Assembly: GCA_963727485.1 (NCBI GenBank)
Contig: CAVSGM010000002.1
Span: 198,854 to 262,853, forward strand
Direction: 5' to 3'
Length of the DNA stretch: 64,000 nt
From: an uncultured delta proteobacterium
Lineage (GTDB): Bacteria; Myxococcota; Myxococcia; SLRQ01
Part shown: piece after piece, positions 1 to 64,000 of the stretch
Layout: every line of letters starts with the position of its first letter
Position numbering within the stretch: position 1 is the first letter of the stretch
Position numbers and translations under genes: made by a program
The notes under the pieces: model-generated
What the model was told of the DNA's origin: nothing
What the model saw: only the letters and a program-made list of their open reading frames with translations
Database searches by the model: none

Positions 1-543
1 TTGATCTGGATGTTGATCGCCTGGCCGGCGCGGGTGACCGTGTACTCGGCGATCACCATGCCGTGGATGCCGGCCATCTGCGCCTGCTTCGGGTAGCGCG
101 GCTGGCAGGCGTCGGCATCGACCTCCTTGGGAGGCACCATGCCGGGCTTGAGGAACACCGGCGGGGGCTCCCCGGTGCCGGTGCCGCCGAGCTGGCCGCC
201 GAGCTGGCCGCCGAGGACGCCGCCCACGACGCCGCCGACCACACCGCCGGCCACGCCGCCCTCGACGCCCTGGTCCTCGTTGTCGTCGTTGGTGTCGTCG
301 GTCTTCGGCTGTTCCTTGGGGATCTGCTTGGGCACGACCAGCTTGTGGGTCTTGTGCACCACGTGGTGCTTCTTGTGGTGGGTCGTGTGGTGGCTCGCCG
401 GCGGGGGCGGCGGCGGGGGCGGCGGCGGAGGCGCGTGGAACACGACCTTCACCGGCCCGTTCTTCGGCTGCTCCGCGACCGCCGTGGCGGCCCGGTACAG
501 CCAGAAGATCAGTCCCAGGTGGAAGGCGATCGCCACGACCATG
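1..543 (-). CDS. tonB: TonB family protein (N-terminal part; C-terminal domain runs off the window edge)
   Basis: Reverse-strand translation: MVVAIAFHLGLIFWLYRAA (membrane anchor), Pro-rich spacer with PPPPPPPPPPP and HHKKHH, then PRYPKQAQMAGIHGMVIAEYTVTRAGQ (TonB C-terminal signature). Open to position 1. Start ATG about 543, alternative GTG about 599. Hand-derived, not in ORF track. Confidence 0.6.
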
Positions 544-859
544 AAGGCGCTGCGGCGAACCGCCGAGGGGTTGTTGCTGCTGCCGACTGACTCGAACACT
601 GGACGCTCCCTGCCATTACGAGCCGGGGGAGGATGCCGAACCACTTGTGGCCCTGTCAAGCGGGGGTGTCGGTCGCGTGGCCAACCACGTCACCGCGACC
701 CGCACCCTCTCCTTAGAGGTGTCCCTGTTTCTGTGACGCATGGGTGGCGTCCAGCCCCGGCAATGGGTATCCTCCCGCCCGATCCCGAGAGGGTCGGGAA
801 CGGGGCCCAAGCTAGGCTTTCATACACACGAGCGCCAGCGCGTGTTCCCCGGGCCATGC

Positions 860-888
860 TTGACACTCTCAGAACGGGTGGATATACG
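860..888 (+). promoter_or_regulatory. Candidate sigma-70-type promoter for the TonB-dependent receptor (TTGACA, 17-nt spacer, TATACG)
   Basis: Read from sequence in the tonB/receptor divergent intergenic region; -10 matches consensus 4/6 only; coordinates approximate. Confidence 0.25.
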
Positions 889-996
889 ACCCACGCTCTT
901 GGATCCTGAGATCCCCAAAGTATGCTGGAAGCTTTCCAAACAGCCGTGACTGAGGGAGCCCGTCGCCAAAAGGCCGTCGGGCGGAGGAGGGAAGTC

Positions 997-3900
997 ATGC
1001 GATTGACCCGTAACTTTGCGCGTCTTGCCCTGGTGGCACTGGCGGCGGGGGCCTTTACGGCCGCCCAGGCCCAGACCACCGGAACGATCGTTGGTACGAT
1101 CCAGGACGCCAGCAACGGCAACCCCATTAGTGGCGCCCTCGTGGTCGCCCAGTCCCCGTCGCTGCAGGGCGAGCAGACCGCCCTGACCAGTGACGAGGGC
1201 ACGTTCCGCATCACCCTGCTGCCTCCTGGGCAGTACACGGTGATCGTCCAGGCCGACGGCTACCGCCCCGGCCAGCGAGGCAACATCACCGTTGACCTCG
1301 ACAAGACCATCCGGGTCACCATCCAGCTCGTGCCGAAGGCCCTCAAGGCCAAGGACGTGGTGGTCAAGGCGACCGCCCCGGTCATCGACCAGGGTTCCAC
1401 CTCCTCCGGCGCGGTGGTCAACGCCGACACCTTCGCGAAGAACGTCCCCACGGGCCGTTCCTTCCAGTCGGTGCTCAACGTGGCCCCCTCCGCCAGCTCC
1501 GACGGGCTGGGCACCACCTTCCGTGGGTCGTCCTCCCCCGAGAACAACTGGATCATCGACGGGGTCACCACCACCGACGTCGCCTACGGCAACGGCGGCA
1601 CCTCGCTGCCGAGCTTCTTCGTGAAGCAGGTCGAGGTGAAGACCGGTGGCTACCAGGCCGAGTACGGTCGCGCGACCGGCGGCGTGGTCAACGTCGTGAC
1701 CCGCTCCGGCGGCAACGCCTTCCACGGCGACGCCTTCGTTCGGTTCTCGTCGGGGGCCCTGAACCTCCCGAGCGCGAACATCCAGACCGGGTCGTCGCCG
1801 ATCAAGCCGACCGCCCAGCAGAGCCTGAACGTCGACTTCGGCTTCGACCTCGGCGGCTACATCATCAAGGACAAGCTCTGGTTCTTCGTGGGCGTGGTGC
1901 CCCAGATGGTCACCGACACCTACACCCGGTACGTGGAGCCGAAGACCACTGACGCCAGTGGCAACGACTTCACCTCGGGCCTGTGGCAGCCGACCTTCAA
2001 GAGCCCCATCGACAGCCTGACCAAGACCTACAACTGGAGCGGCACCACCATCGGCCGCATGGCCAAGCTGACCTGGAACGTCAACGAGAACAACTCGGCC
2101 CAGCTCTCCTACTTCGGGAACCCGGGGACGGACAGCGGCGTCATCAACTCGAGCCTCAACGGCACCGTGGCGGCCCTGTCCGCCAAGGAGGCCGGTGGCA
2201 ACCAGGACCTTAGCGTCCGGTGGACGAGCAAGCTCCTCAACAAGAAGATGCTCGCCGAGGTGTGGTACGGCCTGCACTACGAGACCAGCTCCACGCTGCC
2301 GGACACCAGCCTCCTGCAGTCGGGTGAGGGCTCGAGCGTGGCCACCAACGTCAGCGGTCCCATCGCCACCCAGTACCAGTACGACTACCTCCCGCCCGAG
2401 TTCGCCAACACCCCGGGCTGCGAGCCGACCACCGCCGGTGACAACACCACCTCCCCGTGCGCCAGCCGCTACTACATGGAGGGTCCGTGGTGGTACCAGT
2501 CGGACAACACCATGACCCGTAACGCGGTCGACCTGAAGTTCACCAACTTCGTGAACGCCGCCGGTCACCACGAGATCAAGTACGGTGGCGACTACCAGGT
2601 CAACCGGTTCCTCAACAAGTACGGCTACTACAACAAGTACGCCCAGCGGATCTACAACGGGTATACCCGGACCCAGGCCCTCGGTGACCTGAACGCCGCT
2701 GGCGACTTCGTGCCCAAGGACTTCCGCCGTCCGAACGGCCACACCTACGACACCAGCCTCTTCCTCCAGGACAACTACTCTCCTGTGGACGGGCTCTCGG
2801 TGAACCTCGGCCTCCGTTGGGCCACCCAGCAGGTGTGGGGCACCGGCCAGAAGAAGGCCTCCATCGCCATCAACGACAACCTGTCGCCGCGCGTTGGCGT
2901 GACCTACGACTGGACGGGGACCGGGCGCTCGAAGGTGTCGGCCTACTACGGCCGCTTCTACGAGGCCATCCCGATGGACATCAACTCCCGCGCCTTCGGT
3001 GGCGAGGTCTTCGGCCTCCAGTGGTGGCTGCCTGACGGCACCAACATCACCAACGGCATCTGCTCGCCGGGCAGCTGTGACGCCAGCGGCAACTACTACG
3101 CCCTCGGCGGGTCGGGCACCTACGTGGCCCCGGGCCTCAAGGGCCAGTACATCGACGAGTACAGCGCCGGCGTGCAGTACGAGATCCTCCCGGACCTCGC
3201 CGTGGGCGCCAACCTGGTCCACCGCAACCTCGGCCGCATCATCGAGGACGTCTCGCCTGACAACGGGAACACCTACATCCTCGCCAACCCCGGCGATCAG
3301 GGTGCCCTCGACGCCGGCGTCGCCGACCTCACCAAGCAGCTCCAGGCGGCCGGTGGCACCATGGGCAGCGACGGGACCCCCGACTGCTCGGCGGCCAGCA
3401 ACGCGGCCAGCTGCAACGACATCGCCAACAACCTGGTGCTGGTCCGCGGCGTCAAGGCCTTCCCGGCCCCGACCCGCAACTACGACGCCATCGAGCTGAG
3501 CGTGAAGAAGAACTTCTCGCGCAACTGGTACATGGTGGCGTCCCTGACCTTCTCCAAGACCTACGGCAACTACCCTGGTCTGTTCACCCCGGAGAACGGT
3601 CAGCTCGACCCGAACGTCACCTCCCAGTACGACCTCATCAGCCTCCTGTACAACCGGACCGGGCCTCTGCGCTCCGACCACCCGGTGTACTTCAAGCTCG
3701 ACGGGTACTACCTGTGGAACTTCGGTCTGGTCACCGGCCTCTCGCTCCGCGGGCGCTCCGGCACCCCGATCGACGCCCTCGGTGCCCACCCGGTGTACGG
3801 GCCGAACGAGGCCTTCGTCCTCCCCCGTGGCTCCGGCGGCCGTACCCCTCCGGTCTACGACGTGGACGTGAACGTGGGCTACACGCTGAAGGTGACCGGT

Positions 3901-4167
3901 GACGTGAAGGTGGCGCTCAACGCCAACATCTTCAACCTGTTCAACTTCCAGCAGCTCGTCGGCGTGAGCAGCACCTACACCGACAACAGCGTGATGCCGG
4001 TCGTCGGCGGTTCGCTCTCCGACATCCAGGATTCCAGCGGGAACCCGACCCTCCTGGACGTCAACGGCGACCTCATCACCAAGAGCCCGACCTGGCGCAA
4101 GCCGACGTCGAGCGGCAGTGTGCAGTCGCCGCTCGGGGCCCGGATCGACCTCCGCGTCTCCTTCTAG
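997..4167 (+). CDS. Oar-like TonB-dependent outer-membrane receptor with N-terminal carboxypeptidase-regulatory-like domain
   Basis: ORF 922..4167; internal start MRLTRNFARLALVALAAGAFTAAQAQ (signal peptide) preceded by GGAGG; N-terminal GTIVGTIQD...GTFRI...GQYTV domain; about 1057 aa; terminal residue Phe typical of beta-barrel OMPs. Confidence 0.85.
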   Translation: MRLTRNFARLALVALAAGAFTAAQAQTTGTIVGTIQDASNGNPISGALVVAQSPSLQGEQTALTSDEGTFRITLLPPGQYTVIVQADGYRPGQRGNITVDLDKTIRVTIQLVPKALKAKDVVVKATAPVIDQGSTSSGAVVNADTFAKNVPTGRSFQSVLNVAPSASSDGLGTTFRGSSSPENNWIIDGVTTTDVAYGNGGTSLPSFFVKQVEVKTGGYQAEYGRATGGVVNVVTRSGGNAFHGDAFVRFSSGALNLPSANIQTGSSPIKPTAQQSLNVDFGFDLGGYIIKDKLWFFVGVVPQMVTDTYTRYVEPKTTDASGNDFTSGLWQPTFKSPIDSLTKTYNWSGTTIGRMAKLTWNVNENNSAQLSYFGNPGTDSGVINSSLNGTVAALSAKEAGGNQDLSVRWTSKLLNKKMLAEVWYGLHYETSSTLPDTSLLQSGEGSSVATNVSGPIATQYQYDYLPPEFANTPGCEPTTAGDNTTSPCASRYYMEGPWWYQSDNTMTRNAVDLKFTNFVNAAGHHEIKYGGDYQVNRFLNKYGYYNKYAQRIYNGYTRTQALGDLNAAGDFVPKDFRRPNGHTYDTSLFLQDNYSPVDGLSVNLGLRWATQQVWGTGQKKASIAINDNLSPRVGVTYDWTGTGRSKVSAYYGRFYEAIPMDINSRAFGGEVFGLQWWLPDGTNITNGICSPGSCDASGNYYALGGSGTYVAPGLKGQYIDEYSAGVQYEILPDLAVGANLVHRNLGRIIEDVSPDNGNTYILANPGDQGALDAGVADLTKQLQAAGGTMGSDGTPDCSAASNAASCNDIANNLVLVRGVKAFPAPTRNYDAIELSVKKNFSRNWYMVASLTFSKTYGNYPGLFTPENGQLDPNVTSQYDLISLLYNRTGPLRSDHPVYFKLDGYYLWNFGLVTGLSLRGRSGTPIDALGAHPVYGPNEAFVLPRGSGGRTPPVYDVDVNVGYTLKVTGDVKVALNANIFNLFNFQQLVGVSSTYTDNSVMPVVGGSLSDIQDSSGNPTLLDVNGDLITKSPTWRKPTSSGSVQSPLGARIDLRVSF

Positions 4168-4269
4168 GTAGACGCGGGTCGAGAAGACCCGAGCTGTAGA
4201 TGAGGGCGGCGGACCTTGATGGTCCCGCCGCCCTCGTCGTATGTATCGCCCGCGGATCGGAAATCCACC

Positions 4270-7555
<3,286 letters not shown>

Positions 7556-7559
<4 letters not shown>

Positions 7560-8035
7560 TCGACAGCATTCCCATGACCGCCGAGGGCCACGTACGCCTC
7601 CGGGACGAGCTCAAGCGCCTCAAGTCCGTCGACCGCCCCGAGGTCTCCAAGGAGATCGGCGTGGCCCGCGAGCACGGCGACCTCAAGGAGAACGCCGAGT
7701 ACCACGCGGCCAAGGAGAAGCAGGGGATGATCGAGGCGCGGATCGCCTACCTCGAAGATCACCTGGCCCGGGCCGAGATCATCGACGTCTCCAAGCTCTC
7801 GGGCGACCGGGTGGTCTTTGGCGCCAAGGTGGAGCTCCTCGACGTGGACAACGACACCGAGGTCACCTACCAGATCGTCGGCGAGGACGAGGCCGATCTG
7901 GACCAGGGGCGCATCTCGGTGCGCTCGCCCATCGCCCGGGCCCTCATCGGCAAGGAGGTCGGGGACACGGCGGTGATGCAGACCGGCCGGGGGCGGCGCG
8001 AGTACGAGATCCTCGAGGTCGAATTCGAGGCGTAG
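7556..8035 (+). CDS. greA: Transcription elongation factor GreA
   Basis: [23 protein letters not shown]...; start overlaps the carB stop (ATGA); ORF 7511..8035. Confidence 0.9.
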
Positions 8036-8038
8036 AGG

Positions 8039-10545
8039 GTGCCCGGATCGGAGCTCGCGGGCCTCATCGGCCCCCTCCGGTTCGCGAGCCGGAACGACTT
8101 CGCCGGGGTGGAGCGGCTCCGGGGCTTCGAGGCCCTGGTGCGGGCCCGGGTCGAGGCGGCCCGGCGTGCCGGCGAGGCCGACGCGGCCCTCCTCGAGGCG
8201 CTCACCGAGGGGGTGAGGGGCTTCGACGGCAAGGATGCCGCGGCCCGGGAGGCGGTGGTCCGGGAGGTGGTGGCGCTCCTGGGGCGACACCTGGCGCTGC
8301 CGGCGGAGCTGGGCGCGCTGGCAGGGCAGGGGGCCGCGGCGCCCGCGAAGGCGGCGGTGGGGCCGAGGCCAACAGCGCCCGCGAAGCTCGCACCGCCCGC
8401 GTCCGCGTCCCACGCCCCGCACCTGGCCCGGGACGCCAGCCACGCCGGCGACGCCGCCCTCGCCGCCGCCGTCTCCACCCTCCCGGGGGTGGGGCCGAGC
8501 CGGGCCCACGCCTTCGAGGCCCGGGGGGTGGCCACGGTCGCCGACGCCCTCTGGTTCCTCCCGGTCTCCTGGGAGCGCCGGGTCCACGCCGGCCGCATCG
8601 CCGACCTGACCCACGGCACCAAGGCCGTCGTCGCCGGCACCGTGGAGACCGCCGGCGAGCGCTTCCTCGGGGCGCGGCACCGGAAGGTCTTCGAGGCCCT
8701 GGTCACCGACGGCACCGGCCGGGTCCGGGTGCGCTACTACCATCGCGCCGGGTGGGTGGCCCGCCGGCTCACCTCGGGCGCCCAGGTGGTCCTCTCGGGG
8801 CCGGTGCGCAAGGGCTACGGAGGTCTCCTGGAGATGGCGCACCCGGAGCTCCTCGAGCCCGAGGCCGTGGACGGAGACGAGGCCGACGAGGTGATCCCCC
8901 GCTACCCCGAGGTCGAGGGCGTGCCGCCGCGGACGGTGCGCCGGGCGGTCGCCGCGGCGGTGGTCCACGCCGACGCCCTCCCCGATCCCCTGCCCCCGGA
9001 GGTGGTGGCGCACCGGGGCCTGATGACCCCCGGGGCCGCGCTCCGGGGTCTGCACCTGCCCCCGCCCGGGACCCCGGTGGCGGCGCTCAACGAGGGGCGC
9101 ACCGACGCCCACCATCGCCTGGTCTACGAGGAGTTCTTCTTCCTCCAGCTCGGCCTGGCCCTGAAGGCCCGGGGGGTGAAGCTCGCACGGGGCATCGCCT
9201 TCCCGGTGGGGCCCGCGGAGGTGGAGGCGGCCCTGGAGGCGCTGCCCTGGCCTCCGACCGGGGCCCAGGGTCGGGTGGTCGAGGAGATCGCCGCCGACAT
9301 GGCCCGGGCCCAGCCCATGAACCGCCTCCTCCAGGGCGACGTGGGCTCGGGGAAGACCGCCGTCGCCGCGGTGGCGCTCTCGCTCGCCGTGGGCGCCGGG
9401 TGGCAGGGGGCGGTGATGGCGCCCACCGAGCTCCTCGCCGAGCAGCACGCCGCCACCCTCACCGGGCTCCTGGCGCCTAGGGGATCCGGGTGGTCCGCCT
9501 CTCCGGGAGCCTCGGGGCCGCCGCGCGGCGCCAGGTCCTCGCCGCCATCGCCGCTGGGGAGGCCCAGGTCGTCGTCGGGACCCACGCCCTGATCCAGCAG
9601 GGCGTCGAGTTCCACCGCCTGGGCCTGGTGGTGGTCGACGAGCAGCACCGCTTCGGGGTGCGCCAGCGCATGGAGCTGATGGAGAAGGGGACCCGCCCGG
9701 ACGTCCTGGTGATGACCGCGACCCCCATCCCCCGGACCCTCGCCATGACCGCCTACGGCGACCTGGATCTCTCGGTCCTCGACGAGATGCCCCCCGGGAG
9801 GACGCCGGTCGCCACCAAGCTCTACCGGGCCCAGGCGCGAGAGAAGGTCTACGACGTCATCCGCCGGGAGGTCGGCAAGGGCCACCAAGCCTACGTGGTC
9901 TACCCCTTGGTGGAGGTGAGCGAGAACCTCGAGGACGTCCAGGCCGCCACCGAGGCGGTGGCCCACCTCCAGGCCGAGGTGTTCCCGGAGCTGACCCTCG
10001 GTCTCCTCCACGGGAAGATGCCGCCGGCGGAGAAGGACCAGGTCATGGGCGCGTTCGCCGCCGGGCGCGTCGACGTCCTGGTGGCCACCACGGTCATCGA
10101 GGTGGGGATCGACGTCCCCAACGCCTCGGTGATGGTCGTCGAGCACGCCGAGCGCTTCGGCCTCTCCCAGCTCCACCAGCTCCGGGGCCGGGTGGGGCGG
10201 GGCGCCGCCAGGAGCTACTGCCTCCTGGTCGCCGAGGAGGTGAAGGGTGAGCGGGTGCGGGAGCGCCTCCGGGTCATGGAGGCGACCACCGACGGCTTCC
10301 GCATCGCCGAGGAGGACCTGCGCATCCGGGGCCCCGGGGAGATCCTGGGGACGCGCCAGAGCGGGCACCCGGACCTCCTCTTCGGGAACCTGGCCCGGGA
10401 CCGGGCGCTCCTCGCCCAGGCCCGGGGCGACGCCTTCGCCCTCATCGAGGCCGACCCCCACCTCCAGGCCCCGGGACACCACCGGGCGCGGATCGAGGTG
10501 GTGGCGCGGTGGGGCGGGCGGATCTCGTTGGGGCAGGTGGGCTGA
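8039..10545 (+). CDS. recG: ATP-dependent DNA helicase RecG, split by a frame change near 9475-9495
   Basis: N-terminal part in ORF 8039..9592 (Walker A GDVGSGKT, ...LAEQHAATLTGLLAP); C-terminal part in ORF 9490..10545 (VVGTHALIQ...DEQHRFGV...TATPIPRTL...LHQLRGRVGRG). The downstream frame has an in-frame TAG at the junction. Confidence 0.85.
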
Positions 10546-10574
10546 AGGGCGCCGCCGCTGGTAGAGTGGGCGCC

Positions 10575-10961
10575 GTGATCACCTGTCCCGTCTGCGAGCA
10601 TCCCCAGGCCCAGGGCACCGAGTGCGACGTCTGCGGCCGTCGCTTCCCCTCGGACCTGGTCCAGTCCGCCGGCCACGTCGATCCGCCCGCCGAGGTGGTC
10701 CCCGGCCTCGAGCTCACGGCGGTGGTGGCCCCCTCGGCGCCGACCCCGGCCCTGGCCGCCAACGCCCCCTGCGTCTGGTGCGGCCACGTCCAGGCCGAGG
10801 GCCGGATTCTGCGACCGCTGCGGGATGCAGCGCCACCGGGGAGAGCGCCTCGAGACGTCCGCGGCGGCCCCTGGCGACGAGGCGCCCGTGTGCCCCGAGT
10901 GCGGCCACCCCGCCGAAGGGACGCGGTGCCGCAACTGCGGGGGCCGGCTCCCGGAGGGCGC

Positions 10962-10965
<4 letters not shown>
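10575..10965 (+). CDS. Small triple zinc-ribbon protein (three CxxC-N8-12-CxxCG units), frame change near 10803
   Basis: VITCPVCEHPQAQGTECDVCG / CVWCGHVQAEGR[shift]FCDRCG / CPECGHPAEGTRCRNCGG; third unit and the stop are in a second frame; stop overlaps the thrC start. Confidence 0.5.
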
Positions 10966-12281
<1,316 letters not shown>

Positions 12282-13118
12282 TCGGCGCCGGGTCGGGATT
12301 CCGCTTCGGGAACCTGGGGGTAGGGCGACAGCCTCGCGTGTCACGTGATGGGTGTTCGGTATGTCCGGTCGTCACCGGACGCCGGGTGTGGCGTGCGGCG
12401 ACGCCGGAGGACGCTGCGGGGGCACCGGCGCCGGCGCGGGCGATCATCGTGCCGGCGGACGCCCCTTCCCCGATCCCCGGCCGACGGGATCGCGGCCGAC
12501 GGACCGGACGCCGGGTCTCCGCCGTGGACCCCTTCGGGCACCACGTGAGCGACGCCGCACAAGCCACGATTTCGTCGTGGAAATCACCCTCGGGGCGAGG
12601 GGGTGTCGAGGGGGCCGCCACGCGCTGTCGGCGACGGGACGGGTGCCCCCCCTGTCGCAGCGGACGGGCGGCGCCACGGTGGCGTCACCCGTGGGGGCCC
12701 ACAACGCCGGGGTGCATCTCGACCCACATTTCAAAGCACGAGAACGTGCTCCTCGCCGTCGTGACGCGGCGCACCCGATCACTTCGCGTCACCGGTTCGA
12801 CACCGCCCGCACCGCGTCTGCGCGCTGTCGTGCCCATTTTTCGCGGGCTGAAATGCGGTCGCTTGACGGGTCGGATCCGAGCGTGCTTGTGTGGCCGACG
12901 CTTTGAGGTCACGAGGGGGCAATCGTCGGATGCAGGATGGGGCAACGTCGCCTTTGGCGGCGTCCGGCGGGGGCCACCGAAGGGCCGAGGGGCAGCGGTC
13001 GTGCGGGGGGCGTGCGACACGCTAGGGCTGTGCCGCAACGTGCAGGTGCGGTCCCCGTGATTCCTGATCCTGTTCCCGTTCCAGTTCCTGTTGCAGCGGA
13101 AGTTCCCGGAGGTCGGTC

Positions 13119-16100
13119 ATGCGCATCACCCGTCGGTTCACGGTCGAGGGGGGCTCGCCCTACGACGCGTTCGAGTTCGTCGCGCGTACCAGCGAGATCC
13201 GCGATCCAGGCGGCAAGGTCGTCTTCCGGGCCGAGGACGTCCTGGTCCCCGAGCACTGGTCGCAGGTGGCCACCGACATCCTGGCCCAGAAGTACCTGCG
13301 CAAGGCCGGCGTCCCCGCGGTGGTGAAGCCCGTCGCCGAGAAGGGCGTCCCCAGGTGGCTCCAGCGCCGGGCGCCCGATGCCAAGGCCCTCGAGGCCCTC
13401 CCCGAGGCCGAGCGCCTCGGCCCCGAGCGCGACGCCCGGCAGGCCTTCGACCGCCTCGCCGGCACCTGGACCTACTGGGGCCACAAGCACGGGTACTTCG
13501 ACGGCGAGGACGACGCCCAGGCCTTCTACGACGAGCTGCGGTGGATGCTGGCGCGGCAGATGTGCGCCCCCAACTCGCCCCAGTGGTTCAACACCGGCCT
13601 CCACTGGGCCTACGGCATCGACGGGCCGCCCCAGGGCCACTGGTACGCCGACCCCAAGACCGGCGAGCTCAAGCGCTCCGAGAGCGCCTACGAGCACCCC
13701 CAGCCCCACGCCTGCTTCATCCAGTCCGTCGGCGACGACCTGGTGAGCGAGGGGGGCATCATGGACCTGTGGACCCGGGAGGCGCGCCTGTTCAAGTACG
13801 GCTCCGGGACCGGGACCAACTTCTCGGCGCTCCGGGGCGAGGGCGAGCCGCTCTCCGGCGGCGGGCGCAGCAGCGGCCTGATGAGCTTCCTCAAGATCGG
13901 CGACCGCGCCGCCGGGGCCATCAAGAGCGGCGGCACCACCCGCCGGGCCGCCAAGATGGTCTGCCTCGACCTCGACCACCCGGACATCGAGCAGTTCGTG
14001 GACTGGAAGGTCAACGAGGAGCAGAAGGTCGCCGCCCTGGTGGCCGGCTCCAAGGCCTGCTCGGTGAACCTCACCGCGGTCATGGCCGCCTGCCACACCG
14101 ACACCGTCGCCGGCGACGACCGCTTCGATCCCGAGGCCAACGCGGTCCTCAAGGACGCCGTCCGCGCCGCCCGGAAGGCGTACGTCCCCGCCGCCTACAT
14201 CCAGCGCTGCATCCAGCTCGCCCGCCAGGGCTTCAGCGGGGTGGAGTTCCCGGTCTACGACACCGACTGGCAGTCCGAGGCCTACGTCACCGTCGCCGGC
14301 CAGAACTCCAACAACTCGGTGCGCATCCCCGACGCCTTCATGAAGGCGGTCCTCGAGGACGGCAAGTGGGTCCTCACCCGGCGCACCGACGGCAAGGCGG
14401 CCAAGACCCTCGAGGCGCGCGACCTCTGGGAGCGCATCGCCTCGGCGGCCTGGAGCTGCGCCGACCCGGGCCTCCAGTTCGACTCCACCATCAACGCCTG
14501 GCACACCTGCCGCCCCGACGGGCGGATCAAGGCGTCGAACCCCTGCTCCGAGTACATGTTCCTCGACGACACGGCCTGCAACCTGGCGTCGGTGAACCTC
14601 ATGACCCTGGTCGACGCCGAGGGCAACTTCGACGTCGAGGGGTTCCGCCACGCCATCGAGGTGTGGACGGTGGTCCTCGAGGTCAGCGTCCTCATGGCCC
14701 AGTACCCGAGCCGGGCCATCGCCGAGCGCTCCTACTGGTACCGGACCCTGGGGCTCGGCTACGCCAACCTCGGCGCGGTGCTCATGCGCCTCGGGCTCCC
14801 CTACGACAGCGACGCCGGCCGGGCCTTCTGCGGGGCGGTGAGCGCCGTCCTCACCGGCACCGCCTACGCCACCAGCGCCCGGATGGCCGCCGAGCTCGGG
14901 GCCTTCCCCCGCTACGACGACAACGCCGAGGCGATGCTCCGGGTCATCCGCAACCACCGGCGCGCCGCCTACGCCGCCGCCGACGCCGACTACGAGGACC
15001 TCGAGGTTCCGCCGGTGGGCCTCGACGCCCGCCGCGCCCCCAAGGCGCTCCTCTCCGCCGCGCGCAACGCCTGGGACGAGGCCCTCGAGCTCGGCGAGGC
15101 CCACGGCTTCCGCAACGCCCAGGCCACCGTGATCGCCCCCACCGGGACCATCGGCCTGGTGATGGACTGCGACACCACCGGCATCGAGCCCGACTTCGCC
15201 CTGGTGAAGTTCAAGAAGCTCGCCGGCGGCGGGTACTTCAAGATCATCAACCAGTCGGTGCCCCCGGCCCTCACGCGCCTCGGGTACTCCGACGCCCAGG
15301 TCGCCGACATCGTCGCCTACGTGAAGGGCACCGGCACCCTGAAGGGCGCCCCGGGGGTGAGCCAGGCCGCCCTCAAGGAGAAGGGCTTCACCGACGCCGA
15401 CCTCGCCCGGGTCGACCAGGCCCTGGCGTCGGCCTTCGACATCACCTTCGCCTTCAACCGCTGGACCCTCGGCGACGCGCTGGTCACCGGCCGCCTCGGC
15501 GTCCCCGAGGACGAGCTGGCCCGGCCCGACTTCGACCTCCTCGCCTGGCTCGGCTTCGAGGCCGAGGACGTCCGGGCCGCCTCGGACCACGCCTGTGGGA
15601 CCATGACCATCGAGGGGGCGCCGCACCTCGACGAGGCGCACCTGCCCATCTTCGACTGCGCCAACCGGTGCGGCCGCTACGGCAAGCGCTTCATCGCCGC
15701 CGACGCGCACATCAAGATGATGTCCGTGGCCCAGCCGTTCATCTCCGGCGCCATCAGCAAGACCATCAACATGCCCGCCGAGGCCAGCGTCGAGGACGTG
15801 AAGCACGGCTACCTGCTGTCCTGGCGCCTGGGGCTCAAGGCCATCGCCCTCTACCGCGACGGCTCCAAGCTCTCCCAGCCCCTCTCGGCCACCTGGGCCC
15901 TCGAGGACGTGGACGACGAGGCGCTCCCGGTGGCGGCCGTGGCCTCGCCCGAGGAGGCCGCCGAGCGCATCGTCCTACGCTACCTCGCCCGGCGCCACCG
16001 CCTCCCACACCGGCGCGGCGGCTACACCCAGAAGGCCATCGTGGGCGCCCACAAGGTCTACCTGCGCACCGGCGAGTACCAGGACGGGCAGCTCGGCGAG

Positions 16101-16739
16101 GTGTTCATCGACATGCACAAGGAGGGCGCCGCCTTCCGGAGCCTGATGAACTCCTTCGCCATCGCCGTGAGCCTCGGCCTCCAGTACGGCGTGCCCCTCG
16201 AGGAGTTCGTCGAGGCCTTCGTCTTCAGCCGCTTCGAGCCCAACGGCATCGTCGAGGGCAACGACCGGATCAAGATGGCCACCAGCGTCATCGACTACAT
16301 CTTCCGGGAGCTGGCGGTGACCTACCTCGGGCGCAACGACCTGGCCCACGTCCAGGAGGAGGACCTGCGCCACGACGCCATCCACCGCGCCGAGGCCGAG
16401 CCCGAATACGAGGAGGAGGTCGTCCTCGAGGCGGGCGGGGCCCCGATCCCCATCCGCCACGCCCGGGCCTCCGAGGTCGTCGCCAGCGCGGTGGCCGGCG
16501 GGGCCACCCAGGTGGCGGCCGCGGGGAGCCAGGTGGCGGCCGGGGGGAGCCAGGTCCGGGCCGTCTCCGGGGGCCGGCGCGTGGCACCTCGGGGCGGCCA
16601 GCGCCTGGACGCCATCGCCGTGGCCCGGGCCCAGGGCTACGAAGGCGAGCCCTGCTCCGAGTGTGGCCAGATGACCATGGTCCGCAACGGCACCTGCCTC
16701 AAGTGCGTGAGCTGCGGCTCGACCTCGGGCTGCAGCTGA
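13119..16739 (+). CDS. nrdJ: Vitamin B12-dependent (class II) ribonucleotide reductase
   Basis: 1206-aa ORF; [21 protein letters not shown]...[21 protein letters not shown]...; C-terminal CSECGQ...CLKCVSCG zinc-finger tail; RBS GGAGG. Confidence 0.9.
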
Positions 16740-16813
16740 CGCGCGCCGGTCGTCTCCACCGGTCGCCGGGCGCCGTTGCGACCTGGCGACCGGTGCACTA
16801 GCATCCGCCGCCC

Positions 16814-17612
16814 ATGGCCGACGACAGACCCCGGATCCGCGTGGAGCGCCGCCACCAGGGCAAGGTCGCCCTGGTGGTCGTCGATTGCCCCGAGGTCCAC
16901 AACGCCCTGGACCTGGCGGCCATGGACCAGCTCGCCGCCGCGGTCGCCGGGCTCGGCCGGGACGGCGACCTGTTGGCGGTGGTGGTCACCGGCGCCGGCG
17001 AGAAGGCCTTCGTCTCCGGGGGTGATTCTCAAGGACCTCCACGGGGTCCGGGAGCACGCCGCCGCCCTGCGCATGGCCGAGACCATGGGCGGGGCGCTCG
17101 CGGGCCTCTCGGCCCTCCCGGTGCCGGTCATCGCCGCGGTCAACGGCCACGCCTTCGGCGGCGGGTGCGAGCTCGCCGTGGCCTGCGACTACCGGATCGC
17201 CGGCGACCACGTGCGCTTCGGGTTCCGGGCGGTGAAGTTCGGGGTCATGGGCGGGTGGGGCGGCACCACCCGGCTCCTGCGGATCATCGGCCGCTCCCGG
17301 GCGCTGAAGCTCCTGGTCACCGGCGAGGACCTCGACGCCGCCACCGCCCTGGACATCGGCCTCGTCGACGAGGTGGTCCCCCAGGGCGCGGTCCTCGAGC
17401 GGGCGCTGGCCTTCGCCTCGGAGATTGCCGCCGGCTCGCCGCTGGCGGTCAGGGCCACCAAGGAGGCCCTCCACGCCGCCGAGGACCTCGACTTCGACGA
17501 CGCCCGGGCCCTGGAGGCCGAGCGCTTCGCCGAGACCTGGGTGAGCGAGGACCACGCCGAGGCCCTGGCCGCCTTCCGCGCCGGAAGGCCCCCGAAGTGG
17601 CGGGGGCGGTGA
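16814..17612 (+). CDS. Enoyl-CoA hydratase/isomerase (crotonase) family protein, frame change near 17025-17040
   Basis: N-term KVALVVVDCPEVHNALD...VVTGAGEKAFVSGGD in ORF 16814 frame; continuation LKDLHGV...AAVNGHAFGGGCELAVACDYRIA... in ORF 16776..17612 frame; sequence reads ggtgattctc where ggtgatctc is expected. Confidence 0.8.
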
Positions 17613-18241
17613 TGGCGAGGCGGGGACGCTTCATCGCCCTCGAGGGCCTCGACGGGGCCGGGACCACCACCCAGGCCGCCCTCCTCGTCGAGCGGCTCCG
17701 GGCCGCGGGCCGGGAGGCCCACCTCACCCGGGAGCCCTCCGACGGCCCCCTGGGGGTGCTCATCCGCCAGATCCTCAAGGGGCGCCTGGTCGCCGCCGGG
17801 GCCCAGCCGGTGGACGCCGCGGCGGTGGCGCTCCTCTTCGCCGCCGACCGCCTGGAGCACCTCCAGAGCGAGATTGTCCCCCGCCTCGCCGCCGGGGTGG
17901 ACGTGGTCTCGGACCGGTACCTGGCAAGCTCGCTGGCCTACCAGGGCGCCGAGCTCGACCTCGCCTGGGTCGCCGGGATCAACGCCCGGGCCCGGGCCCC
18001 GGACGTCACCGTCTTCCTCGAGGTCACGCCCAGGGTGGCCGCCGCCCGGCGCACCGCCCGGGGCCAGGACGCCGAGCGCTTCGAGGCCACGGCCCTCCAG
18101 CGGAAGATCCACCGCACCTACGAGAAGGTGCTGGCGGCCGGCGAGGGGGTGGGGCGCCTGGTGCGGATCGACGGCGCCCTCGACGTCGACGCCGTCGCCG
18201 AGGCGGTGTGGGCGGGGGTGAAGCCCGGCAGGGGTCGGTGA
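17612..18241 (+). CDS. tmk: Thymidylate kinase
   Basis: MARRGRFIALEGLDGAGTTTQAALLVERL...DRYLASSLAYQG; start overlaps the crotonase stop. Confidence 0.85.
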   Translation: MARRGRFIALEGLDGAGTTTQAALLVERLRAAGREAHLTREPSDGPLGVLIRQILKGRLVAAGAQPVDAAAVALLFAADRLEHLQSEIVPRLAAGVDVVSDRYLASSLAYQGAELDLAWVAGINARARAPDVTVFLEVTPRVAAARRTARGQDAERFEATALQRKIHRTYEKVLAAGEGVGRLVRIDGALDVDAVAEAVWAGVKPGRGR

Positions 18242-18258
18242 TCCGCGCCGGTTGCGCT

Positions 18259-19666
18259 ATGCTCCCGCGGATGCGCCGATTCGCACTGCTGGCTGTCGCC
18301 CCGATCCTCGTCCTCGCTGCCTGCGGCCCCGTGCCGCCCGGGGGCGGTACCGACGGAGGCACGCCCGCCGCCCAGGTCGATCCCCGAATCCAGGCGCTGT
18401 GGGATCACCCGGCGGCCTGCGGGATGGCCGACTACCACTGGCTCCACGATCCCCGCATCGGCACGGTGGTGGGCTACCAGCCGGCGAACCCCGACCACAT
18501 CAGCACCAGTGACCTGGAGTCGGTGCTCGGGCAGGTCGGCTTCAAGGTCGGCCGGCCCTTCGACTACGACGTGAAGATCTACCGCTACCGGTACTGGACC
18601 CAGGACCGCGGGCAGATGGTCCAGGCCACCGGGCTCTTCGCCGTGCCCCAGGTGGGCGGGAACGCCGACCAGGCGTTCCCCATGGTCCTCTACCTCCACG
18701 GGACCTCGGGCTTCAACGACGACTGCGCCCCCTCCCGGGATCTCCTCGGGGGCGTTGCAGGTCGCGGCCCTGGCGTCCTTCGGGTACGTCGTCAGCGCCC
18801 CCGACTACCTGGGGATGGACGGCTGGGGCGCCCCCTCGACCCAGATGCACCCCTACCTGGTCGCCGAGCCCACGGCCATCGCCAGCCTCGACGCCCTCCG
18901 GGCGGGCCGGCGGATGCTCCAGATGGGCCTCGGGGGCAAGGCCACCGCCGTGCCCCACAAGTACATGATCCTCGGCGGCTCCCAGGGGGGCCACGCGGCG
19001 CTGTTCACCTCCCGGTACTCGCCCTACTACGCGCCGGAGGAGAAGCTCGTCGCCGTCGCCGCCTCGGTGCCCCCCGCCGACCTCGTCGACGAGGCGGCGC
19101 GCGCGGCCCAGCAGCTGGTGTCCGCCTCGGGCAACACCGCGGCGGCCATCGTGGGCTACTCGGACTGGTACGGCCTGGACATCTCCAGCGCCCTGATGCC
19201 CCCCTACGACACCGAGCTGCCCCCGGCGATGTCCCACGGCTGCCAGCTCTCGGGCATCGATCCCGTCCCCACCTCGGTGGACCAGGTCTTCACCCAGGGC
19301 TTCCGCGACGCCGCCGCCGCGGGCTTCCCCGACACCCCCGACGACACCTGGGGCTGCCTGCTCCGGCAGAACAGCCTCACCTCCACGCCCATCGCCCGCC
19401 TCCAGACCGTCCCCACCTTCTGGGAGCTCTCCGAGGACGACACCCTGGTGAACACGCCCATCGAGCAGAAGAGCTTCGACACCCTCTGCGCCCAGGGCAT
19501 GAAGATCCAGTACCTGGAGTGCGCCGGGGTGGGGCACACCGGCGGCGCCATCGGCTCCATCGCCGAGCAGACCCACTTCCTCGACGACCGGTGGGCCGGC
19601 AAGCCCTGGCCCGCGGCCGACATCTGCCACCGGACCGCCCCGGTGGTCTGCTCCGGGAACAAGTAG
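18259..19666 (+). CDS. Secreted lipoprotein, alpha/beta-hydrolase (lipase/esterase-like), frame change near 18735-18757
   Basis: Lipoprotein signal MRRFALLAVAPILVLAACG; N-term in ORF 18208 frame, remainder in ORF 18755..19666 with GGSQGGHAA nucleophile-elbow-like motif. Confidence 0.6.
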
Positions 19667-19692
19667 GGCGCGGGGCCGGGGGCGACCGGGCC

Positions 19693-20214
19693 TCAGGGCC
19701 CGGCGCGGAGGGCGGGCAGCGCCGCCGCGCCGGCGTGCGCGAACCGGGCGCAGGCGGACTGCCTCGGCGCCAGGCGCACCAGGAGCAGGAGGCACCCGGC
19801 GGCGATGGCCAGGTTTGGCCAGTGCCCCTGCACCGCGTAGACCACCGCGTCGAAGGCCCCCGCGGCGAAGATCAGGCCCCAGGGGATCGAGAGCCGCGCC
19901 CCGTAGGCGAGGACCAGCCGCGCGCCATCGCCGAGCTCCGGGGCGCCGGCGGGCCAGGTGCCATGGGCGATCTTGTAGAGGAGCCCGCGGCGGTAGGGCC
20001 CCCACACCAGGGCGGCGGTGAACAGGAAGGTCGCCGCCACCACCACGCCCGCGGGGACGATGAGGCCGATCTTGGGGTTGGCGGCCGGGGGCGCGAGGGC
20101 CTGGAGGGCGCCGGCGGCGGCGACCCCGACCCCGAGGAGGCCGGTGAGGATGCCATGGCGCCACCGCTGGCGCGGCGGGACCCGGACGGTCGGCAGTGGG
20201 GTGGGATCGGCCAT
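19693..20214 (-). CDS. Small integral membrane protein (hypothetical)
   Basis: Internal Met (codon 198) of ORF 19693..20805: MADPTPLPTV...GLLGVGVAAAGALQALA...IVPAGVVVAATFLFTAALVWG...; hydrophobic segments. The upstream part of the ORF is GC-frame read-through. Confidence 0.5.
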   Translation of the reverse strand: MADPTPLPTVRVPPRQRWRHGILTGLLGVGVAAAGALQALAPPAANPKIGLIVPAGVVVAATFLFTAALVWGPYRRGLLYKIAHGTWPAGAPELGDGARLVLAYGARLSIPWGLIFAAGAFDAVVYAVQGHWPNLAIAAGCLLLLVRLAPRQSACARFAHAGAAALPALRAGP

Positions 20215-20326
20215 GAAGCTCGCGGCGCGGCAGGGTAGCACTTCCGACCGGGCGGCACCCGATGGTTTCGAGGCGGGCTGCCTGCTACCATCAGATTTTG
20301 CCCGGGGCGACCCCGCGTCGAATCGC

Positions 20327-21898
20327 ATGATCGATTTCGCACGGTTCGAAGACCTCCACATCGTCCGGAAGATTCGCGAGAAGATCCGGGGGTGGTGGAA
20401 CATCGAGCTCTCGTATGCCGACGAGAGCGGGTACGTCCTCGACCACGCCCAGGGGAAGATCGTTCCGCCCCACAACGACCTCTGCCAGGGATCCCTGGGG
20501 CACCGCGAGGGCTTCCAGCGGTGCAACACCTCGGTGGAGCGGGCCATCGCCCAGATCCGCGGCGAGACCGAGATCCGGGCCCGGGTGGTCCAGACCTGCC
20601 ACCTGGCCTTCCCCCTGGTCCTGGTGCCGGTGGTCGATGACCTGGGGGTGTTCCACGGCGCCATCTTCGCCGGGGGCTTCCTCATCGACGACGAGGTCGA
20701 CGACCGGCGCCGGCGCATCCTCGACGAGACCGCCCGCCAGGGGCTCCCGGTGGCCGATCCCGACCAGGCCTTCGCCGGGATCCCGGTGATCCGGCGCCGC
20801 GACATGGACTACTTCTGCGACCTCCTCGAGACCACCGTCGAGGAGATCGTCGAGTTCAACAAGGCCCTGCGCGAGCGCGAGACCCGCATCGAGGCCCTCA
20901 CCGGCGAGCTCGAGGGGCGCTACCGGTTCGGCAACATCGTGGGCAAGTCCCCGGCGATGCGCCGGCTCTTCTCGCTGCTGGAGAAGGTGGTGCAGTCGGA
21001 CAGCACCATCCTGGTCACCGGGGCGAACGGCACCGGCAAGGAGCTCATCGCCCGGGCGCTCCACTACAACGGGCCGCGGGCCCGGGGCCCCTTCGTGGTC
21101 CAGAACTGCTCGGCGCTCAACGACAACCTCCTGGAGAGCGAGCTCTTCGGCCACGTGAAGGGCGCGTTCACCGGCGCCACCCGGGACAAGCAGGGCCTGT
21201 TCAAGGTGGCCGACGGGGGCACCTTCTTCCTCGACGAGGTCGGGGACATGTCCATGGCCATGCAGGTCAAGCTCCTCCGGGTCCTCCAGGAGGGCACCTT
21301 CATCCCCGTGGGCGGGACCGGCGCGGTGAAGGTCGACGTCCGCATCATCACCGCCACCAACCGCGACCTGAAGCAGATGGTCGAGCGCCGGGAGTTCCGC
21401 GAGGACCTCTACTACCGCCTCAACGTCATCAACGTGGAGGTGCCCCCCCTCCGGGACCGCAAGGAGGACCTGCCGCTCCTGGTGGCCCACTTCCTGGAGC
21501 AGCACGTCGACGGCCGGGGGCCCAAGCGCCTGGCCTCCGAGATCATGGCCCGGTTCTACGCCTACGACTGGCCCGGGAACGTCCGGGAGCTGGAGAACGA
21601 GATTGAGCGGCTGGTGGTCCTCTCCGGCGAGGGCGAGCTCATCGACGAGGGGGTCCTCGACGTGGCCACGCGCCCCTACCCGGAGGCGGCGAACCCGGCG
21701 CGCCTCGCCGGGAAGGGAGACCTCGCCAGCGCGGTTGCGGCCCTGGAGCGCGAGATGATCCGCGAGGGGCTGGTCGCCACCCACTGGAACAAGACGCGAC
21801 TGGCCGAGCGCCTCGGGGTCTCGCGCACTACGCTCATCAAGAAGATCAAGGAGTACGGCCTCGAGGAGCGGGGGAACCCGCTGGCCGAGGGGCACTGA
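20327..21898 (+). CDS. Sigma-54-dependent transcriptional activator with a non-receiver N-terminal Cys/His-containing sensory domain
   Basis: MIDFARFEDL...; AAA+ core GKSPAM...TGANGTGKEL...GAFTGA...GTFFLDEVGDM...ESELFGH...; C-terminal HTH; N-terminal about 190 aa has no receiver Asp motif. Confidence 0.85.
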   Translation: MIDFARFEDLHIVRKIREKIRGWWNIELSYADESGYVLDHAQGKIVPPHNDLCQGSLGHREGFQRCNTSVERAIAQIRGETEIRARVVQTCHLAFPLVLVPVVDDLGVFHGAIFAGGFLIDDEVDDRRRRILDETARQGLPVADPDQAFAGIPVIRRRDMDYFCDLLETTVEEIVEFNKALRERETRIEALTGELEGRYRFGNIVGKSPAMRRLFSLLEKVVQSDSTILVTGANGTGKELIARALHYNGPRARGPFVVQNCSALNDNLLESELFGHVKGAFTGATRDKQGLFKVADGGTFFLDEVGDMSMAMQVKLLRVLQEGTFIPVGGTGAVKVDVRIITATNRDLKQMVERREFREDLYYRLNVINVEVPPLRDRKEDLPLLVAHFLEQHVDGRGPKRLASEIMARFYAYDWPGNVRELENEIERLVVLSGEGELIDEGVLDVATRPYPEAANPARLAGKGDLASAVAALEREMIREGLVATHWNKTRLAERLGVSRTTLIKKIKEYGLEERGNPLAEGH

Positions 21899-21902
21899 CG
21901 CC

Positions 21903-22679
21903 ATGGCTGGCCACGATCCCCGCACCCCCACCGCCGGCGCGGTCATCATCGGCAACGAGGTCCTCTCGGGGAAGGTCCGCGACGCCAACACCCCGTTCCT
22001 CGTCGACACCCTCCGGAGCCTGGGGGTGGCGCTCAAGCGGGTGAGCATCGTCCCCGACGAGTGCGACGCGGTGGTCGAGGCGGTGGCCAGCGCCCACGAC
22101 GCCTTCGACCACGTGTTCACCTCCGGCGGCGTCGGCCCCACCCACGACGACATCACCATCGCCTGCGTCGCCTCGGCCCTCGGCCGTCCGGTGATCCGCG
22201 ACCGCGGCCTCGAGGCCCAGCTCCGCCGCCTCTTCGGCGAGCGCCTCAAGGAGGCGCACCTGCGCATGGCCGACGTCCCCGAGGGCACCGAGCTCATCAC
22301 CGGCCCGGGGGTGACCGTCCCGGTGATGAAGGTGGAGAACATCTTCATCCTCCCCGGGGTCCCGGACCTCTTCCAGGAGAAGGTCCTGGCCATCGCCGAC
22401 CGCCTCGCCGGGACGCCCTACCACGTGCGCTACGTCTACGTGACCCTGGGCGAGGGGACCCTGGCGCCGATCCTCGACGCGCTGGTCTCGCGCTTCCCCG
22501 ACGTGGACGTGGGCAGCTACCCGCGCTTCGACGCCGCCGACTACCGGGTGCGCGTCACCCTCGAGTCCAAGGACCCGGCGCGGACCACCGCCGCCACCGA
22601 GGCGCTCCTGGGGCGCCTGCCCTCCGAGCGGGTGGTGCGGGTCGAGGACCCCCAGGCGACCGCCGCCGACGTCGCCTGA
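21903..22679 (+). CDS. Molybdopterin-binding (MoCF-biosynthesis/CinA N-terminal-like) domain protein
   Basis: AGAVIIGNEVLSGKVRDANTPFL...FTSGGVGPTHDDIT motif typical of MogA/MoaB/CinA-type domains. Confidence 0.75.
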   Translation: MAGHDPRTPTAGAVIIGNEVLSGKVRDANTPFLVDTLRSLGVALKRVSIVPDECDAVVEAVASAHDAFDHVFTSGGVGPTHDDITIACVASALGRPVIRDRGLEAQLRRLFGERLKEAHLRMADVPEGTELITGPGVTVPVMKVENIFILPGVPDLFQEKVLAIADRLAGTPYHVRYVYVTLGEGTLAPILDALVSRFPDVDVGSYPRFDAADYRVRVTLESKDPARTTAATEALLGRLPSERVVRVEDPQATAADVA

Positions 22680-25600
22680 TCAGGCGATGGTCAGCGCCAG
22701 CTTCTGCCGGAGCCGGAAGAACTCCTCGCTGACGGCGAAGCGCACCAGGGCGCCGATTCTCGGGCACCGCCGCCAGGGCCTCCGCCGGCCGCTCGGGCTG
22801 CCGATGGCCATGCTCGGCGGCCACCAGCCGCAGCGAGGCGTCGAGGTCGCCGGAGAGGAGCAGGCCCGCCCGGTCGAGGCTCCGGCGCACCCCGGTGACG
22901 AAGGCCTCCAGGTGGTCGGGGGTGGCGCCGGCGACCTGGCCGGCGATCCCCTCCAGGGCCTTGCGCGCCTTCCGGGACATGGACTTGGCGCAGCGCTTGG
23001 AGAGCTCGGCGTCCGGCGGCGCCAGCTTCGCGGTCCCCGGCGCCGCGGCGTCGAGGCACCCCTGGAGGGTCGAGGCGAGGACCGGCGGGTCGAGGGCGAG
23101 GCAGAGGGCGGTGCCGGTGCGGACCTGGGCCATGAGCCGGGTGAAGAGGAAGCGCTGCTCCTTCATCGGGTGGCGGCGCACCACGTCGCTGCTCACCACC
23201 ACCGCCGGCGGGTCCCCGGCCATGACCTCCAGGGCGGTGGCGGCGCGCTCGGCCCGGTAGAGGTCGAAGCTGCCCCCACCGAGGGCGGCGAGGAGCCCGT
23301 CGCAGACCCGGCGCAGGGGGGAGTTGTCCTTGGGCGAGAGGCGGTCCCCCTTGCCCAGCCCGTAGCGGTCGAGGTCTTGGGGGTGGACCTTGCCGAGCTG
23401 GTCACCGACGACGGCCATGACCTCGGCGAAGGGGCCCCGGGCGGCGGGGTCGAGGAGCATCGCCTGGTCGCTCTCTTCGAGGGCGCCGGTGGTGTCCTGG
23501 GGCGCGTGCCCGCGGTTCTCGCTGAAGAAGAAGGCCTCGTCCTGGTCGCAGGCCCCGAGGAAGTGGAGCACCGCCGCCACGCAGAACGCCTTGTCGAAGG
23601 CCTTCTGGCTCTCGAAGAGGCGGTAGAGGGCGTGGTGGCTCTCCACCCGGAGCGGCTGCCGGGCGAGGATCTCCCGGTGCTCGTCGATGGCCAGCGCCAC
23701 GGTCTCGCCGTTGCCGGCGTAGAGGTCGGCGAGGGCGATGCGGGGGCCGAGCTCGTCGGGGCGGAGCTGGAGGGCCGCCCGGTAGGCCTGCATCGCCTTG
23801 GGGACGTCCTGGTTCACCCGGAGCTGGATCTCGGCGCTGCGGACGTGGAGGGGGTAGGCCCGGCCGCGCTCGGCCTCGGGGAGGAGCCCGATGAACGCGG
23901 CGTAGGTCTCCACCACCTTGTCCCAGGCCTGGGCCTGCTCGTAGAGGCGGCCGAGGCGCTCCACCGCCGGGACGTTGTGGGGGTCGAGGCGCCGGACCGC
24001 CTCGAGGGCCTGCATCGCCGCCTGGGGATCCTGGCGCCGGTCCGCGTGGAGGCCGGCGAGCTCGAGGAGGAGGGCGACCTGGGCCTCGGGCTCGGGGGTG
24101 ACCTGGGCCAGCCGGGTGAGGCTGGTGACCGCCCCCGCCCAGTTCTCCGCCGCGGTCTGGAGATCGGCGAGGCGCCGGAGGGCCTCCGGCTGGTCCGGGT
24201 GGGTGGCGAGGACGTCCTGGAGGAAGGCGGTGGCCCGCTGGGGGTCGCCGAGGGGCCCCTGGAAGAGGATGGCCAGGCGCAGGCGGGGGTGGGCCAGATC
24301 GTCGGGCTGGCCTCCGAGCTCGAGGCGGCGCTGGTACCACCCGGCGGCCCGCGAGGCGTCCTCGAGGCCGTAGGCGAGGTCCGCGGCCCGGGCCACCGCG
24401 GCCGGGGCGTTGGGGGCGGCGTCGATGGCCGCCTCCACCGCGGCGAGGGCTCGGGCGGGGTCCTGGAGGCGCTGCTCGTAGAGGTCGGCGGCGGCGAGGC
24501 AGGCGGCGGCGCGGTCGGCGGGATCGCGGAGGTGGCCCGCCCGGTCGAGCCAGGCCCCGGCGACCTCTGCGTGGCGGTCGGCGGCGGTGAGGAGGCGGCA
24601 GAGCCCCTCGAACGCCCGCGGCTCCACCGGGTCGCGCGCCAGGACCTTGCGGTAGCTCTCCAGGGCGCCCTCGGTGTCGCCGAGGTGCTGCTCCCGGAGG
24701 ACCCCGGACTCGTAGAGGAGGCCCACGGATCGGGCCGGGTCCCTGGCGGCCTCGCCCTCGCGGACCAGGAGCGACTGGACCTCGTCCCAGCGGCCGGCGG
24801 TCATCAGCACCGACTTGAGGCCCCGGAGGGCCGGGAGGAAGCCGCCGTCGGCCTCGAGGGCGGCGCGGTAGGCGGCCTCGGCGGCGGCGAGGTCCCCGAG
24901 GAGGGCCGCGGTCTCGGCGACCCCCATCGCCGCCGCGAGCCGTGAGCCCGGGTCGGCGGCGGCCTCGAGCTGGGCGCGGTAGAGGGTGAGGAGCGAGGCG
25001 AGGTCGCCGGCCTTCCGCCGGGCGAGCTCGGTGCGCCGGGCGGCGGCGTCGTTGTCCGGGGTCAGCGCCAGGAGCTTCGCCCAGTCGGAGTCCGCGGGAT
25101 CCGGCGGGTCCTGGAGGTGCTCCCGGGCCAGGGCCGCGGTCTCCACCAGGCCCGCGGCGGTGGCCCCGCCCGCGGCGTCGGCGAGGGCCTCCACGTCGGC
25201 GGCGGCCGCCCCGTGGGCGCCGGTGGCGGCGTGGAGCCGGGCCAGGGCCAGGCGGCTCACGGTGTCGGCGGGGTCGGCGGCGATGACCGCCTCGAGGCAC
25301 TGGATGGCCCGGGGCGGGTCGTCGAGGCGGTCGAGATAGAGGTGGGCCAGGGACCGGTAGACCGACGGGCGGGTGGCCGGTGGCGCCGCGGCGAGGGTGC
25401 GCTCGTAGACCTTGGCGAGCTCCCGCCAGGCGCCGGCCCGGGCGTAGAGCCGGGCGAGGCCCTCGAGGGCCCCGGCGTCCGCGGGCTGGGCGTCGAGGGC
25501 CTCGACGTAGAGCTCGGCGGCCTGGTCCGGCCGCCCCGAGCGGCCCGCCCGGACCTCGGCGGCGCGGGAGAGGATCCGTGCGCGCTCGGCGGGCTCGCTG

Positions 25601-27849
25601 ACCACCTCGGCCTCCCGGCGGAGCACGTCGACCACCGGGTCCCACTCCCCACGCCGGGCGTGGAGGCGCTGGAGGGCCCGGAGGGCGGGGAGGGCGTCGG
25701 GGCGCTCGTCGAGGACGGCGCGGTAGGTGCGGATGGCCTCGCCCTCGTCGAGGAGCTGCCCCTCGAAGAGGCCGCCCATCTTGAGGAGGAGGGCCACGCG
25801 GTGGGAGGTGTTCTCGGTGACCTCGAGCTCCCGCCGGTACATCTCCACCAGCTCCCCCCACCGGCCCTTCTGGAAGTAGAGCTTCCCCAGGGCCTTGAGG
25901 GCCGGGAGGTAGGCGGGCTGGAGCACCAGGACCTTGCGCCAGGCCTCGATGGCCGCGTCCCGGTCGCCGATGCGGCGCTCCAGGAGCTCGGCGACCTCGT
26001 GGAGCAGGGCCACCACCCGGCGCTGGTCGTCGACCAGCTCGGACTCGCGCTCGGTGAGGCGGACCAGCTCGTCCCAGCGCTCGAGGCCCCGGTTGAGGCG
26101 CTGGAGCTGGCGTACCGCCGGCAGGTGCTCCGGGCGCACCTCGAGGACCCGCTGGTAGGTGGCGATGGCCGCCTCCCGGTCGCCCTGGCGCTCCTCCTGG
26201 AGGCGCGCGATCTGGTCGAGGAGGTGGATTTGCTGGTCGACGTCCTCCCCGGCCTCGGTGAGCTCGAGCTCGTGGAGGGCGATGAGGTCGGCGAAGCGCC
26301 CGGTGGCCTCGTAGAGGCGGTTGAGGCTCTGGAGCGCCGGGAGGTAGCCGGCGCGGATCTCGAGGATGCGCCGGAGGGTCTCGATGGCCGCCTCGGGCTG
26401 CGCCAGCTGCGCCTCCTGGACCTCGGCGATCTTGAACAGGCGCATGGCCTGCTGCTTGGGATCGGTGGCCGCCGCCAGCTCCTGCTCGAAGGTCCAGATG
26501 AGGTCGTCCCAGCGCTCGGCGCGGAAGTAGAGCTTGCCCAGGGCCGAGAGGGCGTCGGGGGAGCCCGGGCGGGCCTGGAGCATCTGGCGGTAGGCGGCGG
26601 CGGCGTCGTCGGCGCGGTGGAGGCGCTCGTCGAGGAGCTGGCCGAGCTGGTGCCACACCTCGCCGAGGGTGTGGGGATCGATGACCCGCCCGGAGAGGTC
26701 CTGGAGGATGCCGACCAGGTCGTCCCAGCGCTCGTAGGCCTCGTAGGCCGGGGCGAGCTCCTGGAGGACGGCGACGGCGTCGGGGGCGAGCTGGCGGGCC
26801 TTCTCCAGGAGCGCCACGGCGTGCTCGGGGCTCCCCAGGCGTTCCCGGGCCACCTGGGCGGCGTGTCGCAGGGTCGCCGCGGCCTTGCCGGCGTTCTCGG
26901 TGGCCTCGGCCTCCGCCTCGAGGATCCCCACCAGGGCCTTGGCGTCGCCGGCGGCGTCGTGGAGGCGCTCGAGGGCCAGGAGCGGCACCGGGTGGGCGGG
27001 GTCGACCTGGTGCGCCTGCTCGTAGAGGGCCCGGGCCTCGTCGGCCTGGCCGAGGCGGTCGGCGTGGAGGCCGGCGGCGGCGCAGAGGAGGGCGAGCTTC
27101 AGGGCCGGGGCGCCCTCCGCGGCGTTGGCCAGCGCCTGGTAGCGCGCGGCGAGGGCGGCGTGGTCGCCCTCGCGGGCGGCGACCTGGGCCAGGTAGACCG
27201 AGGCGGCGCGCCCCTCGGGATCGAGGCGCTCGACCTCGGCGAGGATGGGGAGGGCGTCGACGGGCTTGCCCAGGCGGTCGTGGAGGAGCACCGCGCGCTC
27301 GAAGAGGAGCTGGGCCCGCTTCCTTGGGGCCGGGTCGGCGTCGGCCTCGGCCTGGAGGAGCTGGGCGACCATGGCCCAGTTGCCCACGCCGGTGAACAGG
27401 CGCCTGGCGGCGCGGAGGTTCGGGCGGTAGGTGGCGTCGGCCTTGAACGCCGACTGGTAGCAGACCGCGGCCTCCCGGGGCTTGTCGAGCCAGGCCTCGA
27501 AGACCTGGCCGGCGGCGTGCCACAGCCGCGCGGCCGCCGGGTCCCCGGCCCGGGCCTGGGCCTCACGGCGGTAGCTCTCGGCGAGGTCCTCCCAGCTCCC
27601 GCCCTCGAGGAGGATCGAGGCGTCGGGGCCCGGGTCAGCGGCGTCGGTGGGGCCGTCGGCGCCGTCGGGCGCGGGGGGGGGCGCCGCCTCGGTGGGCCCA
27701 TCCCCGGCCGCGGCCACGGGGGGCACGCCATCGGCCGCCGCCCCGGGCTGGGGCGGTGACTGGGGACCGTTGTCGAAGAACGACGCCTCGAGGGGGTTGT
27801 CGGCCGGGCTCCCGCCCTCGCCCGGAGCCTTGGGCTCACCTGCCATGTG
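22680..27849 (-). CDS. Very large TPR-repeat protein (about 1720 aa), C-terminal frame change near 22750
   Basis: ORF 22555..27897; start at second Met [11 protein letters not shown] after GGGGAGG; dozens of TPR-like units (...ALYEQA...DPAH..., ...AYRRVLE..RP....AL..L..LY...). True C-terminus ...[26 protein letters not shown] is in an adjacent frame ending about 22680. Confidence 0.75.
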
Positions 27850-27954
27850 GCCTCCCCAGGTGGCCGCGGGGCCACCCATCACAGGCCACGGTAGCATCCC
27901 CCCCGGGGCCGGTACAACGTCCCGTCCCGACGGAGGAAAGCGGTCCCCGGGGGA

Positions 27955-29500
27955 TCAGCCCAGGGGGCCGGCGGCGTGCTCGGCCGCGCCGAGGATCACG
28001 CCCTCGTCGATCAGGGCGCACAGGGCCTCGATGTCCTTGTGGAGGGTCCGGTCCCCGTCGAGGGGGGGAACCTTCCGGCGGATGGCCGCGTGGACGGGCA
28101 CCACACCCTTCCCGGGCTTCACCGGGAGCCGGTACTCCAGGGCCTGGGCGGCGCAGAGCATCTCGATGGCCGAGGATGGTCCGCACGTTCTCCACCACCG
28201 TGCGCAGCTTCACCGCCGCGGTCATGCCCATGGACACGTGGTCCTCGCGGCCGGCGCTCGAGGGGATGGAGTCGACCGACGCCGGGTGGCAGAGGATCTT
28301 GTTCTCGGCGACCAGGGCCGCGGCGGTGACCTGGGCGATCATGAAGCCCGAGTCGAGGCCCGGCTCGTGGGCGAGGAACGGCGGGAGCCCCGAGAGGCTC
28401 GGGTTGACCAGCTGCTCGATGCGCCGCTCGCTGATGCTCCCGAGCTCGGCGACGGCGATGGCGAGGAAGTCGAGGGCGAGGGCCACCGGCTGGCCGTGGA
28501 AGTTCCCGCCGCTGACGATCTCGCCGGTGTCGGGGAAGACCAGGGGGTTGTCGGTGGCGGAGTTCACCTCGCGCTCCAGGACCTGCCGGGCGTAGGCGAT
28601 GGCGTCGCGGGACGCGCCGTGGACCTGGGGCATGCAGCGCAGGGAGTAGGGGTCCTGGACCTTGCCGCAGCTCCGGTGGCTCTCGACGATGCCGCTCTCG
28701 TCGAGGAGGGCGCGGAGGTTGGCCGCCACGGTGGCCTGGCCCGGGTGGCCGCGCACCGCGTGGAGGGGCGCGTCGAAGGGCTTCACGCTGCCCATCAGGC
28801 CCTCGAGGGTCAGGGCCCCGGCGACGTCGGCGGTGCGGGCCACCGACTCGGCGCGCAGCAGCGCCAGGGTGCCCACGGCGGTCATGGCCTGGGTGCCGTT
28901 GATGAGGGCGAGGCCCTCCTTGGCCCGGAGGGTCACCGGCGCCAGGCCCGCGCGCGCCAGGGCCTCGCCGCCGGGGAGGCGCTCGCCGTCGTGCCAGGCC
29001 TCGCCCTCGCCCACGAGGACCAGCGCCAGGTGGGCCAGCGGCGCCAGGTCGCCGGAGGCGCCGAGCGACCCCTTCTCGGGGACCACCGGCACCACGTCCC
29101 GGTTGAGCATCTCGACCAGGAGGTCGACGATCTCGGGCCTGGCCCCGGAGTGGCCCTTGGCCAGCACGTTGGCCCGCAGCACCATCAGGGCGCGGGCCTC
29201 GTCCTCGGAGAGGGGCTCGCCGACGCCGCAGGCGTGGGAGCGCACCAGGTTGAGCTGGAGGCGGGCGAGGTCGTGGGGATCGATCCGGACCTCGGCGAGC
29301 TTCCCGAAGCCGGTGTTGATCCCGTAGACGAGCCGGTCCGAGGCGAGGATGTCCTCGACGACGGCGCGGGCGCGGCCCACGGCGGCGCGGGCCTCGGGGG
29401 CGACCTCCACCGAGGCGCCGTCGCCGGCGACGAGGGCCACCTCTTCGAGGCGGAGGGTGTCGCCGTCGAGGGCCACGTGACGGGGATGGGACGCGGGCAT
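27955..29500 (-). CDS. hutH: Histidine ammonia-lyase, frame change near 28160-28175
   Basis: [16 protein letters not shown]...[15 protein letters not shown] (Ala-Ser-Gly MIO triad)...; C-terminal segment [14 protein letters not shown]... in ORF 27955..28161 frame. Confidence 0.85.
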
Positions 29501-29618
29501 GTCCGGCGCTCTAGCACCGGCGGCAGGCTCCGTAAAGCGCCGCCCCCCGCCGCCGCGCCGGCCGCCCGCGGCGCGCCGTTGACCCGCCGCAGCGCGTCAA
29601 ATACCCTCCGTCCCGCCC

Positions 29619-30856
29619 ATGGCGCTCCTGGTCCAGAAGTACGGCGGCACCTCGGTCGGGTCCGTCGACCGCATCCTCAACGTCGCCCGCCGGTGCCTCG
29701 CCGCCCGGGCGCGTGGCGACGACGTCGTGGTGGTGGTGAGCGCCATGGCCGGGGAGACCAACCGGCTGCTGGGCCTGGTCTCGGAGATCACCCCCCGGCC
29801 CGCGGAGCGCGAGCAGGACGTGGTGGTCTCCAGCGGCGAGCAGGTGAGCGTGGGGCTCCTGGCCCTGGCCATCCACAGCCTCGGGGGCAAGGCCCGCAGC
29901 TTCCTCGGCCACCAGATCCGCATCCTCACCGACTCGGCCTTCTCCCGGGCGCGGATCCAGGCCATCCAGGCGGACAAGCTCTACGAGGCCCTGGAGCGGG
30001 GCGAGATCGCCGTGGTCGCCGGCTTCCAGGGCGTCGACGACGCCGGGAACATCACCACCCTGGGCCGCGGGGGCTCGGACACCTCGGCGGTCGCGCTCGC
30101 GGCCGCGGTGGGCGCCGACGCCTGCGAGATCTACACCGACGTCGACGGGGTGTTCACCACCGACCCGGGCATCTGCCCGGCGGCGCGGAAGCTCGAGCGG
30201 ATCTCCTACGAGGAGATGCTCGAGCTGGCGAGCCTGGGGGCCAAGGTCCTCCAGATCCGCTCGGTCGCCGCCGCCATGATTCACAACGTGCCGCTCTGGG
30301 TCCGGTCGTCGTTCAACGACGACCCGGGGACCCTGGTGGCCGCGGAGGACAGCGCCGTGGAGCAGCTCGTCGTTTCCGGCATCGCCTACGATCGCCACCA
30401 GGCCAAGATCGCCGTCCGCCGGGTGCCCGACACCCCGGGCGTCGCCGCGGCCCTCTTCGACGCCCTCGCCGAGGAGGGGGTGGTGGTCGACATGATCGTC
30501 CAGAACGCCTCGCGTGGAGGGGCACACCGACGTCACCTTCACCGTGCGCGAGGACCGACCTCGATCGGGCCAAGGAGATCGTCGACCGGGTCGCCGCCGA
30601 GCTCGGCGCCGGCTCGGTGGAGACCGACGACCGGATGGCGAAGGTCTCGGTGGTCGGGGTGGGGATGCGGACCCACGCCGGCGTGGCCGCGCGGATGTTC
30701 CACACGCTCTCGCAGGAGAACATCAACGTCCAGATGATCTCCACCTCGGAGATCAAGGTCTCGGCGGTCATCGACGAGAAGTACGTCGAGCTCGCCGTCC
30801 GCTCCCTCCACACGGCCTTTGGCCTCGACGCCGCGCCGGCGACCCCGGCGGCCTAG
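29619..30856 (+). CDS. lysC: Aspartate kinase, two frame changes about 35 nt apart near 30515-30560
   Basis: [15 protein letters not shown]...[12 protein letters not shown]...; ACT-domain tail [13 protein letters not shown] / [12 protein letters not shown]...[23 protein letters not shown]...ISTSEIKVS spread over three frames. Confidence 0.85.
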
Positions 30857-30864
30857 GAGACGCC

Positions 30865-31408
30865 ATGCGCCGGGGGCCGGTCATCATCGCCGGGATCCTG
30901 CTGGTGGTCCTCACCGGCCTCGGGATCTGGCGCTACGTCGCCCGCCCGGGGGAGGGCGCCCAGGTGCCCCTGCCGGGTCGGCCGAGCTGCCCCGAGGTCA
31001 TCTCCCTCGAGCGCCCGGAGCACCGCGCCGAGCTCGTCTGCCTCGCCAACGGCCCGGGCCCGGGCGACGCAGGTGGCCGCCCGGCTCGGTTGCACCCTCG
31101 AGAAGCTGCCCCACCTGGTCGCCGGAGATCGCCTGGTCGTGGAGCCGGGCACCCCCGACTGCAAGACCACCGTGGCCCGGATGAGCGGGTCGAGCCTCCT
31201 CGCCCTGGGCCTGCCCGTGGACCTCAACCGGGCCACCGTCGACGACCTCGAGGCGCTGCCGGGGATCGGGCCCACCAAGGCCGAGGCCATCGTCGACGAC
31301 CGCCTGGCCCACGGGCGCTTCCACTCGATCGCCGACCTCGCCCGGGTGAAGGGCATCGGGCCGGCGACGGTGAGGCGCCTCGCCGGGAAGATTTCCGTCG
31401 AGCCCTGA
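30865..31408 (+). CDS. comEA: ComEA-like competence protein (membrane anchor plus helix-hairpin-helix DNA-binding domain), frame change near 31065-31075
   Basis: MRRGPVIIAGILLVVLTGLGIW (TM) then ...LNRATVDDLEALPGIGPTKAEAIV...RFHSIADLARVKGIGPATV (HhH) in ORF 31073..31408 frame. Confidence 0.75.
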
Positions 31409-31423
31409 GGCGGCGCCTCGAGG

Positions 31424-32240
31424 TCAGCGCACCACGGTCCCGAAGCCGGCGAAGAGCTCGGCGGCCAGCCGACTGGCCGTGGCGGCCCCGGCGCAGGTAG
31501 CTGTTGACCACCCGGTGGGTCTTCGGGTCCCGGTGGCGGTGGGGGTGGGCCAGGTCCAGGTAGGCCCGGTCGACGCCCCGGCTGCCGTACTGCACCAGGA
31601 CCACGGTTCCGTCGGCGCGGATGCGCTCGACCAGGGCCACGTGGGTCAGCGGGTCGTCCCGGCGCCCGTCCCGGTTCCGGTCGAGGGTGTCGTGGAAGAA
31701 GACCAGGTCGCCGGGGTGGGGGCCGTCCCGGTGGAGGCCGCCGCGGCGCCGGACGTAGCCGTAGATGATGGCGACGCCGTTCTCCCGGCGGTGGGAGGCG
31801 CCGTCGGCGAAGAGGTCGATGCCCTCGCTGCGGTAGACCGCCTGGGCGAGGCCCGAGCAGTCGGCGCGGTAGCGGTGCCCGTGGAGCCGGAGGCGCCGGC
31901 GGCCCACCAGGCGTCCGGCGAGGTCGGCGAGGGCGTCCTGGCGGGCGAGGATCCGGGCCCGGGCGTGGGCGACCTCCCCGGGGGCCTCGGGGGAGAGGCT
32001 GGCGAGGGCCGGGGTGGGGCGGGGGGCCCGGGCGGTGGCCGCGGCGGGGGCCGGCGCCGGGGCGGGCACCGCCGGGGGCGGCGCGGGGTAGTGGGTCGGC
32101 GGGGGCGGGGGCACCGCGTCCTGGAACCGGCTGGCGAGGGCGGCGGCGTCCAGGGGGGTGCGCACCGGGGCCACGGCGCAGCCGCCGGCGAGGAGGGCGG
32201 CGGCGGCGAGGAGGACCAGGCTCGAGGTGCTGCGTGACAT
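31424..32240 (-). CDS. NlpC/P60 (C40) family peptidase lipoprotein, C-terminal frame change near 31440-31500
   Basis: Lipoprotein signal MSRSTSSLVLLAAAALLAGGC; catalytic-Cys motif YRADCSGLAQAVY; ...HVALVER...DGTVVLVQYGS; plausible true C-terminus ...SRLAAELFAGFGTVVR* in adjacent frame (end approximate). Confidence 0.65.
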
Positions 32241-32389
32241 CTTCCGCCGCCTTCCAGGGTACCGGGGCGGACGATCCGGTCAACTTCGGGGCCGGGAGTG
32301 TGGCCTCCGTCCCCGGGCCCGTGGTATCCCCTCCGGACCCGCCCCTTCGGGCCCTCGGGGAGACGGCGATCCTGGAAAATGCTTCAAGG

Positions 32390-34269
32390 ATGACGCGCAA
32401 GTACCTGATCTGGAGCGCCTTTCTCCTTCTGCTCCTCGGCGGCGGCGGCTGCGCCAGCGCCTTCCAGGAGGCGGCGCGGGCGGACACGCCGGCGGCCTAC
32501 CGGGCCTTCCTCGCCAGCGGCCAGGGGACCGACGCCGAGCGCCAGTCCGCCAGGAGCCGCCTCGACGCCATCAGCTTCGACCGGGCGCGGAAGGCCGGGA
32601 CCCTCGCCGGGTACAAGCGCTACCTCGAGGCCTTCCCCCACGGCGACCACGCCGAGTCCGCCGCCGCCGCCCTCGAGGCCCTGCGCTTCAAGGCGGCGAT
32701 GGGCACCCAGGGGCCCTGGGCCCTGGAAGACTTCCTCGCCCGCTACCCCAGCGGGCCCCACTCGGCGGCGGCGCGCGACGCCCTGTCGGTCCGGACCCGC
32801 AAGGCGGCGCTGGCGAGCAAGGACCCGGCGCGGTACCGGGCGTGGCTCGACCGCTACCCCGACGCCCCGGGGGCGGCCGCAGGTCCGCCGGGCCCTCGCC
32901 CAGCGCGCCTGGGCCCGGGCGTCGAAGGCGGGCACCTTCGCGGCCCTGTCCCACTTCGTCCACGCCTTCCCCGGCGATCCCCACCAGGCGGGAGGCGGCG
33001 CTCCGGATCCGGGCCCTGGAGGTCCGGGCCGGCGTCGCCGCCGGGAAGCTCGACGCGGCACGCAAGGTGGTCGCCGGCACCGGCAACCCCGAGGGCCCAC
33101 GCCCGCCTCCAGGCGGCCTTCGACCGGGCGCTCCTCCACCGGGCCCTCGTGGACCTCGACCCGGCGGCCCTCGGGGCCCTCGCCGCCGAGCCCGGGGTGG
33201 GGCCCCGAGGCCGCCGCGGCCCTGAAGGCCCTCCGGGCCCGGCCCCGGCATGGGCGCCGGCTCACCGCCGCCGCCGAGGTCCTGGCCACCCCCGCCGCCG
33301 GGCCTCACCGAGGTGGAGATCACCGCGGGCCTCGCCAGCACCGACCCCCGGCGCCGCCGGGTCTCCGTCCGGGCGCTCGGCTACACCCGGGATCCGGACC
33401 GCCTCCGGCGCCTGGTCGACGCCCTCGGGGACCCGGACCTCCTGGTCCGCCTCGAGGCCCAGGGGGCGATCCGGCGCCTGGCCGCCAGCCTCGATCCCCT
33501 GGTCCGGGACGTGGCCTTCGCCGCCAACCTCCAGCGCCTCCACGCCCGGGCCGCCGGGAGCAGGCTGCTCACCGCCGAGGGCATCGTCCTCGAGGCCGCC
33601 GGCCGCCCGGGGGCCCGGGACGCCCTCCGCCGCGCCGCCGCGAACCCGGGGCGGATCCTGGCGCCGCTCCACCTCGTCGACCTCGAGACCGACCCCGAGC
33701 GCCGGTGGGTGGCCCTGACCCAGGCGGCCCACCGGATCATGGCCGCCGTCCACGACCGCCTCGGTGCCCTGGACCGGGCCCGGACCAAGGGGCCGGTGGA
33801 CGTGGCCCTCCTGCGCCAGTGCGCCGGCTTCGACCAGGTCCTCGGGCAGGTCCTCGCCCACACCGCCGGCGTCGCGAAGGCCCGGGCCCAGGCCACCGGC
33901 CTCCCCAAGGTCGAGCCGCTCCCCTGGGCCGCCGACGCCCGCACCCTCGAGGCGCGCCTCCACCGGATGCGGGCCGACGCCGAGGCCCGGGCCCGGGTCG
34001 TCGACCGGAGCTACCTGTCCTTCGACGTGGACGAGGGCGCCGGTCGGCGGGCCGCGGCGGCGAAGAAGAAGCTCGCGGCGGTGAAGGTCCTCGCCCGGGC
34101 GCCCGGGGTGCCTGGGGTCCACGCCGCCCTGGCGCGCGCCGCCCGGAGCCCCCTCGCCGCAGTGGCCGCCGCGGCCCGGGGGGTGCTCGCCGCCGAGGCG
34201 AAGCCGGCGCCGGAGACCGCGGCGAAGACCGCGAACCCGGCGCCGAAGACCGCGGAGGGCGCCCGATGA
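32390..34269 (+). CDS. Lipoprotein with repeated ARYRAWLDRYPDAP-type motifs and C-terminal HEAT-like repeats; several frame changes
   Basis: MTRKYLIWSAFLLLLLGGGGC lipobox after AAGGA; protein-like segments alternate between three frames across 32880-33320; C-terminal part (ORF 33250..34269) has HEAT-like LGYTRDPDRLRRLVDALGDPDLLVRLEAQGAIRRL. Could be two genes. Confidence 0.45.
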
Positions 34270-34688
34270 AGCTCCCGGACGCCCTCTGCCGGGACGTCGC
34301 CGGCCTCCTCCAGGGCCGGCACCAGGACCGCCTCGGCCCCGGTGAGCTGTTCACCGTCGCAGGCGAGATGGACGCCGACGGGGTCGAGGTCACCCTCGTC
34401 CTCGACGCCCCGGGCGGCCACGACCGGGCCGAGGCCGTGTGCCGGGTCGCGGTGCCCAAGGGCGCCCCCGACGCCGACGCCGCCCTCGACCGTGCCCTCG
34501 ACGCCGCCGACGCCTTCCTCGGGAGCTGGCTCGAGGGGGACCGGGCCGAGCACTTCCCGGTGGACTTCGAGGAGTACGAGTACGGGGGCGCGCCGGTGAG
34601 CCTCCGGTTCCGGCGGTCCCGGCCCACGGTCGAGACCGAGGCCGACCGGCTCCTCCGGGAAGCCGGCCACGATCCCGACGACGTCTGA
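34266..34688 (+). CDS. Hypothetical protein (140 aa)
   Basis: MKLPDALCRDVAGLLQGRHQDRLGPGELFTVAGEMDADGVEVTLVLDAPGG...; start overlaps upstream stop (ATGA). Confidence 0.5.
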   Translation: MKLPDALCRDVAGLLQGRHQDRLGPGELFTVAGEMDADGVEVTLVLDAPGGHDRAEAVCRVAVPKGAPDADAALDRALDAADAFLGSWLEGDRAEHFPVDFEEYEYGGAPVSLRFRRSRPTVETEADRLLREAGHDPDDV

Positions 34689-34725
34689 TCCGGCCGTCGG
34701 CCCGGCGCCGCCGCCGGCGCGGCGG

Positions 34726-35025
34726 TCACGCCTCGCCGGACCCCTCGGGCCCGCCCTCGCCGTAGCCGTAGGGGGCCTCGGGGAGCGCCTCGCCCTCGGC
34801 GAGACCGAGGAAGACCTTCATCTGGACGTCGAGCTTCTCCGCGTCGGCGGCGCTCGCCAGGTTGAGCCGGAACTCGTTGATCACCTTGGTCTGCATCACC
34901 TGCCAGGCCCGCCAGCAGGAAAGGCACACGTGGTCCTGGATCTCCTGACCCGAGGGCCCGGGCCAGGGGGGCGCCGGCAGGGCCTCCCGCGCCTCGCCAC
35001 ATCTCGCACACTTCACCGTCGCCAT
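34726..35025 (-). CDS. YggX-like Fe(2+)-trafficking/oxidative-damage protection protein
   Basis: MATVKCARCGEAREALP...HVCLSCWRAWQVMQTKVINEFRLNLASAADAEKLDVQMKVFL, resembling the YggX W..W...QT.LINE..LN...FL pattern; GGAGG RBS. Confidence 0.6.
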   Translation of the reverse strand: MATVKCARCGEAREALPAPPWPGPSGQEIQDHVCLSCWRAWQVMQTKVINEFRLNLASAADAEKLDVQMKVFLGLAEGEALPEAPYGYGEGGPEGSGEA

Positions 35026-35040
35026 GGGTTCCTCCGAGGA

Positions 35041-35057
35041 CTGCACTGACATTCAGG
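35041..35057. promoter_or_regulatory. Candidate LexA box (CTGCACTGACATTCAGG) in the divergent yggX-like/uvrD-like promoter region
   Basis: Matches the delta-proteobacterial LexA motif CTRHAMRYBYGTTCAGS at 13/17 and shares CTG-N9-TTCAGG with the site upstream of lexA in this window. Confidence 0.35.
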
Positions 35058-35084
35058 GGTGCGTGCTATATCACTGTGTTGCTC

Positions 35085-37196
35085 ATGGCCAGCCGTCGCT
35101 ACACCCTGAAGTCGCACGTCCCCGCCGTCAACTGGCGCATCGACTACGCCCAGGATCTCAACGCCGAGCAGCTCCGGGTCGTCGAGGCCGGCAACGGCCC
35201 GCTCCTGGTCATCGCCGGGGCGGGCTCGGGGAAGACCCGGACCCTCACCTACCGGGTGGCAAGGCTCCTCGAGTCGGGGGTCCGGCCCGAGGAGGTCCTT
35301 CTCCTCACGTTCACCAACCGCGCCGCCCGGGAGATGATCGGCCGGGTGAACGAGCTCGGGGGCGAGGCCCTCGGCAACGACCTGCGCCGCCTCTGGGGCG
35401 GAACCTTCCACCACGTGGCGGCGCTCACCCTCCGGGAGCACGCCTCGGTGCTCGGCTACGGCGAGCGCTTCGGCATCCTCGACCGCGAGGACTCGAGCGA
35501 GCTGATGAAGGCCTGCATCGCCGAGCTGGGCCTGGCGAGCCTCCCCCGGCGCTTCCCCAAGCCCGACGTGGTGGTCAGCCTGGTCTCCAGCGCGGTGAAC
35601 ACCCAGACCCCCATCGCCGACGTGGTCGCCGACCGGACGCCCCAGTTCGTGGTCCTCACCGAGGAGATCCTCCAGGCCGCCGCCCGGTACATGGAGCGCA
35701 AGGTCGCCCTCAACGTCATGGACTTCGACGACCTCCTCCTCAACTGGAAGGTGCTCCTCGCCGAGCACCCGGCGGTCCGCGCCGCCCAGGCCGGCCGCTT
35801 CCGCCACGTCCTGGTCGACGAGTACCAGGACACCAACCAGCTCCAGGGCGACCTCGTCGACCTGGTGAGCTCGGTCCACGGCAACCTCATGGTCGTCGGC
35901 GACGACGCCCAGAGCATCTACTCGTTCCGGGGGGCGCACTTCGCCAACATCTTCGAGTTCCCCGAGCGCCATGCCGGGGCCCAGGTCTTCCACCTCACCG
36001 CCAACTACCGGTCGACCCCCCAGATCCTCGAGCTCGCCAACGCCTCCATCGCCAACAACGACAAGCAGTTCGAGAAGACCCTCACCGCGGTCCGCGACGC
36101 CGGGGTGCTCCCGGCGCTGGTGCCCACCCGGGACGTGTTCCAGCAGGCCGAGTTCGTCTGCCAGCGCATCCTCGAGGTCCGCGACGAGGGCATCCCCCTC
36201 AAGGACGTGGCGGTCCTCTACCGGGCCCACCACCACTCCATGGAGCTGCAGGTCGAGCTCTCGCGCCGGGGCATCCCCTTCGTGGTGCGCTCGGGGCTGC
36301 GGTTCTTCGAGCAGGCCCACATCAAGGACGTGCTGGCCCACCTGCGCCTCACGGCCAACCCCCGCGACGAGCTGGCCTTCAAGCGCACCATCCGCCTGGT
36401 GCGGGGCATCGGCAGCGCCATCGCCGAGCGCCTCTGGACCTGGATGCGCGCCCGGTCCGAGGGCGCCGGCGACCCGGTGTCGGCGATCCTTCGCCGCGAG
36501 GCGCTCGAGGAGGTCCCGCCGCGGGCCCGGGCCAGCGTGGGGCGGTACCAGGGGCTCCTCCGCGAGCTGGGCAAGCCGTCCCTCCGGGACACCCCCGGCG
36601 AGATGATCCGCCTGGTGCTCGAGAGCGGCTACGACGACTACCTGAAGGACACCTTCCTCAACGGTGAGTCGCGCCTCGAGGACCTGGAGCAGCTCGCCAC
36701 CTTCGCCGACTCGTACACCGACCTCGACACCTTCCTCGGCGAGGTCAGCCTCCTCACCGAGCTCGAGGGCGAGGAGGTCGTCGACGGTGTCGAGCCCGAC
36801 GAGCACGTGACCCTCTCCACCATCCACAAGGCCAAGGGCCTCGAGTGGCGGGCGGTGTTCCTGGTGTGGCTCGCCGACGGGCGCTTCCCGGTCCCGGCGG
36901 CCTACCGCACCGCCGACGGCCTCGAGGAGGAGCGGCGCCTCTTCTACGTCGCCTGCACCCGGGCCAAGGACGAGCTCTACCTCTGCCACCCGATCATGCA
37001 CACCCAGCGGGACAGCGAGCGCATCGTGATGAAGGCCTCGCCCTTCGTCGAGGAGCTCCCCGAGGGGGACGACGCCCCGTATGAGCGGTGGAGCCTGGAG
37101 GTCGAGGCGGTGGATCCCGGGCCGGCGCTGGGGCCCGGGGCGGGGATCGCCGGCGCCCTCGGCGAGGGGGGCGAGGGCCCGGATTCCGCTGATTGA
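35085..37196 (+). CDS. UvrD/PcrA/Rep-family ATP-dependent DNA helicase
   Basis: MASRRYTLKSHVPAVNW...LNAEQLRVVEAGNGPLLVIAGAGSGKTRTLTYRVA...VLVDEYQDTN...YSFRGA... Confidence 0.85.
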   Translation: MASRRYTLKSHVPAVNWRIDYAQDLNAEQLRVVEAGNGPLLVIAGAGSGKTRTLTYRVARLLESGVRPEEVLLLTFTNRAAREMIGRVNELGGEALGNDLRRLWGGTFHHVAALTLREHASVLGYGERFGILDREDSSELMKACIAELGLASLPRRFPKPDVVVSLVSSAVNTQTPIADVVADRTPQFVVLTEEILQAAARYMERKVALNVMDFDDLLLNWKVLLAEHPAVRAAQAGRFRHVLVDEYQDTNQLQGDLVDLVSSVHGNLMVVGDDAQSIYSFRGAHFANIFEFPERHAGAQVFHLTANYRSTPQILELANASIANNDKQFEKTLTAVRDAGVLPALVPTRDVFQQAEFVCQRILEVRDEGIPLKDVAVLYRAHHHSMELQVELSRRGIPFVVRSGLRFFEQAHIKDVLAHLRLTANPRDELAFKRTIRLVRGIGSAIAERLWTWMRARSEGAGDPVSAILRREALEEVPPRARASVGRYQGLLRELGKPSLRDTPGEMIRLVLESGYDDYLKDTFLNGESRLEDLEQLATFADSYTDLDTFLGEVSLLTELEGEEVVDGVEPDEHVTLSTIHKAKGLEWRAVFLVWLADGRFPVPAAYRTADGLEEERRLFYVACTRAKDELYLCHPIMHTQRDSERIVMKASPFVEELPEGDDAPYERWSLEVEAVDPGPALGPGAGIAGALGEGGEGPDSAD

Positions 37197-37219
37197 CCGG
37201 GCCCTTGGGCGCCGATACG

Positions 37220-37967
37220 ATGCGGCCCACAGTGCCGGGCCGCGAAGCATCAGGGGGGGGCGTCGGGTCCCCCACGGGGGGTGGAAACGTCGTGCCGCCG
37301 CGGTGGCGCGGGGCCTGGCCACGGCCCTGGCGTGCCTGTCCCTCGGCGCCTGCGCCACGCCCACCTCGGGCCTCGCCGCCCCCGGCGCCGACACCGCCGG
37401 GAGCGTGACGCCCCCGGGGCGCGCCTTCCCCACCGAGGTCACCTTTCCCGACGGCTACGGCCGCGCCTGGGACGCCACGGTGGCGGTCCTCGCCTCCCGG
37501 GGCTTCCCCCTGCGCTCGGTGGCCCGGGCGTCGGGGATCGTCCAGACCGGGTGGCGGGTCACCGCCGGGCGCTACGAGACCCGGGTCGGCGGGGTCCTCT
37601 ACTACGGCCGGAAGGTCGAGCGGCTCACGGTCCTGGTCCGGCCCCTCTCCCACGGGACCGCGGTCTCGGTGCAGGCCCAGGCGGCCCTGGTGAGCCCCGA
37701 GTGGAGCGCCGCCGGCACCCCGGCGCCGGGGCAGGCCGCCGACGTCCCCGACGACACCATCACCGACTACGGGATCCTCCATGACCTGGGGCGGGTGCTC
37801 CGCCGGCCCCTGGCCCGGGCGCCCGACGCCGGCTACCCGGGGCCCCTGGCCGGCGGCGGGGTGTTCACGGCGCCGGTGAGGGCCGCGGCGCCGGTGAAGG
37901 CCGCGCCGCCGCCCCAGGCCCCCACCTCGCCGCCGCCCCCGCCGCCCGCCACCGCCGGAGGGACCCC

Positions 37968-37971
<4 letters not shown>
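37220..37971 (+). CDS. Lipoprotein (hypothetical), probable frame change in a poly-G run near 37250-37290
   Basis: Met in ORF 37193 frame (MRPTVPG...) followed by lipoprotein signal ...KRRAAAVARGLATALACLSLGAC and mature domain in ORF 37081..37971 frame; start uncertain. Confidence 0.45.
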
Positions 37972-39569
<1,598 letters not shown>

Positions 39570-39572
39570 GCG

Positions 39573-39845
39573 ATGGGTATGAAGGACAAGGCCACCAACC
39601 TCGGGATGAAGGTCATGAACGACATCATGACCGACCCCGAGAAGGCCCAGAAGCTGGCGAAGGCCATGGGGGCCTACCAGAAGGGGCGTGACTCGGTGCG
39701 CGAGAGCCAGGAGAAGCTCCTGCACTCGGTGGGGCTGCCCACCACCGGTGACGTCGAGGGCCTCACCAAGCGGATCTCGAAGGTCCGCCGACGCATCAAG
39801 GACGTGTCCAAGCGTCTGGGAAAGGTGCAGGGACGACTGGCTTGA
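39573..39845 (+). CDS. Small coiled-coil protein, possibly phasin-like (hypothetical)
   Basis: MGMKDKATNLGMKVMNDIMTDPEKAQKLAKAMGAYQKGRDSVRESQEKLLHSVGLPTTGDVEGLTKRISKVRRRIKDVSKRL; 4 nt downstream of the Hsp70 gene; functional call is weak. Confidence 0.4.
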   Translation: MGMKDKATNLGMKVMNDIMTDPEKAQKLAKAMGAYQKGRDSVRESQEKLLHSVGLPTTGDVEGLTKRISKVRRRIKDVSKRLGKVQGRLA

Positions 39846-39890
39846 CAGGCGGCCGAGCCAACACCATACTCCGCCGCCGTTTCACGGTTT

Positions 39891-39965
39891 GCGCGCGTAA
39901 CTCAGCGGTAGAGTGCCACCTTCACACGGTGGAAGTCGCTGGTTCGAACCCAGCCGCGCGTACCA
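39891..39965 (+). tRNA. tRNA-Val (anticodon CAC)
   Basis: GCGCGCGTAACTCAGCGGTAGAGTGCCACCTTCACACGGTGGAAGTCGCTGGTTCGAACCCAGCCGCGCGTACCA: 7-bp acceptor stem, D-stem ACTC/GAGT, anticodon stem CCACC/GGTGG with loop TTCACAC, T-arm GCTGG-TTCGAAC-CCAGC, encoded CCA. Confidence 0.9.
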
Positions 39966-40029
39966 TCTTCCCGCGCCCGCTCCCCCAGGTTGGGGGGCGG
40001 GCGCGGGCTTCTCGACGCCGCGCCTACTG

Positions 40030-41568
40030 ATGGCTGCTTCCGAGCGCAGGCCCCGGGCCCTGGTCGTCGACGACGACGACGGGATGCGTGGGAACATGGC
40101 CCACATCCTCGAGGCCGACGGCTTCGAGACGGTGGGCGCGGTCGACGGGATGGACGCCCTGGGGCGGCTCGAGCGCGCCAGCTTCGACATCGCCCTCCTC
40201 GACATCCAGATGCCGGGCATCGACGGCCTGGAGACGCTGAAGCGGATCCGGGAGAAGGCGCCGGAGGTCGAGGTGGTGATGGTCACGGTGCTCAAGGAGA
40301 TCCCCAAGGTCGTCGAGGCGATGAAGCTCGGGGCCTTCGACTTCCTCACCAAGGACTTCCGGGCCAGCGAGCTGCAGCTCAAGGCCCAGCAGGCCCTGAC
40401 CCACAGGCGCACCGCCCGGCAGATGGCCTACCTCCGCGACGAGGTGGAGCGACAGGCCCCCGGCGAGATGATCATGGGCGACGGGCCGGCGATGCGCGAG
40501 GTGTCGACCCTGGTCGACAAGGTGGCGCCGCTCCCCGCCACGGTGCTGGTCCTCGGCGAGAGCGGGACGGGCAAGGAGCTGCTGGCCAGGCGTCTCCACC
40601 GCATCTGGTCCGGGGGCGACAAGAAGAAGCCCTTCGTCACGGTGAACCTGGCGGCGATGCCCGCCAGCCTCATCGAGTCCCAGCTCTTCGGGCACGAGAA
40701 GGGGGCGTTCACCGGGGCCACCGAGCAGCGCCTGGGGAAGTTCGAGCTCGCCGACGGAGGCACGCTCTTCCTCGACGAGATTGGCGAGCTGCGCCTCGAT
40801 CTCCAGGCGAAGCTCCTGCGCGCCATCCAGGAGCGCGAGGTGGAGCGCCTCGGGGGCAAGCGTCCGGTGCCGGTGGATGTCCGGCTCATCACCGCCACCA
40901 ACGTCGACCTCAAGGAGGCGGTCCACGCCGGTCGCTTCCGTGAAGACCTCTACTACCGCATCAACGTCATCCCCATCCGGCTGCCGCCCCTGCGCGAGCG
41001 CATCGAGGACGTGCCGGTGCTGGCGCGGCACTTCGCCCGGAAGGCGGGGCAGCGGTTCAACCGGCCAGTGCCCGAGCTCACCGACACGGCGCTCGAGGTG
41101 CTGATGCGCTACCCCTGGCCCGGGAACGTCCGGGAGCTGGAGAACCGCATCGCCGGGCTGGTGGCGGTGCAGGACCGGCCGGTCATCGACGACGTGGACC
41201 TGCCCATCGAGTTCAGCTACCCGCGCTTCTACGACGAGGCCCGGCGCAAGAAGGCGGACGGGCTGGCGGTGGCGCTCACGGCCTTCGAGCGGTCGTTCAT
41301 CGCCATGACCCTGGAGAAGACGGGGTGGCACCGGAAGCAGGCGGCGGCGGAGCTGGGCATCGGCTACTCGACGCTGAAGAAGAAGCTCAAGAAGCTGGGT
41401 GCTCGCGCCGCCCGGGGGGCGCCACGCCGACGGGGACCCGGACGGCGACGACGACGAGGGGTGAGCCCTCACCGGCGCCGGAGGGACGTGGCGCGCGTGG
41501 CCGGCGTCGTCAGGCGGCGTCGGGGGACGACTCGGCCACCGGGGGACTGGCGCGCCGGGGCAGGGTGA
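40030..41568 (+). CDS. NtrC-family sigma-54-dependent response regulator (receiver, AAA+, HTH) with Arg-rich C-terminal extension
   Basis: MAASERRPRALVVDDDDG...DIALLDIQMPGIDG (receiver) ...GESGTGKELLA...GAFTGA...ELADGGTLFLDEIGEL...AAELGIGYSTLKKKLKKLG (HTH); the last about 55 aa are low-complexity and overlap the convergent kinase gene, so the true stop may be earlier. Confidence 0.85.
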   Translation: MAASERRPRALVVDDDDGMRGNMAHILEADGFETVGAVDGMDALGRLERASFDIALLDIQMPGIDGLETLKRIREKAPEVEVVMVTVLKEIPKVVEAMKLGAFDFLTKDFRASELQLKAQQALTHRRTARQMAYLRDEVERQAPGEMIMGDGPAMREVSTLVDKVAPLPATVLVLGESGTGKELLARRLHRIWSGGDKKKPFVTVNLAAMPASLIESQLFGHEKGAFTGATEQRLGKFELADGGTLFLDEIGELRLDLQAKLLRAIQEREVERLGGKRPVPVDVRLITATNVDLKEAVHAGRFREDLYYRINVIPIRLPPLRERIEDVPVLARHFARKAGQRFNRPVPELTDTALEVLMRYPWPGNVRELENRIAGLVAVQDRPVIDDVDLPIEFSYPRFYDEARRKKADGLAVALTAFERSFIAMTLEKTGWHRKQAAAELGIGYSTLKKKLKKLGARAARGAPRRRGPGRRRRRGVSPHRRRRDVARVAGVVRRRRGTTRPPGDWRAGAG

Positions 41569-43288
41569 CCACGAAGACGGCGCCGCCGCTGGGGCGGTTC
41601 CCGGCGGAGACGGTGCCCCCCTGCTCCTCGACGATGCGACGGACCACGGCGAGGCCGAGGCCGAGGCCGTTGCCCGAGCCCTTGGTGGTGCGGAAGGCGT
41701 CGAAGAGGTCGTGGAGGAGCGCCGGGGGGATGCCCGGGCCGTCGTCCTCGACCACCACGGTGACCCGGCTCGCCTCGAGGCCGACGCGGAGGGTGACGTG
41801 TCCCCCGTGGTCGCGGAGGGCGTCGAGGGCGTTCTCCACGAGGTTGCGCACGGCGCGCTCGAGGGCCAGGGCGTCGACCTCGACCATGGGGTCCCCGTCG
41901 CCCTCGACGACCAGGGCGAGGGAGATGCCGCGGGTGCGGGCGGTGGCGGTGAGGCTGCCCTCGAGGCGACGGAGGAGGTCGGGGAGGAGCACCGGCGCGG
42001 CCTCGGCCTCCCGGGGGTTGGCGAACTCCGAGAGGTCGGCGAAGAGCCGGTCGATGTAGGCCTGCTCCCGGTCGAGGTTCGCCTCGAGGTCTTGGCGGGT
42101 GGCCTCGGTCTCGGGGATGTCGAGGAAGGTCCGGACGTGGGTGATGAGGTGCTGGAACGGGCGCTTGAGATCGTGGGCCAGCCCGCCGGCGATGCGGCCG
42201 AAGAACGCCAGGCGCTCCTGGCGGCGAATCTCCTGGGTGAGGGTGCCGAGGTCCTCGGCCATGTGGTTGAAGCCCCGGGCCAGGTCGCCGAGCTCGTCGG
42301 GGCGGTCGTGGTGGACGCGGACGGTGAAGTCGCCCTCGCCGATGCGCCGGGCGCCGGCGGCGAGGCGCTCCACGGGGTTGACGATGGTCCGGGCGCCGAT
42401 GAAGGTCACGGTGCCCACGGCGAGGAGCGCCGCGAAGAGCACGATGAGCAGGCCGAGGCCGAGCGCCCGCGCCTGGGCGAAGGCGTCCCGCGCAGGTGTC
42501 TCCACCACGGCGACCCAGTCGGTGCCCGGGACGGAGGCGGCGGCGCCGACCACCTGCAGCCCGTCGCGGCGGTCATAGGTCGCCGACACGGCGCCGCCGT
42601 CCTTCTCCACCTCGTTCACGATCTTCGGGGTGGGGTAGGGGCGGCGCTGGATGGCGTAGACGAGCTCCTTGGCGATGCCGTGGGCGAAGAGGTGCCCGTG
42701 GCGGTCGACGAGGTAGGTGTAGCCGGTGCGACCGAGGCGCAGGTCGCGGACCATGGACCACAGCTCCAGGGTGTCGACCTCGGCGGCGAGCGCCCCCACG
42801 GTCCGCCCGAGGCGGTGGACCGGCACGGCCACGGCCATCACCGGCAGCAGGTCGTCGCCGATGACCACCTGGGTCACCTGGGGCTTGCCGGTGGCCAGGG
42901 TCTTGTCCGCGGCGCCGCGCACCAGCTTGGAGGGCCCCTTGTCCGGCAGCAAGGTGCTGAAGGTCCGTTTGCCCCCGTGGTCGAAGTCGACCAGGTAGCG
43001 CAGGGTGCGGTCCTCGAGGAGCGCCCGCGCCAGCACCCGGTCGGTCTCGGTGGCGTCGAGCCCGTTGCCCGGGCTCACCGCCGCCCCCACCGCCCGCACC
43101 ACGTCCACGCGCCCGCGGACGAAGGCCCCGACCCGCTTGGCCACCTCCGACGCCGCCGCCCGGGTCCCGGCGGTCACGCCCTCCTGCGCCCCGCGGATTC
43201 CGGACCAGGTGGCGTAGACCCCGTAGGCGCCGAGGGGAAAGAGCGTGGTGAGCGCCAGGAAGAGCAGGAGCTTGGCGCGCAGGCGCAT
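41510..43288 (-). CDS. Sensor histidine kinase (two TM segments, periplasmic sensor domain, HAMP, HisKA, HATPase)
   Basis: MRLRAKLLLFLALTTLFPLGAYGVY (TM1), about 270-aa extracytoplasmic region, LGLGLLIVLFAALLAVGTVTFIGA (TM2), ...FFGRIAGGLAHDLKRPFQ (H-box)...ENALDA...GNGLGLGLAVVRRIVE... Confidence 0.85.
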   Translation of the reverse strand: MRLRAKLLLFLALTTLFPLGAYGVYATWSGIRGAQEGVTAGTRAAASEVAKRVGAFVRGRVDVVRAVGAAVSPGNGLDATETDRVLARALLEDRTLRYLVDFDHGGKRTFSTLLPDKGPSKLVRGAADKTLATGKPQVTQVVIGDDLLPVMAVAVPVHRLGRTVGALAAEVDTLELWSMVRDLRLGRTGYTYLVDRHGHLFAHGIAKELVYAIQRRPYPTPKIVNEVEKDGGAVSATYDRRDGLQVVGAAASVPGTDWVAVVETPARDAFAQARALGLGLLIVLFAALLAVGTVTFIGARTIVNPVERLAAGARRIGEGDFTVRVHHDRPDELGDLARGFNHMAEDLGTLTQEIRRQERLAFFGRIAGGLAHDLKRPFQHLITHVRTFLDIPETEATRQDLEANLDREQAYIDRLFADLSEFANPREAEAAPVLLPDLLRRLEGSLTATARTRGISLALVVEGDGDPMVEVDALALERAVRNLVENALDALRDHGGHVTLRVGLEASRVTVVVEDDGPGIPPALLHDLFDAFRTTKGSGNGLGLGLAVVRRIVEEQGGTVSAGNRPSGGAVFVVTLPRRASPPVAESSPDAA

Positions 43289-44616
43289 CTAGTGGGCCTT
43301 GGCCGGGCGGATGGAGAGGGCCAGCGAGTAGGGCTCGGTCGAGTCGGGCTTGGGATGGACGAAGCGGAAGCGCTTGGAGGTGACGGCGACGCGGGGGAGC
43401 ACGCCCAGCGGCACGAAGGGCGGGTTCTCCGCGAGGCGCTTGCGGATGTCCTTCCAGGTCGCGCCCTTGGCGAGCATGGCGTCGAGGACCGGGTCGTGGT
43501 GGTGGCCGACGTTCAGGCGGGCGCTCGATGGCGACATACAACGTTGGGGCCCGAGCGGGTGGCGCAAGTTGATGAAGCTAGGCGGAGGTCGAGCTTCCAT
43601 GGGCTGGCCAAGTCGCTGCTTGGGCCACATGCTGTCACATGAGCCTGGACTCCTGCATCCGCTAGGCTCACGAAGAGGTCTTCGGTCGCCATGCGCGATC
43701 TCCTCGAGGTTGACGATCTCGAGGTCTAGCGGCTTGGTGATGGTCTTCAGCATCCTCTTGCACCCAGCGCGGAGGGGCGTGTCAGAACCGACTTGCCGAT
43801 GGACCCGTGCGGGCGTCGGGGCCAGCCCATAGGCGACCTGCCAACGCCCGGAAGGCAGGAGTGATGGCTCTGGCAATGCACCGCCGGACCGCCGTGACTT
43901 TGGAGTAGGGGCTCATCTTCGTTGAAGACGAGCACAGCCTCGGTGTTCCTCTGCAGTACGGAGTCACCAGTCCTACCCGAGGCAGCGAGCAGGCGATCGT
44001 GCTGTAGGGGGAGCCCGCCGGCCACGTCGGCGTCGCCGGCTAGCAGGTGGGCGAAGACGGCCACGCGGCCCCGAGACGTGTCGGACGACCATCAGCCGAG
44101 GGTCGTGCATGGGCTGCACGGCGCGCGAGACAGATCCGGCTGGGCGCTCTGGGAGCGACCCGGTACGGGCCTGCGCCAATCCACGCCCCGTCCCGACCTC
44201 TTCGGGCAACGGGTGCCCACGGGACCGCGTGCATGTCCGGTGTCGGCAGGTGCAGGATACAGCCTGCCGTTGCGCTGCCAGTGCCAGCTCTCGCTCTGGG
44301 ACCCCAGATGCAGCTCACGGCGGATCGCGCTGACGAGGTCGCGCGGCCGGATCGGGGAGCCGTCCTGGAAGTACCAGGTCGGCTTGAGGTTCGACCGCAC
44401 AAGGATTCTCGCTGGGGCAGTGCAGGGCAGCCGGATAAGACGTGATCCGAGTGGAGGCGCAATTAGGTCGAGCAGGGTGGCCGAGTCGCCGTTGTGGGGC
44501 ATGCCGGGAACGAGCGGCTCGAGAGGGCGGGGTGAGACCCACACGAGCGGTCGCTCCTGGCGCTGGCGGGCGTGGCCTGACACAGGCCGACAGGAGAAGC
44601 CCAAGCGCAAGCGCAA
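43289..44616 (-). other. Gene remnant/degraded region: intact-looking C-terminal about 80 codons (43289-43540) followed upstream by about 1.1 kb of lower-GC sequence with stops in all frames
   Basis: Reverse strand ...HHHDPVLDAMLAKGATWKDIRKRLAENPPFVPLGVLPRVAVTSKRFRFVHPKPDSTEPYSLALSIRPAKAH* is protein-like with high-GC codon use; upstream only short discontinuous ORFs (e.g. ...TWYFQDGSPIRPRDLVSAIRRELHLGSQSESWHWQRNG...); local GC about 58-62%. Confidence 0.35.
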
Positions 44617-44735
44617 GCGGTACAGTCCTTCGGTGCCTCACCGAGACAGCCTAGTCGTAGTCGCGCAGTCCGACGGAAGACAAAGGCCCCCGTCGCTGAC
44701 GAGGGCCTCTCGAATCTCAGAACGGTGACCGCGGG

Positions 44736-44804
44736 TTAGAAGCCGGCGAGGGCGTCGCAGGGGATGCGCTTCCGATTCCGCTTGTTGAGGGGCTTCTTGA
44801 CCAT
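44736..44804 (-). CDS. 22-codon cationic small ORF (MVKKPLNKRNRKRIPCDALAGF) immediately downstream of the radical SAM gene; candidate peptide
   Basis: ATG preceded by AAGGAAGG at about 7 nt; 69 nt to TAA; single Cys; about 120 nt after the radical SAM stop on the same strand. No homology could be checked. Confidence 0.3.
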   Translation of the reverse strand: MVKKPLNKRNRKRIPCDALAGF

Positions 44805-44925
44805 GGCGAACCTTCCTTTCGGGAAGTGGGGGGACTTCGTTGGGGGGGACTTCAGGGGGCAGAGGTCGGGCTTGCAGGTCCCCACACGTGGGGAGCCTCC
44901 CGGCCCCGGCGTCGGACAAAGGCGG

Positions 44926-46254
44926 CTAGGCCGCCACTTCCTCCGAGGGCATCCGGCCCTCGTAGAACTCGTCGAGGTAGCGCCGCTTCAGGGTCTCGCG
45001 GCCCACCGTGTCGAAGTAGTCGTGCTCACAGCTCACGCCGAGGGTGCCGTTGCGGCGGTAGGTCGTCGCCCGGCAACCGCCGGCGCACACGGGCAGGTAC
45101 TCGCACTGGCCGCAGTCCTTCACCGGGTCGAGGCTCTCGAGGAGCTCGACGCGGGGCAGCCAGCGGTCGTCGGTGATCCGGCCGACGGCCATCTTCGGAT
45201 CGCCCACCAGGACGTCGCACTTGTAGAGGTAGCCGCCGGCGTCGACGAGCAGGTACTGGTCCATGTGGAGGCCACAGGGGCCGAGGCCGAACTCGGGCTC
45301 GGGGCTGAGGCCCGAGCTCACCGCCTTCATCTGGAGGTGGACCAGGCCGTCGGGGTCGGCGTCGGAGATGCGGGTGGCGCAGTCGCCGTCGCCGCGTCCG
45401 TCGAGGACCGGCTTGAACTTCAGCTCGCTGATGGCGTCGGCGAGCCCCTCGCGGCGCAGCACGTCGGCGAGCTCGCCGTACGCGTGCTCGAGGCCCGCGG
45501 GCACGTTGCTGCCGATGTGGATGCGCACCCGCCCGGCGACCGCCTTGAGGTTCGCGAGGATCTGGTCCCAGGAGCCCGTCCCGTCCTTGCGAACCCGGCT
45601 CTGGTCGTGGTGGTGCTTGGGCCCGTCGAGGGTGACCTTGACCGACTCGAGCCCCAAGGGCGCCATGGCGTCGACGAAGGGCCGGTCGAGGAGGGCGCCG
45701 TTGGTGATGATCCGGCAGCTGAAGGCGCGACCGTCCTCGGCGAGCTCGCGCTGGAAACGCTCGGCGGTGCGGAGGATGAGGGGCTTCTTGAGGAGCGGCT
45801 CGCCGCCGAAGTAGGTGAGCTCCAGGGTGTGGAGGTCGTAGCGGGCCATCCGGCGCCGGACCCAGCCGTGGAGCGCCTGCTCCACCGTCTTGCCCATCCC
45901 CGGCCCGCTGGGGCCACCCTCGGCCTCGTAGCAGTAGGGGCACCCGAAGTTGCAGTTCTCGGTGACCAGCACCCGCAGGCGCAGCACTCCGTCGCCCTGC
46001 TTCATCCCCAGCATGAAGTCGCGGAGGGCGGCGTCGTCGGCGACCTCGTCCTCGACGAGGAAGCCCTCGGCCGAAAGGTAGTCGACCTCCTCCTGCTCGA
46101 GGGCGCTCGCCGGCGGCCCGCCCGACAGGGACCCGACCCAGCCGAGGGCCCGGTCGTCGAGGCCGACCAGGTTGTCGGTCAGGGTGTTGTAGAGGACGTG
46201 CTCCCCGGGGAGTGGGAAGTCTCGGATGAGGACGTGGAACCGGGTGAGCTGCAT
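44926..46254 (-). CDS. Radical SAM/SPASM-domain protein (peptide-maturase-like), 442 aa
   Basis: MQLTRFHVLIRDFPLPGEHVLYNTLTD... about 95-aa N-terminal domain, then VTENCNFGCPYCYE (CxxxCxxC), GGEPLL; C-terminal auxiliary-cluster motifs C-x18-C and CGQCEYLPVCAGGC (Cx2Cx5Cx3C) plus terminal VSC; GGGAG RBS. Confidence 0.85.
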   Translation of the reverse strand: MQLTRFHVLIRDFPLPGEHVLYNTLTDNLVGLDDRALGWVGSLSGGPPASALEQEEVDYLSAEGFLVEDEVADDAALRDFMLGMKQGDGVLRLRVLVTENCNFGCPYCYEAEGGPSGPGMGKTVEQALHGWVRRRMARYDLHTLELTYFGGEPLLKKPLILRTAERFQRELAEDGRAFSCRIITNGALLDRPFVDAMAPLGLESVKVTLDGPKHHHDQSRVRKDGTGSWDQILANLKAVAGRVRIHIGSNVPAGLEHAYGELADVLRREGLADAISELKFKPVLDGRGDGDCATRISDADPDGLVHLQMKAVSSGLSPEPEFGLGPCGLHMDQYLLVDAGGYLYKCDVLVGDPKMAVGRITDDRWLPRVELLESLDPVKDCGQCEYLPVCAGGCRATTYRRNGTLGVSCEHDYFDTVGRETLKRRYLDEFYEGRMPSEEVAA

Positions 46255-46299
46255 GGGGTGTCTCCCTGAATCGCCCCCCGAGAGAGCAGGGAGCGTGCC

Positions 46300-46660
46300 A
46301 CCCGCCAGGGGGCTCCAAATCGAGCCCTCCCGACTCGGCTCAGCGGTCCAAGCTGGAAATCTCAATTGATTTCAACCACCTGTCACCAAGGCTCAAAATA
46401 GAGCCCCACGTGGCTACCCTCGCCCGAAGCGACACAAGCCACCGGAATCACTGTGAATCGCCTGGACCAGGCCCCGAATGGGGCTTATCCCGACCCCAGG
46501 GGACTCTTCCAAAAAACACCTGTGATCACAAGGCGTTGGAAAGAGGGTGGCGACCCCGCCGGGGCACGTCGCCCAGCTTCGGGAAAGGGCTCCATTTGGA
46601 GCCCTTTCGTCCCGGGGCGGGGCCAGATCACGGGGAAATACCAATAAAAACCGTGATTTG
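46300..46660. promoter_or_regulatory. AT-richer intergenic control region with multiple palindromes between the radical SAM gene and the divergent small-protein/kinase operon
   Basis: GGGCTC-caaatc-GAGCCC (about 46310-46327), GGCTC-aaaata-GAGCC (about 46390-46405), GAAAGGGCTCCA-tt-TGGAGCCCTTTC (about 46583-46608), TGTGATCACA (about 46521-46530), TCAATTGA, ATCACGG-N18-CCGTGAT; codon usage in short ORFs here is atypical. Confidence 0.3.
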
Positions 46661-46741
46661 GGCGCAGCCGCTCCTAGGCGAGCCCTCAGGTCTCACCCTA
46701 GAGCCAGTGGTGGCACGCCGCTGGCAAAAGAGACCAGTGCA

Positions 46742-46990
46742 ATGTCCAGGCTCGCCAAGGTCAAGGTCGTCGAGCTCGACGGGAAAAAGGTGTTCCTCCA
46801 CTTCTACGAGGACGTCTCGACCCTCGGGACGCCCCGCTACTCGGTGGAGATCCGCTTCGGCCCCGAGGACCGCGTCGTCTTCGACGGCCCCAGCATCTCG
46901 GACCTCGAGGCGACCACCCAGGCCTGCCTCCCTGCCACCTGGGCCAGCCGGCGGATGCTCGCCGGCGCGGCCTACGGCGCCCCCCACTGA
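46742..46990 (+). CDS. Small protein (82 aa, hypothetical) translationally coupled to the downstream histidine kinase
   Basis: MSRLAKVKVVELDGKKVFLHFYEDVSTLGTPRYSVEIRFGPEDRVVFDGPSISDLEATTQACLPATWASRRMLAGAAYGAPH; stop overlaps the kinase ATG (TGATG). Confidence 0.5.
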   Translation: MSRLAKVKVVELDGKKVFLHFYEDVSTLGTPRYSVEIRFGPEDRVVFDGPSISDLEATTQACLPATWASRRMLAGAAYGAPH

Positions 46991-47865
46991 TGCAACCCCT
47001 CGCCTCCCAGCCGACGCCCTCGCGTCCCTACCGCGCCGATCCCATGCCCCGCGACCCCGAGCTTCACGCCGCCCGCCTCGTCGAGCTGGGCAGCCTGGTA
47101 CCGGGGCTGGTGCACGAGCTCTCGAACCCGGCCGCGGTCCTCCGGGGCAACCTCGGCGCCGTCGTCGACCACGCCGACACCCTGGGCCGACTGGTCAACG
47201 GCCTCGACCAGGGGCAGGACGCCTCGGCCCTGCGCCGGGACCTCGAGCTCGATGACACCGCCATCGACCTCGCCGAGCTGGTGGGCGAGTCCGCCGGCGC
47301 CCTCGACGAGCTGGTCTCCCTCCTCGGCGACATCCGTCACTACGCCGCCGGCGCCGAGGCCGAGGCCGAGGCCGATCTCGCCTCGGCCGTCGCCGCCGCC
47401 CTGCGCCTCGCCACCTACGAGACCAAGTACCGGGCCGCCGTGAGCGTCGGCGTCGGCGACCTCCCTCGGATCGCCCTGTGCCCCGTCCACCTGGTGCAGC
47501 TGGTGCTGGCCCTCATCCTCAACGCCGCCCAGGCCCTCGCCGACCACCGGCAGCTCCACGGCGACCTGGGCCACGTGTCCCTCTCGGCCAGGGCCGAGGG
47601 CGACGACCTCGTCGTCCTCGAGGTCCGCGACGACGGCCCCGGCGTGTCCCCCGACCTCGCCGACCGCGTCTTCGAGCCCGGGGTCACCTCGCGGCCCGGG
47701 GCCAGGGGCATGGGCCTGTACCACGCCCGGAACCTCCTCGAGCGCGCCGGTGGCGCCCTCGTCCTCCAACCGCCCCGTGGCGGGGGCGCCGTCTTCGTCG
47801 CGCGCCTGCCCGCCCTCTCCGACGACATTCACAGTGAGGCCATCGGTCCTGTCCACAAGACATAG
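46990..47865 (+). CDS. Soluble histidine kinase core (HisKA plus HATPase, no TM or recognisable sensor domain)
   Basis: ...ARLVELGSLVPGLVHELSNPAAVLRGNLG (H-box near N-terminus)...ILNAAQAL...LEVRDDGPGVSPDLADRVFEPGVTSRPGARGMGLYHARNLLERAGGAL. Confidence 0.75.
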   Translation: MQPLASQPTPSRPYRADPMPRDPELHAARLVELGSLVPGLVHELSNPAAVLRGNLGAVVDHADTLGRLVNGLDQGQDASALRRDLELDDTAIDLAELVGESAGALDELVSLLGDIRHYAAGAEAEAEADLASAVAAALRLATYETKYRAAVSVGVGDLPRIALCPVHLVQLVLALILNAAQALADHRQLHGDLGHVSLSARAEGDDLVVLEVRDDGPGVSPDLADRVFEPGVTSRPGARGMGLYHARNLLERAGGALVLQPPRGGGAVFVARLPALSDDIHSEAIGPVHKT

Positions 47866-47989
47866 GGTCTTGTGACCATGCCCCCCCGCAGAGGTCGATG
47901 GCCGGGAACCCCGCCGTGAATACGGCGGGGTTCTCTTTTTCCGTCCCCCGCGCCCGTCGGACGAGGGGAGCGCAAGGCGCGGCCTGCGC

Positions 47990-48379
47990 CTACGCCTCGG
48001 GCGTCTCGGTCTCCCGCTTGCGCAGCATGTACTTCACCTTGCGCATCAGCCCGTCGAGGTCGAAGGGTTTCTCGATGAAGTCCTCGGCCCCGAGCTCCAG
48101 GCCGAGCTGGCGGCTGAAGGGGTCGCCCCGGGCCGAGAGGAAGAGGACCGGGATCGCCCGGGTCTGGTCGTCGGCCTTCAGCGCCCGGCACACGTCCCGG
48201 CCGTCCATCCGCGGCATGTTCACGTCGAGGACCACCAGGTCGGGTTGGTCGCTCTGGGCGAGGGCGAGGCCCTCGACGCCATCGGCCGCGGTGATCACCG
48301 TGAAGCCGTGGCGCTCGGCGGTGCGACGGAAGATCGTGCGCAGCTCGGCGTCGTCGTCGACGAAGAGGAGGCGAGCCAT
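47990..48379 (-). CDS. Single-domain (CheY-like) response regulator
   Basis: MARLLFVDDDAELRTIFRRTAERHGFTVITAADGVEGLALAQSDQPDLVVLDVNMPRMDGRDVCRALK...IPVLFLSARGD...; 129 aa; convergent with the kinase core. Confidence 0.8.
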   Translation of the reverse strand: MARLLFVDDDAELRTIFRRTAERHGFTVITAADGVEGLALAQSDQPDLVVLDVNMPRMDGRDVCRALKADDQTRAIPVLFLSARGDPFSRQLGLELGAEDFIEKPFDLDGLMRKVKYMLRKRETETPEA

Positions 48380-48451
48380 GGCGGGCATTATAGGGATCGA
48401 TCGCGTCCGCGTCTCTCCATCGGTCGCGCTCCGGTGATACGCTCCCGGGCC

Positions 48452-49693
48452 ATGCACCGCCACCTCGCCTGGCTCTGCGCCGCCACCGTCGTCTTCGCCG
48501 CCTGCAGCAAGGGGAACAGCGTCGTCCCCACGCCGGCCCTCAAGGCCCAGGCCGCCTACCACCAGGGCAACGCCAAGCTCGTCGCCGGCGACTTCAAGGC
48601 GGCGCTGGTGCTCCTGCGCCGATCGGTGCGCCTCGATCCGGGGCTGGTCCAGGCGCACCAGGCCCTGGGCGAGACCTACCTCGGCCTGCTCCGGGGCCCG
48701 GAGGCCGAGGAGCAGTTCCGCCTCGCTCTCAAGATCCAGCCCAAGAAGTACCTGGCGTGGGAGGGCCTCGGCGACGCGCTCCGCCTCGAGCACCAGCTCG
48801 ACAAGGCCCTCGACGCCTACGCCCACGCCGCCACCCTCGACCAGACCCTCCCCGATCCCTGGACCTCCCAGGGCGAGGTGCTCCGGGACCAGGACGCCTA
48901 CGCCGACGCCGCCGCCGCCTTCGAGAAGGCCGCGGCCCGCGCCTCGGGAAAGGACGTCGCCACCCAGTGGACCAGCGCCGGCGGGGCCTGGGGCAAGGCC
49001 GGCAAGTGGGACCGCGCCGCCGCCAATCTGGCCAAGGCCGCCGCCGCGACCCCCAAGGCCGCCAGCGCCTGGGACCGCCTCGGTCAGGCCCGGGCCCACG
49101 CCGGGGACATGAAGGGCGTGGCCACCGCCTACGCCCGGGCCGTCGCCGTCTCGCCCGAGGACCCGGTCCTCTGGGAGCTCCTCGGCGCCGCCCGCCGGGC
49201 CCTCGGTGACGCCGCCGGGGCCCGCAAGGCCTACGAGCGGGCTCGAGACCTGGCGCCGCACCGCGCCTCGGTCTGGGAGGGGCTCGGGCGCCTCGACCTC
49301 GACGCCAAGGACCTCCCCGCCGCCACCCGGGACGCCCACCGCGCCCTCGACGCCCTGGGGAGCACTGGCCCGTCCCAGGGCAAGAAGGGCGCCGCCGTCG
49401 CCGCCGAGGTCGAGGACGACAACGTGGTCGCCAACGTCGCCAATCTCCTCGCCAAGGTCGGCGACCACGACCGCGCCGCGGGCCTCTACCGGATGCTCCT
49501 CGGAGGCAAGGGCGACCACGATCCCCAGCTCTGGATCGCCCTGGCCCACGAGGACACCGCCCTCGGCGACAAGGCGGCCGTGGCCCTCGACTGCGCGACC
49601 GCCCGGAAGGACGCCGGAACGCAGGCGCTCACCGGCCTCGAGGTCTGCCCCAAGGCGCCCAAGCCGTCGCCGGGCAAGTCCCCGGGCAAGTAG
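48452..49693 (+). CDS. TPR-repeat lipoprotein
   Basis: MHRHLAWLCAATVVFAACSKGN (lipobox), then TPR-like units ...YHQGNAKLVAGDFKAALVLLRRSVRLDPGLVQAHQALGETYLGL... Confidence 0.75.
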   Translation: MHRHLAWLCAATVVFAACSKGNSVVPTPALKAQAAYHQGNAKLVAGDFKAALVLLRRSVRLDPGLVQAHQALGETYLGLLRGPEAEEQFRLALKIQPKKYLAWEGLGDALRLEHQLDKALDAYAHAATLDQTLPDPWTSQGEVLRDQDAYADAAAAFEKAAARASGKDVATQWTSAGGAWGKAGKWDRAAANLAKAAAATPKAASAWDRLGQARAHAGDMKGVATAYARAVAVSPEDPVLWELLGAARRALGDAAGARKAYERARDLAPHRASVWEGLGRLDLDAKDLPAATRDAHRALDALGSTGPSQGKKGAAVAAEVEDDNVVANVANLLAKVGDHDRAAGLYRMLLGGKGDHDPQLWIALAHEDTALGDKAAVALDCATARKDAGTQALTGLEVCPKAPKPSPGKSPGK

Positions 49694-49702
49694 ACGCCGG
49701 AC

Positions 49703-50389
49703 CTAGTGGACCCGGCGGTAGACGCCGACCACCACGCCCAGGATCTGGGTGTCCCGGAAGTCCTGCTGGTGGACGTAGATGGGCTGCATCGCCGCGTTCG
49801 CCGGCTGGAAGCGGATGCGGTCGCCCTCGGGGAAGTAGCGCTTCACCGTGGCGTCGCCGTCGATCATGGCGACCACGATGTCGCCGGCGTCGGCGGTGAG
49901 CTGCTTCTTCACGAAGATGTAGTCGCCGTCGAGGATGCCGTCGTCGATCATGGACTCACCGCTGACCCGGAGGCCGAAGACCTTCTTGGTGGTCCCCCCG
50001 AGGAAGAAGCTGTCCACGTGCACCGTGTCGGTGACGTTCTCCTCGGCGAGGATCGGGCTCCCGGCGGCGACCCGCCCGAGGACCGGGATCGCGACCAGGT
50101 CGCCCTCGGGGAAGATCGCCGGCACCGCCACGTCGACCGCGGTGGGGTGGGGCGCCTCGCCGAGGGCGCGCAGGGCCGGGGCGGTGAGGGCGAGAGCCCG
50201 GGACTTCTTGTCGCCACGCTCGATGTACCCCTTGCGCTCGAGGGCCTTGAGGTGGTCGTTGACGCCGTTGGTGGACCTGATGCCGAAGGCGGTGCCAATC
50301 TCGCGGATGGTCGGGGGGTAGCCGCTCCCGTTGATGCTCTGGTGGATGAAGCCGAGGATGTCCCGCTGCCGCTGGGTGAGCTCCTGCAT
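49703..50389 (-). CDS. lexA: LexA repressor
   Basis: [58 protein letters not shown]...[24 protein letters not shown]...[17 protein letters not shown] (S24 peptidase Ser/Lys region). Confidence 0.9.
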
Positions 50390-50400
50390 GTCCGCCCTCT

Positions 50401-50433
50401 CCTGAAAACAGGTTCAGGCACAAGATACTGAAC
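50401..50433. promoter_or_regulatory. Candidate LexA operator(s) upstream of lexA (CCTGAACCTGTTTTCAGG on the lexA strand, plus GTTCAG-N10-CTGAAC)
   Basis: CTGAACCTGTTTTCAGG matches the delta-type LexA motif CTRHAMRYBYGTTCAGS at 15/17; within 30 nt of the lexA start codon. Confidence 0.45.
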
Positions 50434-50502
50434 GGGCGCCCAGCGCGTCAAGAAATCCGGCGCCGCCTTCCGCCCCGGACGCCCCTGGGGTACACAGGGC
50501 CC

Positions 50503-51582
50503 ATGCGACCGGCGACCCGCCACCTGGGCCACGGGGTCAGGGCCACTCTCCGCCACCTGCCCCTGGTGGCCCTCCAGGCCTCCGTGGACCTCACCGCGAG
50601 CCTGGCGGCCCTGCTCCCGGCGGTGGTCGCCGCGGTCCTGGTGGTGCGCCACGCCGTCACGCTGGTCTCGGCCCTGCCCCCGACCCGCAACCCCCTGGCC
50701 CTCGCCGCGGCGGAGCTGCTGGGCTACCTCCTCTCGGCGCGCTTCCTGATGCCGGTGGTGGGCCTCGCCGCGGCCGGGGCGCTGCTGGTGGCGATGATGC
50801 GGGTCCTCTATCTCACCGGCGCCCTGGGCCTCCTCGCCGGCGACCTCCGCGCGGGTGGCCGGGCGCCGGCCGGCGGCTTCATGGACGCGGTGGTCGCCCG
50901 GTTCCCGGCGGCCCTCGCCGTGGTCGCCCTCATGGGGGTCGCGGGCCTCGCGGTGGCGGGCCTGGTCGCGGGCCTGGTGGGCGCCGCCGGCGCCGTGTTC
51001 GCCGCCGGGCCCTCGGTGGCGAGCGCCGCGGGCCTCGCCCTCGCCGGGAGCCTGACGGTGGTCCTGCTCGCGATCTTCGAGGCCGTCCGGCACCTCGCCC
51101 TGGTCCGCACCGTGGCCCTCGGCGAGGGCCCGGGTGTGGCCACCTACGAGGCCGGGGCCCTGGTCCTCCGGCGTCCCGGGACCCTCCTCGCCCTGGGGGT
51201 CCTGCTCCTTGGCGTCGAGCTGGCCGTGGCGGTGATCTTCGCCAGCGCCACCGGGATGCAGGGCCTCCTCCCCGCCGCCGCCGCGGCCACCGGATGGGCC
51301 GTCGGCGCCCGGGTCGTAGGCGAGGTCACGGCCACCGTGGCCCTCGCCGTGGTCGGCGTGGTCGCCTGGGGCGCCCTGGTGTCCCTGGCCCTCGATGACG
51401 CCGGGGCGCTCCCGCCGGACCCCGAGCCCGCGCCCCGGTCGACCCCGCCCGCACCCGCGCCGGCGGTCCCGGCGCGGCGGGTGTCCCTCGCCCGGCCCGT
51501 GTCGGAGGTGTGGCCGCCGGCGCCGGCGCCTCAGGCCGACGCCCCGGGCGACGACGCCTCAGACGACGACCCCTCGGCGTAG
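50503..51582 (+). CDS. Polytopic membrane protein (hypothetical), Ala/Leu/Val-rich
   Basis: Multiple hydrophobic segments (LVAGLVGAAGAVFAAG, LTVVLLAIFEAV, VALAVVGVVAWGALVSLAL); low-complexity, so the exact frame/start is uncertain. Confidence 0.45.
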   Translation: MRPATRHLGHGVRATLRHLPLVALQASVDLTASLAALLPAVVAAVLVVRHAVTLVSALPPTRNPLALAAAELLGYLLSARFLMPVVGLAAAGALLVAMMRVLYLTGALGLLAGDLRAGGRAPAGGFMDAVVARFPAALAVVALMGVAGLAVAGLVAGLVGAAGAVFAAGPSVASAAGLALAGSLTVVLLAIFEAVRHLALVRTVALGEGPGVATYEAGALVLRRPGTLLALGVLLLGVELAVAVIFASATGMQGLLPAAAAATGWAVGARVVGEVTATVALAVVGVVAWGALVSLALDDAGALPPDPEPAPRSTPPAPAPAVPARRVSLARPVSEVWPPAPAPQADAPGDDASDDDPSA

Positions 51583-52463
51583 CACCCGAGCCGGTCCCGG
51601 AAGAACTTCTCGAGGCGCAGGTTGAGCAGCTCCGGCTGCTCGATGGGCGCCGCGTGGCTCCCCTTGGGGATCACCAGCAGCTCGGCGTCGGGGATGAGGT
51701 CGGCCATCTCCTCGGAGAGCCACATGGGCGTGAAGGTGTCGAGCTCGGCGCCGACCACCAGGGTGGGCACGTCGACGTGCCCCAGGTGGTCCCGGGTGCT
51801 GTGGGCCGCGGCGTGGGAGAGGAGCCGCACGAAGACCTCCGGGTCCATCTTCCCCAGGTGGTCGAAGTAGGGCTGCATGTCCTCCCAGCGGATGAGCGAG
51901 CGGTTCACCTCCCCGGCGAGGAAGGCGAGGAGCCAGGCCATCCGCGAGGGGAGCAGCGCCCGCCACAGCCCCACCACCGCCCCGGGGAAGCCTTCGAGGA
52001 TCCGGTTGATGTAGGGCAGGCCCTCCTTGAGGGCGGCGGTGCCGTGGAAGGTGTCCAGGGGCCGGCCGTAGCTGCCGCAGACCAGCACCAGGGCGGCGAC
52101 GCGCCCGGGCATGCGCCGGTGGGCCTCGAGGACCACCTGCACCCCCACCGAGTGCCCGGCGAGGATGGCGCGCTCGCTGCCGGCGGCGTCGAGGACGGCG
52201 CCGAGGTCGCCCACCAGGTCCTCGATGGCCATGCGGTCGAGGTCCCGGGGCGTCGCCGAGCGTCCGTGGCCCCGGTAGTGCCAGCGGATCACCCGGTGCC
52301 GGTCGGCGAAGGCGGGCACCACGTACTTCCACACGAAGCCGTCGCAGCCGATGCCGTCGCAGAGCACCAGGTCCGGTGCCGTGGGGCGGTCGGGCCCGGC
52401 GATGGTGTAGTAGATCGACGTCCCGTCGGACGCCTGGCAGAACCCCTCGGTGTAGCGCTCCAT
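51531..52463 (-). CDS. Alpha/beta-fold hydrolase
   Basis: MERYTEGFCQASDGTSIYYTIAGPDRPTAPDLVLCDGIGCDGFVWKY...AILAGHSVGVQVVLEA (GHSxG nucleophile elbow). Confidence 0.8.
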   Translation of the reverse strand: MERYTEGFCQASDGTSIYYTIAGPDRPTAPDLVLCDGIGCDGFVWKYVVPAFADRHRVIRWHYRGHGRSATPRDLDRMAIEDLVGDLGAVLDAAGSERAILAGHSVGVQVVLEAHRRMPGRVAALVLVCGSYGRPLDTFHGTAALKEGLPYINRILEGFPGAVVGLWRALLPSRMAWLLAFLAGEVNRSLIRWEDMQPYFDHLGKMDPEVFVRLLSHAAAHSTRDHLGHVDVPTLVVGAELDTFTPMWLSEEMADLIPDAELLVIPKGSHAAPIEQPELLNLRLEKFFRDRLGCYAEGSSSEASSPGASA

Positions 52464-52480
52464 GACCCCTTCCCGCGCCG

Positions 52481-54047
52481 TCAGCGTGCGGCCTGGCGCG
52501 GCTCCTCGAGGCCGTACTTCTCACACTTCGCGATGAGGTTCGAGCGGCTCACGCCCAGCTCGCGCGCGAGGCGCGACTTGTTCCAGTGGGTGCGGATGAG
52601 CCCCTGGTGGATCATCTCCCGCTCCAGGGCCTCGACGGCGTGCTTGAGCTTGCCGGTGGTCTTGATGGGGCTGACCCCCTTGGGCGTCCCCACCGCGTCG
52701 CGGATCCGGGGGCTGACCAGGTCGACCCCGAGCTCGCCGTCGTCGGCGCCGAGGACCAGGAGCCGCTCGAATCTCGTTCTCGAGCTCGCGGATGTTCCCG
52801 GGCCAGTCGTAGGTGCCCAGCAGCTCGAGGCACTCGCGCGCGAGGGTCCGGGCGTCGCCGTTGCCGTGCTTGCGCAGGAAGTGCTCCACCAGCAGGGGGA
52901 TGTCGTCGCGGCGCTCGCGCAGGGCCGGGACGTCGATCTTGATGACGTTGATCCGGTAGTAGAGGTCCTCGCGGAACTCGCCGGCCTCGACCATCTTGGC
53001 CAGGTCCTTGTGGGTGGCGGCGATGACCCGGACGTCGACCTCCCTGGCGGAGGTCCCGCCCACCGGCGTGAAGGTGCCCTCCTGGAGCACCCGGAGGAGC
53101 TTGACCTGGAGGGTGGGGGACATGTCCCCGACCTCGTCGAGGAAGAAGGTCCCGCCGTCGGCGACCTCGAAGAGGCCCTTCTTGTCCTTGATGGCGCCGG
53201 TGAACGCGCCCTTCACGTGACCGAAGAGGGCGCTCTCCAGGAGGTTGTCGTTGAACGCCGAGCAGTTCTGGACCACGAACGCCTTGTCCTTGCGCGGCCC
53301 GTTGTAGTGGATGGCCCGGGCGACCAGCTCCTTGCCGGTGCCGCTCTCCCCGTGGACCAGGACCGTGGAGTCGGAGTTGCACACCTTCTCCAGGACCCGG
53401 TAGACGTCCTGCATCGCCTGGCTGGAGCCGATGATGGACTCGAAGCGGTAGCGCTCGGAGAGCTCGTCGGAGAGGTGCTGGATCTCCCGGTCGCGCTTGC
53501 CCATCTCCAGCTCGAAGGCGGCAATCTCGTCGGCGCCGAACTCGAGGAGGTCGCAGAGCTTCTCCACGCCCTCCGGGGGGATCACCGGGAGCCGCTGGAC
53601 GGCCCGGTCGAGGTCGGTGGCCCCGGGGTTGAGCACCCGGATCCGCGAGCTGGCCTGCTCGACCTGCCGCTCGGTGAGATCCTCCCGGAGGAAGCCACCG
53701 ACGAACATGAAGCCCTTGTACTCGGAGGCCACCACGATGGGGCAGCCGACGATGGTGAACCCCAGGTGGCAGTCGTGGAAGAGGCAGCGCCTGGGCTTCT
53801 TGCTGGCGCGGAACTTGTCGCCGACGAACTTCACCGACTCGTTGCAGCGCCGAAAGCCCTCCTTGGAGAAGAGCGAGAGGCGGCAGAAGTCGTTGTTCGG
53901 GGGGATGATCTGGCCGTTGGCGTGCTCGAGGACGTAGCCGGTCTTGTCGGCGAAGGCGAGCTCGAGGCCCCACCACTTGCGGATCACGTCCCGCAGCATG
54001 ATGATGGTGTGCAGGTTCTGGTAGCGCTCGTACTCCTGCAACGCCAT
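52481..54047 (-). CDS. Sigma-54-dependent transcriptional activator, paralogue of the 20327-21898 gene (same N-terminal Cys/His domain), frame change near 52765-52775
   Basis: MALQEYERYQNLHTIIMLRDVIRKWWGLELAFADKTGYVLEHANGQIIPPNNDFCRLSL...KEGFRRCNESV...; AAA+ core GESGTGKELVA...GAFTGA...GTFFLDEVGDM; HTH tail ...HWNKSRLARELGVSRSNLIAKCEKYG in ORF 52481..52693 frame; [11 protein letters not shown]. Confidence 0.8.
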
Positions 54048-54134
54048 GCTCTTTCTCCTCCCGGGACGGCCAGCGGTAAGGCGCCCCTTGGTGACTTGAC
54101 CTGACCGGCGACACCCCACCGCCGGCTGCACAGA

Positions 54135-54190
54135 ATCAGGACAATCCTACCGGCCCGATGTAGACAATCGCAAGGCACGATTGTCCTGAT
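54135..54190. promoter_or_regulatory. Nested inverted/direct repeats of GACAATC in the promoter region between the second sigma-54 activator and the divergent downstream gene
   Basis: ATCAGGACAATC ...16 nt... GACAATCG ...7 nt... CGATTGTCCTGAT: the right arm is complementary to both left copies; coordinates approximate. Confidence 0.3.
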
Positions 54191-54228
54191 CCAGGGCAGA
54201 CGCCGCCACCGAGGAGCGTTCCAAGACC

Positions 54229-55212
54229 ATGTCCGCCGTCGATCCGATCCACCGCCACGTCCCGGCCCCGGTGGCCCACCGGCTCGGGGATCGCCCGGGG
54301 GTGACCATCCTCGGCCTCCGGGACGTCCTCCGGGGGCTCGAGGGCTCCGGGCGGGTGCTCCTGGTGGCGGTGTGCGAGTCGCCCCTGGCGGTGGCACCCA
54401 TCCTCCGGGCCGCCCGGGAGCTCGACGCGGTGGTGGGGCTGGCCCCGGCGCTGCCCGAGACCGGACCCCGGGATCGCCACGCCTTCTTCGAGACCGTGTG
54501 CCGCGCCGCCGAGGAGACCGGGCACCGGCGGGCGGTGGTCACCGTGTCGCCGCCGGTGGCCCTCGGGCGCCCCGAGGACGCCGAGACCGTCGCCGAGCAA
54601 ATCTACGGCCGGGTCGACGCCGGGTTCTCGCACGTGCCCCTGGACGTGTCGGCCCTCAATCCCGCGCGCGCCGCGCCCACCATCCGCCGGGCCGCCGAGG
54701 CCCTCCTCGACCTGGAGCTGGGCCTGGATCTGCGCCTGGCCCCGGGGCAGGAGGACGCCGCCGGGGAGCTCGCCGCGGGCCTCAAGCTCCTGGGGGTCGA
54801 GGTCGACCTGGTGGGCGTCGCCGGCGAGGAGGGCGTGGGCCTCGCGGTGGTCGCCAGCGAGGTGGACCCGGTGGGGGTGAGCTGGGCCGAGGGGGACGAC
54901 GACGCCGACTTCCGGGGCGGGCTGCGCAACGCCGTGGGCGCCGGGGTGCGCCTGGTGAGCCTGCGCTCGCCGTTCACCCGCCAGGTCCTCGCGGGCCTGC
55001 CGCCGGCCCTCGCCCGGTCCCTCGAGGCCGGCGCCGGGACCCGGGGCAGCATCGCCGCCGCGCTCCAGGACCGGGGCGACGAGCTTGCGGCCCTCGACGC
55101 CGAGGCCGTGGACCGGGTCGAGGCCCGGGTCCACGCCGAGGCCGAGGAGCTCCTCCGCCTCCTGCGCCTCGACGGGGCCCACCGCCTGCTCCGGGACCGC
55201 CTGCTGGGCTGA
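54229..55212 (+). CDS. Hypothetical protein (327 aa)
   Basis: ORF 54229..55212, MSAVDPIHRHVPAPVAHRLGDRPGVTILGLRDVLRGLEGSGRVLLVAVCESPL...; no recognisable motif. Confidence 0.45.
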   Translation: MSAVDPIHRHVPAPVAHRLGDRPGVTILGLRDVLRGLEGSGRVLLVAVCESPLAVAPILRAARELDAVVGLAPALPETGPRDRHAFFETVCRAAEETGHRRAVVTVSPPVALGRPEDAETVAEQIYGRVDAGFSHVPLDVSALNPARAAPTIRRAAEALLDLELGLDLRLAPGQEDAAGELAAGLKLLGVEVDLVGVAGEEGVGLAVVASEVDPVGVSWAEGDDDADFRGGLRNAVGAGVRLVSLRSPFTRQVLAGLPPALARSLEAGAGTRGSIAAALQDRGDELAALDAEAVDRVEARVHAEAEELLRLLRLDGAHRLLRDRLLG

Positions 55213-55216
55213 CGCC

Positions 55217-55777
55217 ATGCGCATCATCGGCGGCAGCGCCCGGGGGCGGCCGCTTCGCGCCCCCAAGGGAACCGGGACCCGGCCCACCCTCGACCGGGTG
55301 CGCCAGAGCCTCTTCGACGTCCTGGGGCAGCGCTGCGACGGCCTGGCGGTCCTGGACCTCTTCGCCGGGACCGGGGCCCTGGGCCTCGAGGCCGTCAGCC
55401 GGGGGGCGGCGCGGGCGGTGCTGGTGGAGCAGGGGCGGCCGGCGCTCGCGGCCCTGGCGCACAACCTCGAGACCCTGGGCTTCGGGGACCGGGCGACGGT
55501 GGTCCCGGGCGACGCCCTGAACCTCGCCGGCCTCGCCGGGGCCCTGGGCCCCTTCGACCTGGTCCTCGCCGACCCGCCCTACGTCCTGGGGGTGGCGAAG
55601 GTCCTGGAGGCCCTCGCCGCGGCCCCCGGCCTCCTCGTCGAAGACGCCCGCGTCGTGGTAGAACACGCCCGGCGCGACCCCGCCCCCGAGCGGGTGGGGA
55701 CGCTCCTCCACCGCGACACCCGCCGGTACGGCGACACCATGGTGAGCTTCTACACAGCGCAGGGAGCGACGACATGA
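55217..55777 (+). CDS. rsmD: 16S rRNA (guanine966-N2)-methyltransferase RsmD
   Basis: [37 protein letters not shown]...[20 protein letters not shown]...LVLADPPY. Confidence 0.8.
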
Positions 55778-56250
55778 AGGTGGCCATCTACCCCGGGTCC
55801 TTCGATCCCCTGACCAACGGCCACGTGAACATCGTCGAGCGTGGGCTGGCGGTCTTCGACAAGCTCATCGTCGCCGTCGCCAGCAACCCCCGCAAGAGCC
55901 CGATGTTCTCCGTGGCCGAGCGCCGCGCCATCCTCGAGGAGGCGCTGACCGCCGATGGCCGCGTCGAGGTCGACGACTTCGAGGGGCTCCTGGTCGACTA
56001 CTGCAAGCAGCGCGGCGTCCCCCTCGTCCTCCGGGGCCTCCGCGCCGTCTCCGACTTCGAGTACGAGCTGCAGATGGCCAACATGAACCGCAAGCTGGCC
56101 CCGGACATCGAGACCGTCTTCATGATGACCGGCGAGGAGCACTTCTACATCTCCAGCCAGTTCGTCCGCGAGGTCATCAAGTTCGGCGGTGACGTGAGCG
56201 CGCTCGTCCCCGAGTGCGTCACCCGCCGCCTCAAGGAGCGTGAGTCGTGA
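55774..56250 (+). CDS. coaD: Phosphopantetheine adenylyltransferase
   Basis: [24 protein letters not shown]...; overlaps rsmD stop, conserved rsmD-coaD pair. Confidence 0.9.
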
Positions 56251-57446
56251 TCCGCCTCTCCCGGCGCGCCGCCGCCGTCAAGCCGTCCGCCACCCTCGCC
56301 ACCGCCGCCAAGGCCCGGGCCCTCAAGGCCAAGGGCGTCGACGTGGTCCTCTTCGGGACCGGTGAGCCCGACTTCGACACCCCGGACCACATCAAGATCG
56401 CCGCGGTGAAGGGCCTGCGCGAGGGTCGCACCCACTACCCGCCGCTCTCGGGGATCCCCGAGCTGAAGAGCGCCATCCAGGACCGCCTCCAGGTCGACCA
56501 CGGGCTGTCCTTCGGGCTCTCGGAGATCCTGGTCACCATCGGCGCCAAGCAGGCCCTCTACAACCTCTGCCAGGCCGTCCTCGACGAGGGCGACCAGGCG
56601 GTGATCCCCGGGCCCTACTGGGTGAGCTACCCGGACATGGTGACGCTGGCCGGCGCCGAGCCGGTCCACGTCCCCTCGGATCCCGCCGCGGGCTTCGTCC
56701 CCCGGGCCGAGGACCTCGAGGCGGCGATCACCGGCCACACCCGCCTGCTCTTCCTCAACTCGCCCTCGAACCCCACGGGCATCCTCTACCCGCACGGGGC
56801 CCTCGAGGCCATCGCCGAGGTGGTCCGCCGGCACCCGCAGATCGTCGTCGTCTCCGACGACATCTACGAGAAGCTCATCTACGACGGGCAGAAGTTCGAG
56901 AACCTGCTCATGGTCGCCCCGGATCTACGCGACCGCATCGTGCTGGTGAACGGCGTCTCCAAGAGCTACGCCATGACCGGCTGGCGCCTGGGCTGGGCCG
57001 CGGGGCCCCCGGACGTCATCGCGGCGATGCAGCGGATCCAGGGCCAGAGCACCAGCGGCGCCACCAGCTTCGCCCAGCTCGGCGCGGTGGCGGCGCTCAC
57101 CGGCGACCAGAAGGTGGTCGCCGACTTCCTCGCCGAGTTCGACACGCGCCGCAAGCACATGGTGGCGCGCCTCAACGAGATCGAGGGCATCTCCTGCGCC
57201 ATGCCCGGCGGGGCCTTCTACGCCTTCCCCGACGTGCGCGGGGTGCTGGCGCGGCGCCTCAAGGGCGAGGTCATCGGTGACACGGCGCGCCTGTGCGAGC
57301 TCCTCCTCGACGAGGTGGCGGTGGCGGCGGTGCCCGGGGCGCCGTTCGGCGCCGAGGGGTTCCTGCGGATGAGCTTCGCCACGTCGATGGCGGAGATCGA
57401 CCGGGGGCTCGACCGCCTCGCCGACTTCGTGTCGCGGCTCGACTGA
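56247..57446 (+). CDS. Class I PLP-dependent aminotransferase (aspartate aminotransferase-like)
   Basis: ...[16 protein letters not shown]...[11 protein letters not shown]...[21 protein letters not shown] (PLP-Lys region). Confidence 0.85.
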
Positions 57447-57469
57447 CGGCGCGCGGAGGAGGGCGGCGG

Positions 57470-58902
57470 TCAGGGCGCGGCGGTGCACCTTGGGTCGCCG
57501 TCGTCGGCGACCTCCACGCCGGGGAGCATGTGGCACTTGGCCTTTCCCCGCTGGTCGTGGCGGACCTCGACCGTGATGGTCGGATCGGCCTCGTTGCCGG
57601 AGGCGTCCCGGGCCATGAGGTACACCTTATAGACCCTCGGGGTAGAGCTGCTGCCCTGGCGCTCGGCCCGAAGGCACACGTGGTCCGGCCGCACGAAGAC
57701 GTCGGGGCTCGTGTTGCCGGAGCCGCGGCCGGTCGCCGGCTGGTTGCTCTCGGCGCCGACGATCTCGAGCTTCGGCGACGGGTCGCAGGTGTCCTTGACC
57801 GTTGCCGACAGGTCGCGGTTGGTACGGACCACGACCCACTTGTGGTTGGGCGGCCATAGGCAGAGCGGTCCGGTGTAGGCGAAGTCCGTGAGGTGCGGCG
57901 GCGTGGTGTCGCGCACGGTCACGGGGATTGTCGTTTCCCCGCTGCCGAGGACGTGGTCGTAGACGTGGAGCGTGTAGTCTGTCGTGCCCAGGGGCGCCTG
58001 AACGGTGACGGTCTCGGAGTTCCCGTCCCGGGCAAGGGCGCCGTCGTCGCCGGTGCCGAGCGGGTGGAACCACTGGTAGTGTGTGACGTGGTCATTCGGG
58101 TCGGGGTCGGTGGAGCCGCTTGCGGACAGGGTGACCTTGGCGCCCTCCGGGGAGGTGCACTCGGTAGGCTTTGCCGGCCCGCTGGCGGCAGCCGTGGGCG
58201 GGTGGTTCACGATGTGGCCGCGCAAGTGGAGCTCGATGGCATTGCCCGATGAGTCCTGCCCGGAGGCGGTGAGGGAGAAGGTGTTGTTGCCCAGATCGAG
58301 GGTTCCGGTCACCGGCGCCTGTGTGACGATCTCGGCTCCCTCCCACGCGCCGTTGTCCTTGGCGCGGACGACAATGAGCATCCGACCCGCGGGGATGGTG
58401 AACTTGGTGGCGGAGGTCAACCTTCCGTCCGTGGACGGGCTCGGGGCAGCCGCTCGCCCTTCCATTGGCAGTAGCGCACGGCCGCCTTGGCCGAGACGCC
58501 GTAGATCGGATACTTGCGGTGGGTCGGGTCGGCCATCTCCGCCTTGAGGTCTGGGACGAGGCTCGTCATCTCCCACGGCGTCGTGCAGAAGCCGGCGTCC
58601 ATGCACTTCTTGTAGTCGCCGAAGGTCACCTCGTAGGTGTCGATGAAGTACGGGCTGAGAGTCACCTGGTGGACCGGCGCGAAGTCGCTGCACAGCACGT
58701 TGCCACCCTGCTGGTTGTCACAGGCTGGCGCGCCGGGCATCGGTGCGTGTCCCATCTCGAAGGTCCCGCCGGGGATGAACACCTCGCCCGGCGGAACCTT
58801 CGGTACCACGGGCTGGCACTCGCATCCGCCGACCGTCAACGCGACCACCAGCATCGGGAGCCGTCCACCCCGTCCTCTTGCAGGTCGCCCCAGCGTCGGC
58901 AT
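57470..58902 (-). CDS. Lipoprotein with N-terminal FGE-sulfatase (SUMF1-like) domain fragment and C-terminal Ig/PKD-like region; frame change near 58410-58440
   Basis: N-term (ORF 58417..58902): signal ...LVVALTVGGCEC, FIPGGTFEMG...YFIDTYEVTFGDYKKCMDAGFC...YGVSAKAAVRYCQWKGERLP; the rest continues in ORF 57470..58693 frame. Confidence 0.55.
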
Positions 58903-59088
58903 GGGCTATCTCCTAGGTGATCACGCTACCTGCCTGGAGTGGCCGCGGTCAAAGCGGCCTCTTGACGGACGCCACCGCTGACTTCCTTGGGTGACGGTCG
59001 CCGAGGCAGCTCCCGAGCCGACCGCCGTAGCTCGGTACAGCGCTCCACCGCCGGTGTCACGAGCCGCGAGGGAGTAGCCTGCCCCCGG

Positions 59089-59925
59089 TCAGTCGGTGTA
59101 CGCCACCGCGACCCAGCGGCCGTACTTCTTCTTGAACACCGCGACGTAGCCGTGGCCGCCGAGGTCGGCGATGGCCACCCAGGCGCCCTCGAGGTCCAGC
59201 TTGCCGAGACGCGCGGGCGGGGCGCCGTACTGCTTCACCATCGCGTCCGCCGGGAGTGTCTTCATCCCGTAGAGGGGCAGGCGGGAGAAGTCCTTGCCCT
59301 GGAAGAGCACCGTGAGCCGGCTGACCAAGTTCGACTTGGAGCGGAGGGTCTCGCCGTCGAGATCGAAGGGGAAGCCCGAGAGCTCGGCCATCGCCGCCGG
59401 GACCTGGCTGGTGAGACCCTGGAAGAAGAGCCGGGCGGTGGCGACGAGCTCGGGATTGGCGGCCGGAATCGGGGCCACCGGCGTCTTGGCCGCCGGGGCA
59501 GGCGTCGCCGCCCTCCGAGTCACCTGGGCCTTCGGCGCGGTCTTCTTCTTCGCCGGCGCGGGCGCCGGTGCCACCTTGGCCGTGGCGTTCTTCGCCGGGG
59601 TGGGGGACTTCGCCGCGCCGGCGTGTGCCTTCTCGGCGGCATGCCGCTTGGTCACCCCAAGCTGTTTGCCCGCCACGGCCTTCTTCGCCGGCTTCGCCTT
59701 CTTCTTGGCGACGGCCGGTTTCTTCTTCGCCGTTGCCGCCGTCTTCTTCGCCGGCGCGGGCGCCGGCGCCGCCATGGCCGCGGCCTTCTTCGCCGGCGCC
59801 GCGGCCTTCTTCGCCGGCGCCGCCCTGGCAGCCGGCGCGCTCGCTGCCCCGCCCCCATCCTGGGCGAAGGCCACGAGAGGGATCGACCCGGCGGCGACGA
59901 GGGCAGCGATCAGGCGCGTACGCAT
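59089..59925 (-). CDS. Secreted protein with Lys/Ala/Pro-rich AKKA-type repeats and a C-terminal globular domain
   Basis: MRTRLIAALVAAGSIPLVAFAQ (signal), PAKKAAAPAKKAAAMAAPAPAPAKKTAATAKKKPAVAKKKAKPAKK..., then ...LFFQGLTSQVPAAMAELSGFPFDLDGETL...GRWVAVAYTD; reads in frame with pyk in the ORF track. Confidence 0.5.
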   Translation of the reverse strand: MRTRLIAALVAAGSIPLVAFAQDGGGAASAPAARAAPAKKAAAPAKKAAAMAAPAPAPAKKTAATAKKKPAVAKKKAKPAKKAVAGKQLGVTKRHAAEKAHAGAAKSPTPAKNATAKVAPAPAPAKKKTAPKAQVTRRAATPAPAAKTPVAPIPAANPELVATARLFFQGLTSQVPAAMAELSGFPFDLDGETLRSKSNLVSRLTVLFQGKDFSRLPLYGMKTLPADAMVKQYGAPPARLGKLDLEGAWVAIADLGGHGYVAVFKKKYGRWVAVAYTD

Positions 59926-59984
59926 CGCCCGCGAGGATGCCGAGGCCCGGGATGCCGGTCGACCATCCCGTGCCCCCGGCCCGC

Positions 59985-61404
59985 CTACTCGAATCCGGTG
60001 CAGCTTCAAGAGGTTCGTCGACTGCCGCTGGTTCGGCGGCACCCCGGCCACCAGCGCGATCGCCTCGCCCTTGCCGCAGATCCGCCGCTCCACCAGGTAC
60101 CGCTCCACCGCGTCGAACATCTCGTCGGTGGACCCGAAGCGCTTGATGGGCTGGGGCATCACCCCCCAGGTCAGGGCCATGCGCCGGAGGGTCGCCGGTA
60201 CCGGGGTGAAGGCGACGATCCGCGCTTCGGGCCGGTACTCGGAGATGAGCACGGCGCTGCGCCCGGTCTCGGTGAAGGCCACGATGGTGTCGATCCCCAG
60301 GTCCGAGGCGGCGCTCACCGCGGCCCGGGCGGTGGCGTTCTGGAAGGTGGGCAGGTCCTTGAGGAACGCCCGGTTGGACTGGGCCCGGTACCGGGGGCTC
60401 GCCTCGACCTCCATGACGATGGAGGCCATCATCTCGACCGACGCCACCGGGTGATCGCCGGCCGCCGTCTCCCCGGAGAGCATCACCGCGTCGCTCCCGT
60501 CGAACACGGCGTTGGCCACGTCCGAGACCTCGGCCCGGGTGGGCCGGGGGTTCTTGGTCATGGACTCGAGCATCTGGGTGGCGGTGATCACCAGCTTGCC
60601 GAAGGCGTTCCCCCGCTCGATGGCCGTCTTCTGGATCACCGGGACCTTCTCCGGGGGCAGCTCCACCCCCAGGTCCCCGCGGGCGACCATGATCCCGTCG
60701 GCGGCGGCGATGATGGCGTCGAGGCGGTCCACCGCGTTGGGCCGCTCGATCTTGGCGATGATCGGGGTCCCGCCGCTCATGGGATCCCCCAGGATCTCCC
60801 GGAGCGCGCGCACGTCCTCGGGCCCCTGGACGAACGACAGGGCCACGTAGTCCATCCCCAGCTGCTTGCCGAACTCGGCGTCGGCGATGTCCTTCTCGGT
60901 GAGCGCCGGCTGGCTCACCGCGCTCCCCGGGAGGTTCATGCCCTTCCGGTCCTTGAGGACCCCGCCGTTGACCACCCGGCACTTCACCTCGTCCTTCTTG
61001 ACCTTGAGGACCTCGAGCTTGATCAGCCCGTCGTCGAGGAGGATGGGTTCGCCGCGCTGCACGTCCCGGGGCAGGGCCTCGTACTCGGTGGGGATCCGGG
61101 CGGCGGTGCCGATCACCTTCTTGGTGGTGATCGTCACCTCGGCGCCCTCCTCCAGGGTCACCTTCCCGCCCTTCATCTTCCCCACGCGGATCTTGGGGCC
61201 GCAGAGGTCCTGGAGGATCGCCACCGGCCGGCCGAGGCGCTCGGAGGCCTGGCGGACCCGGCGGAAGACCTCGGCGTGATCGTCGTGGGTGCCGTGGGAG
61301 AAGTTCAGGCGGGCACAGTCCATCCCTGCCTGGATGAGGGCTTCGATGCGCTCCGGGGTGTGGGACGCCGGCCCCAGGGTGCAGATGATCTTGGTCTTGC
61401 GCAT
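59985..61404 (-). CDS. pyk: Pyruvate kinase (stop codon apparently lost; 3' end approximate)
   Basis: MRKTKIICTLGPAS...LNFSHG...MVARGDLGVE...NLLKLHRI; no in-frame stop before the downstream repeat-protein start; a TAG lies in the adjacent frame about 59985-59987. Confidence 0.85.
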
Positions 61405-61537
61405 GGGGTCCCTGCATAGGACGACCCGTGGGTGACGGCAATCACTTGACCGTGACGGGGGGGAAAACCTAGGCTGCGCCGCAGAGTTGGGTCCGAGCCG
61501 GGGGGACCGGCCGGACGTCGACCGGAGGACTCTTGAG

Positions 61538-61930
61538 ATGACCAATCCGACCCAGCAGACCAATGGCACCGAGCCCGCGGCCACGCCCGGGGGGCCGCTC
61601 GCCACCCAGAAGCGCGACCAGGACGGCGCGATGATCTTCCTGTCCTACTTCGGGATCTTCTCGCTGATCCCGTTCCTCACCGTGAAGGACAGCGACTACA
61701 TCCGCTGGCACGCCAAGCAGGGCCTCACCTTCACCGCGGTGTGGTTCGCGGCGTACATCGCCCTGTTGATCGTCAACGTCATCCCGGTGATCGGGACGAT
61801 CATCGGCCTGATCGGCTGGGCGGTGATGGGCGTCGGCGGGTTCGTCCTCTGGATCATGGCCATGGTGAAGGCCTTCGGCGGGGAGCGCTGGAAGATCCCC
61901 GTCATCGGCGACCTCGCCGAGAAGTGGTAG
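61538..61930 (+). CDS. Small membrane protein (hypothetical, two TM segments)
   Basis: MTNPTQQTNG...MIFLSYFGIFSLIPFLTVKDSDYIRWHAKQGLTFTAVWFAAYIALLIVNVIPVIGTIIGLIGWAVMGV...; GGAGG RBS. Confidence 0.6.
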   Translation: MTNPTQQTNGTEPAATPGGPLATQKRDQDGAMIFLSYFGIFSLIPFLTVKDSDYIRWHAKQGLTFTAVWFAAYIALLIVNVIPVIGTIIGLIGWAVMGVGGFVLWIMAMVKAFGGERWKIPVIGDLAEKW

Positions 61931-61976
61931 CGGCGGCGCCCGCCCGGGCGCCCCACCGTCCGGCGGGGACGACCTC

Positions 61977-62261
61977 CTAGAGGTCGTCCTCGTCCTCGTC
62001 GTCGTCGATCGCCACGCCGACGATGCCGTCGGCCGCGGGCAGGTCCTCCTCGCCGTTGACCTCCACGGAGATCACGAAGGCGCGGGAGAGGCGCGCGGCG
62101 GACGCCAGGAACTCCTCGAGGGTGGCGGCCACGTCGCCGACCTGAGTGGGGTCGGCCTCCACGCCGCACCCCTCGCACACGAGGACCGGGTCATCGGTGA
62201 GATCCGCGAGGTCGGCCTCGGTCTCCGCACCGCACTTCCTGCAGGTGAATTGGAGTTCCAT
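61977..62261 (-). CDS. Small acidic zinc-ribbon protein (hypothetical)
   Basis: MELQFTCRKCGAETEADLADLTDDPVLVCEGCGVEADPT...; two CxxC pairs; C-terminal DDDEDEDDL. Confidence 0.5.
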   Translation of the reverse strand: MELQFTCRKCGAETEADLADLTDDPVLVCEGCGVEADPTQVGDVAATLEEFLASAARLSRAFVISVEVNGEEDLPAADGIVGVAIDDDEDEDDL

Positions 62262-62363
62262 GGACCGCCGGATAAGGCACGTCCCCGTCGGTGTCAAGCG
62301 CCGGAGCCGGGGGCCCACGGGGCGCCCGCGGCGGCCGGATCCGCGCGCGTCGGCCCGCCTTGA

Positions 62364-63566
<1,203 letters not shown>

Positions 63567-63572
63567 CCCAAC

Positions 63573-64000
63573 ATGAAGATCCACGAGTACCAGGCCAAGG
63601 AGATCCTCCGGCGCTTCGGGGTTCCGACCCTCGAGGGGCAGGTGGCCGATGAACCCGCCGATGCCGAGCGCATCGCCAAGGAGCTGGGGACCCCCGTGGT
63701 GGTGGTCAAGGCCCAGATCCACGCCGGTGGTCGCGGCAAGGGTGGCGGGGTGAAGCTCGCCAGGAGCCCCGCCGAGGCCAAGGCCGCACGCCGCGGCGAT
63801 GCTGGGCAAGCCCCTGGTGACCCACCAGACCGGCCCCGAGGGCAAGGTGGTGCACCGGGTGCTGGTGGAGGCCGGGTGCGACATCGCCCGGGAGCTCTAC
63901 CTCGCCGTCACCCTCGACCGCGACCGCGCCCAGGACGCCATCATGGCCTCCAGCGAGGGCGGGGTGGAGATCGAGGAGGTGGCGACCCACCACCCGGAGA
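63573..64000 (+). CDS. sucC: Succinyl-CoA synthetase beta subunit (5' part; frame change near 63785-63795; runs off window)
   Basis: [63 protein letters not shown]...; continuation ...[43 protein letters not shown] is in an adjacent frame. Confidence 0.85.

What the first reader, a model, noticed from the sequence alone, without database searches (positions are those of the whole stretch)
10575..10965. Small triple zinc-ribbon protein encoded immediately upstream of, and overlapping, thrC
Three tandem CxxC-N(8-12)-CxxCG units in about 130 aa, with the stop overlapping the thrC start (translational coupling). No function is assignable from sequence; the tight coupling to threonine synthase is unusual.
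Basis: partly seen in the sequence, partly recalled or inferred. Interest (0 to 1): 0.4.

Follow-up and report, generated by a model that had tools for sequence, protein, structure and literature searches.

The report
Frameshifted triple zinc-ribbon gene before thrC
A small, uncharacterised protein with three zinc-binding knuckles, found only in myxobacteria, is encoded just before threonine synthase with an overlapping stop and start; here the gene is split by one extra base that is most likely an assembly error, so the finding is real but fairly ordinary.

Summary
The 129-aa triple zinc-ribbon ORF exists only after one base is removed. As written, frame A (10575 to about 10806) holds ribbon 1 and half of ribbon 2. 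Frame B (10807-10965) holds the rest. One T of the TT at 10807-10808 is extra relative to an intact 79%-identical ortholog. Uncorrected, frame A runs without a stop into thrC, giving a 590-aa ORF.

The same window has frame-breaking indels in carB, recG, an enoyl-CoA hydratase gene and probably aspartokinase. All 12 cysteines are kept. An assembly error is therefore the best reading.

The gene belongs to a stand-alone family: 489 clusters at 50% identity, and every named genome hit but one apparently mislabelled record is Myxococcota. Members share three Cys4 ribbons, disordered linkers carrying a [GDE]L[ED]xT motif, and a weak Pfam DZR match.

thrC lies within 15 nt downstream in 50 of 78 informative loci, with a 4-nt stop/start overlap in 33. 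In the window the thrC Shine-Dalgarno sequence sits in the last codons of the zinc-ribbon gene. In 20 loci thrC is absent while the gene stays next to recG, so a dedicated ThrC role is unproven.

Function is most likely a zinc-dependent binding adaptor. Interest is low to moderate.

The parts
10575..10965 (+). znr gene: 129-aa triple zinc-ribbon protein. GTG start, TGA stop, interrupted by one extra T.
   Evidence: Frames A and B. GC3 frame switch. Intact 129-aa ortholog P0001/L001 at 79% aa identity. dN/dS is 0.41 upstream and 0.47 downstream of the indel, and all 12 Cys are kept.
10584..10637 (+). Zinc ribbon 1, CPVCEHPQAQGTECDVCG, in frame A
   Evidence: Family consensus MIxCPVCEHxQxxGxECxVCGK. 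AF2 pLDDT about 90.
10698..10718 (+). Linear motif VPGLELT in the disordered linker. This is the family motif [GDE]L[ED]xT, present in 1-4 copies in relatives.
   Evidence: P43, L45 and T48 are invariant in alignment A1. Motif counts come from 75 family members.
10770..10824 (+). Zinc ribbon 2, CVWCGHVQAEGRICDRCG, split between frames A and B by the extra base. It is the most conserved block of the family (CRYCRNVQxxGxxCDRCGM).
10807..10808 (+). TT dinucleotide in which one T is extra (1-nt insertion, the frameshift site)
   Evidence: Pairwise DNA alignments with L001: GGATTCTGC against GGA-TCTGC. tblastn shows the frame change at 10807-10811.
10891..10941 (+). Zinc ribbon 3, CPECGHPAEGTRCRNCG, in frame B
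   Evidence: Pfam DZR best stretch covers residues 102-127.
10953..10957 (+). GGAGG Shine-Dalgarno-like sequence for thrC, embedded in the last codons of znr (P-E-G-A)
   Evidence: Sequence read directly. An SD-like motif lies upstream of thrC in 30 of 50 thrC-adjacent loci, against 3 of 20 loci without thrC.
10962..10965 (+). GTGA: the thrC start codon GTG overlapping the znr stop codon TGA
   Evidence: The same 4-nt overlap (ATGA, GTGA or TTGA) is seen in 33 of 50 adjacent loci.
10962..12281 (+). thrC, threonine synthase, 439 aa, with its own N-terminal Cys4 ribbon
   Evidence: TIGR00260 at 226.7 bits against a cut-off of 167.1. PALP E=2e-61. 93.6% aa identity to the L001 ThrC.
8039..10545 (+). 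recG, the upstream neighbour (29-nt gap to znr), itself broken by a 1-nt deletion near 9476
   Evidence: tblastn with M. xanthus RecG changes frame at 9481-9541. Indel at 9476 relative to L001.

Best explanation
**What it is.** The locus encodes a member of an uncharacterised, stand-alone protein family whose named genome hits are all Myxococcota apart from one apparently mislabelled record. The M. xanthus member is ABF87441.1, annotated 'conserved domain protein / DZANK-type domain-containing protein'. The protein is a string of three Cys4 zinc ribbons. They are joined by Pro/Ala/Glu-rich disordered linkers that carry a conserved short linear motif, VPGLExT.

**Genomic setting (shown).** The gene sits in a conserved housekeeping string, greA-recG-(pcm)-znr-thrC. 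In the window the thrC Shine-Dalgarno sequence (GGAGG) and start codon lie inside the last codons and the stop of znr (GTGA). This is the standard layout for termination-reinitiation coupling.

**The frameshift (shown and inferred).** The single extra T at 10807/10808 is shown. That it is an assembly or sequencing indel and not biology is inferred. The real organism then makes an intact 129-aa protein, not a ZnR-ThrC fusion.

**Function (inferred).** It is most likely a zinc-dependent binding adaptor that acts through its ribbons and linker motif. Its partner is unknown and is not necessarily ThrC.
For: **The frameshift is an artefact**
- One extra base relative to the intact ortholog L001.
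- The five other members of the short-form clade are intact: L001, L085/P0003, L086/P0002, L088/P0004 and L005.
- All 12 Cys are kept, and dN/dS is similar upstream (0.41) and downstream (0.47) of the indel.
- The window carries further frame-breaking indels in core genes. These are carB at about 4806 and recG at about 9476, an enoyl-CoA hydratase at about 17030-17080, and probably aspartokinase at about 30520-30540.

**It is a real, conserved gene**
- 105 related genome loci; every named one but a single apparently mislabelled record is Myxococcota.
- 489 clusters at E<=1e-3 and 281 at E<=1e-10. Nearly all are 130-200 aa stand-alone proteins.
- Invariant Cys positions and motifs.

**Architecture**
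- The AF2 model shows three knuckles with disordered linkers and pTM 0.29.
- Pfam DZR scores 30.1 bits against a cut-off of 27.3.

**Coupling to thrC**
- thrC is within 15 nt in 50 of 78 informative loci, with a 4-nt overlap in 33.
- An SD-like motif is present in 30 of 50 adjacent loci against 3 of 20 non-adjacent loci.
Against: - No reads are available, so a genuine mutation in this strain cannot be excluded.
- No experiment or informative domain fusion supports any particular binding partner. The adaptor role rests on architecture alone.
- The tight and widespread overlap with thrC could reflect a specific ThrC-related function, which this explanation leaves open.
- The DZR score is only just above the Pfam cut-off, and other family members fall below it (P0026 at 21.6 bits).
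Confidence: 0.6

Rival explanations
1. The zinc-ribbon protein is a dedicated partner of threonine synthase. It might be a regulator, an assembly or zinc-delivery factor for ThrC's own N-terminal Cys4 ribbon, or a scaffold. Translational coupling would set its stoichiometry with ThrC.
For: The znr-thrC pair is kept at 30-35% protein identity across Myxococcus, Corallococcus, Archangium, Cystobacter, Hyalangium and the window's own clade. thrC is within 15 nt in 50 of 78 loci and overlaps by 4 nt in 33. In Archangiaceae recG has left but pcm-znr-thrC stays together. ThrC here starts with its own Cys4 ribbon.
Against: In 20 of 78 loci thrC is absent from the flank while znr stays next to recG and a conserved 242-aa downstream gene. 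When the pair was broken, znr did not travel with thrC. No ZnR-ThrC fusion proteins appear among the top 150 family representatives. The neighbouring genes are functionally unrelated, so this is a housekeeping string.
Confidence: 0.2
2. The frameshift is a genuine mutation in this organism. The gene would then be a fresh pseudogene, or the cell makes a threonine synthase with an N-terminal extension: ribbon 1, half of ribbon 2, 52 out-of-frame residues, then ThrC.
For: As written, frame A runs with no stop from 10575 (or 10509) into thrC, giving a 590-aa ORF. No read data are available to rule it out.
Against: Three other genes in the same 64 kb carry demonstrated 1-nt frame breaks, including core genes carB and recG, and aspartokinase probably does too. 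Simultaneous loss of these is implausible for a free-living bacterium. There is no decay downstream of the indel. All relatives are intact. In a genome of 72-76% GC, 150 nt of off-frame sequence lacking a stop is unremarkable.
Confidence: 0.08
3. The protein works with RecG in DNA repair or recombination, for example as a zinc-ribbon nucleic-acid-binding accessory. Its link to thrC would be incidental.
For: recG lies upstream within 4 kb in 61 of 78 informative loci and directly adjacent (gap of 40 nt or less) in 13. That group includes most loci that lack thrC. In the window the gap is 29 nt. Zinc ribbons often bind nucleic acids (general knowledge).
Against: In 17 loci recG is absent from the upstream flank (Archangiaceae). 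A pcm methyltransferase gene is usually inserted between recG and znr (48 of 57 thrC loci). The linkers are acidic and there is no basic patch typical of DNA binders. No homology to known RecG partners was found.
Confidence: 0.1
4. The frame change is a programmed +1 ribosomal frameshift, or the ORF is a regulatory leader peptide for thrC.
For: A frame change inside a gene just upstream of a biosynthetic gene, with ATT (a rare codon at this GC content) at the shift site.
Against: The shift is absent from every relative examined, including the 91.5% nt-identical L001. There is no 0-frame stop or known slippery heptamer at the site. There are no Thr/Ile codon runs (6 Thr and 2 Ile in 129 aa). 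No terminator-like hairpin lies between 10300 and 12800 and there is no Rfam hit. The product is a conserved folded zinc protein, not a leader.
Confidence: 0.02

Closest known systems
Pfam PF12773 DZR (double zinc ribbon; 'DZANK-type' domain) and related PF13240/PF13248 zinc-ribbon domains
   Same: Tandem CxxC-x(8-12)-CxxC knuckles. The corrected protein passes the DZR gathering score, 30.1 bits against 27.3.
   Different: DZR is a generic structural module with no assigned function. This family has a fixed three-ribbon, stand-alone architecture with a linker motif and a myxobacterial distribution. Several members score below the DZR cut-off.
M. xanthus DK1622 ABF87441.1 'conserved domain protein' (187 aa) and its orthologs
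   Same: Same family: E=1e-8 to the corrected protein and about 34% identity. It has the same three ribbons, the same motif, and the same position before thrC with a 4-nt overlap.
   Different: The window's clade is a short form (129-137 aa) with one copy of the [GDE]L[ED]xT motif instead of three. It also lacks the pcm gene between recG and znr.
GltJ / ZitP-type ZnR domains (M. xanthus focal-adhesion switch; PMC11135422)
   Same: A myxobacterial Cys4 zinc ribbon followed by a flexible linker that carries a binding motif, used for protein-protein switching. This is a model for how the protein could work.
   Different: The GltJ ribbon has about 19 residues between knuckles (C5, C8, C28, C31), a GYF domain and a membrane anchor. 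Here the spacing is 8-9 residues, there are three ribbons, and no other domain is present. No sequence homology was shown.
RanBP2/NZF-type zinc fingers (Nup153, TAB2, ZRANB2)
   Same: Individual ribbons superpose on these 25-30-residue fingers at rmsd 1.2-1.6 A. These fingers bind proteins (Ran, ubiquitin) or ssRNA.
   Different: Foldseek E-values are all 0.9 or higher. Pfam zf-RanBP was not among the hits. The resemblance is generic to two-knuckle zinc ribbons.
LysW amino-group carrier protein (small zinc-ribbon protein in amino-acid biosynthesis operons)
   Same: A small Cys4 zinc-ribbon protein encoded within an amino-acid biosynthesis context, with an acidic C-terminal region.
   Different: The protein does not hit the LysW profile. 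There is no conserved C-terminal EDWGE-type tail. The recurrent E-x-A ending is plausibly imposed by the embedded thrC Shine-Dalgarno sequence. No ArgX/LysX-type ligase is nearby.

Membership tests
Pfam DZR (PF12773) | Whole-protein score at or above the curated gathering score (27.3 bits) | tested here: met
   30.1 bits, E=5.6e-7 for the frame-corrected protein. The margin is small, and relatives P0026 and P0059 score 21-22 bits.
Myxococcia stand-alone triple zinc-ribbon family (ABF87441.1-like) | Three Cys4 units at conserved positions, with N-terminal MIxCPxCE and the signature CxxCGM(Q/R) in ribbon 2 | tested here: met
   All 12 Cys, plus G76, G83, M84 and R88, align with family-invariant columns. 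phmmer E=3.5e-63 to P0001 and 1.3e-8 to the M. xanthus protein.
Myxococcia stand-alone triple zinc-ribbon family (ABF87441.1-like) | [GDE]L[ED]xT linear motif in the linker between ribbons 1 and 2 | tested here: met
   One copy, VPGLELT, at residues 42-48. 74 of 75 family members have at least one copy.
Myxococcia stand-alone triple zinc-ribbon family (ABF87441.1-like) | Intact single reading frame | tested here: not met
   One extra T at 10807/10808 splits the ORF. This is judged an assembly artefact because carB, recG and ECH are also frameshifted, and ask probably is.
Translationally coupled gene pair (termination-reinitiation) | Stop of the upstream ORF overlaps or abuts the start of the downstream ORF, with a Shine-Dalgarno sequence inside the upstream ORF | tested here: met
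   GTGA at 10962-10965 and GGAGG at 10953-10957. The layout is conserved in 33 of 50 adjacent loci. Actual coupling of translation cannot be tested with these tools.
LysW-type amino-group carrier protein | Match to the LysW zinc-ribbon profile (PF21344) and a conserved acidic C-terminal tail ending in Glu | tested here: not met
   PF21344 is absent from the hits at E<=1 for the zinc-ribbon protein. C-termini vary: PEGA, PEAS, QEEA, PAAE and others.
Threonine-operon leader peptide / attenuator | Short ORF rich in Thr/Ile codons followed by a terminator/antiterminator | tested here: not met
   129 aa with 6 Thr, 2 Ile and no runs (translation). No terminator-like site between 10300 and 12800. 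No Rfam family.
Programmed +1 ribosomal frameshift (prfB-like) | Shift site conserved among orthologs, with a 0-frame stop or hungry codon plus a stimulatory element | tested here: not met
   All relatives are in a single frame. There is no 0-frame stop at the site.
GltJ/ZitP-type ZnR | Single Cys4 ribbon with about 19 residues between knuckles, adjacent to a GYF domain or membrane module | tested here: not met
   Spacing here is 8-9 residues and there is no GYF or transmembrane segment. GltJ features are taken from PMC11135422.
Threonine synthase (TIGR00260), for the downstream gene | Score above the equivalog cut-off | tested here: met
   226.7 bits against 167.1.

The most novel reading that the evidence does not exclude
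The zinc-ribbon protein is a lineage-specific subunit or regulator of threonine synthase in Myxococcia. For example, it could dock through its ribbons or its GLExT motif onto ThrC, whose N-terminus has its own Cys4 ribbon, and tie threonine synthesis to zinc or redox status or to another pathway. The hard-wired stop/start overlap would then set a fixed stoichiometry.
Probability: 0.15. Interest if true: 0.5.

Novelty: new member of a known kind. Interest (0 to 1): 0.22.

Why it matters
**Practical.** The raw sequence would be annotated as a 570-590-aa 'threonine synthase' with a spurious N-terminal extension. This window carries at least four demonstrated frame-breaking indels and probably a fifth, so every gene call from this assembly needs frameshift-aware handling.

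**Biological.** The work defines a coherent, fairly large and entirely uncharacterised protein family: 489 clusters, with three Cys4 ribbons and a linear motif. Every named genome hit but one apparently mislabelled record is myxobacterial. The gene sits at a conserved position between recG and thrC. If it proved to be a ThrC partner, it would be a new accessory factor for a textbook enzyme. If not, it is one more small zinc-ribbon adaptor of unknown partner.

Tried and rejected
- **Methylation-motif error.** The window's insertion and L001's own recG frameshift both turn GATC into GATTC. However, GATC is not depleted in the window (341 observed, 376 expected). This is treated as coincidence.
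- **GC3-phase segmentation.** An attempt to count frameshifts across the whole window was too noisy at this GC content. It was replaced by checking Pfam-domain continuity on selected candidates.
- **Exact-DNA search of JGI metagenomes.** A search for the window's own lineage found nothing. The follow-up protein-seeded scan gave 9 loci, only one of them from the short-form clade.
- **PDB searches.** The sequence-profile search and Foldseek on the AF2 model returned only generic zinc knuckles (MetRS, bL32, Spt4, Nse1, RanBP2/NZF). Profile-search E-values were all 0.013 or higher, and no Foldseek match had E <= 0.001.
- **NCBIfam.** No family matched the zinc-ribbon protein.
- **Informative fusions.** The only long hit, P0090 (1317 aa), is a generic poly-zinc-ribbon protein.
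- **Literature.** Searches for the M. xanthus accession, and for zinc ribbon, threonine synthase, Myxococcus, MXAN and recG, found no characterisation.
- **Rejected readings.** The leader-peptide, LysW and programmed-frameshift readings were tested and rejected (see the membership table).

Full report

The region between the recG stop (10545) and thrC does not contain a single 130-aa ORF as written. Frame A, starting at GTG 10575, reads MITCPVCEHPQAQGTECDVCG...CVWCGHVQAEGR. It then degenerates into Arg/Pro-rich sequence and continues without a stop into thrC. ORF listing therefore reports one 590-aa ORF at 10509-12281.

Frame B (+1) reads ...FCDRCGMQRHRGERLETSAAAPGDEAPVCPECGHPAEGTRCRNCGGRLPEGA* and ends at TGA 10963-10965. 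Third-position GC is high in frame A up to about 10800, in frame B from about 10800 to 10965, and in frame A again inside thrC.

A six-frame scan finds complete CxxC-x(8-12)-CxxCG units at 10584-10637 (frame A) and 10891-10941 (frame B). The only other CxxC...CxxC match in all six frames of the 64-kb window is the NrdJ C-terminus at 16653-16715. The pattern is therefore far from chance. The middle ribbon is split by a frame change.

**2. The frame change is one extra T and is most likely an assembly error.**

A search with the corrected protein found an intact 129-aa ortholog, P0001, at 79% identity and full coverage, plus other intact relatives. Its contig, L001, is 91.5% identical in DNA to the window over 12.4 kb and has the same gene order.

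The alignment shows a single indel inside the gene: window GGATTCTGC against L001 GGA-TCTGC. One T of the TT at 10807-10808 is extra. Removing it gives ...AEGRICDRCGMQ... and a 129-aa protein with Cys4 units at residues 4/7/17/20, 66/69/79/82 and 106/109/118/121.

Several observations point to an artefact:
- dN/dS against L001 is 0.41 upstream and 0.47 downstream of the indel, and all 12 cysteines are retained. There is no decay after the break.
- The same window has other 1-nt frame breaks. These are carB at about 4806 and recG at about 9476, and an enoyl-CoA hydratase gene with ECH_1 profile positions 3-60 in one frame and 75-250 in another. Aspartokinase probably has one too, with AA_kinase plus a truncated ACT domain in one frame and the remaining ACT region in another.
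- L001 has its own frameshift in recG, at a different place.

A free-living bacterium that had lost carB, recG and ask together is implausible. An indel-prone assembly is the economical reading.

A programmed +1 frameshift is rejected. The shift is absent from every relative and there is no 0-frame stop or slippery site. A methylation-motif error was also considered, because both the window's and L001's frameshifts are GATC to GATTC. GATC is not depleted in the window, however.

**3. What the gene is.**

Pfam gives only the generic 'double zinc ribbon' DZR, at 30.1 bits against a cut-off of 27.3. NCBIfam gives nothing. A PDB profile search and Foldseek give only generic zinc knuckles, none significant.

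The AF2 model shows three small beta-knuckles (pLDDT about 90, 72 and 66) joined by disordered linkers, with pTM 0.29. It is beads on a string, not a globule.

A profile search of 1.84 billion representatives finds 489 clusters at E<=1e-3 and 281 at E<=1e-10. Nearly all are 130-200-aa stand-alone proteins aligned end to end. The one long hit is a generic poly-ribbon protein.

The genome scan found 105 loci. Every named one is Myxococcota, apart from a single apparently mislabelled record: Myxococcus, Corallococcus, Pyxidicoccus, Citreicoccus, Archangium, Cystobacter, Hyalangium, Vitiosangium, an Anaeromyxobacter MAG and many uncultured Myxococcia. The M. xanthus member is ABF87441.1, 'conserved domain protein / DZANK-type domain-containing protein'. 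I found no literature on it.

The family consensus has these parts:
- Ribbon 1: MIxCPVCEHxQxxGxECxVCGK.
- One to four copies of a linear motif, [GDE]L[ED]xT, in an acidic Pro/Ala-rich linker.
- Ribbon 2, the most conserved block: CRYCRNVQxxGxxCDRCGMRLPR.
- Ribbon 3: CxxC...GxxCxxCG.

The window belongs to a short-form clade (129-137 aa, one motif copy) together with L001, L085, L086, L088 and L005.

**4. The link to thrC.**

The downstream gene is a bona fide threonine synthase: TIGR00260 at 226.7 bits against a cut-off of 167.1. Its GTG start (10962-10964) overlaps the znr stop (10963-10965), and a GGAGG lies at 10953-10957, inside the last znr codons.

| Context in 82 non-redundant loci (78 informative for thrC) | Loci |
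|---|---|
| thrC starts within 15 nt of the znr stop | 50 |
| of those, 4-nt ATGA/GTGA/TTGA overlap | 33 |
| thrC 16-250 nt away | 7 |
| thrC 1.2 kb away | 1 |
| thrC absent from at least 1.5 kb of downstream flank | 20 |
| downstream flank too short to tell | 4 |

An SD-like motif precedes thrC in 30 of 50 adjacent loci. It occurs at the znr 3' end in only 3 of 20 loci without thrC. This probably explains the recurrent E-x-A C-termini.

The arrangement is thus the norm in this class, not an oddity of this genome. The evidence for a functional link is nevertheless limited:
- The wider string is greA-recG-(pcm)-znr-thrC, a run of functionally unrelated housekeeping genes.
- recG lies upstream in 61 of 78 informative loci.
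- Where thrC is missing, znr stays directly after recG and before a conserved 242-aa gene. That gene is also near thrC in 22 thrC-containing loci, so thrC left and znr stayed.
- In Archangiaceae the reverse happened: recG left and pcm-znr-thrC stayed.
- No ZnR-ThrC fusions were seen.

**5. How it most likely works.**

*Shown:*
- A conserved, selectively constrained small protein gene with 12 invariant Cys in three ribbon units.
- Disordered linkers carrying a conserved linear motif.
- In the window, a stop/start overlap with thrC and an embedded Shine-Dalgarno sequence.

*Inferred:*
- The protein binds three Zn ions and acts as a binding adaptor, using its ribbons and the linear motif to contact partner protein(s) or possibly nucleic acid.
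- thrC translation is coupled to znr translation by termination-reinitiation.

The M. xanthus GltJ ZnR-linker switch (PMC11135422) is a useful functional analogy. It is not a homolog, since its knuckle spacing and domain context differ.

I give about 0.6 to this overall reading, with the frameshift as an artefact. The alternatives are:
- About 0.2 to a dedicated ThrC partner.
- About 0.1 to a RecG-related role.
- About 0.08 to a genuine mutation or fusion.
- About 0.02 to programmed frameshifting or a leader-peptide role.

**6. Novelty and verdict.**

The protein is a new member, in a short-form clade, of an existing but uncharacterised family of DZR-type zinc-ribbon proteins already present in databases as 'hypothetical' or 'conserved domain protein'. 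'Unusual' does not hold within Myxococcia, and a role in threonine synthesis is unproven. Interest is low to moderate at 0.22. The most novel surviving reading, a lineage-specific ThrC accessory subunit, has a probability of about 0.15.

Noticed in passing
window 4795-4810 (carB): carB (carbamoyl-phosphate synthase large subunit) changes frame here. The window lacks one base relative to L001 (GGGGG-GGG against GGGGGCGGG). tblastn places residues 1-70 in one frame and 74-990 in another.
   Followed up: yes
window 9470-9545 (recG): recG is split into two frames (ORFs 8039-9592 and 9490-10545). There is a 1-nt deletion relative to L001 at about 9476 (GGCG-CCTAG against GGCGCCCGAG).
   Followed up: yes
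window 16802-17609: The enoyl-CoA hydratase gene is frameshifted near 17030-17080. ECH_1 profile positions 3-60 are in one frame and 75-250 in another.
   Followed up: partly
window 29583-30850: The aspartokinase gene (AA_kinase plus ACT domains) appears frameshifted near 30520-30540, with the first ACT domain truncated at the frame change. This is another threonine-pathway gene in the same window, but it is not adjacent to thrC.
   Followed up: partly
window 12282-13118: An 840-nt spacer lies between thrC and the class II ribonucleotide reductase gene (nrdJ, 13119-16739). It has no Rfam match, is rich in indels relative to L001, and has one terminator-like hairpin at 12820-12833. Its function is unknown.
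   Followed up: partly
L027 (BNCN01000016.1, labelled Comamonas sp. KCTC 72670): This record carries a recG-znr-thrC locus whose ZnR and RecG are about 83% identical to those of Myxococcus xanthus. The record is probably mislabelled or contaminated.
   Followed up: no
L001:5189-5193 and window 10807: L001's own recG frameshift and the window's znr frameshift are both a T inserted into GATC (GATC to GATTC). GATC is not depleted in the window (341 against 376 expected), so this is probably coincidence. It could still hint at a basecalling artefact.
   Followed up: partly
L014, L025, L031, L044, L059, L060, L069-L073, L076, L077, L084 and others: In 20 loci thrC is missing between znr and a conserved 242-aa gene. 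A homolog of that gene also lies within the fetched locus in 22 thrC-containing loci. thrC was evidently lost or relocated from an ancestral recG-znr-thrC-X order.
   Followed up: partly
window 10965-11080 (ThrC N-terminus): ThrC begins with its own Cys4 ribbon (FQCLRGCEG...YRCPSCGG). Four zinc ribbons are therefore encoded in a row across the znr-thrC junction.
   Followed up: no

Follow-up and report, generated by a model that had tools for sequence, protein, structure and literature searches.

A long, partly constrained leader upstream of a class II ribonucleotide reductase gene in an uncultured Myxococcota-related lineage, with a candidate promoter and operator module in place of NrdR boxes

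The window analyzed here, a 64-kb stretch of DNA from an uncultured bacterium, lies on an ENA metagenome contig (ERZ25039500 contig_8292) and has a G+C content of 72%. In the sequence of this window, a threonine-synthase-like gene with a PALP domain (thrC) is followed, directly after its stop codon, by a gap of 837 bp (12282-13118) that ends at the ATG of nrdJ, which encodes a class II (B12-dependent) ribonucleotide reductase (RNR) of 1206 amino acids with the Pfam domains Ribonuc_red_2_N, Ribonuc_red_lgC, and TSCPD. A leader of about 830 bp ahead of this RNR had been pointed out in the preliminary description; its length is real, and the region carries no coding signal. The features of the locus are as follows.

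12279-12281, stop codon of thrC
12282-12708, fast-evolving GC-rich non-coding spacer 3′ of thrC, about 70% identical to the sister locus L082 over 12285-12700, with 44 gap columns
12709-12793, upstream cluster of cis elements, a candidate transcription-factor site module
12713-12724, TGCATCTCGACC, within the upstream cluster
12735-12746, AGCACGAGAACG, overlapping a palindrome at 12736-12749
12761-12768 and 12785-12792, inverted repeat GTGACGCG-N16-CGCGTCAC
12775-12783, minus strand, AGTGATCGG
12860-12945, plus strand, strongly constrained core comprising a promoter-like region and the first ~48 nt of the putative 5′UTR
12863-12868, plus strand, TTGACG, −35-like hexamer of the putative nrdJ promoter (TTGAY in all six related leaders)
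12899-12910, CGCTTTGAGGTC, in the constrained core
12913-12922, GAGGGGGCAA, in the constrained core
12936-12945, GATGGGGCAA, in the constrained core
12994-13023, plus strand, hairpin AGCG-GTCGTGCG-GGGGG-CGTGCGAC-A-CGCT in the putative 5′UTR
13025-13056, plus strand, second hairpin GGGCTGTGCC...GGTGCGGTCC, whose 3′ arm carries TGCGGTCCCC (13047-13056)
13061-13092, plus strand, pyrimidine/T-rich tract with the hexamer array GATTCCT GATCCT GTTCCC GTTCCA GTTCCT GTT
13108-13112, plus strand, GGAGG, ribosome-binding site of nrdJ
13119-13121, plus strand, ATG of nrdJ

The comparison set consisted of six related sequences in four deep lineages of a sparsely sampled group. The five related loci were obtained by a genome scan, protein searches, and a scan of metagenome DNA.

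L082, NrdJ identity 95%, sister locus from the same sample as the window
L085 (= L083, L084), NrdJ identity 76%, three contigs with identical leaders
L086, NrdJ identity 76%
L087, NrdJ identity 74%
L167, NrdJ identity 76% to the window (first 160 amino acids) and 88% to L087 over 249 amino acids

Because the leaders of L083, L084, and L085 are identical, this microdiversity adds no information. All five related loci have 629-915 bp upstream of nrdJ without a called gene, except for a 45-amino-acid ORF call in L085 that we considered spurious, and the long upstream region is kept in every relative even though the neighbouring upstream gene differs. The sequence CCGGAGG upstream of nrdJ is common to the window, L082, L087, and L167, and reads GTGGAGG in L086.

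The thrC–nrdJ gap is non-coding. A GC-frame plot revealed no codon-position G+C periodicity over the 837 bp, and the ORFs in the gap had no Pfam match. Between the window and L082, the leader contains frame-breaking indels of 1 nt and 2 nt, and the substitutions fall evenly on the codon positions whichever of the three frames is read, without a coding-type pattern. No further copies of the leader sequence, as expected of a repeat or mobile-element family, were present elsewhere in the window. Compared with L082, the window has a frameshift in a small zinc-ribbon gene 5′ of thrC, so single-base homopolymer differences in the assembly may be technical.

Conservation is confined to parts of the leader. 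When the whole leader was used as a query, nhmmer matched L082 only, and k-mer sharing over the four deep lineages showed no excess over chance, indicating that most of the leader evolves fast and that the case for individual motifs rests on their position and enrichment. Identity to L082 is about 70%, with many indels, in the leader 5′ of 12860, where a few short blocks of the spacer are kept (for example, 12529-12589), and 87% over 12986-13118; for reference, third codon positions are 80-90% identical and another intergenic region 76%. By contrast, 83 of the 86 positions from 12860 to 12945 are identical (96.5%, against about 70-76% in other non-coding DNA).

This core contains the candidate promoter. 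TTGACG at 12863 matches the −35 consensus TTGACA at five of six positions, and the distance from TTGAY to the ATG is 221-256 nt in the related leaders and 401 nt in L086. The −10 region (CTTGTG/TTGTGT at 12886-12892) is weak; −10 candidates match at two or three of six positions and are poor in all lineages, and a scan with the sigma-70 consensus (TTGACA/TATAAT with a 16-18 bp spacer) returned no promoter in the region. From these positions we infer a transcription start near 12897-12900 and a 5′UTR of about 220 nt. Four leaders, those of the window (12899-12908), L082, L087, and L167, contain an exact copy of the 10-mer CGCTTTGAGG at an offset of 35-36 nt from TTGAY, and the 10-mer has a single further match in 1.4 Mb of fetched loci; together with GAKGGGGG downstream, it forms a conserved block at constant offset from the hexamer. 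L087 and L167, which are otherwise 40-58% identical, both have TTGATC, then CGCTTTGAGG 35 nt on, and then GATGGGGG. L085 and L086 do not have CGCTTTGAGG and keep TTGAC together with a G-rich GGAGG/GGGG segment 46-47 nt downstream.

No intrinsic terminator, defined as a GC-rich hairpin followed by a U-run, was found between 12898 and the ATG. Upstream of the putative promoter, a candidate at 12820-12833 followed by T5 has five pairs and is weak (0.4 such sites are found in shuffles); L167 has a better candidate than the window, one that its sister L087 lacks. Inspection by eye led us to reject a sigma-54 promoter, because L082, L087, and L167 fail to keep the GG/GC elements; LexA boxes of the Myxococcus or alphaproteobacterial type, whose spacing and sequence do not fit; and DnaA boxes, which reach only 6-7 of 9 matches in the leader and of which the outgroups have good ones.

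Upstream of the core, the cluster at 12709-12793 contains motifs common to the relatives, namely AGTGATCGG, GCWTCTCG, and TGCACGAGAACG, the last of which overlaps the palindrome. The AGTGATCGG motif lies 88-156 nt 5′ of TTGAY in every lineage. Its exact form GTGATCGG occurs six times in the six related leaders (L087 has three copies, including one at 388 nt upstream, and there is a single copy in each of the window, on the minus strand, L085, and L167) against 0.37 expected with all loci as background, a 16-fold enrichment; no enrichment was seen in 94 other nrdJ leaders. The motif is found in either orientation, has one-mismatch variants in L082 and L086, and is often fused to GCTTCTCG (L085, L087, and L167). 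Matches of the GAAGTGATCGGCTTCT type are common to L085, L167, and L086, and positions 12709-12758 of the window align to 3277-3230 of L087 on the opposite strand (E = 5e-4). The constrained motifs of the leader include both AGTGATCGG and GCATCTCG. Orientation independence and variable spacing of these motifs suggest that they are DNA sites for a protein rather than elements of an RNA structure.

The palindrome GCACG-AGAA-CGTGC that had drawn attention in this region is indeed present at 12736-12749, and its arms extend to 6 bp with A12735 and T12750. Its frequency is at chance level, however: seven inverted repeats with 6-bp arms and 3-8-nt loops occur in the leader, of which it is one, versus 3.5 ± 2.2 in dinucleotide shuffles. 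The site is not palindromic in L082, L087, or L167; L082 reads GCACCAGATCGCC, so that the symmetry is lost despite 95% NrdJ identity. All that distant relatives share of it is the left arm with its spacer, (T)GCACGAGAACG (11-mer at 12736-12746), of which exact copies are found in L167 (forward), 9 nt ahead of TTGATC, and in L087 (inverted); in L082, the closest relative, the 11-mer differs by two substitutions (GCACCAGATCG). The palindrome thus overlaps a truly recurrent element, in which the 11-mer is kept and the symmetry is incidental.

In the putative 5′UTR, the hairpin at 12994-13023 differs from its L082 counterpart by five substitutions, and pairing is kept at all five: one U-A pair is exchanged for A-U by a double change, two wobble pairs become Watson-Crick pairs, and one G-C pair becomes G-U. 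Because of its G-U pairs, the hairpin is specific to the plus strand, and these compensating changes suggest that it is selectively maintained. When the fold predicted from the window by itself was imposed on L082, four pairs were broken, whereas random substitutions broke 11.7 ± 2.3 (P = 0.0006). Testing structure conservation in the reciprocal direction gave no significant result (P = 0.30), nor did the minus strand. The stem of the second hairpin is unchanged in L082, with a varying apical loop that includes an indel. In the window, L087, L167, and L085, TGCSGTCCCY is placed 38-72 nt before the ATG; L082 has a version one C shorter (TGCGGTCCC at −66), and every leader that carries the motif is predicted to form a local hairpin with it as the 3′ arm.

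Folding energies of the putative UTRs were no better than those of shuffles on either strand (z-scores −1.2 to +1.2), and predicted folds differ among the relatives. The idea that the pyrimidine tract sequesters the ribosome-binding site was rejected, as in none of ten leaders was the unpaired probability of −16 to +3 below that obtained after shuffling the upstream sequence; the ribosome-binding site of the window was 0.53 unpaired versus 0.38 in shuffles, and the other leaders were neutral. Long-range pairing of the 5′ G-run with the C-run of TGCSGTCCCC, attractive by eye, was unsupported by pair probabilities and likewise rejected, and a G-quadruplex was rejected by eye, one G-run being lost in L082. 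CsrA GGA sites were also set aside by eye; GGA is common in G-rich sequence.

The Rfam 15 covariance models detected no family in this or the related leaders at gathering or permissive E-value thresholds; the permissive matches were noise (Xoo5 at 17.7 bits with a gathering score of 50 and E = 0.76, and microRNA and snoRNA models). For the cobalamin riboswitch (RF00174, clan CL00101), nothing was found at the gathering threshold or at E ≤ 10 on 12200-13250, and the Cobalamin models had no match in the related leaders, while the same tool detected a cobalamin riboswitch in L064. The earlier statement that no convincing cobalamin riboswitch is present thus holds for this leader and those of its relatives.

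Just before the ribosome-binding site, the tandem GTTCC repeats noted previously were confirmed as GTTCCC-GTTCCA-GTTCCT-GTT at 13072-13092. Tandem Repeats Finder described 13061-13092 as TTCCTG with period 6, 5.3 copies, 80% matches, and a score of 43 (the usual threshold is 50), and a 5-mer repeated three times at a period of 5-9 was found in 2.8% of shuffles. The array is real but marginal, and only mildly unusual. In L082 it is exactly one unit shorter, with a 1-nt indel adjacent; distant relatives have a single GTTCCC or none, and no array. The T content of the tract is 32-33%; the window averages 14%, and its 99th percentile is 26%. Pyrimidine-rich, G-poor sequence ahead of the ribosome-binding site is also found in outgroup Myxococcota-like nrdJ leaders, suggesting that composition may matter more than the repeat. 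The array seems to behave as a slippage-prone spacer rather than as a conserved site. Short tandem repeats in bacterial promoter and leader regions vary by slipped-strand mispairing, and the hexamer array resembles such tracts in its position by the ribosome-binding site and in the one-unit difference between the two closest genomes; it differs in having 3-5 imperfect units and in that a change of unit number alters neither a reading frame nor a promoter spacer.

Conservation in orthologous nrdJ leaders, put forward as a check in the preliminary description, was found in part: it extends to 12860-12945, the motifs, and the hairpin at 12994-13023, and not to most of the leader, the palindromy, or the GTTCC array. 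The two motifs singled out there as possible regulator sites or an RNA element do not prove to be the informative, conserved parts of the leader: of the palindrome, only the left arm and spacer recur, and its symmetry and the array are not conserved. On this comparative evidence, constraint falls on the core, on AGTGATCGG and GCATCTCG, and on the hairpin, and the motifs flagged initially are largely incidental.

RNR is essential, and NrdR represses it in about three quarters of bacteria through an operator of two 16-bp boxes with 15-16 bp of linker between them (PMC13584703). As a training set for a position matrix, we used 75 NrdR boxes that precede other nrdJ genes (training median, 17.6 bits), a box being a 16-bp partial palindrome matching acaCwAtATaTwGtgt. 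The best score was −3.7 bits in the leader of the window and at most 2.0 bits in L082, L085, L086, and L087, and neither a single box nor a pair with a 15-16 bp linker was found in the five leaders scored, in agreement with the earlier remark that a canonical NrdR box is not evident. By contrast, NrdR boxes scored 17.7-21.8 bits in the outgroups L003 (Plesiocystis) and L027 (a Myxococcota MAG), and tandem boxes are present in L027 and, about 160-220 nt before the ATG, in the outgroups L099, L092, and L109 from the metagenome scan. A tblastn search with E. coli NrdR (an approximate query) gave no match in the 64-kb window or the fetched loci. The leader belongs to neither the NrdR-operator nor the cobalamin-riboswitch family, and the comparison with the outgroups suggests that the expected NrdR operator is specifically missing in this lineage.

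It could be argued that an atypical or degenerate NrdR operator, or a diverged cobalamin riboswitch, had merely been missed by standard models, given that CCCAC at 12723-12727 resembles the left half of Myxococcota NrdR boxes (CCCACTACATG...) and that the palindrome ends in CAC...GTG. The palindrome, however, is CAC-N6-GTG with a GC-containing centre, whereas an NrdR box is CAC-N8-GTG with an AT centre; with a best matrix score of −3.7 bits, no second box at the 15-16 bp linker by which the operator is defined (PMC13584703), and no match to Cobalamin or AdoCbl-variant models even at E ≤ 10, we regard this explanation as scarcely credible. Translation across the leader, as a small uORF, a leader peptide, or an N-terminal extension (from ATG 12930, from ATG 12937, or by a Pro-Val reading of the GTTCC array), is very improbable. 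The ORFs at 12930 (31 codons, equally long in L082) and 12937 are open, and in the raw sequences of L087 and L167 ORFs seen by eye span the UTR and end at or near the nrdJ ATG; against this, codon changes relative to L082 are 11-13 non-synonymous versus 3-5 synonymous in any frame, the 1-nt and 2-nt indels shift the frame between the two sequences, open frames of such length are expected in DNA of 72% G+C, and the Pfam N-terminal domain begins at residue 32 counted from ATG 13119.

Two further explanations deserve more weight. The locus might hold an ordinary promoter in an unusually long, neutrally drifting spacer, with the palindrome, the repeats, and most shared motifs arising by chance in GC-rich DNA. 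The chance-level palindrome and k-mer sharing agree with this, as do the ~70% identity of most of the leader even to L082 and an estimate from composition that exact 11-mers between two GC-rich leaders of ~800 nt are expected about 1-2 times. Neutral drift at a background of ~72% cannot, however, produce 83/86 identity at 12860-12945, and it leaves unexplained the constant offset of CGCTTTGAGG in four leaders with one match elsewhere in 1.4 Mb, the lineage-restricted enrichment of GTGATCGG, and the retention of a long upstream region by all six relatives despite rearranged neighbours; we consider it unlikely. Alternatively, the ~220-nt 5′UTR could be a cis-regulatory RNA of a new, structured kind, either resembling a riboswitch or binding a protein; it would sense a metabolite, for example a deoxynucleotide, or B12 status, and control nrdJ translation or mRNA stability. 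Three GGGGCA copies and the GUUCC repeats or the C-run could serve as alternative pairing partners (inspection of the sequence shows that GGGGCA and UGUUCC are able to pair), the putative UTR is almost invariant at its 5′ end, the 12994-13023 hairpin shows compensatory changes on the plus strand, TGCSGTCCCC is conserved in five leaders if the shorter L082 form is counted, and regulatory long RNR leaders are already known (PMC12528414). Yet the aptamer of a riboswitch normally has a conserved interior, whereas the interior of this UTR is unalignable and its predicted architecture varies between relatives; taken with the absence of an Rfam match, the unremarkable folding energies, the accessible ribosome-binding site, and the unsupported G-run/C-run pairing, this makes a new regulatory RNA quite improbable.

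We favour, at a probability of roughly 55%, a lineage-specific promoter and operator module with a long 5′UTR that has taken over from NrdR control. The sequence comparisons are consistent with the following arrangement, from 5′ to 3′. A rapidly evolving spacer (12282-12708) would be followed by the motif cluster at 12709-12793 (GCATCTCG, GCACGAGAACG, and AGTGATCGG), most likely bound, independently of orientation, by a putative transcription factor. Next would come the promoter, with the −35-like TTGACG at 12863 and a transcription start near 12898, and then a G-rich 5′UTR of ~220 nt, its first ~48 nt almost invariant and with at least one apparently maintained hairpin (12994-13023). The pyrimidine-rich tract, with its putatively slippage-prone hexamer array, would lie just before the ribosome-binding site. 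Any regulatory effect, like the binding of a protein at the motifs and the positions of the promoter and its start, is inferred from these comparisons. In related Myxococcota-like bacteria, tandem NrdR boxes hold the place that the module would occupy here; in the control of the class II RNR, NrdR has therefore probably given way to another, putative regulator, possibly with a contribution at the mRNA level. More tentative, and in our view doubtful, is the idea that this uncultured Myxococcota-related lineage replaced near-universal NrdR control by a new operator set (AGTGATCGG, GCWTCTCG, and TGCACGAGAACG) with its putative factor and, in addition, by a 5′-leader RNA element (CGCUUUGAGG...GAKGGGGG, the hairpins, and UGCSGUCCCC) acting on nrdJ mRNA.

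nrdJ is the only RNR gene visible in the region and has no NrdR boxes, yet it is preceded by a long, partly constrained leader with motifs of its own, a pattern that suggests another means by which the supply of dNTPs is matched to demand. Should a new regulator bind the motifs, or should the leader serve as an RNA sensor, this would be a second solution to a well-studied control problem and would open a way into gene regulation in a group without cultured members. The result consists of candidate sites in six metagenomic sequences, obtained on a comparative basis, and will be of interest mainly to specialists in RNR and Myxococcota.

Like NrdR-box promoters (PMC13584703, PMC9110341), the nrdJ leader has a conserved cis module, of presumed regulatory role, at or upstream of an RNR promoter, about 160-300 nt before the ATG, and outgroup Myxococcota-like nrdJ genes carry the boxes at the equivalent place. 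The two differ in that the leader motifs AGTGATCGG, GCWTCTCG, TGCACGAGAACG, and CGCTTTGAGG are unrelated to NrdR boxes in sequence and occur in either orientation at variable distances. An unusually long RNR leader with no recognisable riboswitch also precedes nrdAB of P. aeruginosa, whose 5′UTR of 408-411 nt lowers transcript level and stability by an unidentified mechanism (PMC12528414). In that system, NrdR and AlgR sites are present and start sites have been mapped (PMC12528414), whereas the nrdJ start is a putative one. The two leaders also belong to different RNR classes and phyla and share no sequence similarity. RNR genes are controlled by riboswitches in other bacteria: cobalamin riboswitches precede B12-independent RNRs, such as Streptomyces nrdABS, and normally repress these isozymes rather than nrdJ, and the 2′-deoxyguanosine riboswitch of Mesoplasma florum controls RNR genes. 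The nrdJ leader differs from these in having no Rfam match and no conserved aptamer-like interior; if it acts at the RNA level, it would resemble them as a structured 5′ leader that governs how RNR is expressed.

Perfect inverted repeats of 8-9 bp, built on GTGACG...CGTCAC, were present in the nrdJ leaders of the window and of two related loci, L085 and L086:

Window, 12761-12792: GTGACG...CGTCAC inverted repeat, 16-nt spacer
L085, 1441-1468: GTGACG...CGTCAC inverted repeat, 10-nt spacer
L086, 3103-3138: GTGACG...CGTCAC inverted repeat, 20-nt spacer

The window repeat precedes the -35-like hexamer by 70 nt, and those of L085 and L086 overlap the inferred promoter.

Terminator-like hairpins were found in a second pair of sister loci, L087 and L167. 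A hairpin of the form GACGC(G)CAAC-N8-GTTGCGTC, followed by T5-6, is conserved between L087 (2982-3013) and L167 (98-127), and is probably the thrC terminator. It lies about 145 nt downstream of thrC, a distance read from L087 only, as the L167 contig ends short of thrC. No equally clear terminator was found after thrC in the window or in its sister locus L082. The 5'UTR of L167 also contains a long hairpin at 479-541 (GGGAAUCGAUGC...GCAUCGCCUUUCCC, then U6) that looks like a terminator or attenuator; it is missing from L087, which shows a gap of 25 nt there in the alignment.

Two sets of neighboring genes were compared between the window and related loci:

Window, about 10575-10960: small gene with a double zinc ribbon, flanked by recG and thrC
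Window, 16814-18241: enoyl-CoA-hydratase-like gene and thymidylate kinase gene, after nrdJ

The 129-aa double-zinc-ribbon protein of L082 matched the window in two separate frames (residues 1-78 and 78-127). The window gene is frameshifted, and is therefore either a pseudogene or the site of an assembly indel, a sign that homopolymer differences of 1 nt may have a technical origin in this contig. The gene order downstream of nrdJ is shared by the window, L082, L083 and L086, and not by L087; in L083, an adenylate/guanylate-cyclase-domain gene is inserted between nrdJ and the other two genes.

More distant nrdJ loci carried other upstream elements. In Gracilimonas halophila (L064), nrdJ is preceded at a distance of about 2.5 kb by a cobalamin riboswitch (252-467; 93 bits), which served as the positive control of the Rfam scan and presumably controls another gene. 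Tandem NrdR boxes, with DnaA-box-like motifs (TGTGGATAA, TTTTCCACAGG and TTGTCCACAGG) just upstream of them, were present in the outgroup leaders L099, L109, L092, L027 and L009. In a Planctomycetia MAG (L050), at least four tandem copies of a 20-nt repeat, AAAGAAGTGCTGTCGAGATC, adjoin a run of N. These elements are located as follows:

L050, about 2630-2710: 20-nt tandem repeat, about 330-400 nt upstream of nrdJ
L099, L109 and L092, between about -500 and -160 relative to the nrdJ ATG: NrdR boxes and DnaA-box-like motifs

From these motifs, the outgroup RNR genes may be under joint control by DnaA and NrdR.

What the first reader, a model, noticed from the sequence alone, without database searches (positions are those of the whole stretch)
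20327..21898. Two paralogous sigma-54 activators share an unusual N-terminal domain with conserved Cys/His positions
The activators at 20327-21898 (+) and 52481-54047 (-) have no receiver domain. Both carry a similar about 190-aa N-terminal domain (ELSYADESGYVLDHAQGKIVPPHNDLCQGSL...REGFQRCNTSV...CHLAF versus ELAFADKTGYVLEHANGQIIPPNNDFCRLSL...KEGFRRCNESV...CHLGF) with conserved Cys, His and an RCN motif. That pattern suggests a metal-, redox- or small-ligand-sensing input domain; I cannot assign it to a named family with confidence.
Basis: partly seen in the sequence, partly recalled or inferred. Interest (0 to 1): 0.5.

Follow-up and report, generated by a model that had tools for sequence, protein, structure and literature searches.

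The report
Two PocR-sensor sigma-54 activators
The two genes encode sigma-54 transcription activators whose shared N-terminal domain is the already named PocR small-molecule sensor domain; the conserved Cys/His residues are that family's signature, so the finding is real but largely ordinary.

Summary
Both genes encode sigma-54 enhancer-binding proteins (EBPs) with no receiver domain. Their N-terminal 200 residues are 38% identical (E 1e-47). The domain is not unassignable: both copies score above the Pfam cut-off for PocR (PF10114), and a profile comparison with Salmonella PocR gives 91% probability. The model (pLDDT 95.8) is a GAF/PAS-like fold followed by a 43-residue helix into the AAA+ domain. 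The Cys/His positions (EBP1 C53, C66, C91, H92) are invariant across EBP-, AraC- and kinase-type PocR proteins. They are kept or lost as a set: 4/4 in 79 homologues, 0/4 in 14, never 1/4. The residues needed for the propanediol response of Salmonella PocR (R51, D64, Q107) are L, V and G here, so the ligand probably differs and is less polar. The paralogues are two old Myxococcota orthogroups. EBP1 sits between tmk and a CinA-N-like gene. EBP2 is always followed by an alpha/beta hydrolase. The window's EBP2 has one extra base (52769-52771) that separates its DNA-binding domain. No ligand, metal or target promoter could be assigned. Verdict: new members of a known kind, low to moderate interest.

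The parts
20327..21898 (+). EBP1: intact sigma-54 activator, 523 aa (PocR sensor, signalling helix, AAA+, lid, Fis-type HTH)
   Evidence: Translation; Pfam domains; Walker A GANGTGKE, GAFTGA, Walker B FFLDE and FREDLYYR found.
20444..20854 (+). EBP1 PocR domain, Pfam match at residues 40-176. The globular sensor spans about residues 1-156.
   Evidence: PF10114 scores 29.7 bits against a cut-off of 23.9. hhalign against enterobacterial PocR gives 91% probability. The AF2 model has pLDDT 95.8.
20483..20602 (+). Stretch holding the CCCH signature codons of EBP1: C53 (20483-20485), C66 (20522-20524), C91-H92 (20597-20602)
   Evidence: These columns are invariant in alignment A3 across EBP-, AraC- and kinase-type PocR proteins. 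CCCH is present in 93 of 116 homologues. Retention is all-or-none.
20795..20923 (+). Long helix, residues 157-199, linking the sensor to the AAA+ domain (signalling-helix or coiled-coil type linker)
   Evidence: DSSP on the model shows helix H157-199.
20936..21436 (+). EBP1 sigma-54 interaction (AAA+) domain, residues 204-370
   Evidence: PF00158, E 4.1e-70; GAFTGA at residue 279.
21734..21856 (+). EBP1 Fis-type HTH, residues 470-510
   Evidence: PF02954, E 5.4e-13.
21903..22679 (+). CinA-N-like gene (MoCF_biosynth + FLAD1_M), 4 nt after the EBP1 stop codon; conserved partner of the EBP1 orthogroup
   Evidence: Pfam; NCBIfam; found downstream of EBP1 orthologues in L001-L003.
52481..54047 (-). 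EBP2: paralogous PocR sigma-54 activator, 521 aa once one base is removed
   Evidence: It is 74% identical to the L004 orthologue and 62-66% to Archangium and Vitiosangium orthologues, all unbroken.
53523..53969 (-). EBP2 PocR domain, residues 27-175; CCCH = C55, C68, C93, H94
   Evidence: PF10114 scores 58.0 bits; alignments.
52769..52771 (-). One-base insertion (frameshift) in EBP2, after the AAA+ lid motif ENEI
   Evidence: Three-frame translation; DNA comparison with six orthologues.
52514..52636 (-). EBP2 Fis-type HTH, out of frame with the N-terminal 423 codons
   Evidence: PF02954, E 2.6e-10 on the repaired protein; frames shown.
51531..52463 (-). Alpha/beta hydrolase, 17 nt downstream of EBP2; conserved partner of the EBP2 orthogroup
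   Evidence: Abhydrolase_1, E 2.8e-22. It lies immediately downstream of EBP2 in all 11 other clear EBP2 orthologue loci that hold downstream sequence (L004-L012, L014, L021, L051, with L015 excluded as cut off; plus weakly in L017). Best PDB hits are esterase 5egn and RsbQ 1wom.

Best explanation
Both genes encode bacterial enhancer-binding proteins in which a cytoplasmic PocR sensor domain replaces the usual receiver domain. The PocR domain has a GAF/PAS-like fold. A long helix joins it to the AAA+ sigma-54 activation domain and a Fis-type HTH. The Cys-Cys-Cys-His set is the defining signature of the PocR family. The first two Cys positions behave as buried. By secondary-structure position the set lines the canonical PAS-type pocket: helix 51-57, helix 60-77 and the turn after strand 86-90. 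It most likely forms one unit next to the ligand site, with a bound metal such as zinc as the likeliest reading. The inferred mechanism is that a small molecule binds the sensor, the signal passes through the helix, and the AAA+ domain assembles into an active ring that opens sigma-54 promoters elsewhere in the genome. The three residues required for the 1,2-propanediol response of Salmonella PocR are replaced here by Leu, Val and Gly with an adjacent Phe. These proteins are therefore not diol sensors and probably bind a less polar compound. The two copies are ancient paralogues with different recognition helices and different conserved neighbours, so they probably have different signals and regulons. 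Shown: the architecture, family membership, fold class, conservation pattern and synteny. Inferred: metal binding, the nature of the ligand, the direction of regulation and the targets.
Against: No coordinates were available, so the spatial clustering of the four residues was not measured. Adjacent C91-H92 rarely both bind the same metal ion. No ligand, metal or DNA target was identified. No sigma-54 promoter lies next to either gene or its orthologues, so there is no functional read-out. The PocR score of EBP1 is only 6 bits above the cut-off. EBP2 as sequenced cannot make a full-length protein.
Confidence: 0.65

Rival explanations
1. Redox, O2/NO or metal-ion sensor. The Cys3His set binds an iron-sulfur cluster or a redox-active metal, or forms reversible disulfides. 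Its oxidation state or occupancy, rather than an organic ligand, switches the AAA+ domain.
For: There are four potential ligands that are strictly conserved and lost together. By secondary structure they sit in the PAS-type cofactor pocket. From established knowledge: PAS and GAF domains of other regulators carry Fe-S (NreB) or non-haem iron (the EBP NorR), and Cys3His ligation occurs in IscR and mitoNEET.
Against: The same CCCH set is invariant in Salmonella PocR, whose characterised signal is 1,2-propanediol sensed through R51 and D64. The family therefore uses the set in an organic-ligand sensor. The family spans strict anaerobes and aerobic myxobacteria, which argues against an O2-labile cluster as a shared feature. 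Where the two buried Cys are lost, they are replaced by hydrophobic residues, which fits a structural site. There is no experimental evidence either way.
Confidence: 0.15
2. Bipartite hydrolase-sensor module, for EBP2 only. The conserved downstream alpha/beta hydrolase supplies the signal to the PocR domain, either by producing its ligand or by direct contact. This would resemble RsbQ acting on the PAS domain of RsbP, with a sigma-54 AAA+ output.
For: The hydrolase gene lies immediately downstream of EBP2, by 17 nt in the window. It holds that position in every clear orthologue locus with downstream sequence: the window, a Myxococcia MAG, Archangium and Vitiosangium. The catalytic motifs GHSVG and a C-terminal His are visible in the sequence. 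RsbQ (1wom) is the second-best PDB hit over the full length, E 3.2e-14, and KAI2/D14-type receptor hydrolases follow. The published RsbQ-PAS module has an N-terminal PAS domain, a coiled coil and variable outputs (PMC3183031). The EBP pocket is apolar.
Against: The gene order is reversed: RsbQ is always encoded upstream, next to the PAS domain. The sensor is PocR, not the RsbP-PAS class. The hydrolase is no closer to RsbQ than to ordinary esterases or PcaD-type enol-lactonases. Conserved adjacency may mean only co-expression, or that the hydrolase belongs to the regulated pathway. EBP1 has no such partner.
Confidence: 0.15
3. The N-terminal domain no longer senses anything. It serves only as a dimerisation or repression module, and the window's EBP2 is a decaying pseudogene, so the pair has little regulatory meaning.
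For: EBP2 carries a frameshift. A subset of homologues has lost the whole CCCH set yet keeps the domain. No nearby target promoter was found.
Against: Both orthogroups are conserved at 50-79% identity across Myxococcota, and the CCCH set and pocket residues are maintained. The EBP2 sequence downstream of the frameshift is free of stops and still conserved, which points to a sequencing error or a very recent event. EBP1 is intact.
Confidence: 0.05

Closest known systems
Salmonella enterica PocR (AraC-family activator of the pdu and cob operons; archetype of Pfam PF10114)
   Same: The sensor domain is homologous: Pfam PocR is above threshold, and hhalign gives 91% probability over 141 columns. 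It has the identical C-x12-C-x(21-24)-CH signature plus the conserved P and G. Both place a small-molecule sensor N-terminal to a DNA-binding transcription activator.
   Different: The output differs: an AraC-type HTH that recruits sigma-70 RNA polymerase, against an AAA+ ATPase that remodels sigma-54 holoenzyme. Identity is only about 15%. The propanediol-response residues R51, D64 and Q107 are L, V and G here, so the ligand should differ.
GAF-domain sigma-54 activators (NifA, Aquifex Nlh1, DhaR, NorR, FhlA)
   Different: There is no sequence-level match to the GAF or PAS Pfam models. The sensor has the PocR-specific CCCH set and extra helices after the last core strand.
XylR/DmpR/MopR-type aromatic-sensing sigma-54 activators
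   Same: These are sigma-54 activators gated directly by a small hydrophobic effector that binds the N-terminal domain. From memory, not tested here: their sensor domains hold a structural zinc bound by Cys/Glu residues next to the effector pocket, a precedent for the proposed role of CCCH.
   Different: There is no match to the XylR_N or V4R models. NCBIfam MobR matches only the AAA+-HTH part, residues 190-509. The sensor fold family is different.
RsbQ-RsbP bipartite sensing module (PMC3183031)
   Same: A conserved gene pair: an alpha/beta hydrolase and a regulator with an N-terminal PAS-like sensor followed by a long helix.
   Different: Here the hydrolase is downstream, not upstream. The sensor is PocR, not RsbP-PAS. 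The output is a sigma-54 AAA+ domain, which is not among the three outputs described. No interaction has been tested.

Membership tests
Bacterial enhancer-binding proteins (sigma-54 activators) | AAA+ domain of the Sigma54_activat type with Walker A, Walker B and arginine-finger motifs | tested here: met
   PF00158 scores E 4.1e-70 and 6.5e-72. GANGTGKE/GESGTGKE, FFLDE and FREDLYYR are present in both.
Bacterial enhancer-binding proteins (sigma-54 activators) | GAFTGA loop that contacts sigma-54 | tested here: met
   GAFTGA is at residue 279 in EBP1 and 280 in EBP2.
Bacterial enhancer-binding proteins (sigma-54 activators) | C-terminal Fis-type HTH in frame with the ATPase | tested here: inconclusive
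   Met for EBP1 (PF02954, E 5.4e-13). In EBP2 the HTH is present but out of frame because of one extra base at 52769-52771. Whether this is an error or a real mutation cannot be decided from the sequence.
PocR sensor domain (Pfam PF10114) | Score above the curated Pfam gathering threshold | tested here: met
   EBP1 scores 29.7 bits and EBP2 58.0 bits against a cut-off of 23.9. The matches cover profile positions 28-159 and 20-157 of 162.
PocR sensor domain (Pfam PF10114) | Homology to the archetypal Salmonella PocR N-terminal domain | tested here: met
   hhalign of the EBP-clade profile against a 12-sequence enterobacterial and Vibrio PocR profile gives 91.3% probability and E 9.5e-7 over 141 columns.
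PocR sensor domain (Pfam PF10114) | Conserved Cys-Cys-Cys-His signature (Salmonella C47, C60, C82, H83) | tested here: met
   These columns are invariant in A3 and A4. EBP1 has C53, C66, C91 and H92; EBP2 has C55, C68, C93 and H94.
PocR proper (1,2-propanediol-responsive regulators) | Ligand-response residues R51, D64 and Q107 (PMC11264322) | tested here: not met
   They align with L57, V70 and G117 in EBP1, and with L, V and G in EBP2. These proteins share the domain family but are not functional equivalents of PocR.
NtrC-type response regulators | N-terminal receiver domain with a phospho-accepting Asp | tested here: not met
   Neither protein has a Response_reg hit at E <= 0.1. The third EBP in the window, 39913-41568, does have one.
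GAF, PAS, or V4R/XylR_N sensor families (by sequence) | Match to the corresponding Pfam model | tested here: not met
RsbQ-PAS bipartite sensing module | Alpha/beta hydrolase encoded immediately upstream of an RsbP-class N-terminal PAS domain, with physical interaction between the two | tested here: not met
   Adjacency is conserved, but the hydrolase is downstream of the regulator and the sensor is PocR. The module is defined in PMC3183031. Interaction cannot be tested with these tools.
Metal-binding or Fe-S sensor domains | Four ligands within bonding distance; bound metal | not testable with these tools
   The model's coordinates are not exposed. The only support is indirect: all-or-none retention and hydrophobic replacement.

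The most novel reading that the evidence does not exclude
In this reading the CCCH set of the PocR domain is a so far unrecognised metal or cofactor centre that takes part directly in sensing. The EBP2 clade, with its invariably adjacent alpha/beta hydrolase, would form a hydrolase-plus-PAS-like bipartite sensor that drives a sigma-54 AAA+ output. That would add a fourth output class to the RsbQ-PAS principle and give a mechanistic handle on the whole PocR family, whose signature residues I found no explanation for.
Probability: 0.15. Interest if true: 0.55.

Novelty: new member of a known kind. Interest (0 to 1): 0.27.

Why it matters
For genome annotation, the main result is that the unusual domain has a name. 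These are PocR-domain sigma-54 activators, not NifA or HupR/HoxA as relatives are labelled in public sources. More broadly, the PocR domain is widespread: it occurs in regulators linked to propanediol, methanol and dichloromethane metabolism, and in Methanosarcina histidine kinases. I found no solved structure for it. I also found no explanation for its invariant Cys3His set in the literature I could search. The all-or-none retention pattern found here and the clade-specific pocket residues give concrete residues to mutate. The conserved EBP2-hydrolase pair in cultivable Archangium species offers a tractable system to find a ligand. None of this overturns current understanding.

Tried and rejected
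1. The word-indexed homologue search with the EBP1 N-terminus returned only 4 proteins. The exhaustive profile search was needed.
2. The sequence search of the PDB with the N-terminal profile found nothing relevant; the best hit was E 0.82.
3. The Foldseek search against afdb50 was not available. The model's coordinates are not exposed, so Cys-Cys distances could not be measured.
4. The sigma-54 promoter scan found 37 matches with up to 2 mismatches, against 43.5 expected, and none in the intergenic regions beside either EBP. No match with up to 1 mismatch lies within 5 kb of any of the 12 EBP2 orthologues. Only scattered, non-conserved matches lie near EBP1 orthologues. No local target can therefore be proposed.
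5. The sigma-70 promoter and terminator scans around both genes were uninformative.
6. Literature searches for PocR with cysteine or iron-sulfur, with enhancer-binding, and with Myxococcus found nothing on the function of the Cys/His set or on PocR-type EBPs. The founding paper (Anantharaman and Aravind 2005, PMID 15814558) is not held.
7. I rejected a B12 link. A class II B12-dependent ribonucleotide reductase lies upstream of EBP1 and PocR controls cob genes in Salmonella, but the synteny there (RNR, tmk) looks like housekeeping context.
8. I rejected a His-rich gene upstream of EBP2 in Archangium as a metal-related partner, because it is absent from the window and from L004.

Full report
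OBSERVATION. The gene at 20327-21898(+) translates to an intact 523-aa protein, here called EBP1. Its start is supported by homologues that begin at the same Met. The gene at 52481-54047(-), here EBP2, is present but spans 1567 nt. In the frame that starts at 54047 the protein leaves the conserved sequence right after ENEI and stops at 52521. The conserved C-terminus, including the HTH, continues in another frame to 52481. Six orthologues read GAGATCGAGCGG or GAGATTGAA where the window reads GAGATTCGAGCGG. One extra base therefore sits at 52769-52771. The downstream frame has no stops and still matches HTH_8. This is either a sequencing or assembly error or a very recent mutation.

Neither protein has a receiver domain. 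Their first 200 residues align at 38% identity, E 1e-47.

WHAT THE DOMAIN IS. Pfam assigns both N-termini to PocR (PF10114, 'sensory domain found in PocR'). The scores are 29.7 and 58.0 bits against a curated cut-off of 23.9. The rest of each protein matches Sigma54_activat, AAA_lid_14 and HTH_8. NCBIfam equivalogs match only the AAA+-HTH part, and all fall below their cut-offs.

As an independent test I retrieved genuine Salmonella PocR and compared profiles. The EBP-clade profile against a 12-sequence enterobacterial and Vibrio PocR profile gives 91.3% probability and E 9.5e-7 over 141 columns. The alignment places C53, C66 and C91-H92 on PocR C47, C60 and C82-H83.

Neither the sequence search nor the fold search found a solved PocR domain. 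[quoted passage not shown] Sensor domains of this kind, joined to NtrC-like AAA+ ATPases through a signalling helix, are an established architecture type (PMC1592074).

THE CYS/HIS PATTERN. An exhaustive profile search of 1.84 billion cluster representatives found 354 relatives at E <= 1e-3. Many are 505-535 aa long, which is the same architecture. Of 116 with residues at all four positions, 93 are C-C-C-H.

In an alignment that mixes EBP-type, Salmonella-type AraC, LytS-type histidine-kinase and long AraC-type proteins, six positions are invariant: C53, C66, C91, H92, P101 and G111. S69 and G94 are nearly invariant. The pattern is therefore the signature of the PocR family as a whole (F-C ... 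R-C-x-x-S ... C-H-x-G). It is not a peculiarity of these two proteins. The Asn of 'RCN' is specific to the EBP clade.

Retention is bimodal: 4/4 in 79 sequences, 3/4 in 6, 2/4 in 2, 1/4 in none and 0/4 in 14. In the sequences that lost the set, the first two positions carry L, F, I, V or M in 12 of 14. That is the behaviour expected of four residues working as one buried unit. A metal site that can be replaced by hydrophobic packing is one example.

By secondary structure the four residues lie on the helices and the strand end that bound the canonical PAS cofactor pocket. The literature I could search says nothing on the role of these residues.

LIGAND. In Salmonella PocR, R51A and D64A abolish the response to 1,2-propanediol and Q107A weakens it (PMC11264322). 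R51 and D64 each lie four residues after the first and second signature Cys. The signature therefore sits beside the proposed effector site.

These three positions are mostly R-D-Q in the AraC- and kinase-type proteins sampled. They are L57, V70 and G117 (followed by F118) in EBP1, the same in EBP2, and mostly L/V/G-F across the EBP clade. I infer that the EBP clade does not sense short diols and has a less polar pocket. The actual ligand is unknown.

GENOMIC CONTEXT AND EVOLUTION. Full-length relatives in a species-level genome collection are all from Myxococcota or from MAGs labelled only as Proteobacteria or delta proteobacterium. Cluster look-ups add Silvanigrellaceae and show generic or wrong names such as NifA and HupR/HoxA.

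The two window genes belong to two old orthogroups. One Myxococcia MAG carries both: L001 is 79% identical to EBP1 and L004 is 74% identical to EBP2. EBP1 and EBP2 are only about 52% identical to each other.

EBP1 orthologues lie between tmk and a CinA-N-like gene (MoCF_biosynth + FLAD1_M), which starts 4 nt after EBP1 in the window. In the window a secretory-lipase gene and a membrane ORF are inserted between tmk and EBP1.

EBP2 orthologues are followed directly by an alpha/beta hydrolase. This holds in the Myxococcia MAG, Archangium and Vitiosangium, in every clear orthologue locus with downstream sequence. The gap is 17 nt in the window. The hydrolase has the GHSVG nucleophile motif. Its best solved relatives are an esterase (5egn, E 7.5e-18) and RsbQ (1wom, E 3.2e-14), followed by KAI2-type proteins. 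NCBIfam gives only sub-threshold PcaD- and RutD-like matches.

The recognition helices of the two HTHs differ: SRTTLIKKIKEYG against SRSNLIAKCEKYG. Separate DNA targets are therefore likely. No sigma-54 promoter is found beside either gene or its orthologues.

MECHANISM. The following are shown: the domain architecture, intact ATPase and GAFTGA motifs, PocR membership, the fold class, the long linker helix, the conservation pattern and the synteny.

The following are inferred from established knowledge of GAF- and PAS-gated enhancer-binding proteins. Occupancy of the PocR pocket is transmitted through the helix. This controls assembly of the AAA+ ring, which uses ATP to open sigma-54 promoter complexes at distant sites bound through the HTH. 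Whether the sensor represses or stimulates the ATPase cannot be told from the sequence.

There are three rival readings. First, the Cys3His set could be a redox or Fe-S centre. That is possible, but the same set is present in the propanediol sensor PocR and in both aerobes and strict anaerobes. Second, the conserved hydrolase could feed the signal to EBP2, as RsbQ does for the PAS domain of RsbP (PMC3183031). The analogy is attractive, but the gene order is reversed, the sensor class differs and no interaction has been tested. Third, the domain could be a non-sensing dimerisation or repression module, with the window's EBP2 a decaying pseudogene.

VERDICT. It is not an unassigned or unusual domain, but the named PocR family, and the Cys/His set is that family's hallmark. 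These are new members of a known kind. They have two modestly interesting features: a clade-specific apolar pocket and a strictly conserved hydrolase partner for one paralogue. One open question concerns the whole PocR family, namely what the Cys3His set does.

Noticed in passing
window 52769-52771 (-): EBP2 carries a one-base insertion that puts its Fis-type HTH out of frame. All orthologues examined are unbroken, and the downstream frame is still clean, so this is a sequencing error or a very recent inactivation.
   Followed up: yes
window 46286-46300 (-), with gene 44929-46254 (-): TGGCACgctccCTGC is the best intergenic sigma-54 -24/-12 match in the window. It lies 32 nt upstream of the ATG of a radical-SAM gene (Pfam Radical_SAM, Fer4_12) and follows about 500 bp of non-coding DNA with palindromes (46255-46760). 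It could be a target of any of the three sigma-54 activators in the window.
   Followed up: partly
window 39913-41568 (+) and 41513-43288 (-): A third sigma-54 activator, of the classical receiver-AAA+-HTH type, lies convergent with a dCache-HAMP histidine kinase. The window therefore holds three enhancer-binding proteins.
   Followed up: partly
window 18755-20244: A secretory-lipase (LIP) gene at 18755-19666(+) and a 183-aa membrane ORF at 19693-20244(-) lie between tmk and EBP1. They are not found at that position in the orthologous loci L001-L003 and L016, which suggests an insertion.
   Followed up: partly
window 13119-16739 (+): A class II (B12-dependent) ribonucleotide reductase with a TSCPD domain lies upstream of tmk and EBP1. 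It is syntenic in L001. I judged this to be housekeeping context rather than a link to PocR-B12 biology.
   Followed up: partly
proteins P0098, P0116, P0119, P0123, P0125, P0126, P0142 and others: Fourteen PocR-like homologues, several of them full-length sigma-54 activators, have lost all four Cys/His signature residues at once. The first two positions are replaced by hydrophobic residues in most of them.
   Followed up: partly
protein P0004: This 231-aa metagenomic ORF on a 931-nt contig has a dCache match. Its last 45 or so residues are 86% identical to the EBP1 segment it aligns with, which looks like a chimeric or rearranged contig.
   Followed up: no
L021 8886-9944 (-) and L017 8898-9995 (-): In Archangium, a His-rich ORF (…HRESDHDHDHAHEDECGGHGHAHG…) lies divergently upstream of the EBP2 orthologue. 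It is absent from the window and from L004.
   Followed up: no
window 49703-50389 (-): A LexA repressor gene lies about 1.1 kb beyond the alpha/beta hydrolase gene.
   Followed up: no

What the first reader, a model, noticed from the sequence alone, without database searches (positions are those of the whole stretch)
35041..35057. Putative LexA box in the divergent promoter of the UvrD-like helicase
CTGCACTGACATTCAGG resembles the delta-proteobacterial LexA operator and the stronger site upstream of lexA in this window. It lies between the yggX-like gene and the helicase start, and uvrD-type helicases are common SOS regulon members (established knowledge).
Basis: partly seen in the sequence, partly recalled or inferred. 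Interest (0 to 1): 0.4.

Follow-up and report, generated by a model that had tools for sequence, protein, structure and literature searches.

The report
Weak LexA-like box before helicase gene
A 17-base sequence between a small iron-handling gene and a DNA-repair-type helicase gene looks like a slightly defective binding site for the DNA-damage repressor LexA; it is plausible but unproven, and it is an ordinary kind of regulatory site.

Summary
CTGCACTGACATTCAGG (35041-35057) lies in the 59-nt gap between a yggX-like gene (34726-35025, -) and a UvrD/PcrA-family helicase gene (35085-37196, +). The window also holds lexA (49703-50389, -) with two operators.

For a LexA operator:
- Weight matrices built from lexA promoters of relatives, with no window site included, rank the candidate directly after lexA's own boxes among 128,000 positions. 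It scores above lexA box 1.
- The chance of such a score in this gap is about 0.001-0.006.
- Helicase orthologues in 8 of 14 other loci examined (seven Myxococcota, one unclassified MAG) carry strong LexA-type boxes in their promoters.
- The site overlaps the likely -35 region of the helicase promoter and the start of the yggX leader.

Against:
- Position 11 is A, whereas G or T is found in every trusted site.
- Neither half-site is perfect.
- The six closest orthologous promoters (64-91% protein identity) have no box. The site sits in a 32-nt stretch absent from the nearest relative.
- About one hit this good is expected by chance in the whole window.

Verdict: probably a weak, lineage-specific LexA operator (about 0.5). 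It is a new member of a known kind and of low interest.

The parts
35041..35057 (+). Candidate LexA-like box CTGCAC-TGAC-ATTCAG-G. The CTG-N10-CAG dyad is intact. Position 11 (35051) is A where trusted sites have G.
35064..35072 (+). Inferred extended -10 of the helicase promoter, TG-C-TATATC. It is the only promoter element shared with close relatives (L082 TTCTATACC, L083 TGGATATAC, L084 TGCTATGCA, L169 TGCTACGGT). The ATG follows 9-12 nt later in all of them, so the mRNA is leaderless or nearly so.
   Evidence: reading of the sequences; inference
35065..35073 (-). Inferred extended -10 of the divergent yggX promoter, TG-A-TATAGC on the minus strand. It overlaps the helicase -10 within the near-palindrome GTGCTATATCAC (35063-35074).
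   Evidence: sequence; inference
35030..35035 (-). Shine-Dalgarno GGAGGA of yggX, 4 nt before the ATG at 35025.
35026..35057 (.). About 32 nt present in the window but absent from the closest relative (L082, 91% helicase identity). It forms the yggX leader and contains the Shine-Dalgarno and the candidate box.
   Evidence: (alignment A1)
34726..35025 (-). yggX-like Fe(2+)-trafficking / oxidative-damage-protection gene.
35085..37196 (+). SF1 UvrD/PcrA/Rep-family helicase gene. It scores below the equivalog cutoffs of PcrA, UvrD and Rep. It is followed by an unknown ORF and an Hsp70/DnaK-like gene (37968-39569).
49703..50389 (-). lexA, the cognate repressor.
50402..50418 (+). lexA operator box 2, CTGAAAACAGGTTCAGG (read on the minus strand: CTGAACCTGTTTTCAGG), just upstream of the lexA Shine-Dalgarno. 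It is conserved in L083.
50427..50443 (-). lexA operator box 1, CTGGGCGCCCGTTCAGT, between -35 TTGACG (50446-50451) and -10 TATCTT (50422-50427). The same layout is seen in L083, L084 and L087.

Best explanation
The 17-mer is a weak, lineage-specific LexA operator in the shared control region of the divergent yggX and helicase genes. Inferred mechanism: a LexA dimer binds the CTG-N10-CAG dyad at 35041-35057. The helicase has a conserved extended -10 (TGCTATATC, 35064-35072) and a leaderless or near-leaderless mRNA, so the site covers about -39 to -23 of its promoter, that is, the -35 region. For yggX, read from an overlapping extended -10 on the other strand, the site covers about +2 to +18 of a 33-nt leader. 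This is the same geometry as box 2 in front of lexA itself. Bound LexA would dampen both promoters, and RecA-stimulated self-cleavage after DNA damage would relieve them. Because of the A at position 11 and the lack of a perfect half-site, affinity is expected to be lower than at lexA's own boxes, so repression would be partial and relieved early. Shown: the sequence, its position, its matrix rank, the presence of lexA with operators of the same type, and LexA-type boxes at orthologous helicase promoters. Inferred: promoter elements, transcription start sites, binding and regulation.
For: (1) A broad matrix was built from 46 unique best sites of 76 lexA promoters, with the window's own site left out. 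The candidate scores 12.7 bits and ranks 3rd of about 128,000 window positions, behind only lexA box 2, and it beats lexA box 1 (10.6). The rank stays at 3-4 under different pseudocounts and sequence weights.
(2) A matrix of 18 Myxococcota-type sites, none from the window, puts lexA box 2, the candidate (16.6), lexA box 1 (15.3) and box 2 on the other strand as the top four. The next position scores 10.3. E for the window is 0.11-0.15.
(3) E for the 59-nt gap is 0.0005-0.004. Best scores in 74 helicase promoters from other phyla run from -5 to 10.7, and in the six box-less close relatives from -7 to 4.4.
(4) Orthologous helicase promoters carry strong boxes: L001-L005 (13.4-25 bits, between -35 and -10; the helicase-Hsp70 gene order is kept in L001, L003 and L004), L030 (19.7), and Anaeromyxobacter L169 and L086 (14.3 and 16.9).
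(5) With G at position 11 the site would score 19.7 bits, the median of trusted sites.
(6) Its half-sites have (1,1) mismatches to CTGWAC. That is the same total as the most common lexA-promoter class (0,2) and the same pattern as the L005 helicase site.
(7) lexA box 2 of this lineage, conserved in L083, itself uses a half-site without G at position 11 (TTTCAG).
(8) Even if the TCAGG shared with L083 and L172 is taken as inherited, the remaining 12 nt reach the needed score with p of 0.002-0.006. The homologous 17-mers of L083 and L172 score -9.7 and -9.4.
Against: A at position 11 (35051) occurs in 0 of 46 trusted lexA-promoter sites and 0 of 8 helicase-promoter sites; position 11 is G in 97% and T in 3%. 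The published M. xanthus consensus CTRHAMRYBYGTTCAGS requires G there, and the candidate has 4 mismatches to it in either orientation. In M. xanthus gel shifts a site with 2 mismatches (recN) was not bound and another (pafBC) was bound only weakly (PMC9705874). Of 52 lexA-promoter sites, 49 have one perfect half-site; the candidate has none. Its score is below the 10th percentile of training sites (15.3). No box is found at the helicase promoter of the six nearest orthologues: L082 91%, L083 75%, L084/85 69%, L087 68%, L172 and L168 66%, L170 64%. The whole segment is missing in L082. Over the whole window about one such hit is expected by chance. A comparable hit with the broad matrix (12.2 bits, 869-885) lies in the promoter of an unrelated TonB-dependent receptor gene. 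The Myxococcota-type matrix was hand-picked and includes two sites with the same CTGCAC left half, which favours the candidate.
Confidence: 0.5

Rival explanations
1. Chance or inherited resemblance. The 17-mer is simply part of the yggX 5' leader and of the upstream region of the helicase promoter, and LexA does not bind it to any useful degree. The right half (TCAGG) is an inherited promoter-proximal element also present in relatives that have no box. The left half matches by chance.
For: E for the whole window is about 1 with the broad matrix. A hit of similar score sits in front of an unrelated TonB-dependent receptor gene. A is at position 11, which is G or T in every trusted site, and there is no perfect half-site. 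TCAG(A)GGGGT followed by 5-6 nt and then the -10 is shared with L083 and L172, which have no LexA-like left half. The six nearest orthologous promoters lack a box. M. xanthus LexA failed to bind a site with 2 mismatches (PMC9705874).
Against: The probability for this specific promoter is 0.0005-0.006, even when conditioned on the inherited TCAGG. The candidate scores above lexA box 1 with both matrices. The orthologous operon is a recurrent carrier of LexA-type boxes (8 of 14 other loci examined). There is a clear score gap to every other non-lexA position with the Myxococcota-type matrix.
Confidence: 0.4
2. The site binds a different factor. One option is a redox- or iron-responsive regulator controlling yggX, an oxidative-damage-protection and Fe-trafficking gene. 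Another is that it is part of a -35-like element (CTGACA, 35046-35051) of the helicase promoter rather than a repressor site.
For: CTGACA matches TTGACA at 5 of 6 positions but lies only 15 nt from the -10. yggX-type genes are stress-regulated in other bacteria (general knowledge, not tested here). TCAGGGGT is conserved next to the -10 in L083 and L172.
Against: The simple sigma-70 scan found no promoter in the region. No other dyad or repeat of 6 nt or more covers the site. No recognisable alternative motif was found. The left half is not conserved in any relative. The dyad spacing and bases fit the LexA motif specifically.
Confidence: 0.1

Closest known systems
Myxococcus xanthus-type LexA operator (SOS box CTRHAMRYBYGTTCAGS; Campoy et al. 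2003, as cited in PMC9705874 and PMC12288472)
   Same: It has the same length and the same CTG-N10-CAG dyad. The left half CTGCAC fits CTRHAM, and TTCAGG fits positions 12-17. It lies in a promoter region. A cognate lexA in the same window carries two boxes of this type.
   Different: There are four mismatches to the IUPAC consensus, at positions 7, 8, 9 and 11. The three spacer mismatches are common in the empirical site collection, but A at position 11 is not seen in any trusted site. Binding is untested.
LexA control of uvrD in E. coli and pcrA in Bacillus subtilis (SF1 repair helicases as SOS regulon members; established knowledge)
   Same: An SF1 UvrD/PcrA-family helicase gene has a LexA-type dyad in its promoter.
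   Different: The helicase here scores below the equivalog cutoffs of UvrD, PcrA and Rep. It belongs to a Myxococcota-specific gene string with an Hsp70-like gene. The operator motif is the Myxococcus type, not CTGT-N8-ACAG or GAAC-N4-GTTC.
LexA-type boxes at the orthologous helicase promoters of seven other Myxococcota loci and one unclassified MAG
   Same: It is the same orthologous gene. The helicase-Hsp70 gene order is kept in L001, L003, L004, L086 and L169. The motif is the same and the placement is promoter-proximal.
   Different: Those sites keep GTTC at positions 11-14 of the right half and score 13.4-25 bits. In L001-L005 they sit between -35 and -10, and in Anaeromyxobacter over the start codon. 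The window's site is upstream of the -10, in a segment of independent origin, so it is not their positional homologue.

Membership tests
Myxococcus-type LexA operator (SOS box) | Match to the published consensus CTRHAMRYBYGTTCAGS | tested here: not met
   The site matches at 13 of 17 positions in either orientation. It is not recovered at 3 or fewer mismatches, whereas both lexA boxes are.
Myxococcus-type LexA operator (SOS box) | Weight-matrix score in the range of trusted operators and above the genomic background | tested here: inconclusive
   It is above background: rank 2-4 of 128,000 positions and higher than lexA box 1. It is also below the 10th percentile of lexA-promoter training sites, and E for the whole window is 0.1-5 depending on the matrix.
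Myxococcus-type LexA operator (SOS box) | Inverted CTG ... CAG core triplets 10 nt apart, with A5/C6 and T12/T13 | tested here: met
   The site reads CTGcAC-N4-aTTCAG. Only the candidate and lexA box 2 match CTGNAC-N5-TTCAG in the window.
Myxococcus-type LexA operator (SOS box) | G at position 11 and at least one perfect half-site (CTGWAC / GTWCAG) | tested here: not met
   Position 35051 is A. A is seen there in 0 of 46 lexA-promoter sites and 0 of 8 helicase-promoter sites. Of 52 lexA-promoter sites, 49 have a perfect half; the candidate is (1,1).
Myxococcus-type LexA operator (SOS box) | A cognate LexA encoded in the genome that autoregulates through the same motif | tested here: met
   lexA passes the TIGR00498 cutoff. 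It has two boxes in its promoter, conserved in L083, L084 and L087.
Myxococcus-type LexA operator (SOS box) | Placement overlapping the RNA polymerase binding elements of the regulated promoter | tested here: inconclusive
   The site ends 9 nt upstream of the conserved extended -10 of the helicase and lies at the predicted start of the yggX leader. Promoter elements and start sites are inferred only, and the consensus promoter scan found nothing.
Myxococcus-type LexA operator (SOS box) | Conservation at orthologous promoters (phylogenetic footprint) | tested here: inconclusive
   The box is absent from the six closest orthologous promoters (64-91% identity). It is present, at non-homologous positions, in eight more distant ones.
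Myxococcus-type LexA operator (SOS box) | Specific binding by LexA, and derepression on DNA damage or loss of LexA | not testable with these tools
   This needs a gel shift or footprint with the window's LexA, and expression data. The organism is known only from a metagenome contig (ERZ25039500 contig_8292).

The most novel reading that the evidence does not exclude
The helicase / unknown ORF / Hsp70-like gene string is an unrecognised module in Myxococcota that is repeatedly placed under LexA control, and its operators are gained and lost quickly. On this reading the window shows the birth of a new operator inside a newly evolved 32-nt leader of yggX. One LexA dimer would then tie both a repair-type helicase and an iron-trafficking, oxidative-damage-protection protein to the SOS response.
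Probability: 0.25. Interest if true: 0.4.

Novelty: new member of a known kind. Interest (0 to 1): 0.22.

Why it matters
If real, the site adds one more gene pair to the LexA regulon of an uncultured Myxococcota lineage. It would also give a clean example of operator turnover: the same helicase operon carries LexA-type boxes at three different promoter positions in different lineages and none in others. It would suggest that an Hsp70-like partner of an SF1 helicase, and in this lineage YggX, take part in the damage response. None of this changes how LexA regulation is understood. It is a routine regulatory-site prediction whose main value lies in annotation and in choosing targets for binding assays.

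Tried and rejected
- Counting mismatches to the IUPAC consensus cannot separate the site from background: 13 hits at 3 or fewer mismatches are expected by chance, and the candidate has 4. I replaced this with matrices built from real lexA promoters.
- The single genome-contig scan with the helicase returned mostly other phyla at about 50% identity. These were useful only as an empirical null, plus L001-L005 and L030.
- Look-ups of the window's LexA and YggX proteins returned only the source contig, so no near-identical strain was available. The P0009 look-up returned no DNA. The Anaeromyxobacter Fw109-5 look-up gave only 92 nt upstream.
- The sigma-70 consensus scan found no promoter in 34700-35300. 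Promoter elements are therefore inferred from conservation only.
- A search for inverted repeats found nothing covering the site beyond the short LexA-type dyad. Rfam found no RNA family there.
- I looked for LexA boxes upstream of the HEAT-repeat genes that precede the helicase in L087 and L168, in case of a possible operon promoter. None scored 12 bits or more.
- I could not establish whether M. xanthus MXAN_3833, an 'ATP-dependent DNA helicase' that is 2.2 log2-fold up in the lexA deletion mutant (PMC12288472), is the orthologue. Campoy 2005 (PMC1196036) is not held.
- I rejected the alternative yggX start at ATG 35052, which lies inside the site. The ATG at 35025 has a perfect GGAGGA Shine-Dalgarno, matches the Pfam profile from residue 3, and is the start called in the source assembly.

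Full report
**Observation.** The sequence CTGCACTGACATTCAGG is at 35041-35057 (+) and is unique in the window. The window is about 72% G+C and comes from a 399-kb metagenome contig, ERZ25039500 contig_8292. To the left of the site is a yggX-like gene (34726-35025, minus strand; Pfam Iron_traffic 4.3e-18; NCBIfam 'oxidative damage protection protein'). Its ATG at 35025 is preceded by GGAGGA at 35030-35035. To the right is an SF1 helicase (ATG 35085 to 37196; UvrD-helicase 6e-68, UvrD_C 8e-57) that scores below the equivalog cutoffs of PcrA, UvrD and Rep. lexA is at 49703-50389 (-) and passes the TIGR00498 cutoff. Its upstream region holds two boxes. Box 1, CTGGGCGCCCGTTCAGT (50427-50443, -), lies between -35 TTGACG and -10 TATCTT. 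Box 2, CTGAAAACAGGTTCAGG (50402-50418, +; CTGAACCTGTTTTCAGG on the other strand), lies just before the Shine-Dalgarno.

**What the LexA motif looks like in this lineage.** I collected 76 non-redundant lexA promoters: 80 metagenome loci from a LexA scan plus syntenic relatives of the window. I then iterated a 17-column matrix on them.
- The motif is the Myxococcus-type imperfect palindrome. The right half GTTCAG is almost invariant: position 11 is G in 97% and T in 3%, never A; T12, T13 and C14 are each at 98% or more.
- The left half is looser, [C/G]T[A/G][T/A]AC.
- The window's syntenic relatives L083, L084 and L087 have box 1 in the same place (CTGTCCTTTCGTTCAGT, CTAATCACCCGTTCAGT, CTAGCCGGACGTTCAGT). 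L083 also has box 2 (CTGAAATTGGGTTCAGT).
- Of 52 lexA-promoter sites, 49 have one perfect half-site CTGWAC plus a second half with 1-3 mismatches.

**How the candidate scores.**
- Broad matrix, with the window's own site excluded: the candidate scores 12.7 bits. lexA box 2 scores 13.0 on one strand and 16.4 on the other, and lexA box 1 scores 10.6. The candidate ranks 3rd of about 128,000 positions, and 3rd-4th under other pseudocounts and sequence weights. The only loss is -5.6 bits for A at position 11 (35051). With G there the site would score 19.7, the median of trusted sites. The spacer bases that violate the published IUPAC string are common in the empirical collection.
- Myxococcota-type matrix (18 hand-picked sites, none from the window): the four best positions of the window are lexA box 2, the candidate (16.6), lexA box 1 (15.3) and box 2 on the other strand. 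The next position scores 10.3, and E for the window is 0.11-0.15. This matrix favours the candidate somewhat, because two training sites share its CTGCAC left half.
- Statistics: with the broad matrix about one hit of this strength is expected per window (E 0.7-5), and about 0.19 in the roughly 8.6 kb of non-coding DNA. A similar hit (12.2 bits, 869-885) sits in the promoter of a TonB-dependent receptor gene. For the 59-nt helicase/yggX gap alone, E is 0.0005-0.004.
- Empirical nulls: best scores in 74 helicase promoters of other phyla range from -5 to 10.7. About 8 hits outside lexA and helicase promoters occur in 742 kb of related high-G+C DNA.

**Orthologous promoters.** The helicase has homologues at 91, 75, 69, 68, 66, 66 and 64% identity (P0001-P0006, P0022) and in Anaeromyxobacter at 63%. 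The gene order helicase / unknown ORF / Hsp70-like is kept throughout Myxococcota, and yggX is divergent in L082, L083, L084/85 and L172.
- None of the six nearest promoters has a LexA-like site (best scores -7 to 4.4).
- In L082 the gap is only 24 nt. Alignment A1 shows that the window carries about 32 extra nucleotides, namely the yggX leader with its Shine-Dalgarno and the candidate.
- What is shared is an extended -10 (TGCTATATC in the window) followed 9-12 nt later by the helicase ATG, with no Shine-Dalgarno. This points to a leaderless or near-leaderless mRNA.
- Also shared, with L083 and L172, is TCAG(A)GGGGT just upstream of that -10. The TCAGG end of the candidate is therefore probably inherited. 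The homologous 17-mers of L083 and L172 score -9.7 and -9.4. The chance that 12 random upstream bases lift an inherited TCAGG to the candidate's score is 0.002-0.006.
- More distant orthologues do carry strong boxes. Five Myxococcales MAGs have them between -35 and -10: CTGTACGTCCGTTCACT, CTGTACGGATGTTCACT, GTATACGGGCGTTCAGT, CTGTACGGATGTTCAAG and CTGGACAGATGTTCGGG (13.4-25 bits; the Hsp70-like gene follows in L001, L003 and L004). L030, a MAG labelled only 'bacterium', has CTGAAAATCTGTTCAGG (19.7 bits). Two Anaeromyxobacter species have CGTGACATGCGTTCAGG and CGGGACATACGTTCAGG over the start codon.
- This helicase operon therefore often carries LexA-type boxes, but the boxes sit at non-homologous positions, and the window's immediate clade seems to have lost them.

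**Mechanism (inferred).** The -10 region GTGCTATATCAC (35063-35074) is palindromic at 10 of 12 positions. It reads TGnTATATC on the plus strand and TGnTATAGC on the minus strand, which suggests back-to-back overlapping promoters. With starts near 35079 (+) and near 35058 (-), the candidate covers -39 to -23 of the helicase promoter and +2 to +18 of the yggX transcript. The latter copies the position of box 2 in front of lexA. One bound dimer could therefore hinder both promoters. The site has both core triplets intact, and its total of half-site mismatches is typical (1+1, against the usual 0+2). The L005 helicase site is also 1+1, and lexA box 2 of this lineage uses a TTTCAG half without G at position 11. 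I therefore consider weak binding more likely than none.

**Counter-evidence.**
- A at position 11 is unprecedented in the site collection.
- By dyad symmetry it corresponds to T at position 6, which is also rare (3%).
- In M. xanthus, gel shifts failed for a recN site with two mismatches and were weak for pafBC (PMC9705874).
- The nearest relatives lack the site.
- The window-level expectation is about one chance hit.

**Weighing and comparison with the known.** The prior is low to moderate, because regaining a box in a clade that lacks it is uncommon. The likelihood ratio from the promoter-specific score is about 20-40. Together these give roughly even odds, and I set 0.5 for a functional weak operator, 0.4 for non-functional resemblance and 0.1 for another role.
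- The site works like, and would be, a Myxococcus-type SOS box in front of an SF1 helicase, analogous to LexA control of uvrD in E. coli and pcrA in B. subtilis (established knowledge).
- It fails the strict consensus test and the test for G at position 11 or a perfect half-site. It passes the tests for the dyad, the cognate repressor and a score above background. Its placement is suggestive but rests on inferred promoters, and binding is untestable here.
- It is at most a new member of a known kind, and interest is low (0.22).
- The more interesting by-product is the recurrent presence of LexA-type boxes in front of the Myxococcota-specific helicase/Hsp70-like gene string.
- One possible experimental link remains open. 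MXAN_3833, an 'ATP-dependent DNA helicase', is more abundant only in the M. xanthus lexA deletion mutant (PMC12288472). I could not verify whether it is the orthologue.

Noticed in passing
window 861-891: A LexA-like hit, ATATCCACCCGTTCTGA (869-885, minus strand; 12.2 bits with the broad matrix), fills the spacer of a near-consensus promoter TTGACA-N17-TATACG. It lies upstream of a TonB-dependent-receptor-like gene (922-4167). It drops out with the Myxococcota-type matrix, so it is probably chance.
   Followed up: partly
window 35085-39569; L001, L003, L004, L083-L087, L168-L170, L172: The gene string helicase / Pfam-less ORF (about 210-300 aa, where present) / Hsp70 (DnaK-like, about 535 aa) is kept in nearly all Myxococcota loci examined. 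It is found in none of more than 50 helicase loci from other phyla. LexA-type boxes recur in front of it, so it may be an unrecognised damage-response module.
   Followed up: partly
window 50390-51582; L083 13400-14617; L084 19171-20100; L087 18644-19702: A gene of 350-400 aa with no Pfam match, which looks hydrophobic and alanine/leucine-rich, is divergent from lexA in every syntenic relative. It shares the short operator-bearing gap (113 nt in the window), so it may be co-repressed by LexA.
   Followed up: no
window 35063-35074: GTGCTATATCAC is palindromic at 10 of 12 positions. It reads as an extended -10 on both strands (TGnTATATC and TGnTATAGC), which suggests overlapping back-to-back promoters. 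In the closest relative, L082, both divergent genes start 7-9 nt from this element and would be leaderless.
   Followed up: partly
window 39891-39965: A tRNA-Val(CAC) gene (Rfam 66 bits; ARAGORN) overlaps the 5' end of the mechanical ORF call 39913-41568 for a sigma-54 response regulator. The true start of that gene must lie further downstream.
   Followed up: no
window 8036-10545 and 13068-16739: A RecG-like helicase gene and a class II (B12-dependent) ribonucleotide reductase gene are in the window. Both types of gene are damage-related in other bacteria. Neither has a LexA-like site scoring above 5 bits upstream.
   Followed up: partly
L088 14833-14849: A near-perfect palindromic box, CTGAACTGATGTTCAGC (19.7 bits), lies about 4 kb from lexA in a metagenome relative. 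The neighbouring gene was not identified, so it may mark another regulon member.
   Followed up: no
L171 (the window's source contig around yggX): The source assembly's gene calls replace the 5' part of the helicase with an antisense 301-aa ORF and list only a 239-aa UvrD_C fragment. Yet the 703-aa frame is uninterrupted and aligns end to end with P0001 at 91% identity. This is an annotation artefact, not a pseudogene.
   Followed up: partly

What the first reader, a model, noticed from the sequence alone, without database searches (positions are those of the whole stretch)
39891..49700. tRNA-Val-flanked segment with accessory character (two two-component systems, radical SAM module, degraded tract) between housekeeping blocks
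tRNA genes are frequent insertion points for genomic islands (established knowledge). The roughly 10 kb after tRNA-Val carries regulators, the radical SAM/peptide module, a lower-GC degraded tract and a TPR lipoprotein, ending at lexA. No integrase or direct-repeat copy of the tRNA 3' end was recognised, so island status is unproven.
Basis: inference. Interest (0 to 1): 0.45.

Follow-up and report, generated by a model that had tools for sequence, protein, structure and literature searches.

The report
Ancestral peptide-signalling cassette, not an island
The 8.4 kb after tRNA-Val is not an inserted mobile island. It is an old, natively composed gene cassette (a radical-SAM enzyme, a 22-residue peptide, a binding lipoprotein, sensor kinases and a sigma-54 activator) that related myxobacteria have kept, trimmed or lost at the same chromosomal position.

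Summary
There is no integrase and no copy of the tRNA 3' end.

The island reading is not supported. Codon usage and dinucleotide signature are native. A conspecific contig has the same gene order. More distant relatives from two clades carry the cassette at the same site with the same junctions (tRNA-Val then the response regulator; REC or kinase then TPR-LexA). Other relatives have an empty site, remnants of the cassette, or a transporter there. This pattern fits ancestral presence with differential loss.

Genes g24 to g29 form one functional unit. An NtrC-type regulator, two diverging sigma-54 promoters and three GGCTC-N6-GAGCC palindromes appear to control a radical-SAM/SPASM enzyme, a 22-aa peptide, a family-5 binding lipoprotein, a dCache kinase, and g28 plus a second kinase.

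The "degraded tract" is the binding-protein gene, carrying 11 frameshifts. Its allele differs from the conspecific one at dS about 1.1, against 0 to 0.13 in the flanking genes. Function and peptide chemistry are inferred, not shown.

The parts
39842..39870 (+). Sigma-70-like promoter (TTGACA-17-CATACT) just upstream of tRNA-Val
   Evidence: consensus scan only
39891..39965 (+). tRNA-Val(CAC), with encoded CCA. This is the left landmark of the variable slot.
   Evidence: The orthologous tRNA occupies the same position in L001, L169, L171, L172, L174 and L081.
39970..40007 (+). GC-rich hairpin directly after the tRNA (CCCGCGCCCGCTCCCCC-aggtt-GGGGGGCGGGCGCGGG). It leaves no room for an att site before the response-regulator start codon.
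   Evidence: Read from the sequence
40030..41568 (+). g24: NtrC-type sigma-54-dependent response regulator (REC, AAA+ domain with GAFTGA at residue 225, HTH_8). It is the inferred activator of the cassette promoters.
   Evidence: Orthologues at 63-68% occupy the same site in L171 and L174. The best metagenome homologues sit next to homologous rSAM genes.
41510..43288 (-). g25: membrane histidine kinase (dCache_1, HAMP, HATPase_c). Its start codon directly follows the stop codon of the binding-protein gene.
   Evidence: The same binding-protein/kinase coupling is seen in L174 and L087.
43289..44641 (-). The 'degraded tract': a family-5 solute-binding lipoprotein gene (lipobox LLLSAC) broken by 11 frameshifts. 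Its last 82 codons (43289-43537) remain an intact ORF.
   Evidence: Intact orthologues exist in L084, L082, L087 and L174.
44672..44706 (-). Hairpin followed by a T-rich tail downstream of the peptide ORF. Probably a partial terminator or attenuator; it is conserved in L084 and L081.
   Evidence: Read from the sequence; inference
44736..44804 (-). 22-aa precursor-like ORF MVKKPLNKRNRKRIPCDALAGF, with ribosome-binding site GGAAGG
   Evidence: Conserved counterparts lie at the same position in L081, L084, L082 and L087, and a longer relative of the peptide occurs in L089-L099.
44926..46254 (-). g27: radical SAM/SPASM peptide maturase (CX3CX2C at residues 101-108; seven-Cys SPASM motif at residues 327-409)
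46285..46300 (-). Sigma-54 (-24/-12) promoter TGGCACgctccCTGCT facing the rSAM gene
   Evidence: Conserved in L081, L084, L082 and L002.
46311..46603 (.). Three GGCTC-N6-GAGCC palindromes (46311-46326, 46390-46405, 46588-46603). They are the putative binding sites (UAS) for the activator.
   Evidence: These are the only three matches in the 64 kb, and their positions are conserved in orthologous loci.
46711..46726 (+). Sigma-54 promoter TGGCACgccgcTGGCA facing g28-g29
46742..46990 (+). g28: conserved 82-aa protein of unknown fold and function, translationally coupled to g29
46990..47865 (+). g29: cytoplasmic histidine kinase with no sensor domain (HATPase_c)
47904..47935 (+). Intrinsic terminator between the convergent genes g29 and g30
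47990..48388 (-). g30: stand-alone receiver (REC) protein. Orthologues persist in L171, L172 and L082.
48452..49693 (+). g31: TPR lipoprotein. It belongs to the conserved backbone next to LexA, not to the cassette.
49703..50389 (-). LexA, the right-hand backbone landmark

Best explanation
**What it is.** The 8.4 kb between tRNA-Val and the TPR-LexA pair (39966-48400) is a chromosomally native, vertically inherited regulatory and peptide-maturation cassette. It was already at this position in the common ancestor of a group of Myxococcota. Since then it has been differentially retained (the window, L081, L174/L175, L002), trimmed (L171, L172) or lost (L001, L169). It is not a tRNA-targeted integrative island.

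**Proposed working model (inferred).**
1. The dCache-HAMP kinase g25, together with the translationally coupled family-5 binding lipoprotein, senses a periplasmic ligand, possibly a peptide.
2. g25 phosphorylates the NtrC-type regulator g24.
3. g24 binds the three GGCTC-N6-GAGCC palindromes and activates two diverging sigma-54 promoters.
4. One promoter drives the operon rSAM/SPASM enzyme, 22-aa peptide, binding protein, kinase. This would give positive feedback. The peptide is presumably cross-linked at its invariant Pro-Cys.
5. The other promoter drives g28-g29. The g29 kinase probably feeds the stand-alone receiver g30.

**State of the binding-protein gene.** In this genome it carries 11 frameshifts. 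The conspecific genome carries a very divergent allele. This locus therefore exchanges alleles by homologous recombination and may be decaying here.

**What the confidence covers.** The stated confidence refers to the structural claim (a native ancestral cassette, not an integrative island). The regulatory circuit on its own would rate about 0.5, and the peptide-sensing loop about 0.2.
For: **Shown: not an island.**
- No integrase, no att repeat and no flanking repeats.
- Native codon usage and dinucleotide signature.
- Identical gene order in the conspecific contig L081.

**Shown: same site in both clades.**
- In L174/L175 tRNA-Val is followed directly by the response regulator (68%), then the kinase (45%), then the binding protein.
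- L002 reads rSAM (53%), g28, kinase, TPR, LexA.
- Remnants: response regulator plus REC in L171, and REC alone in L172.
- L169 has an empty site.
- The HSP70 and LexA trees place cassette-bearing loci in both clades.

**Shown: one functional unit.**
- Both sigma-54 promoter matches and all three palindromes in the 64 kb fall within 46285-46726.
- Both are conserved in position across loci whose rSAM is 53-99% identical.
- The best metagenome homologues of the response regulator (about 50%) lie directly upstream of homologous rSAM genes, followed by a short Cys peptide, a binding protein, a kinase and a g28-like gene. Each has its own sigma-54 promoter and its own palindromes.
- The peptide is conserved at the same position.

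**Shown: the binding-protein gene.**
- SBP_bac_5 hit on the L081 allele.
- Full-length alignment with 11 frameshifts.
- dS 1.13 and dN/dS 0.38, against dS of 0-0.13 in the neighbouring genes.
Against: - The phylogeny rests on one or two proteins from metagenome-assembled contigs, not on a genome tree.
- Most cassette-bearing contigs are truncated, so no relative other than L081 shows the complete cassette between both landmarks.
- Different cargo in the same slot (an SCFA transporter, SulP) shows that the site also gains genes. Repeated gain of the cassette by homologous recombination therefore cannot be excluded.
- The regulatory circuit is inferred from motifs and gene linkage. No exporter or leader peptidase is encoded nearby. 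The binding protein's hypervariability is not mirrored by the peptide, which differs only by A19V between the conspecifics.
- The 11 frameshifts could be a local consensus artefact at a strain-variable gene.
Confidence: 0.7

Rival explanations
1. This is a classical tRNA-targeted genomic island. It was integrated by a site-specific recombinase at tRNA-Val and has since lost its integrase and att sites.
For: The segment is adjacent to a tRNA. Its distribution among relatives is patchy, with an empty site in L169 and alternative cargo in L001, L171 and L172. It also contains a lower-GC tract.
Against: - No integrase or transposase and no tRNA 3'-end repeat in the window or in six related loci.
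- Native codon usage and dinucleotide signature.
- The response-regulator start codon lies 65 nt after the tRNA, behind the tRNA's own hairpin.
- Both junctions are conserved across two deep clades, and cassette proteins have diverged about as much as the core flanks.
- The lower-GC tract is a decayed cassette gene, not a mobility remnant.
Confidence: 0.07
2. The slot is a recombination hot spot. The cassette, or parts of it, has been gained more than once by homologous recombination between conserved flanks (tRNA-Val/HSP70 and TPR/LexA), so its presence in both clades reflects lateral exchange among relatives and not ancestry.
For: - Between two conspecific genomes, dS rises from 0-0.003 (LexA, TPR) to 0.035-0.13 in cassette genes and 1.13 in the binding-protein gene, with sharp boundaries. 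Allelic import at this locus is therefore demonstrated.
- Unrelated cargo occupies the same slot in other lineages.
Against: - Identities of the cassette response regulator and REC to the clade-B orthologues (62-68%) track the flanking HSP70 and LexA identities (62-72%). There is no sign of recent transfer between clades.
- The partial remnants (response regulator plus REC; REC alone) are more simply explained as deletion products.
Confidence: 0.2
3. The 'degraded tract' is not a pseudogene. It is an intact, highly divergent binding-protein allele whose 11 frameshifts are consensus errors, caused by strain heterogeneity at this hypervariable gene in a metagenome assembly. This rival concerns only that sub-feature and is compatible with the best explanation.
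For: - After frame correction the tract aligns full-length with no stop codons, with 62% amino-acid identity and dN/dS of 0.38. That is the pattern expected of a gene that evolved under selection.
- Several independent assemblies break at or within this gene: L002, L082, L084, L174 and L175.
Against: - None of the 11 indels lies in a homopolymer run.
- The rest of the 64 kb shows long uninterrupted ORFs of up to 1723 codons.
- Corrected GC3 (0.76) is lower than in the L081 allele (0.83) and the intact L084 gene (0.87), as expected for decay.
Confidence: 0.3

Closest known systems
Geopeptide radical SAM maturase family (NCBIfam TIGR04280, a 'hypothetical equivalog') and, more broadly, rSAM/SPASM RiPP maturases such as PapB, CefB and the SCIFF maturase
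   Same: - The best NCBIfam hit of g27 is TIGR04280 (222 bits, full-length alignment).
- g27 has the CX3CX2C motif and a seven-Cys SPASM domain (TIGR04085, 48.9 bits against a cut-off of 27).
- A very short Cys-containing peptide is encoded next to the enzyme.
   Different: - The score is far below the family cut-off (222 against 400). The more distant soil relatives also fail it (250).
- None of the peptides matches any NCBIfam or Pfam model.
- The cassette carries a dedicated binding protein, a dCache kinase, an NtrC-type regulator, g28 and sigma-54 promoters. I found no description of this arrangement in the searchable literature.
- The chemistry is unknown.
Autoinduced RiPP and pheromone loci controlled by two-component systems, for example nisin NisRK or Bacillus ComQXPA pherotypes (from general knowledge, not tested here)
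   Same: - A short ribosomal peptide, its modifying enzyme and a sensor kinase/response regulator pair are encoded together.
- The promoter of the biosynthetic operon appears to be the regulator's target.
- The sensing component is highly polymorphic within a species while the flanks are conserved.
   Different: - The regulator is an NtrC-type, sigma-54-dependent activator.
- Sensing would go through a family-5 binding lipoprotein plus a dCache kinase.
- No exporter or leader peptidase is encoded nearby.
- The peptide itself is nearly invariant between the two conspecific alleles (A19V), unlike true pherotype systems.
- No experimental evidence of secretion or autoinduction exists.
tRNA-associated integrative genomic islands
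   Same: The segment lies directly 3' of a tRNA gene and is present or absent among related genomes.
   Different: There is no integrase, no att duplication and no compositional signature. The junctions are deeply conserved and the cassette has co-diverged with the core genes.

Membership tests
tRNA-associated integrative genomic island | A tRNA gene at one boundary | tested here: met
   tRNA-Val(CAC) at 39891-39965
tRNA-associated integrative genomic island | An integrase or recombinase gene (or a remnant) inside the element | tested here: not met
   Every intact ORF in 39966-49693 is assigned a family or is a conserved cassette protein. The only broken gene is a family-5 binding protein. No integrase or transposase family was hit.
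tRNA-associated integrative genomic island | A direct repeat of the tRNA 3' end at the distal boundary (attL/attR) | tested here: not met
   The only match within 3 mismatches is the tRNA itself. The best partial matches, 12/16 and 14/20, are at chance level. None was found in six related loci.
tRNA-associated integrative genomic island | Atypical base composition or codon usage relative to the host | tested here: not met
   Intact genes have GC3 of 0.94-0.98. The synonymous-codon likelihood does not differ from the rest of the window (p = 0.90). Delta* is 31.9, among the lowest in the window. Only the broken binding-protein gene and the promoter region are lower in GC.
tRNA-associated integrative genomic island | An insertion relative to close relatives that have an intact empty site | tested here: inconclusive
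   An empty site exists in L169 and other cargo occupies the slot in L001. However, the conspecific L081 has the cassette, both clades carry it at the same junctions, and remnants occur in L171 and L172. This favours loss.
Radical SAM/SPASM RiPP maturase with cognate precursor | A radical SAM core with CX3CX2C | tested here: met
   PF04055, 55.4 bits against a cut-off of 29.5. CNFGCPYC at residues 101-108.
Radical SAM/SPASM RiPP maturase with cognate precursor | A C-terminal SPASM auxiliary-cluster domain | tested here: met
   TIGR04085, 48.9 bits against a cut-off of 27. Motif CX13GX4C...CX2CX5CX3C...C at residues 327-409.
Radical SAM/SPASM RiPP maturase with cognate precursor | An adjacent, conserved short precursor ORF | tested here: met
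   A 21-22-aa ORF with a basic N-terminus and an invariant Pro-Cys lies directly downstream in the window, L081, L084, L082 and L087. Peptides of about 30 aa occur in L089-L099.
Radical SAM/SPASM RiPP maturase with cognate precursor | A demonstrated post-translational modification of the peptide | not testable with these tools
   This needs co-expression and mass spectrometry.
Geopeptide maturase (NCBIfam TIGR04280) | A score at or above the curated cut-off of 400 bits | tested here: not met
   222 bits for g27 and 250 bits for the L099 homologue
Geopeptide maturase (NCBIfam TIGR04280) | A partner peptide recognised by a curated precursor model | tested here: not met
   No NCBIfam or Pfam hit for any of the eight peptides, even at an E-value limit of 10
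Sigma-54-dependent two-component regulon (NtrC type) | A regulator with REC, an AAA+ sigma-54 interaction domain (GAFTGA) and a DNA-binding HTH | tested here: met
   PF00072, PF00158 and PF02954. GAFTGA at residue 225.
Sigma-54-dependent two-component regulon (NtrC type) | -24 GG / -12 GC promoters upstream of the target operons | tested here: met
   The only two matches in the 64 kb, at 46285-46300 (-) and 46711-46726 (+), each face a cassette operon. Two or more matches occurred in 6 of 100 shuffles. Both are conserved in five orthologous loci.
Sigma-54-dependent two-component regulon (NtrC type) | Upstream palindromic activator sites | tested here: met
   The three GGCTC-N6-GAGCC sites are the only ones in the 64 kb (1 of 100 shuffles reached 3). 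Their positions are conserved in orthologues, and a different palindrome fills the same role in the distant cassettes. Binding by g24 is inferred.
Sigma-54-dependent two-component regulon (NtrC type) | Actual dependence on RpoN and on g24 | not testable with these tools
   This needs genetics and transcript mapping.
Family-5 periplasmic solute-binding protein (SBP_bac_5) | A Pfam PF00496 match above the gathering score, and an intact reading frame | tested here: inconclusive
   The L081 allele scores 38.0 against 32.4. L087 and L174 orthologues have weak or faint precomputed hits. The window copy aligns full-length but needs 11 frameshift corrections.

The most novel reading that the evidence does not exclude
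The cassette may be a previously undescribed, widespread class of sigma-54-wired peptide signalling circuit, found in Myxococcota and in other soil bacteria. In this reading, a radical-SAM-modified 22-aa peptide is sensed outside the cell by a dedicated family-5 binding lipoprotein coupled to a dCache kinase. That signal feeds back through an NtrC-type activator. The receptor component would be kept as very old, divergent alleles within a species (dS above 1, against no more than 0.13 in the flanks), giving a pherotype-like or kin-discrimination polymorphism.
Probability: 0.15. Interest if true: 0.7.

Novelty: new variant of a known kind. Interest (0 to 1): 0.35.

Why it matters
- **For genome scanning.** tRNA adjacency together with regulators and a lower-GC tract mimicked an island. 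Synteny across a graded series of relatives instead showed an ancestral cassette being eroded.
- **For biology.** The analysis defines a conserved, uncharacterised cassette of a radical-SAM enzyme and a short peptide that comes with its own sensor set and sigma-54 promoter architecture. It gives directly testable parts: promoter motifs, a candidate activator site, a precursor with an invariant Pro-Cys, and a candidate receptor.
- **For population genetics.** It also exposes one gene with extreme within-species allelic divergence.

Tried and rejected
- **Raw ORFs of the degraded tract.** Pfam found nothing, and blastn against plasmids found no match. The tract was identified only after the conspecific allele in L081 was reconstructed.
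- **Short peptides.** NCBIfam and Pfam gave no hits.
- **Literature.** Searches for 'geopeptide', 'TIGR04280', rSAM plus sigma-54, and myxobacterial rSAM RiPP plus two-component plus solute-binding found nothing relevant.
- **Source contig.** A look-up through the 100%-identical rSAM protein found no record.
- **Metagenome scan with the response regulator.** It found no close relatives (at most 52% identity), so it added no synteny. It did reveal the linkage between the regulator and the rSAM gene.
- **g28.** Only two close homologues were found. The AlphaFold model (pLDDT 77.6) has no significant PDB match; the best E-value is 0.3. Its function remains unknown.
- **SCFA transporter.** tblastn of the L001 transporter against the window found no remnant.
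- **Repeat search around the segment.** It returned only low-identity GC-rich coding coincidences.
- **HSP70-like gene in L087.** It lies next to the analogous cassette but is only 27-28% identical to g22, so I treated the adjacency as coincidence.
- **Diversity-generating retroelement.** I considered this as the cause of the binding protein's hypervariability and rejected it because no reverse transcriptase lies nearby.


Full report
**1. Observation**

The window has about 72% GC, many sigma-54 activators and myxobacterial-type proteins, so it comes from a member of the Myxococcota. ARAGORN and Rfam place a single tRNA, tRNA-Val(CAC), at 39891-39965. I called genes from third-position GC bias and assigned them with Pfam and NCBIfam. 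The order is:

- UvrD-like helicase, an unknown gene, an HSP70-like protein (37968-39569) and an 88-aa protein;
- tRNA-Val;
- g24, an NtrC-type response regulator (40030-41568, +);
- g25, a dCache-HAMP histidine kinase (41510-43288, -);
- a tract with weak coding signal (43289-44641);
- a 22-aa ORF (44736-44804, -);
- g27, a radical SAM/SPASM enzyme (44926-46254, -);
- a 487-nt low-GC intergenic region;
- g28, 82 aa (46742-46990, +);
- g29, a sensor-less kinase (46990-47865, +);
- g30, a REC-only protein (47990-48388, -);
- g31, a TPR lipoprotein with lipobox VFAAC (48452-49693, +);
- LexA (49703-50389, -).

**2. Tests of the island hypothesis**

- *Mobility genes.* No integrase or transposase family is hit by any ORF in the segment.
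- *att sites.* The 25-nt 3' end of the tRNA has no second copy within 3 mismatches anywhere in the window. Ungapped and local alignments of 16-45-nt 3' fragments give only chance-level matches. No flanking direct or inverted repeats exist. The tRNAs of six related loci also lack such repeats.
- *Space for an att site.* The response-regulator start codon lies 65 nt after the tRNA, behind a GC-rich hairpin.
- *Composition.* The intact genes of the segment have GC3 of 0.94-0.98. Their synonymous-codon likelihood is indistinguishable from the rest of the window (Mann-Whitney p = 0.90). The dinucleotide signature distance of 39966-48400 is 31.9, among the lowest in the window.

**3. Synteny series**

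*The conspecific contig.* L081 is a conspecific metagenome contig, 99-100% identical over LexA, TPR, REC and the tRNA. It has exactly the same gene order from g23 to beyond LexA.

*More distant relatives.* Loci anchored on LexA and on the HSP70-like gene all keep HSP70 followed by tRNA-Val on one side and, where the contig reaches that far, TPR-LexA on the other. L174/L175 end before that point. The loci differ in what lies between:

| Locus | HSP70 identity to window | Content of the slot |
|---|---|---|
| L169 | 73% | Nothing |
| L001 | 77% | A short-chain fatty-acid transporter |
| L172/L173 | 69% | SulP plus an orthologue of the REC protein (62%) |
| L171 | 72% | SulP, an orthologue of the response regulator (63%), the REC orthologue (66%) and an unknown gene |
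| L174/L175 | 68% | tRNA-Val followed directly by the response regulator (68%), the convergent dCache kinase (45%) and the binding-protein gene, then the contig ends |
| L002 | not on contig (LexA 64%) | rSAM (53%), g28 (53%), kinase, TPR, LexA |

*Phylogeny.* An HSP70 neighbour-joining tree and the LexA identities give two clades. One holds the window, L001 and L169 (67-72% GC). The other holds L174 with L171 and L172, and L002 joins it on LexA (59-64% GC).

*Conclusion.* The cassette therefore occurs in both clades at the same site, in the same orientation and with the same junction partners. Its proteins have diverged about as much as the flanking core proteins. Two lineages keep only fragments. 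The simplest reading is ancestral presence with repeated partial or complete loss. The same slot has also taken up other cargo in some lineages. TPR belongs to the backbone, so the variable block ends near 48.4 kb.

**4. What the segment is: one cassette**

*Promoters and palindromes.* The intergenic region 46255-46741 holds the only two sigma-54 promoter matches in the 64 kb. TGGCACgctccCTGCT faces the rSAM gene and TGGCACgccgcTGGCA faces g28. It also holds the only three GGCTC-N6-GAGCC palindromes. The same two promoters, and three to five such palindromes at corresponding positions, are present in L081, L084, L082 and L002 (rSAM 53-99% identical). This holds even though the spacer sequence has diverged. 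A canonical TGGCAC-N5-TTGC promoter plus one palindrome is present in L087 (rSAM 37%).

*The regulator.* g24 carries GAFTGA and an HTH_8 domain.

*Independent linkage evidence.* The best metagenome homologues of the regulator (about 50% identity) are followed on the same strand by a homologous rSAM gene (28-34%) in nine loci. In L099 they are also followed by a short peptide, a lipoprotein, a g25-like kinase and a g28-like gene. Each of these loci has its own sigma-54 promoter (TGGAAC-N5-TTGC), and several carry repeated GGCCAA-N4-TTGGCC-like palindromes. The regulator, kinase, rSAM enzyme, peptide, binding protein and g28 thus form an old functional unit.

**5. The peptide and the enzyme**

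- g27 has CX3CX2C at residues 101-108 and a complete seven-Cys SPASM motif.
- Its best family hit is the geopeptide maturase TIGR04280, but at 222 bits against a cut-off of 400. It is a relative, not a member.
- Directly downstream, behind a GGAAGG ribosome-binding site, lies MVKKPLNKRNRKRIPCDALAGF.
- Counterparts at the same position are MVKKPQNKKARKAFPCDTISF (L084), MIKKPTKKTETRRRAPCQLWLG (L082) and MKIKKSVRASTRQAMPCSCAVG (L087). In L081 the peptide is the same as the window's with A19V plus a 1-nt insertion.
- All share a basic N-terminus and an invariant Pro-Cys near the C-terminus.
- The more distant cassettes encode peptides of about 30 aa of the form MKIxxIKKA..AKPxGFCxxxxDD.
- No curated model recognises any of these peptides.
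- A hairpin with a T-rich tail follows the peptide ORF and is conserved. I infer that it acts as an attenuator that enriches the precursor transcript.

**6. The 'degraded tract'**

*Identity of the gene.* In L084, L082, L087 and L174 the gene after the peptide is an intact lipoprotein of about 415-450 aa. It is translationally coupled to the dCache kinase. The L081 allele scores above the Pfam gathering threshold for SBP_bac_5.

*State of the window copy.* A frameshift-aware alignment of the L081 protein to window 43289-44660 covers the whole protein at 61.6% identity. It needs 11 frameshifts, none of them in a homopolymer, and shows no stop codon in the corrected frame. The N-terminal lipobox (LLLSAC) is recognisable, and the last 82 codons are an intact ORF. 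Corrected GC3 is 0.76, against 0.83 for L081 and 0.87 for L084.

*Divergence from the conspecific allele.* Nucleotide identity between the two conspecific genomes collapses from 99-100% to 50-67% exactly over this gene. Nei-Gojobori estimates for this part of the gene are dS 1.13, dN 0.43 and dN/dS 0.38. For comparison, dS in the flanking genes is:

| Gene | dS |
|---|---|
| LexA | 0 |
| TPR | 0.003 |
| rSAM | 0.035 |
| Kinases | 0.06-0.07 |
| Response regulator | 0.13 |

*Interpretation.* The two alleles are therefore far older than the surrounding DNA and evolved mostly under purifying selection. One of them must have arrived by homologous recombination, or both have been maintained for a long time. 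The window copy has either been inactivated recently by indels or is locally mis-assembled. Only the reads can decide.

**7. Mechanism**

The mechanism is inferred; the evidence for each individual part is given above.

1. A periplasmic signal is captured by the binding lipoprotein and passed to the dCache-HAMP kinase g25.
2. g25 phosphorylates g24.
3. g24 binds the palindromes and activates both sigma-54 promoters.
4. This raises expression of the rSAM-peptide-binding protein-kinase operon, giving positive feedback. It also raises expression of g28-g29, whose kinase probably signals to the stand-alone receiver g30.

Family-5 binding proteins typically bind peptides (general knowledge), which makes the modified peptide an attractive ligand. 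Two points weaken the autoinducer idea. No exporter or leader peptidase is encoded in the cassette. And the peptide is almost invariant where the binding protein is hypervariable.

**8. Comparison and novelty**

As an island, the finding is ordinary and not supported.

The cassette itself belongs to a known kind, a radical-SAM/SPASM enzyme with a short precursor, and is closest to the geopeptide family. It falls outside the curated family. It also comes with a conserved sensing and sigma-54 regulatory set for which I found no description in the searchable literature. That literature search covers only open-access papers, so absence there is weak evidence.

g28 has a confident small beta-sheet plus two-helix model but no significant structural match.

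**9. Verdict**

- The island interpretation is partly supported: accessory and variable, yes; an integrative island, no.
- Best explanation: an ancestral cassette with differential loss, at a locus that is active in recombination.
- Interest is moderate to low for the finding as posed, and moderate for the cassette and its hypervariable receptor gene.

Noticed in passing
window 57451-59087 (g40 at 57470-58420, g41 at 58417-58854): These two genes have the most atypical codon usage in the window (GC3 0.905 and 0.877; lowest synonymous-codon likelihood). The window has 1.6 kb here where the conspecific L081 has about 0.7 kb. The products carry a PKD-like domain and a truncated FGE-sulfatase domain. 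This is a better candidate for a recent gain or loss than the tRNA-Val segment.
   Followed up: partly
window 59089-61404 (g42): This is a pyruvate kinase with a long C-terminal extension (771 aa). It is only 74% identical in protein, and 91% in DNA, to the L081 counterpart, while nearby genes are 94-100% identical. It is a second divergence hot spot between the conspecific genomes.
   Followed up: no
L001 3269-5046: The short-chain fatty-acid transporter that occupies the slot in L001 is split over two reading frames: Pfam positions 1-219 in one frame and 243-453 in another. It is either a pseudogene or an assembly frameshift.
   Followed up: no
L002 (contig end at the rSAM gene), L082, L084, L174, L175 (contig ends in the binding-protein gene): Five independent metagenome contigs end within or right next to the binding-protein gene of the cassette. 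This would be expected if strain-level hypervariability of the gene breaks assemblies. The evidence is anecdotal.
   Followed up: no
window 39891-39965 compared with L001, L169, L171, L172 and L174: The tRNA-Val of the window and of L081 encodes its CCA end and has a G1-U72 wobble pair at the top of the acceptor stem. The orthologous tRNAs of the relatives have G1-C72 and no encoded CCA.
   Followed up: no
window 41510-41568: The convergent genes g24 and g25 overlap by 59 nt at their 3' ends. The last 60 or so residues of g24 form an Arg-rich, low-complexity tail that orthologues (480-490 aa) lack. This is also where the alignment to L081 has 10 gap columns.
   Followed up: no
window 52521-54047 and 51531-52463: A sigma-54 activator with a PocR sensor domain and an alpha/beta hydrolase lie next to LexA-g33. 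The arrangement is conserved in L002 and L172, so it is part of the stable backbone to the right of the slot.
   Followed up: no
L085 7862-11775: A homologue of the rSAM enzyme at 38% identity sits in a different context: a 43-aa ORF followed by a Ser/Thr protein kinase, in place of the binding protein and histidine kinase. The enzyme family is therefore paired with more than one kind of signalling partner.
   Followed up: no
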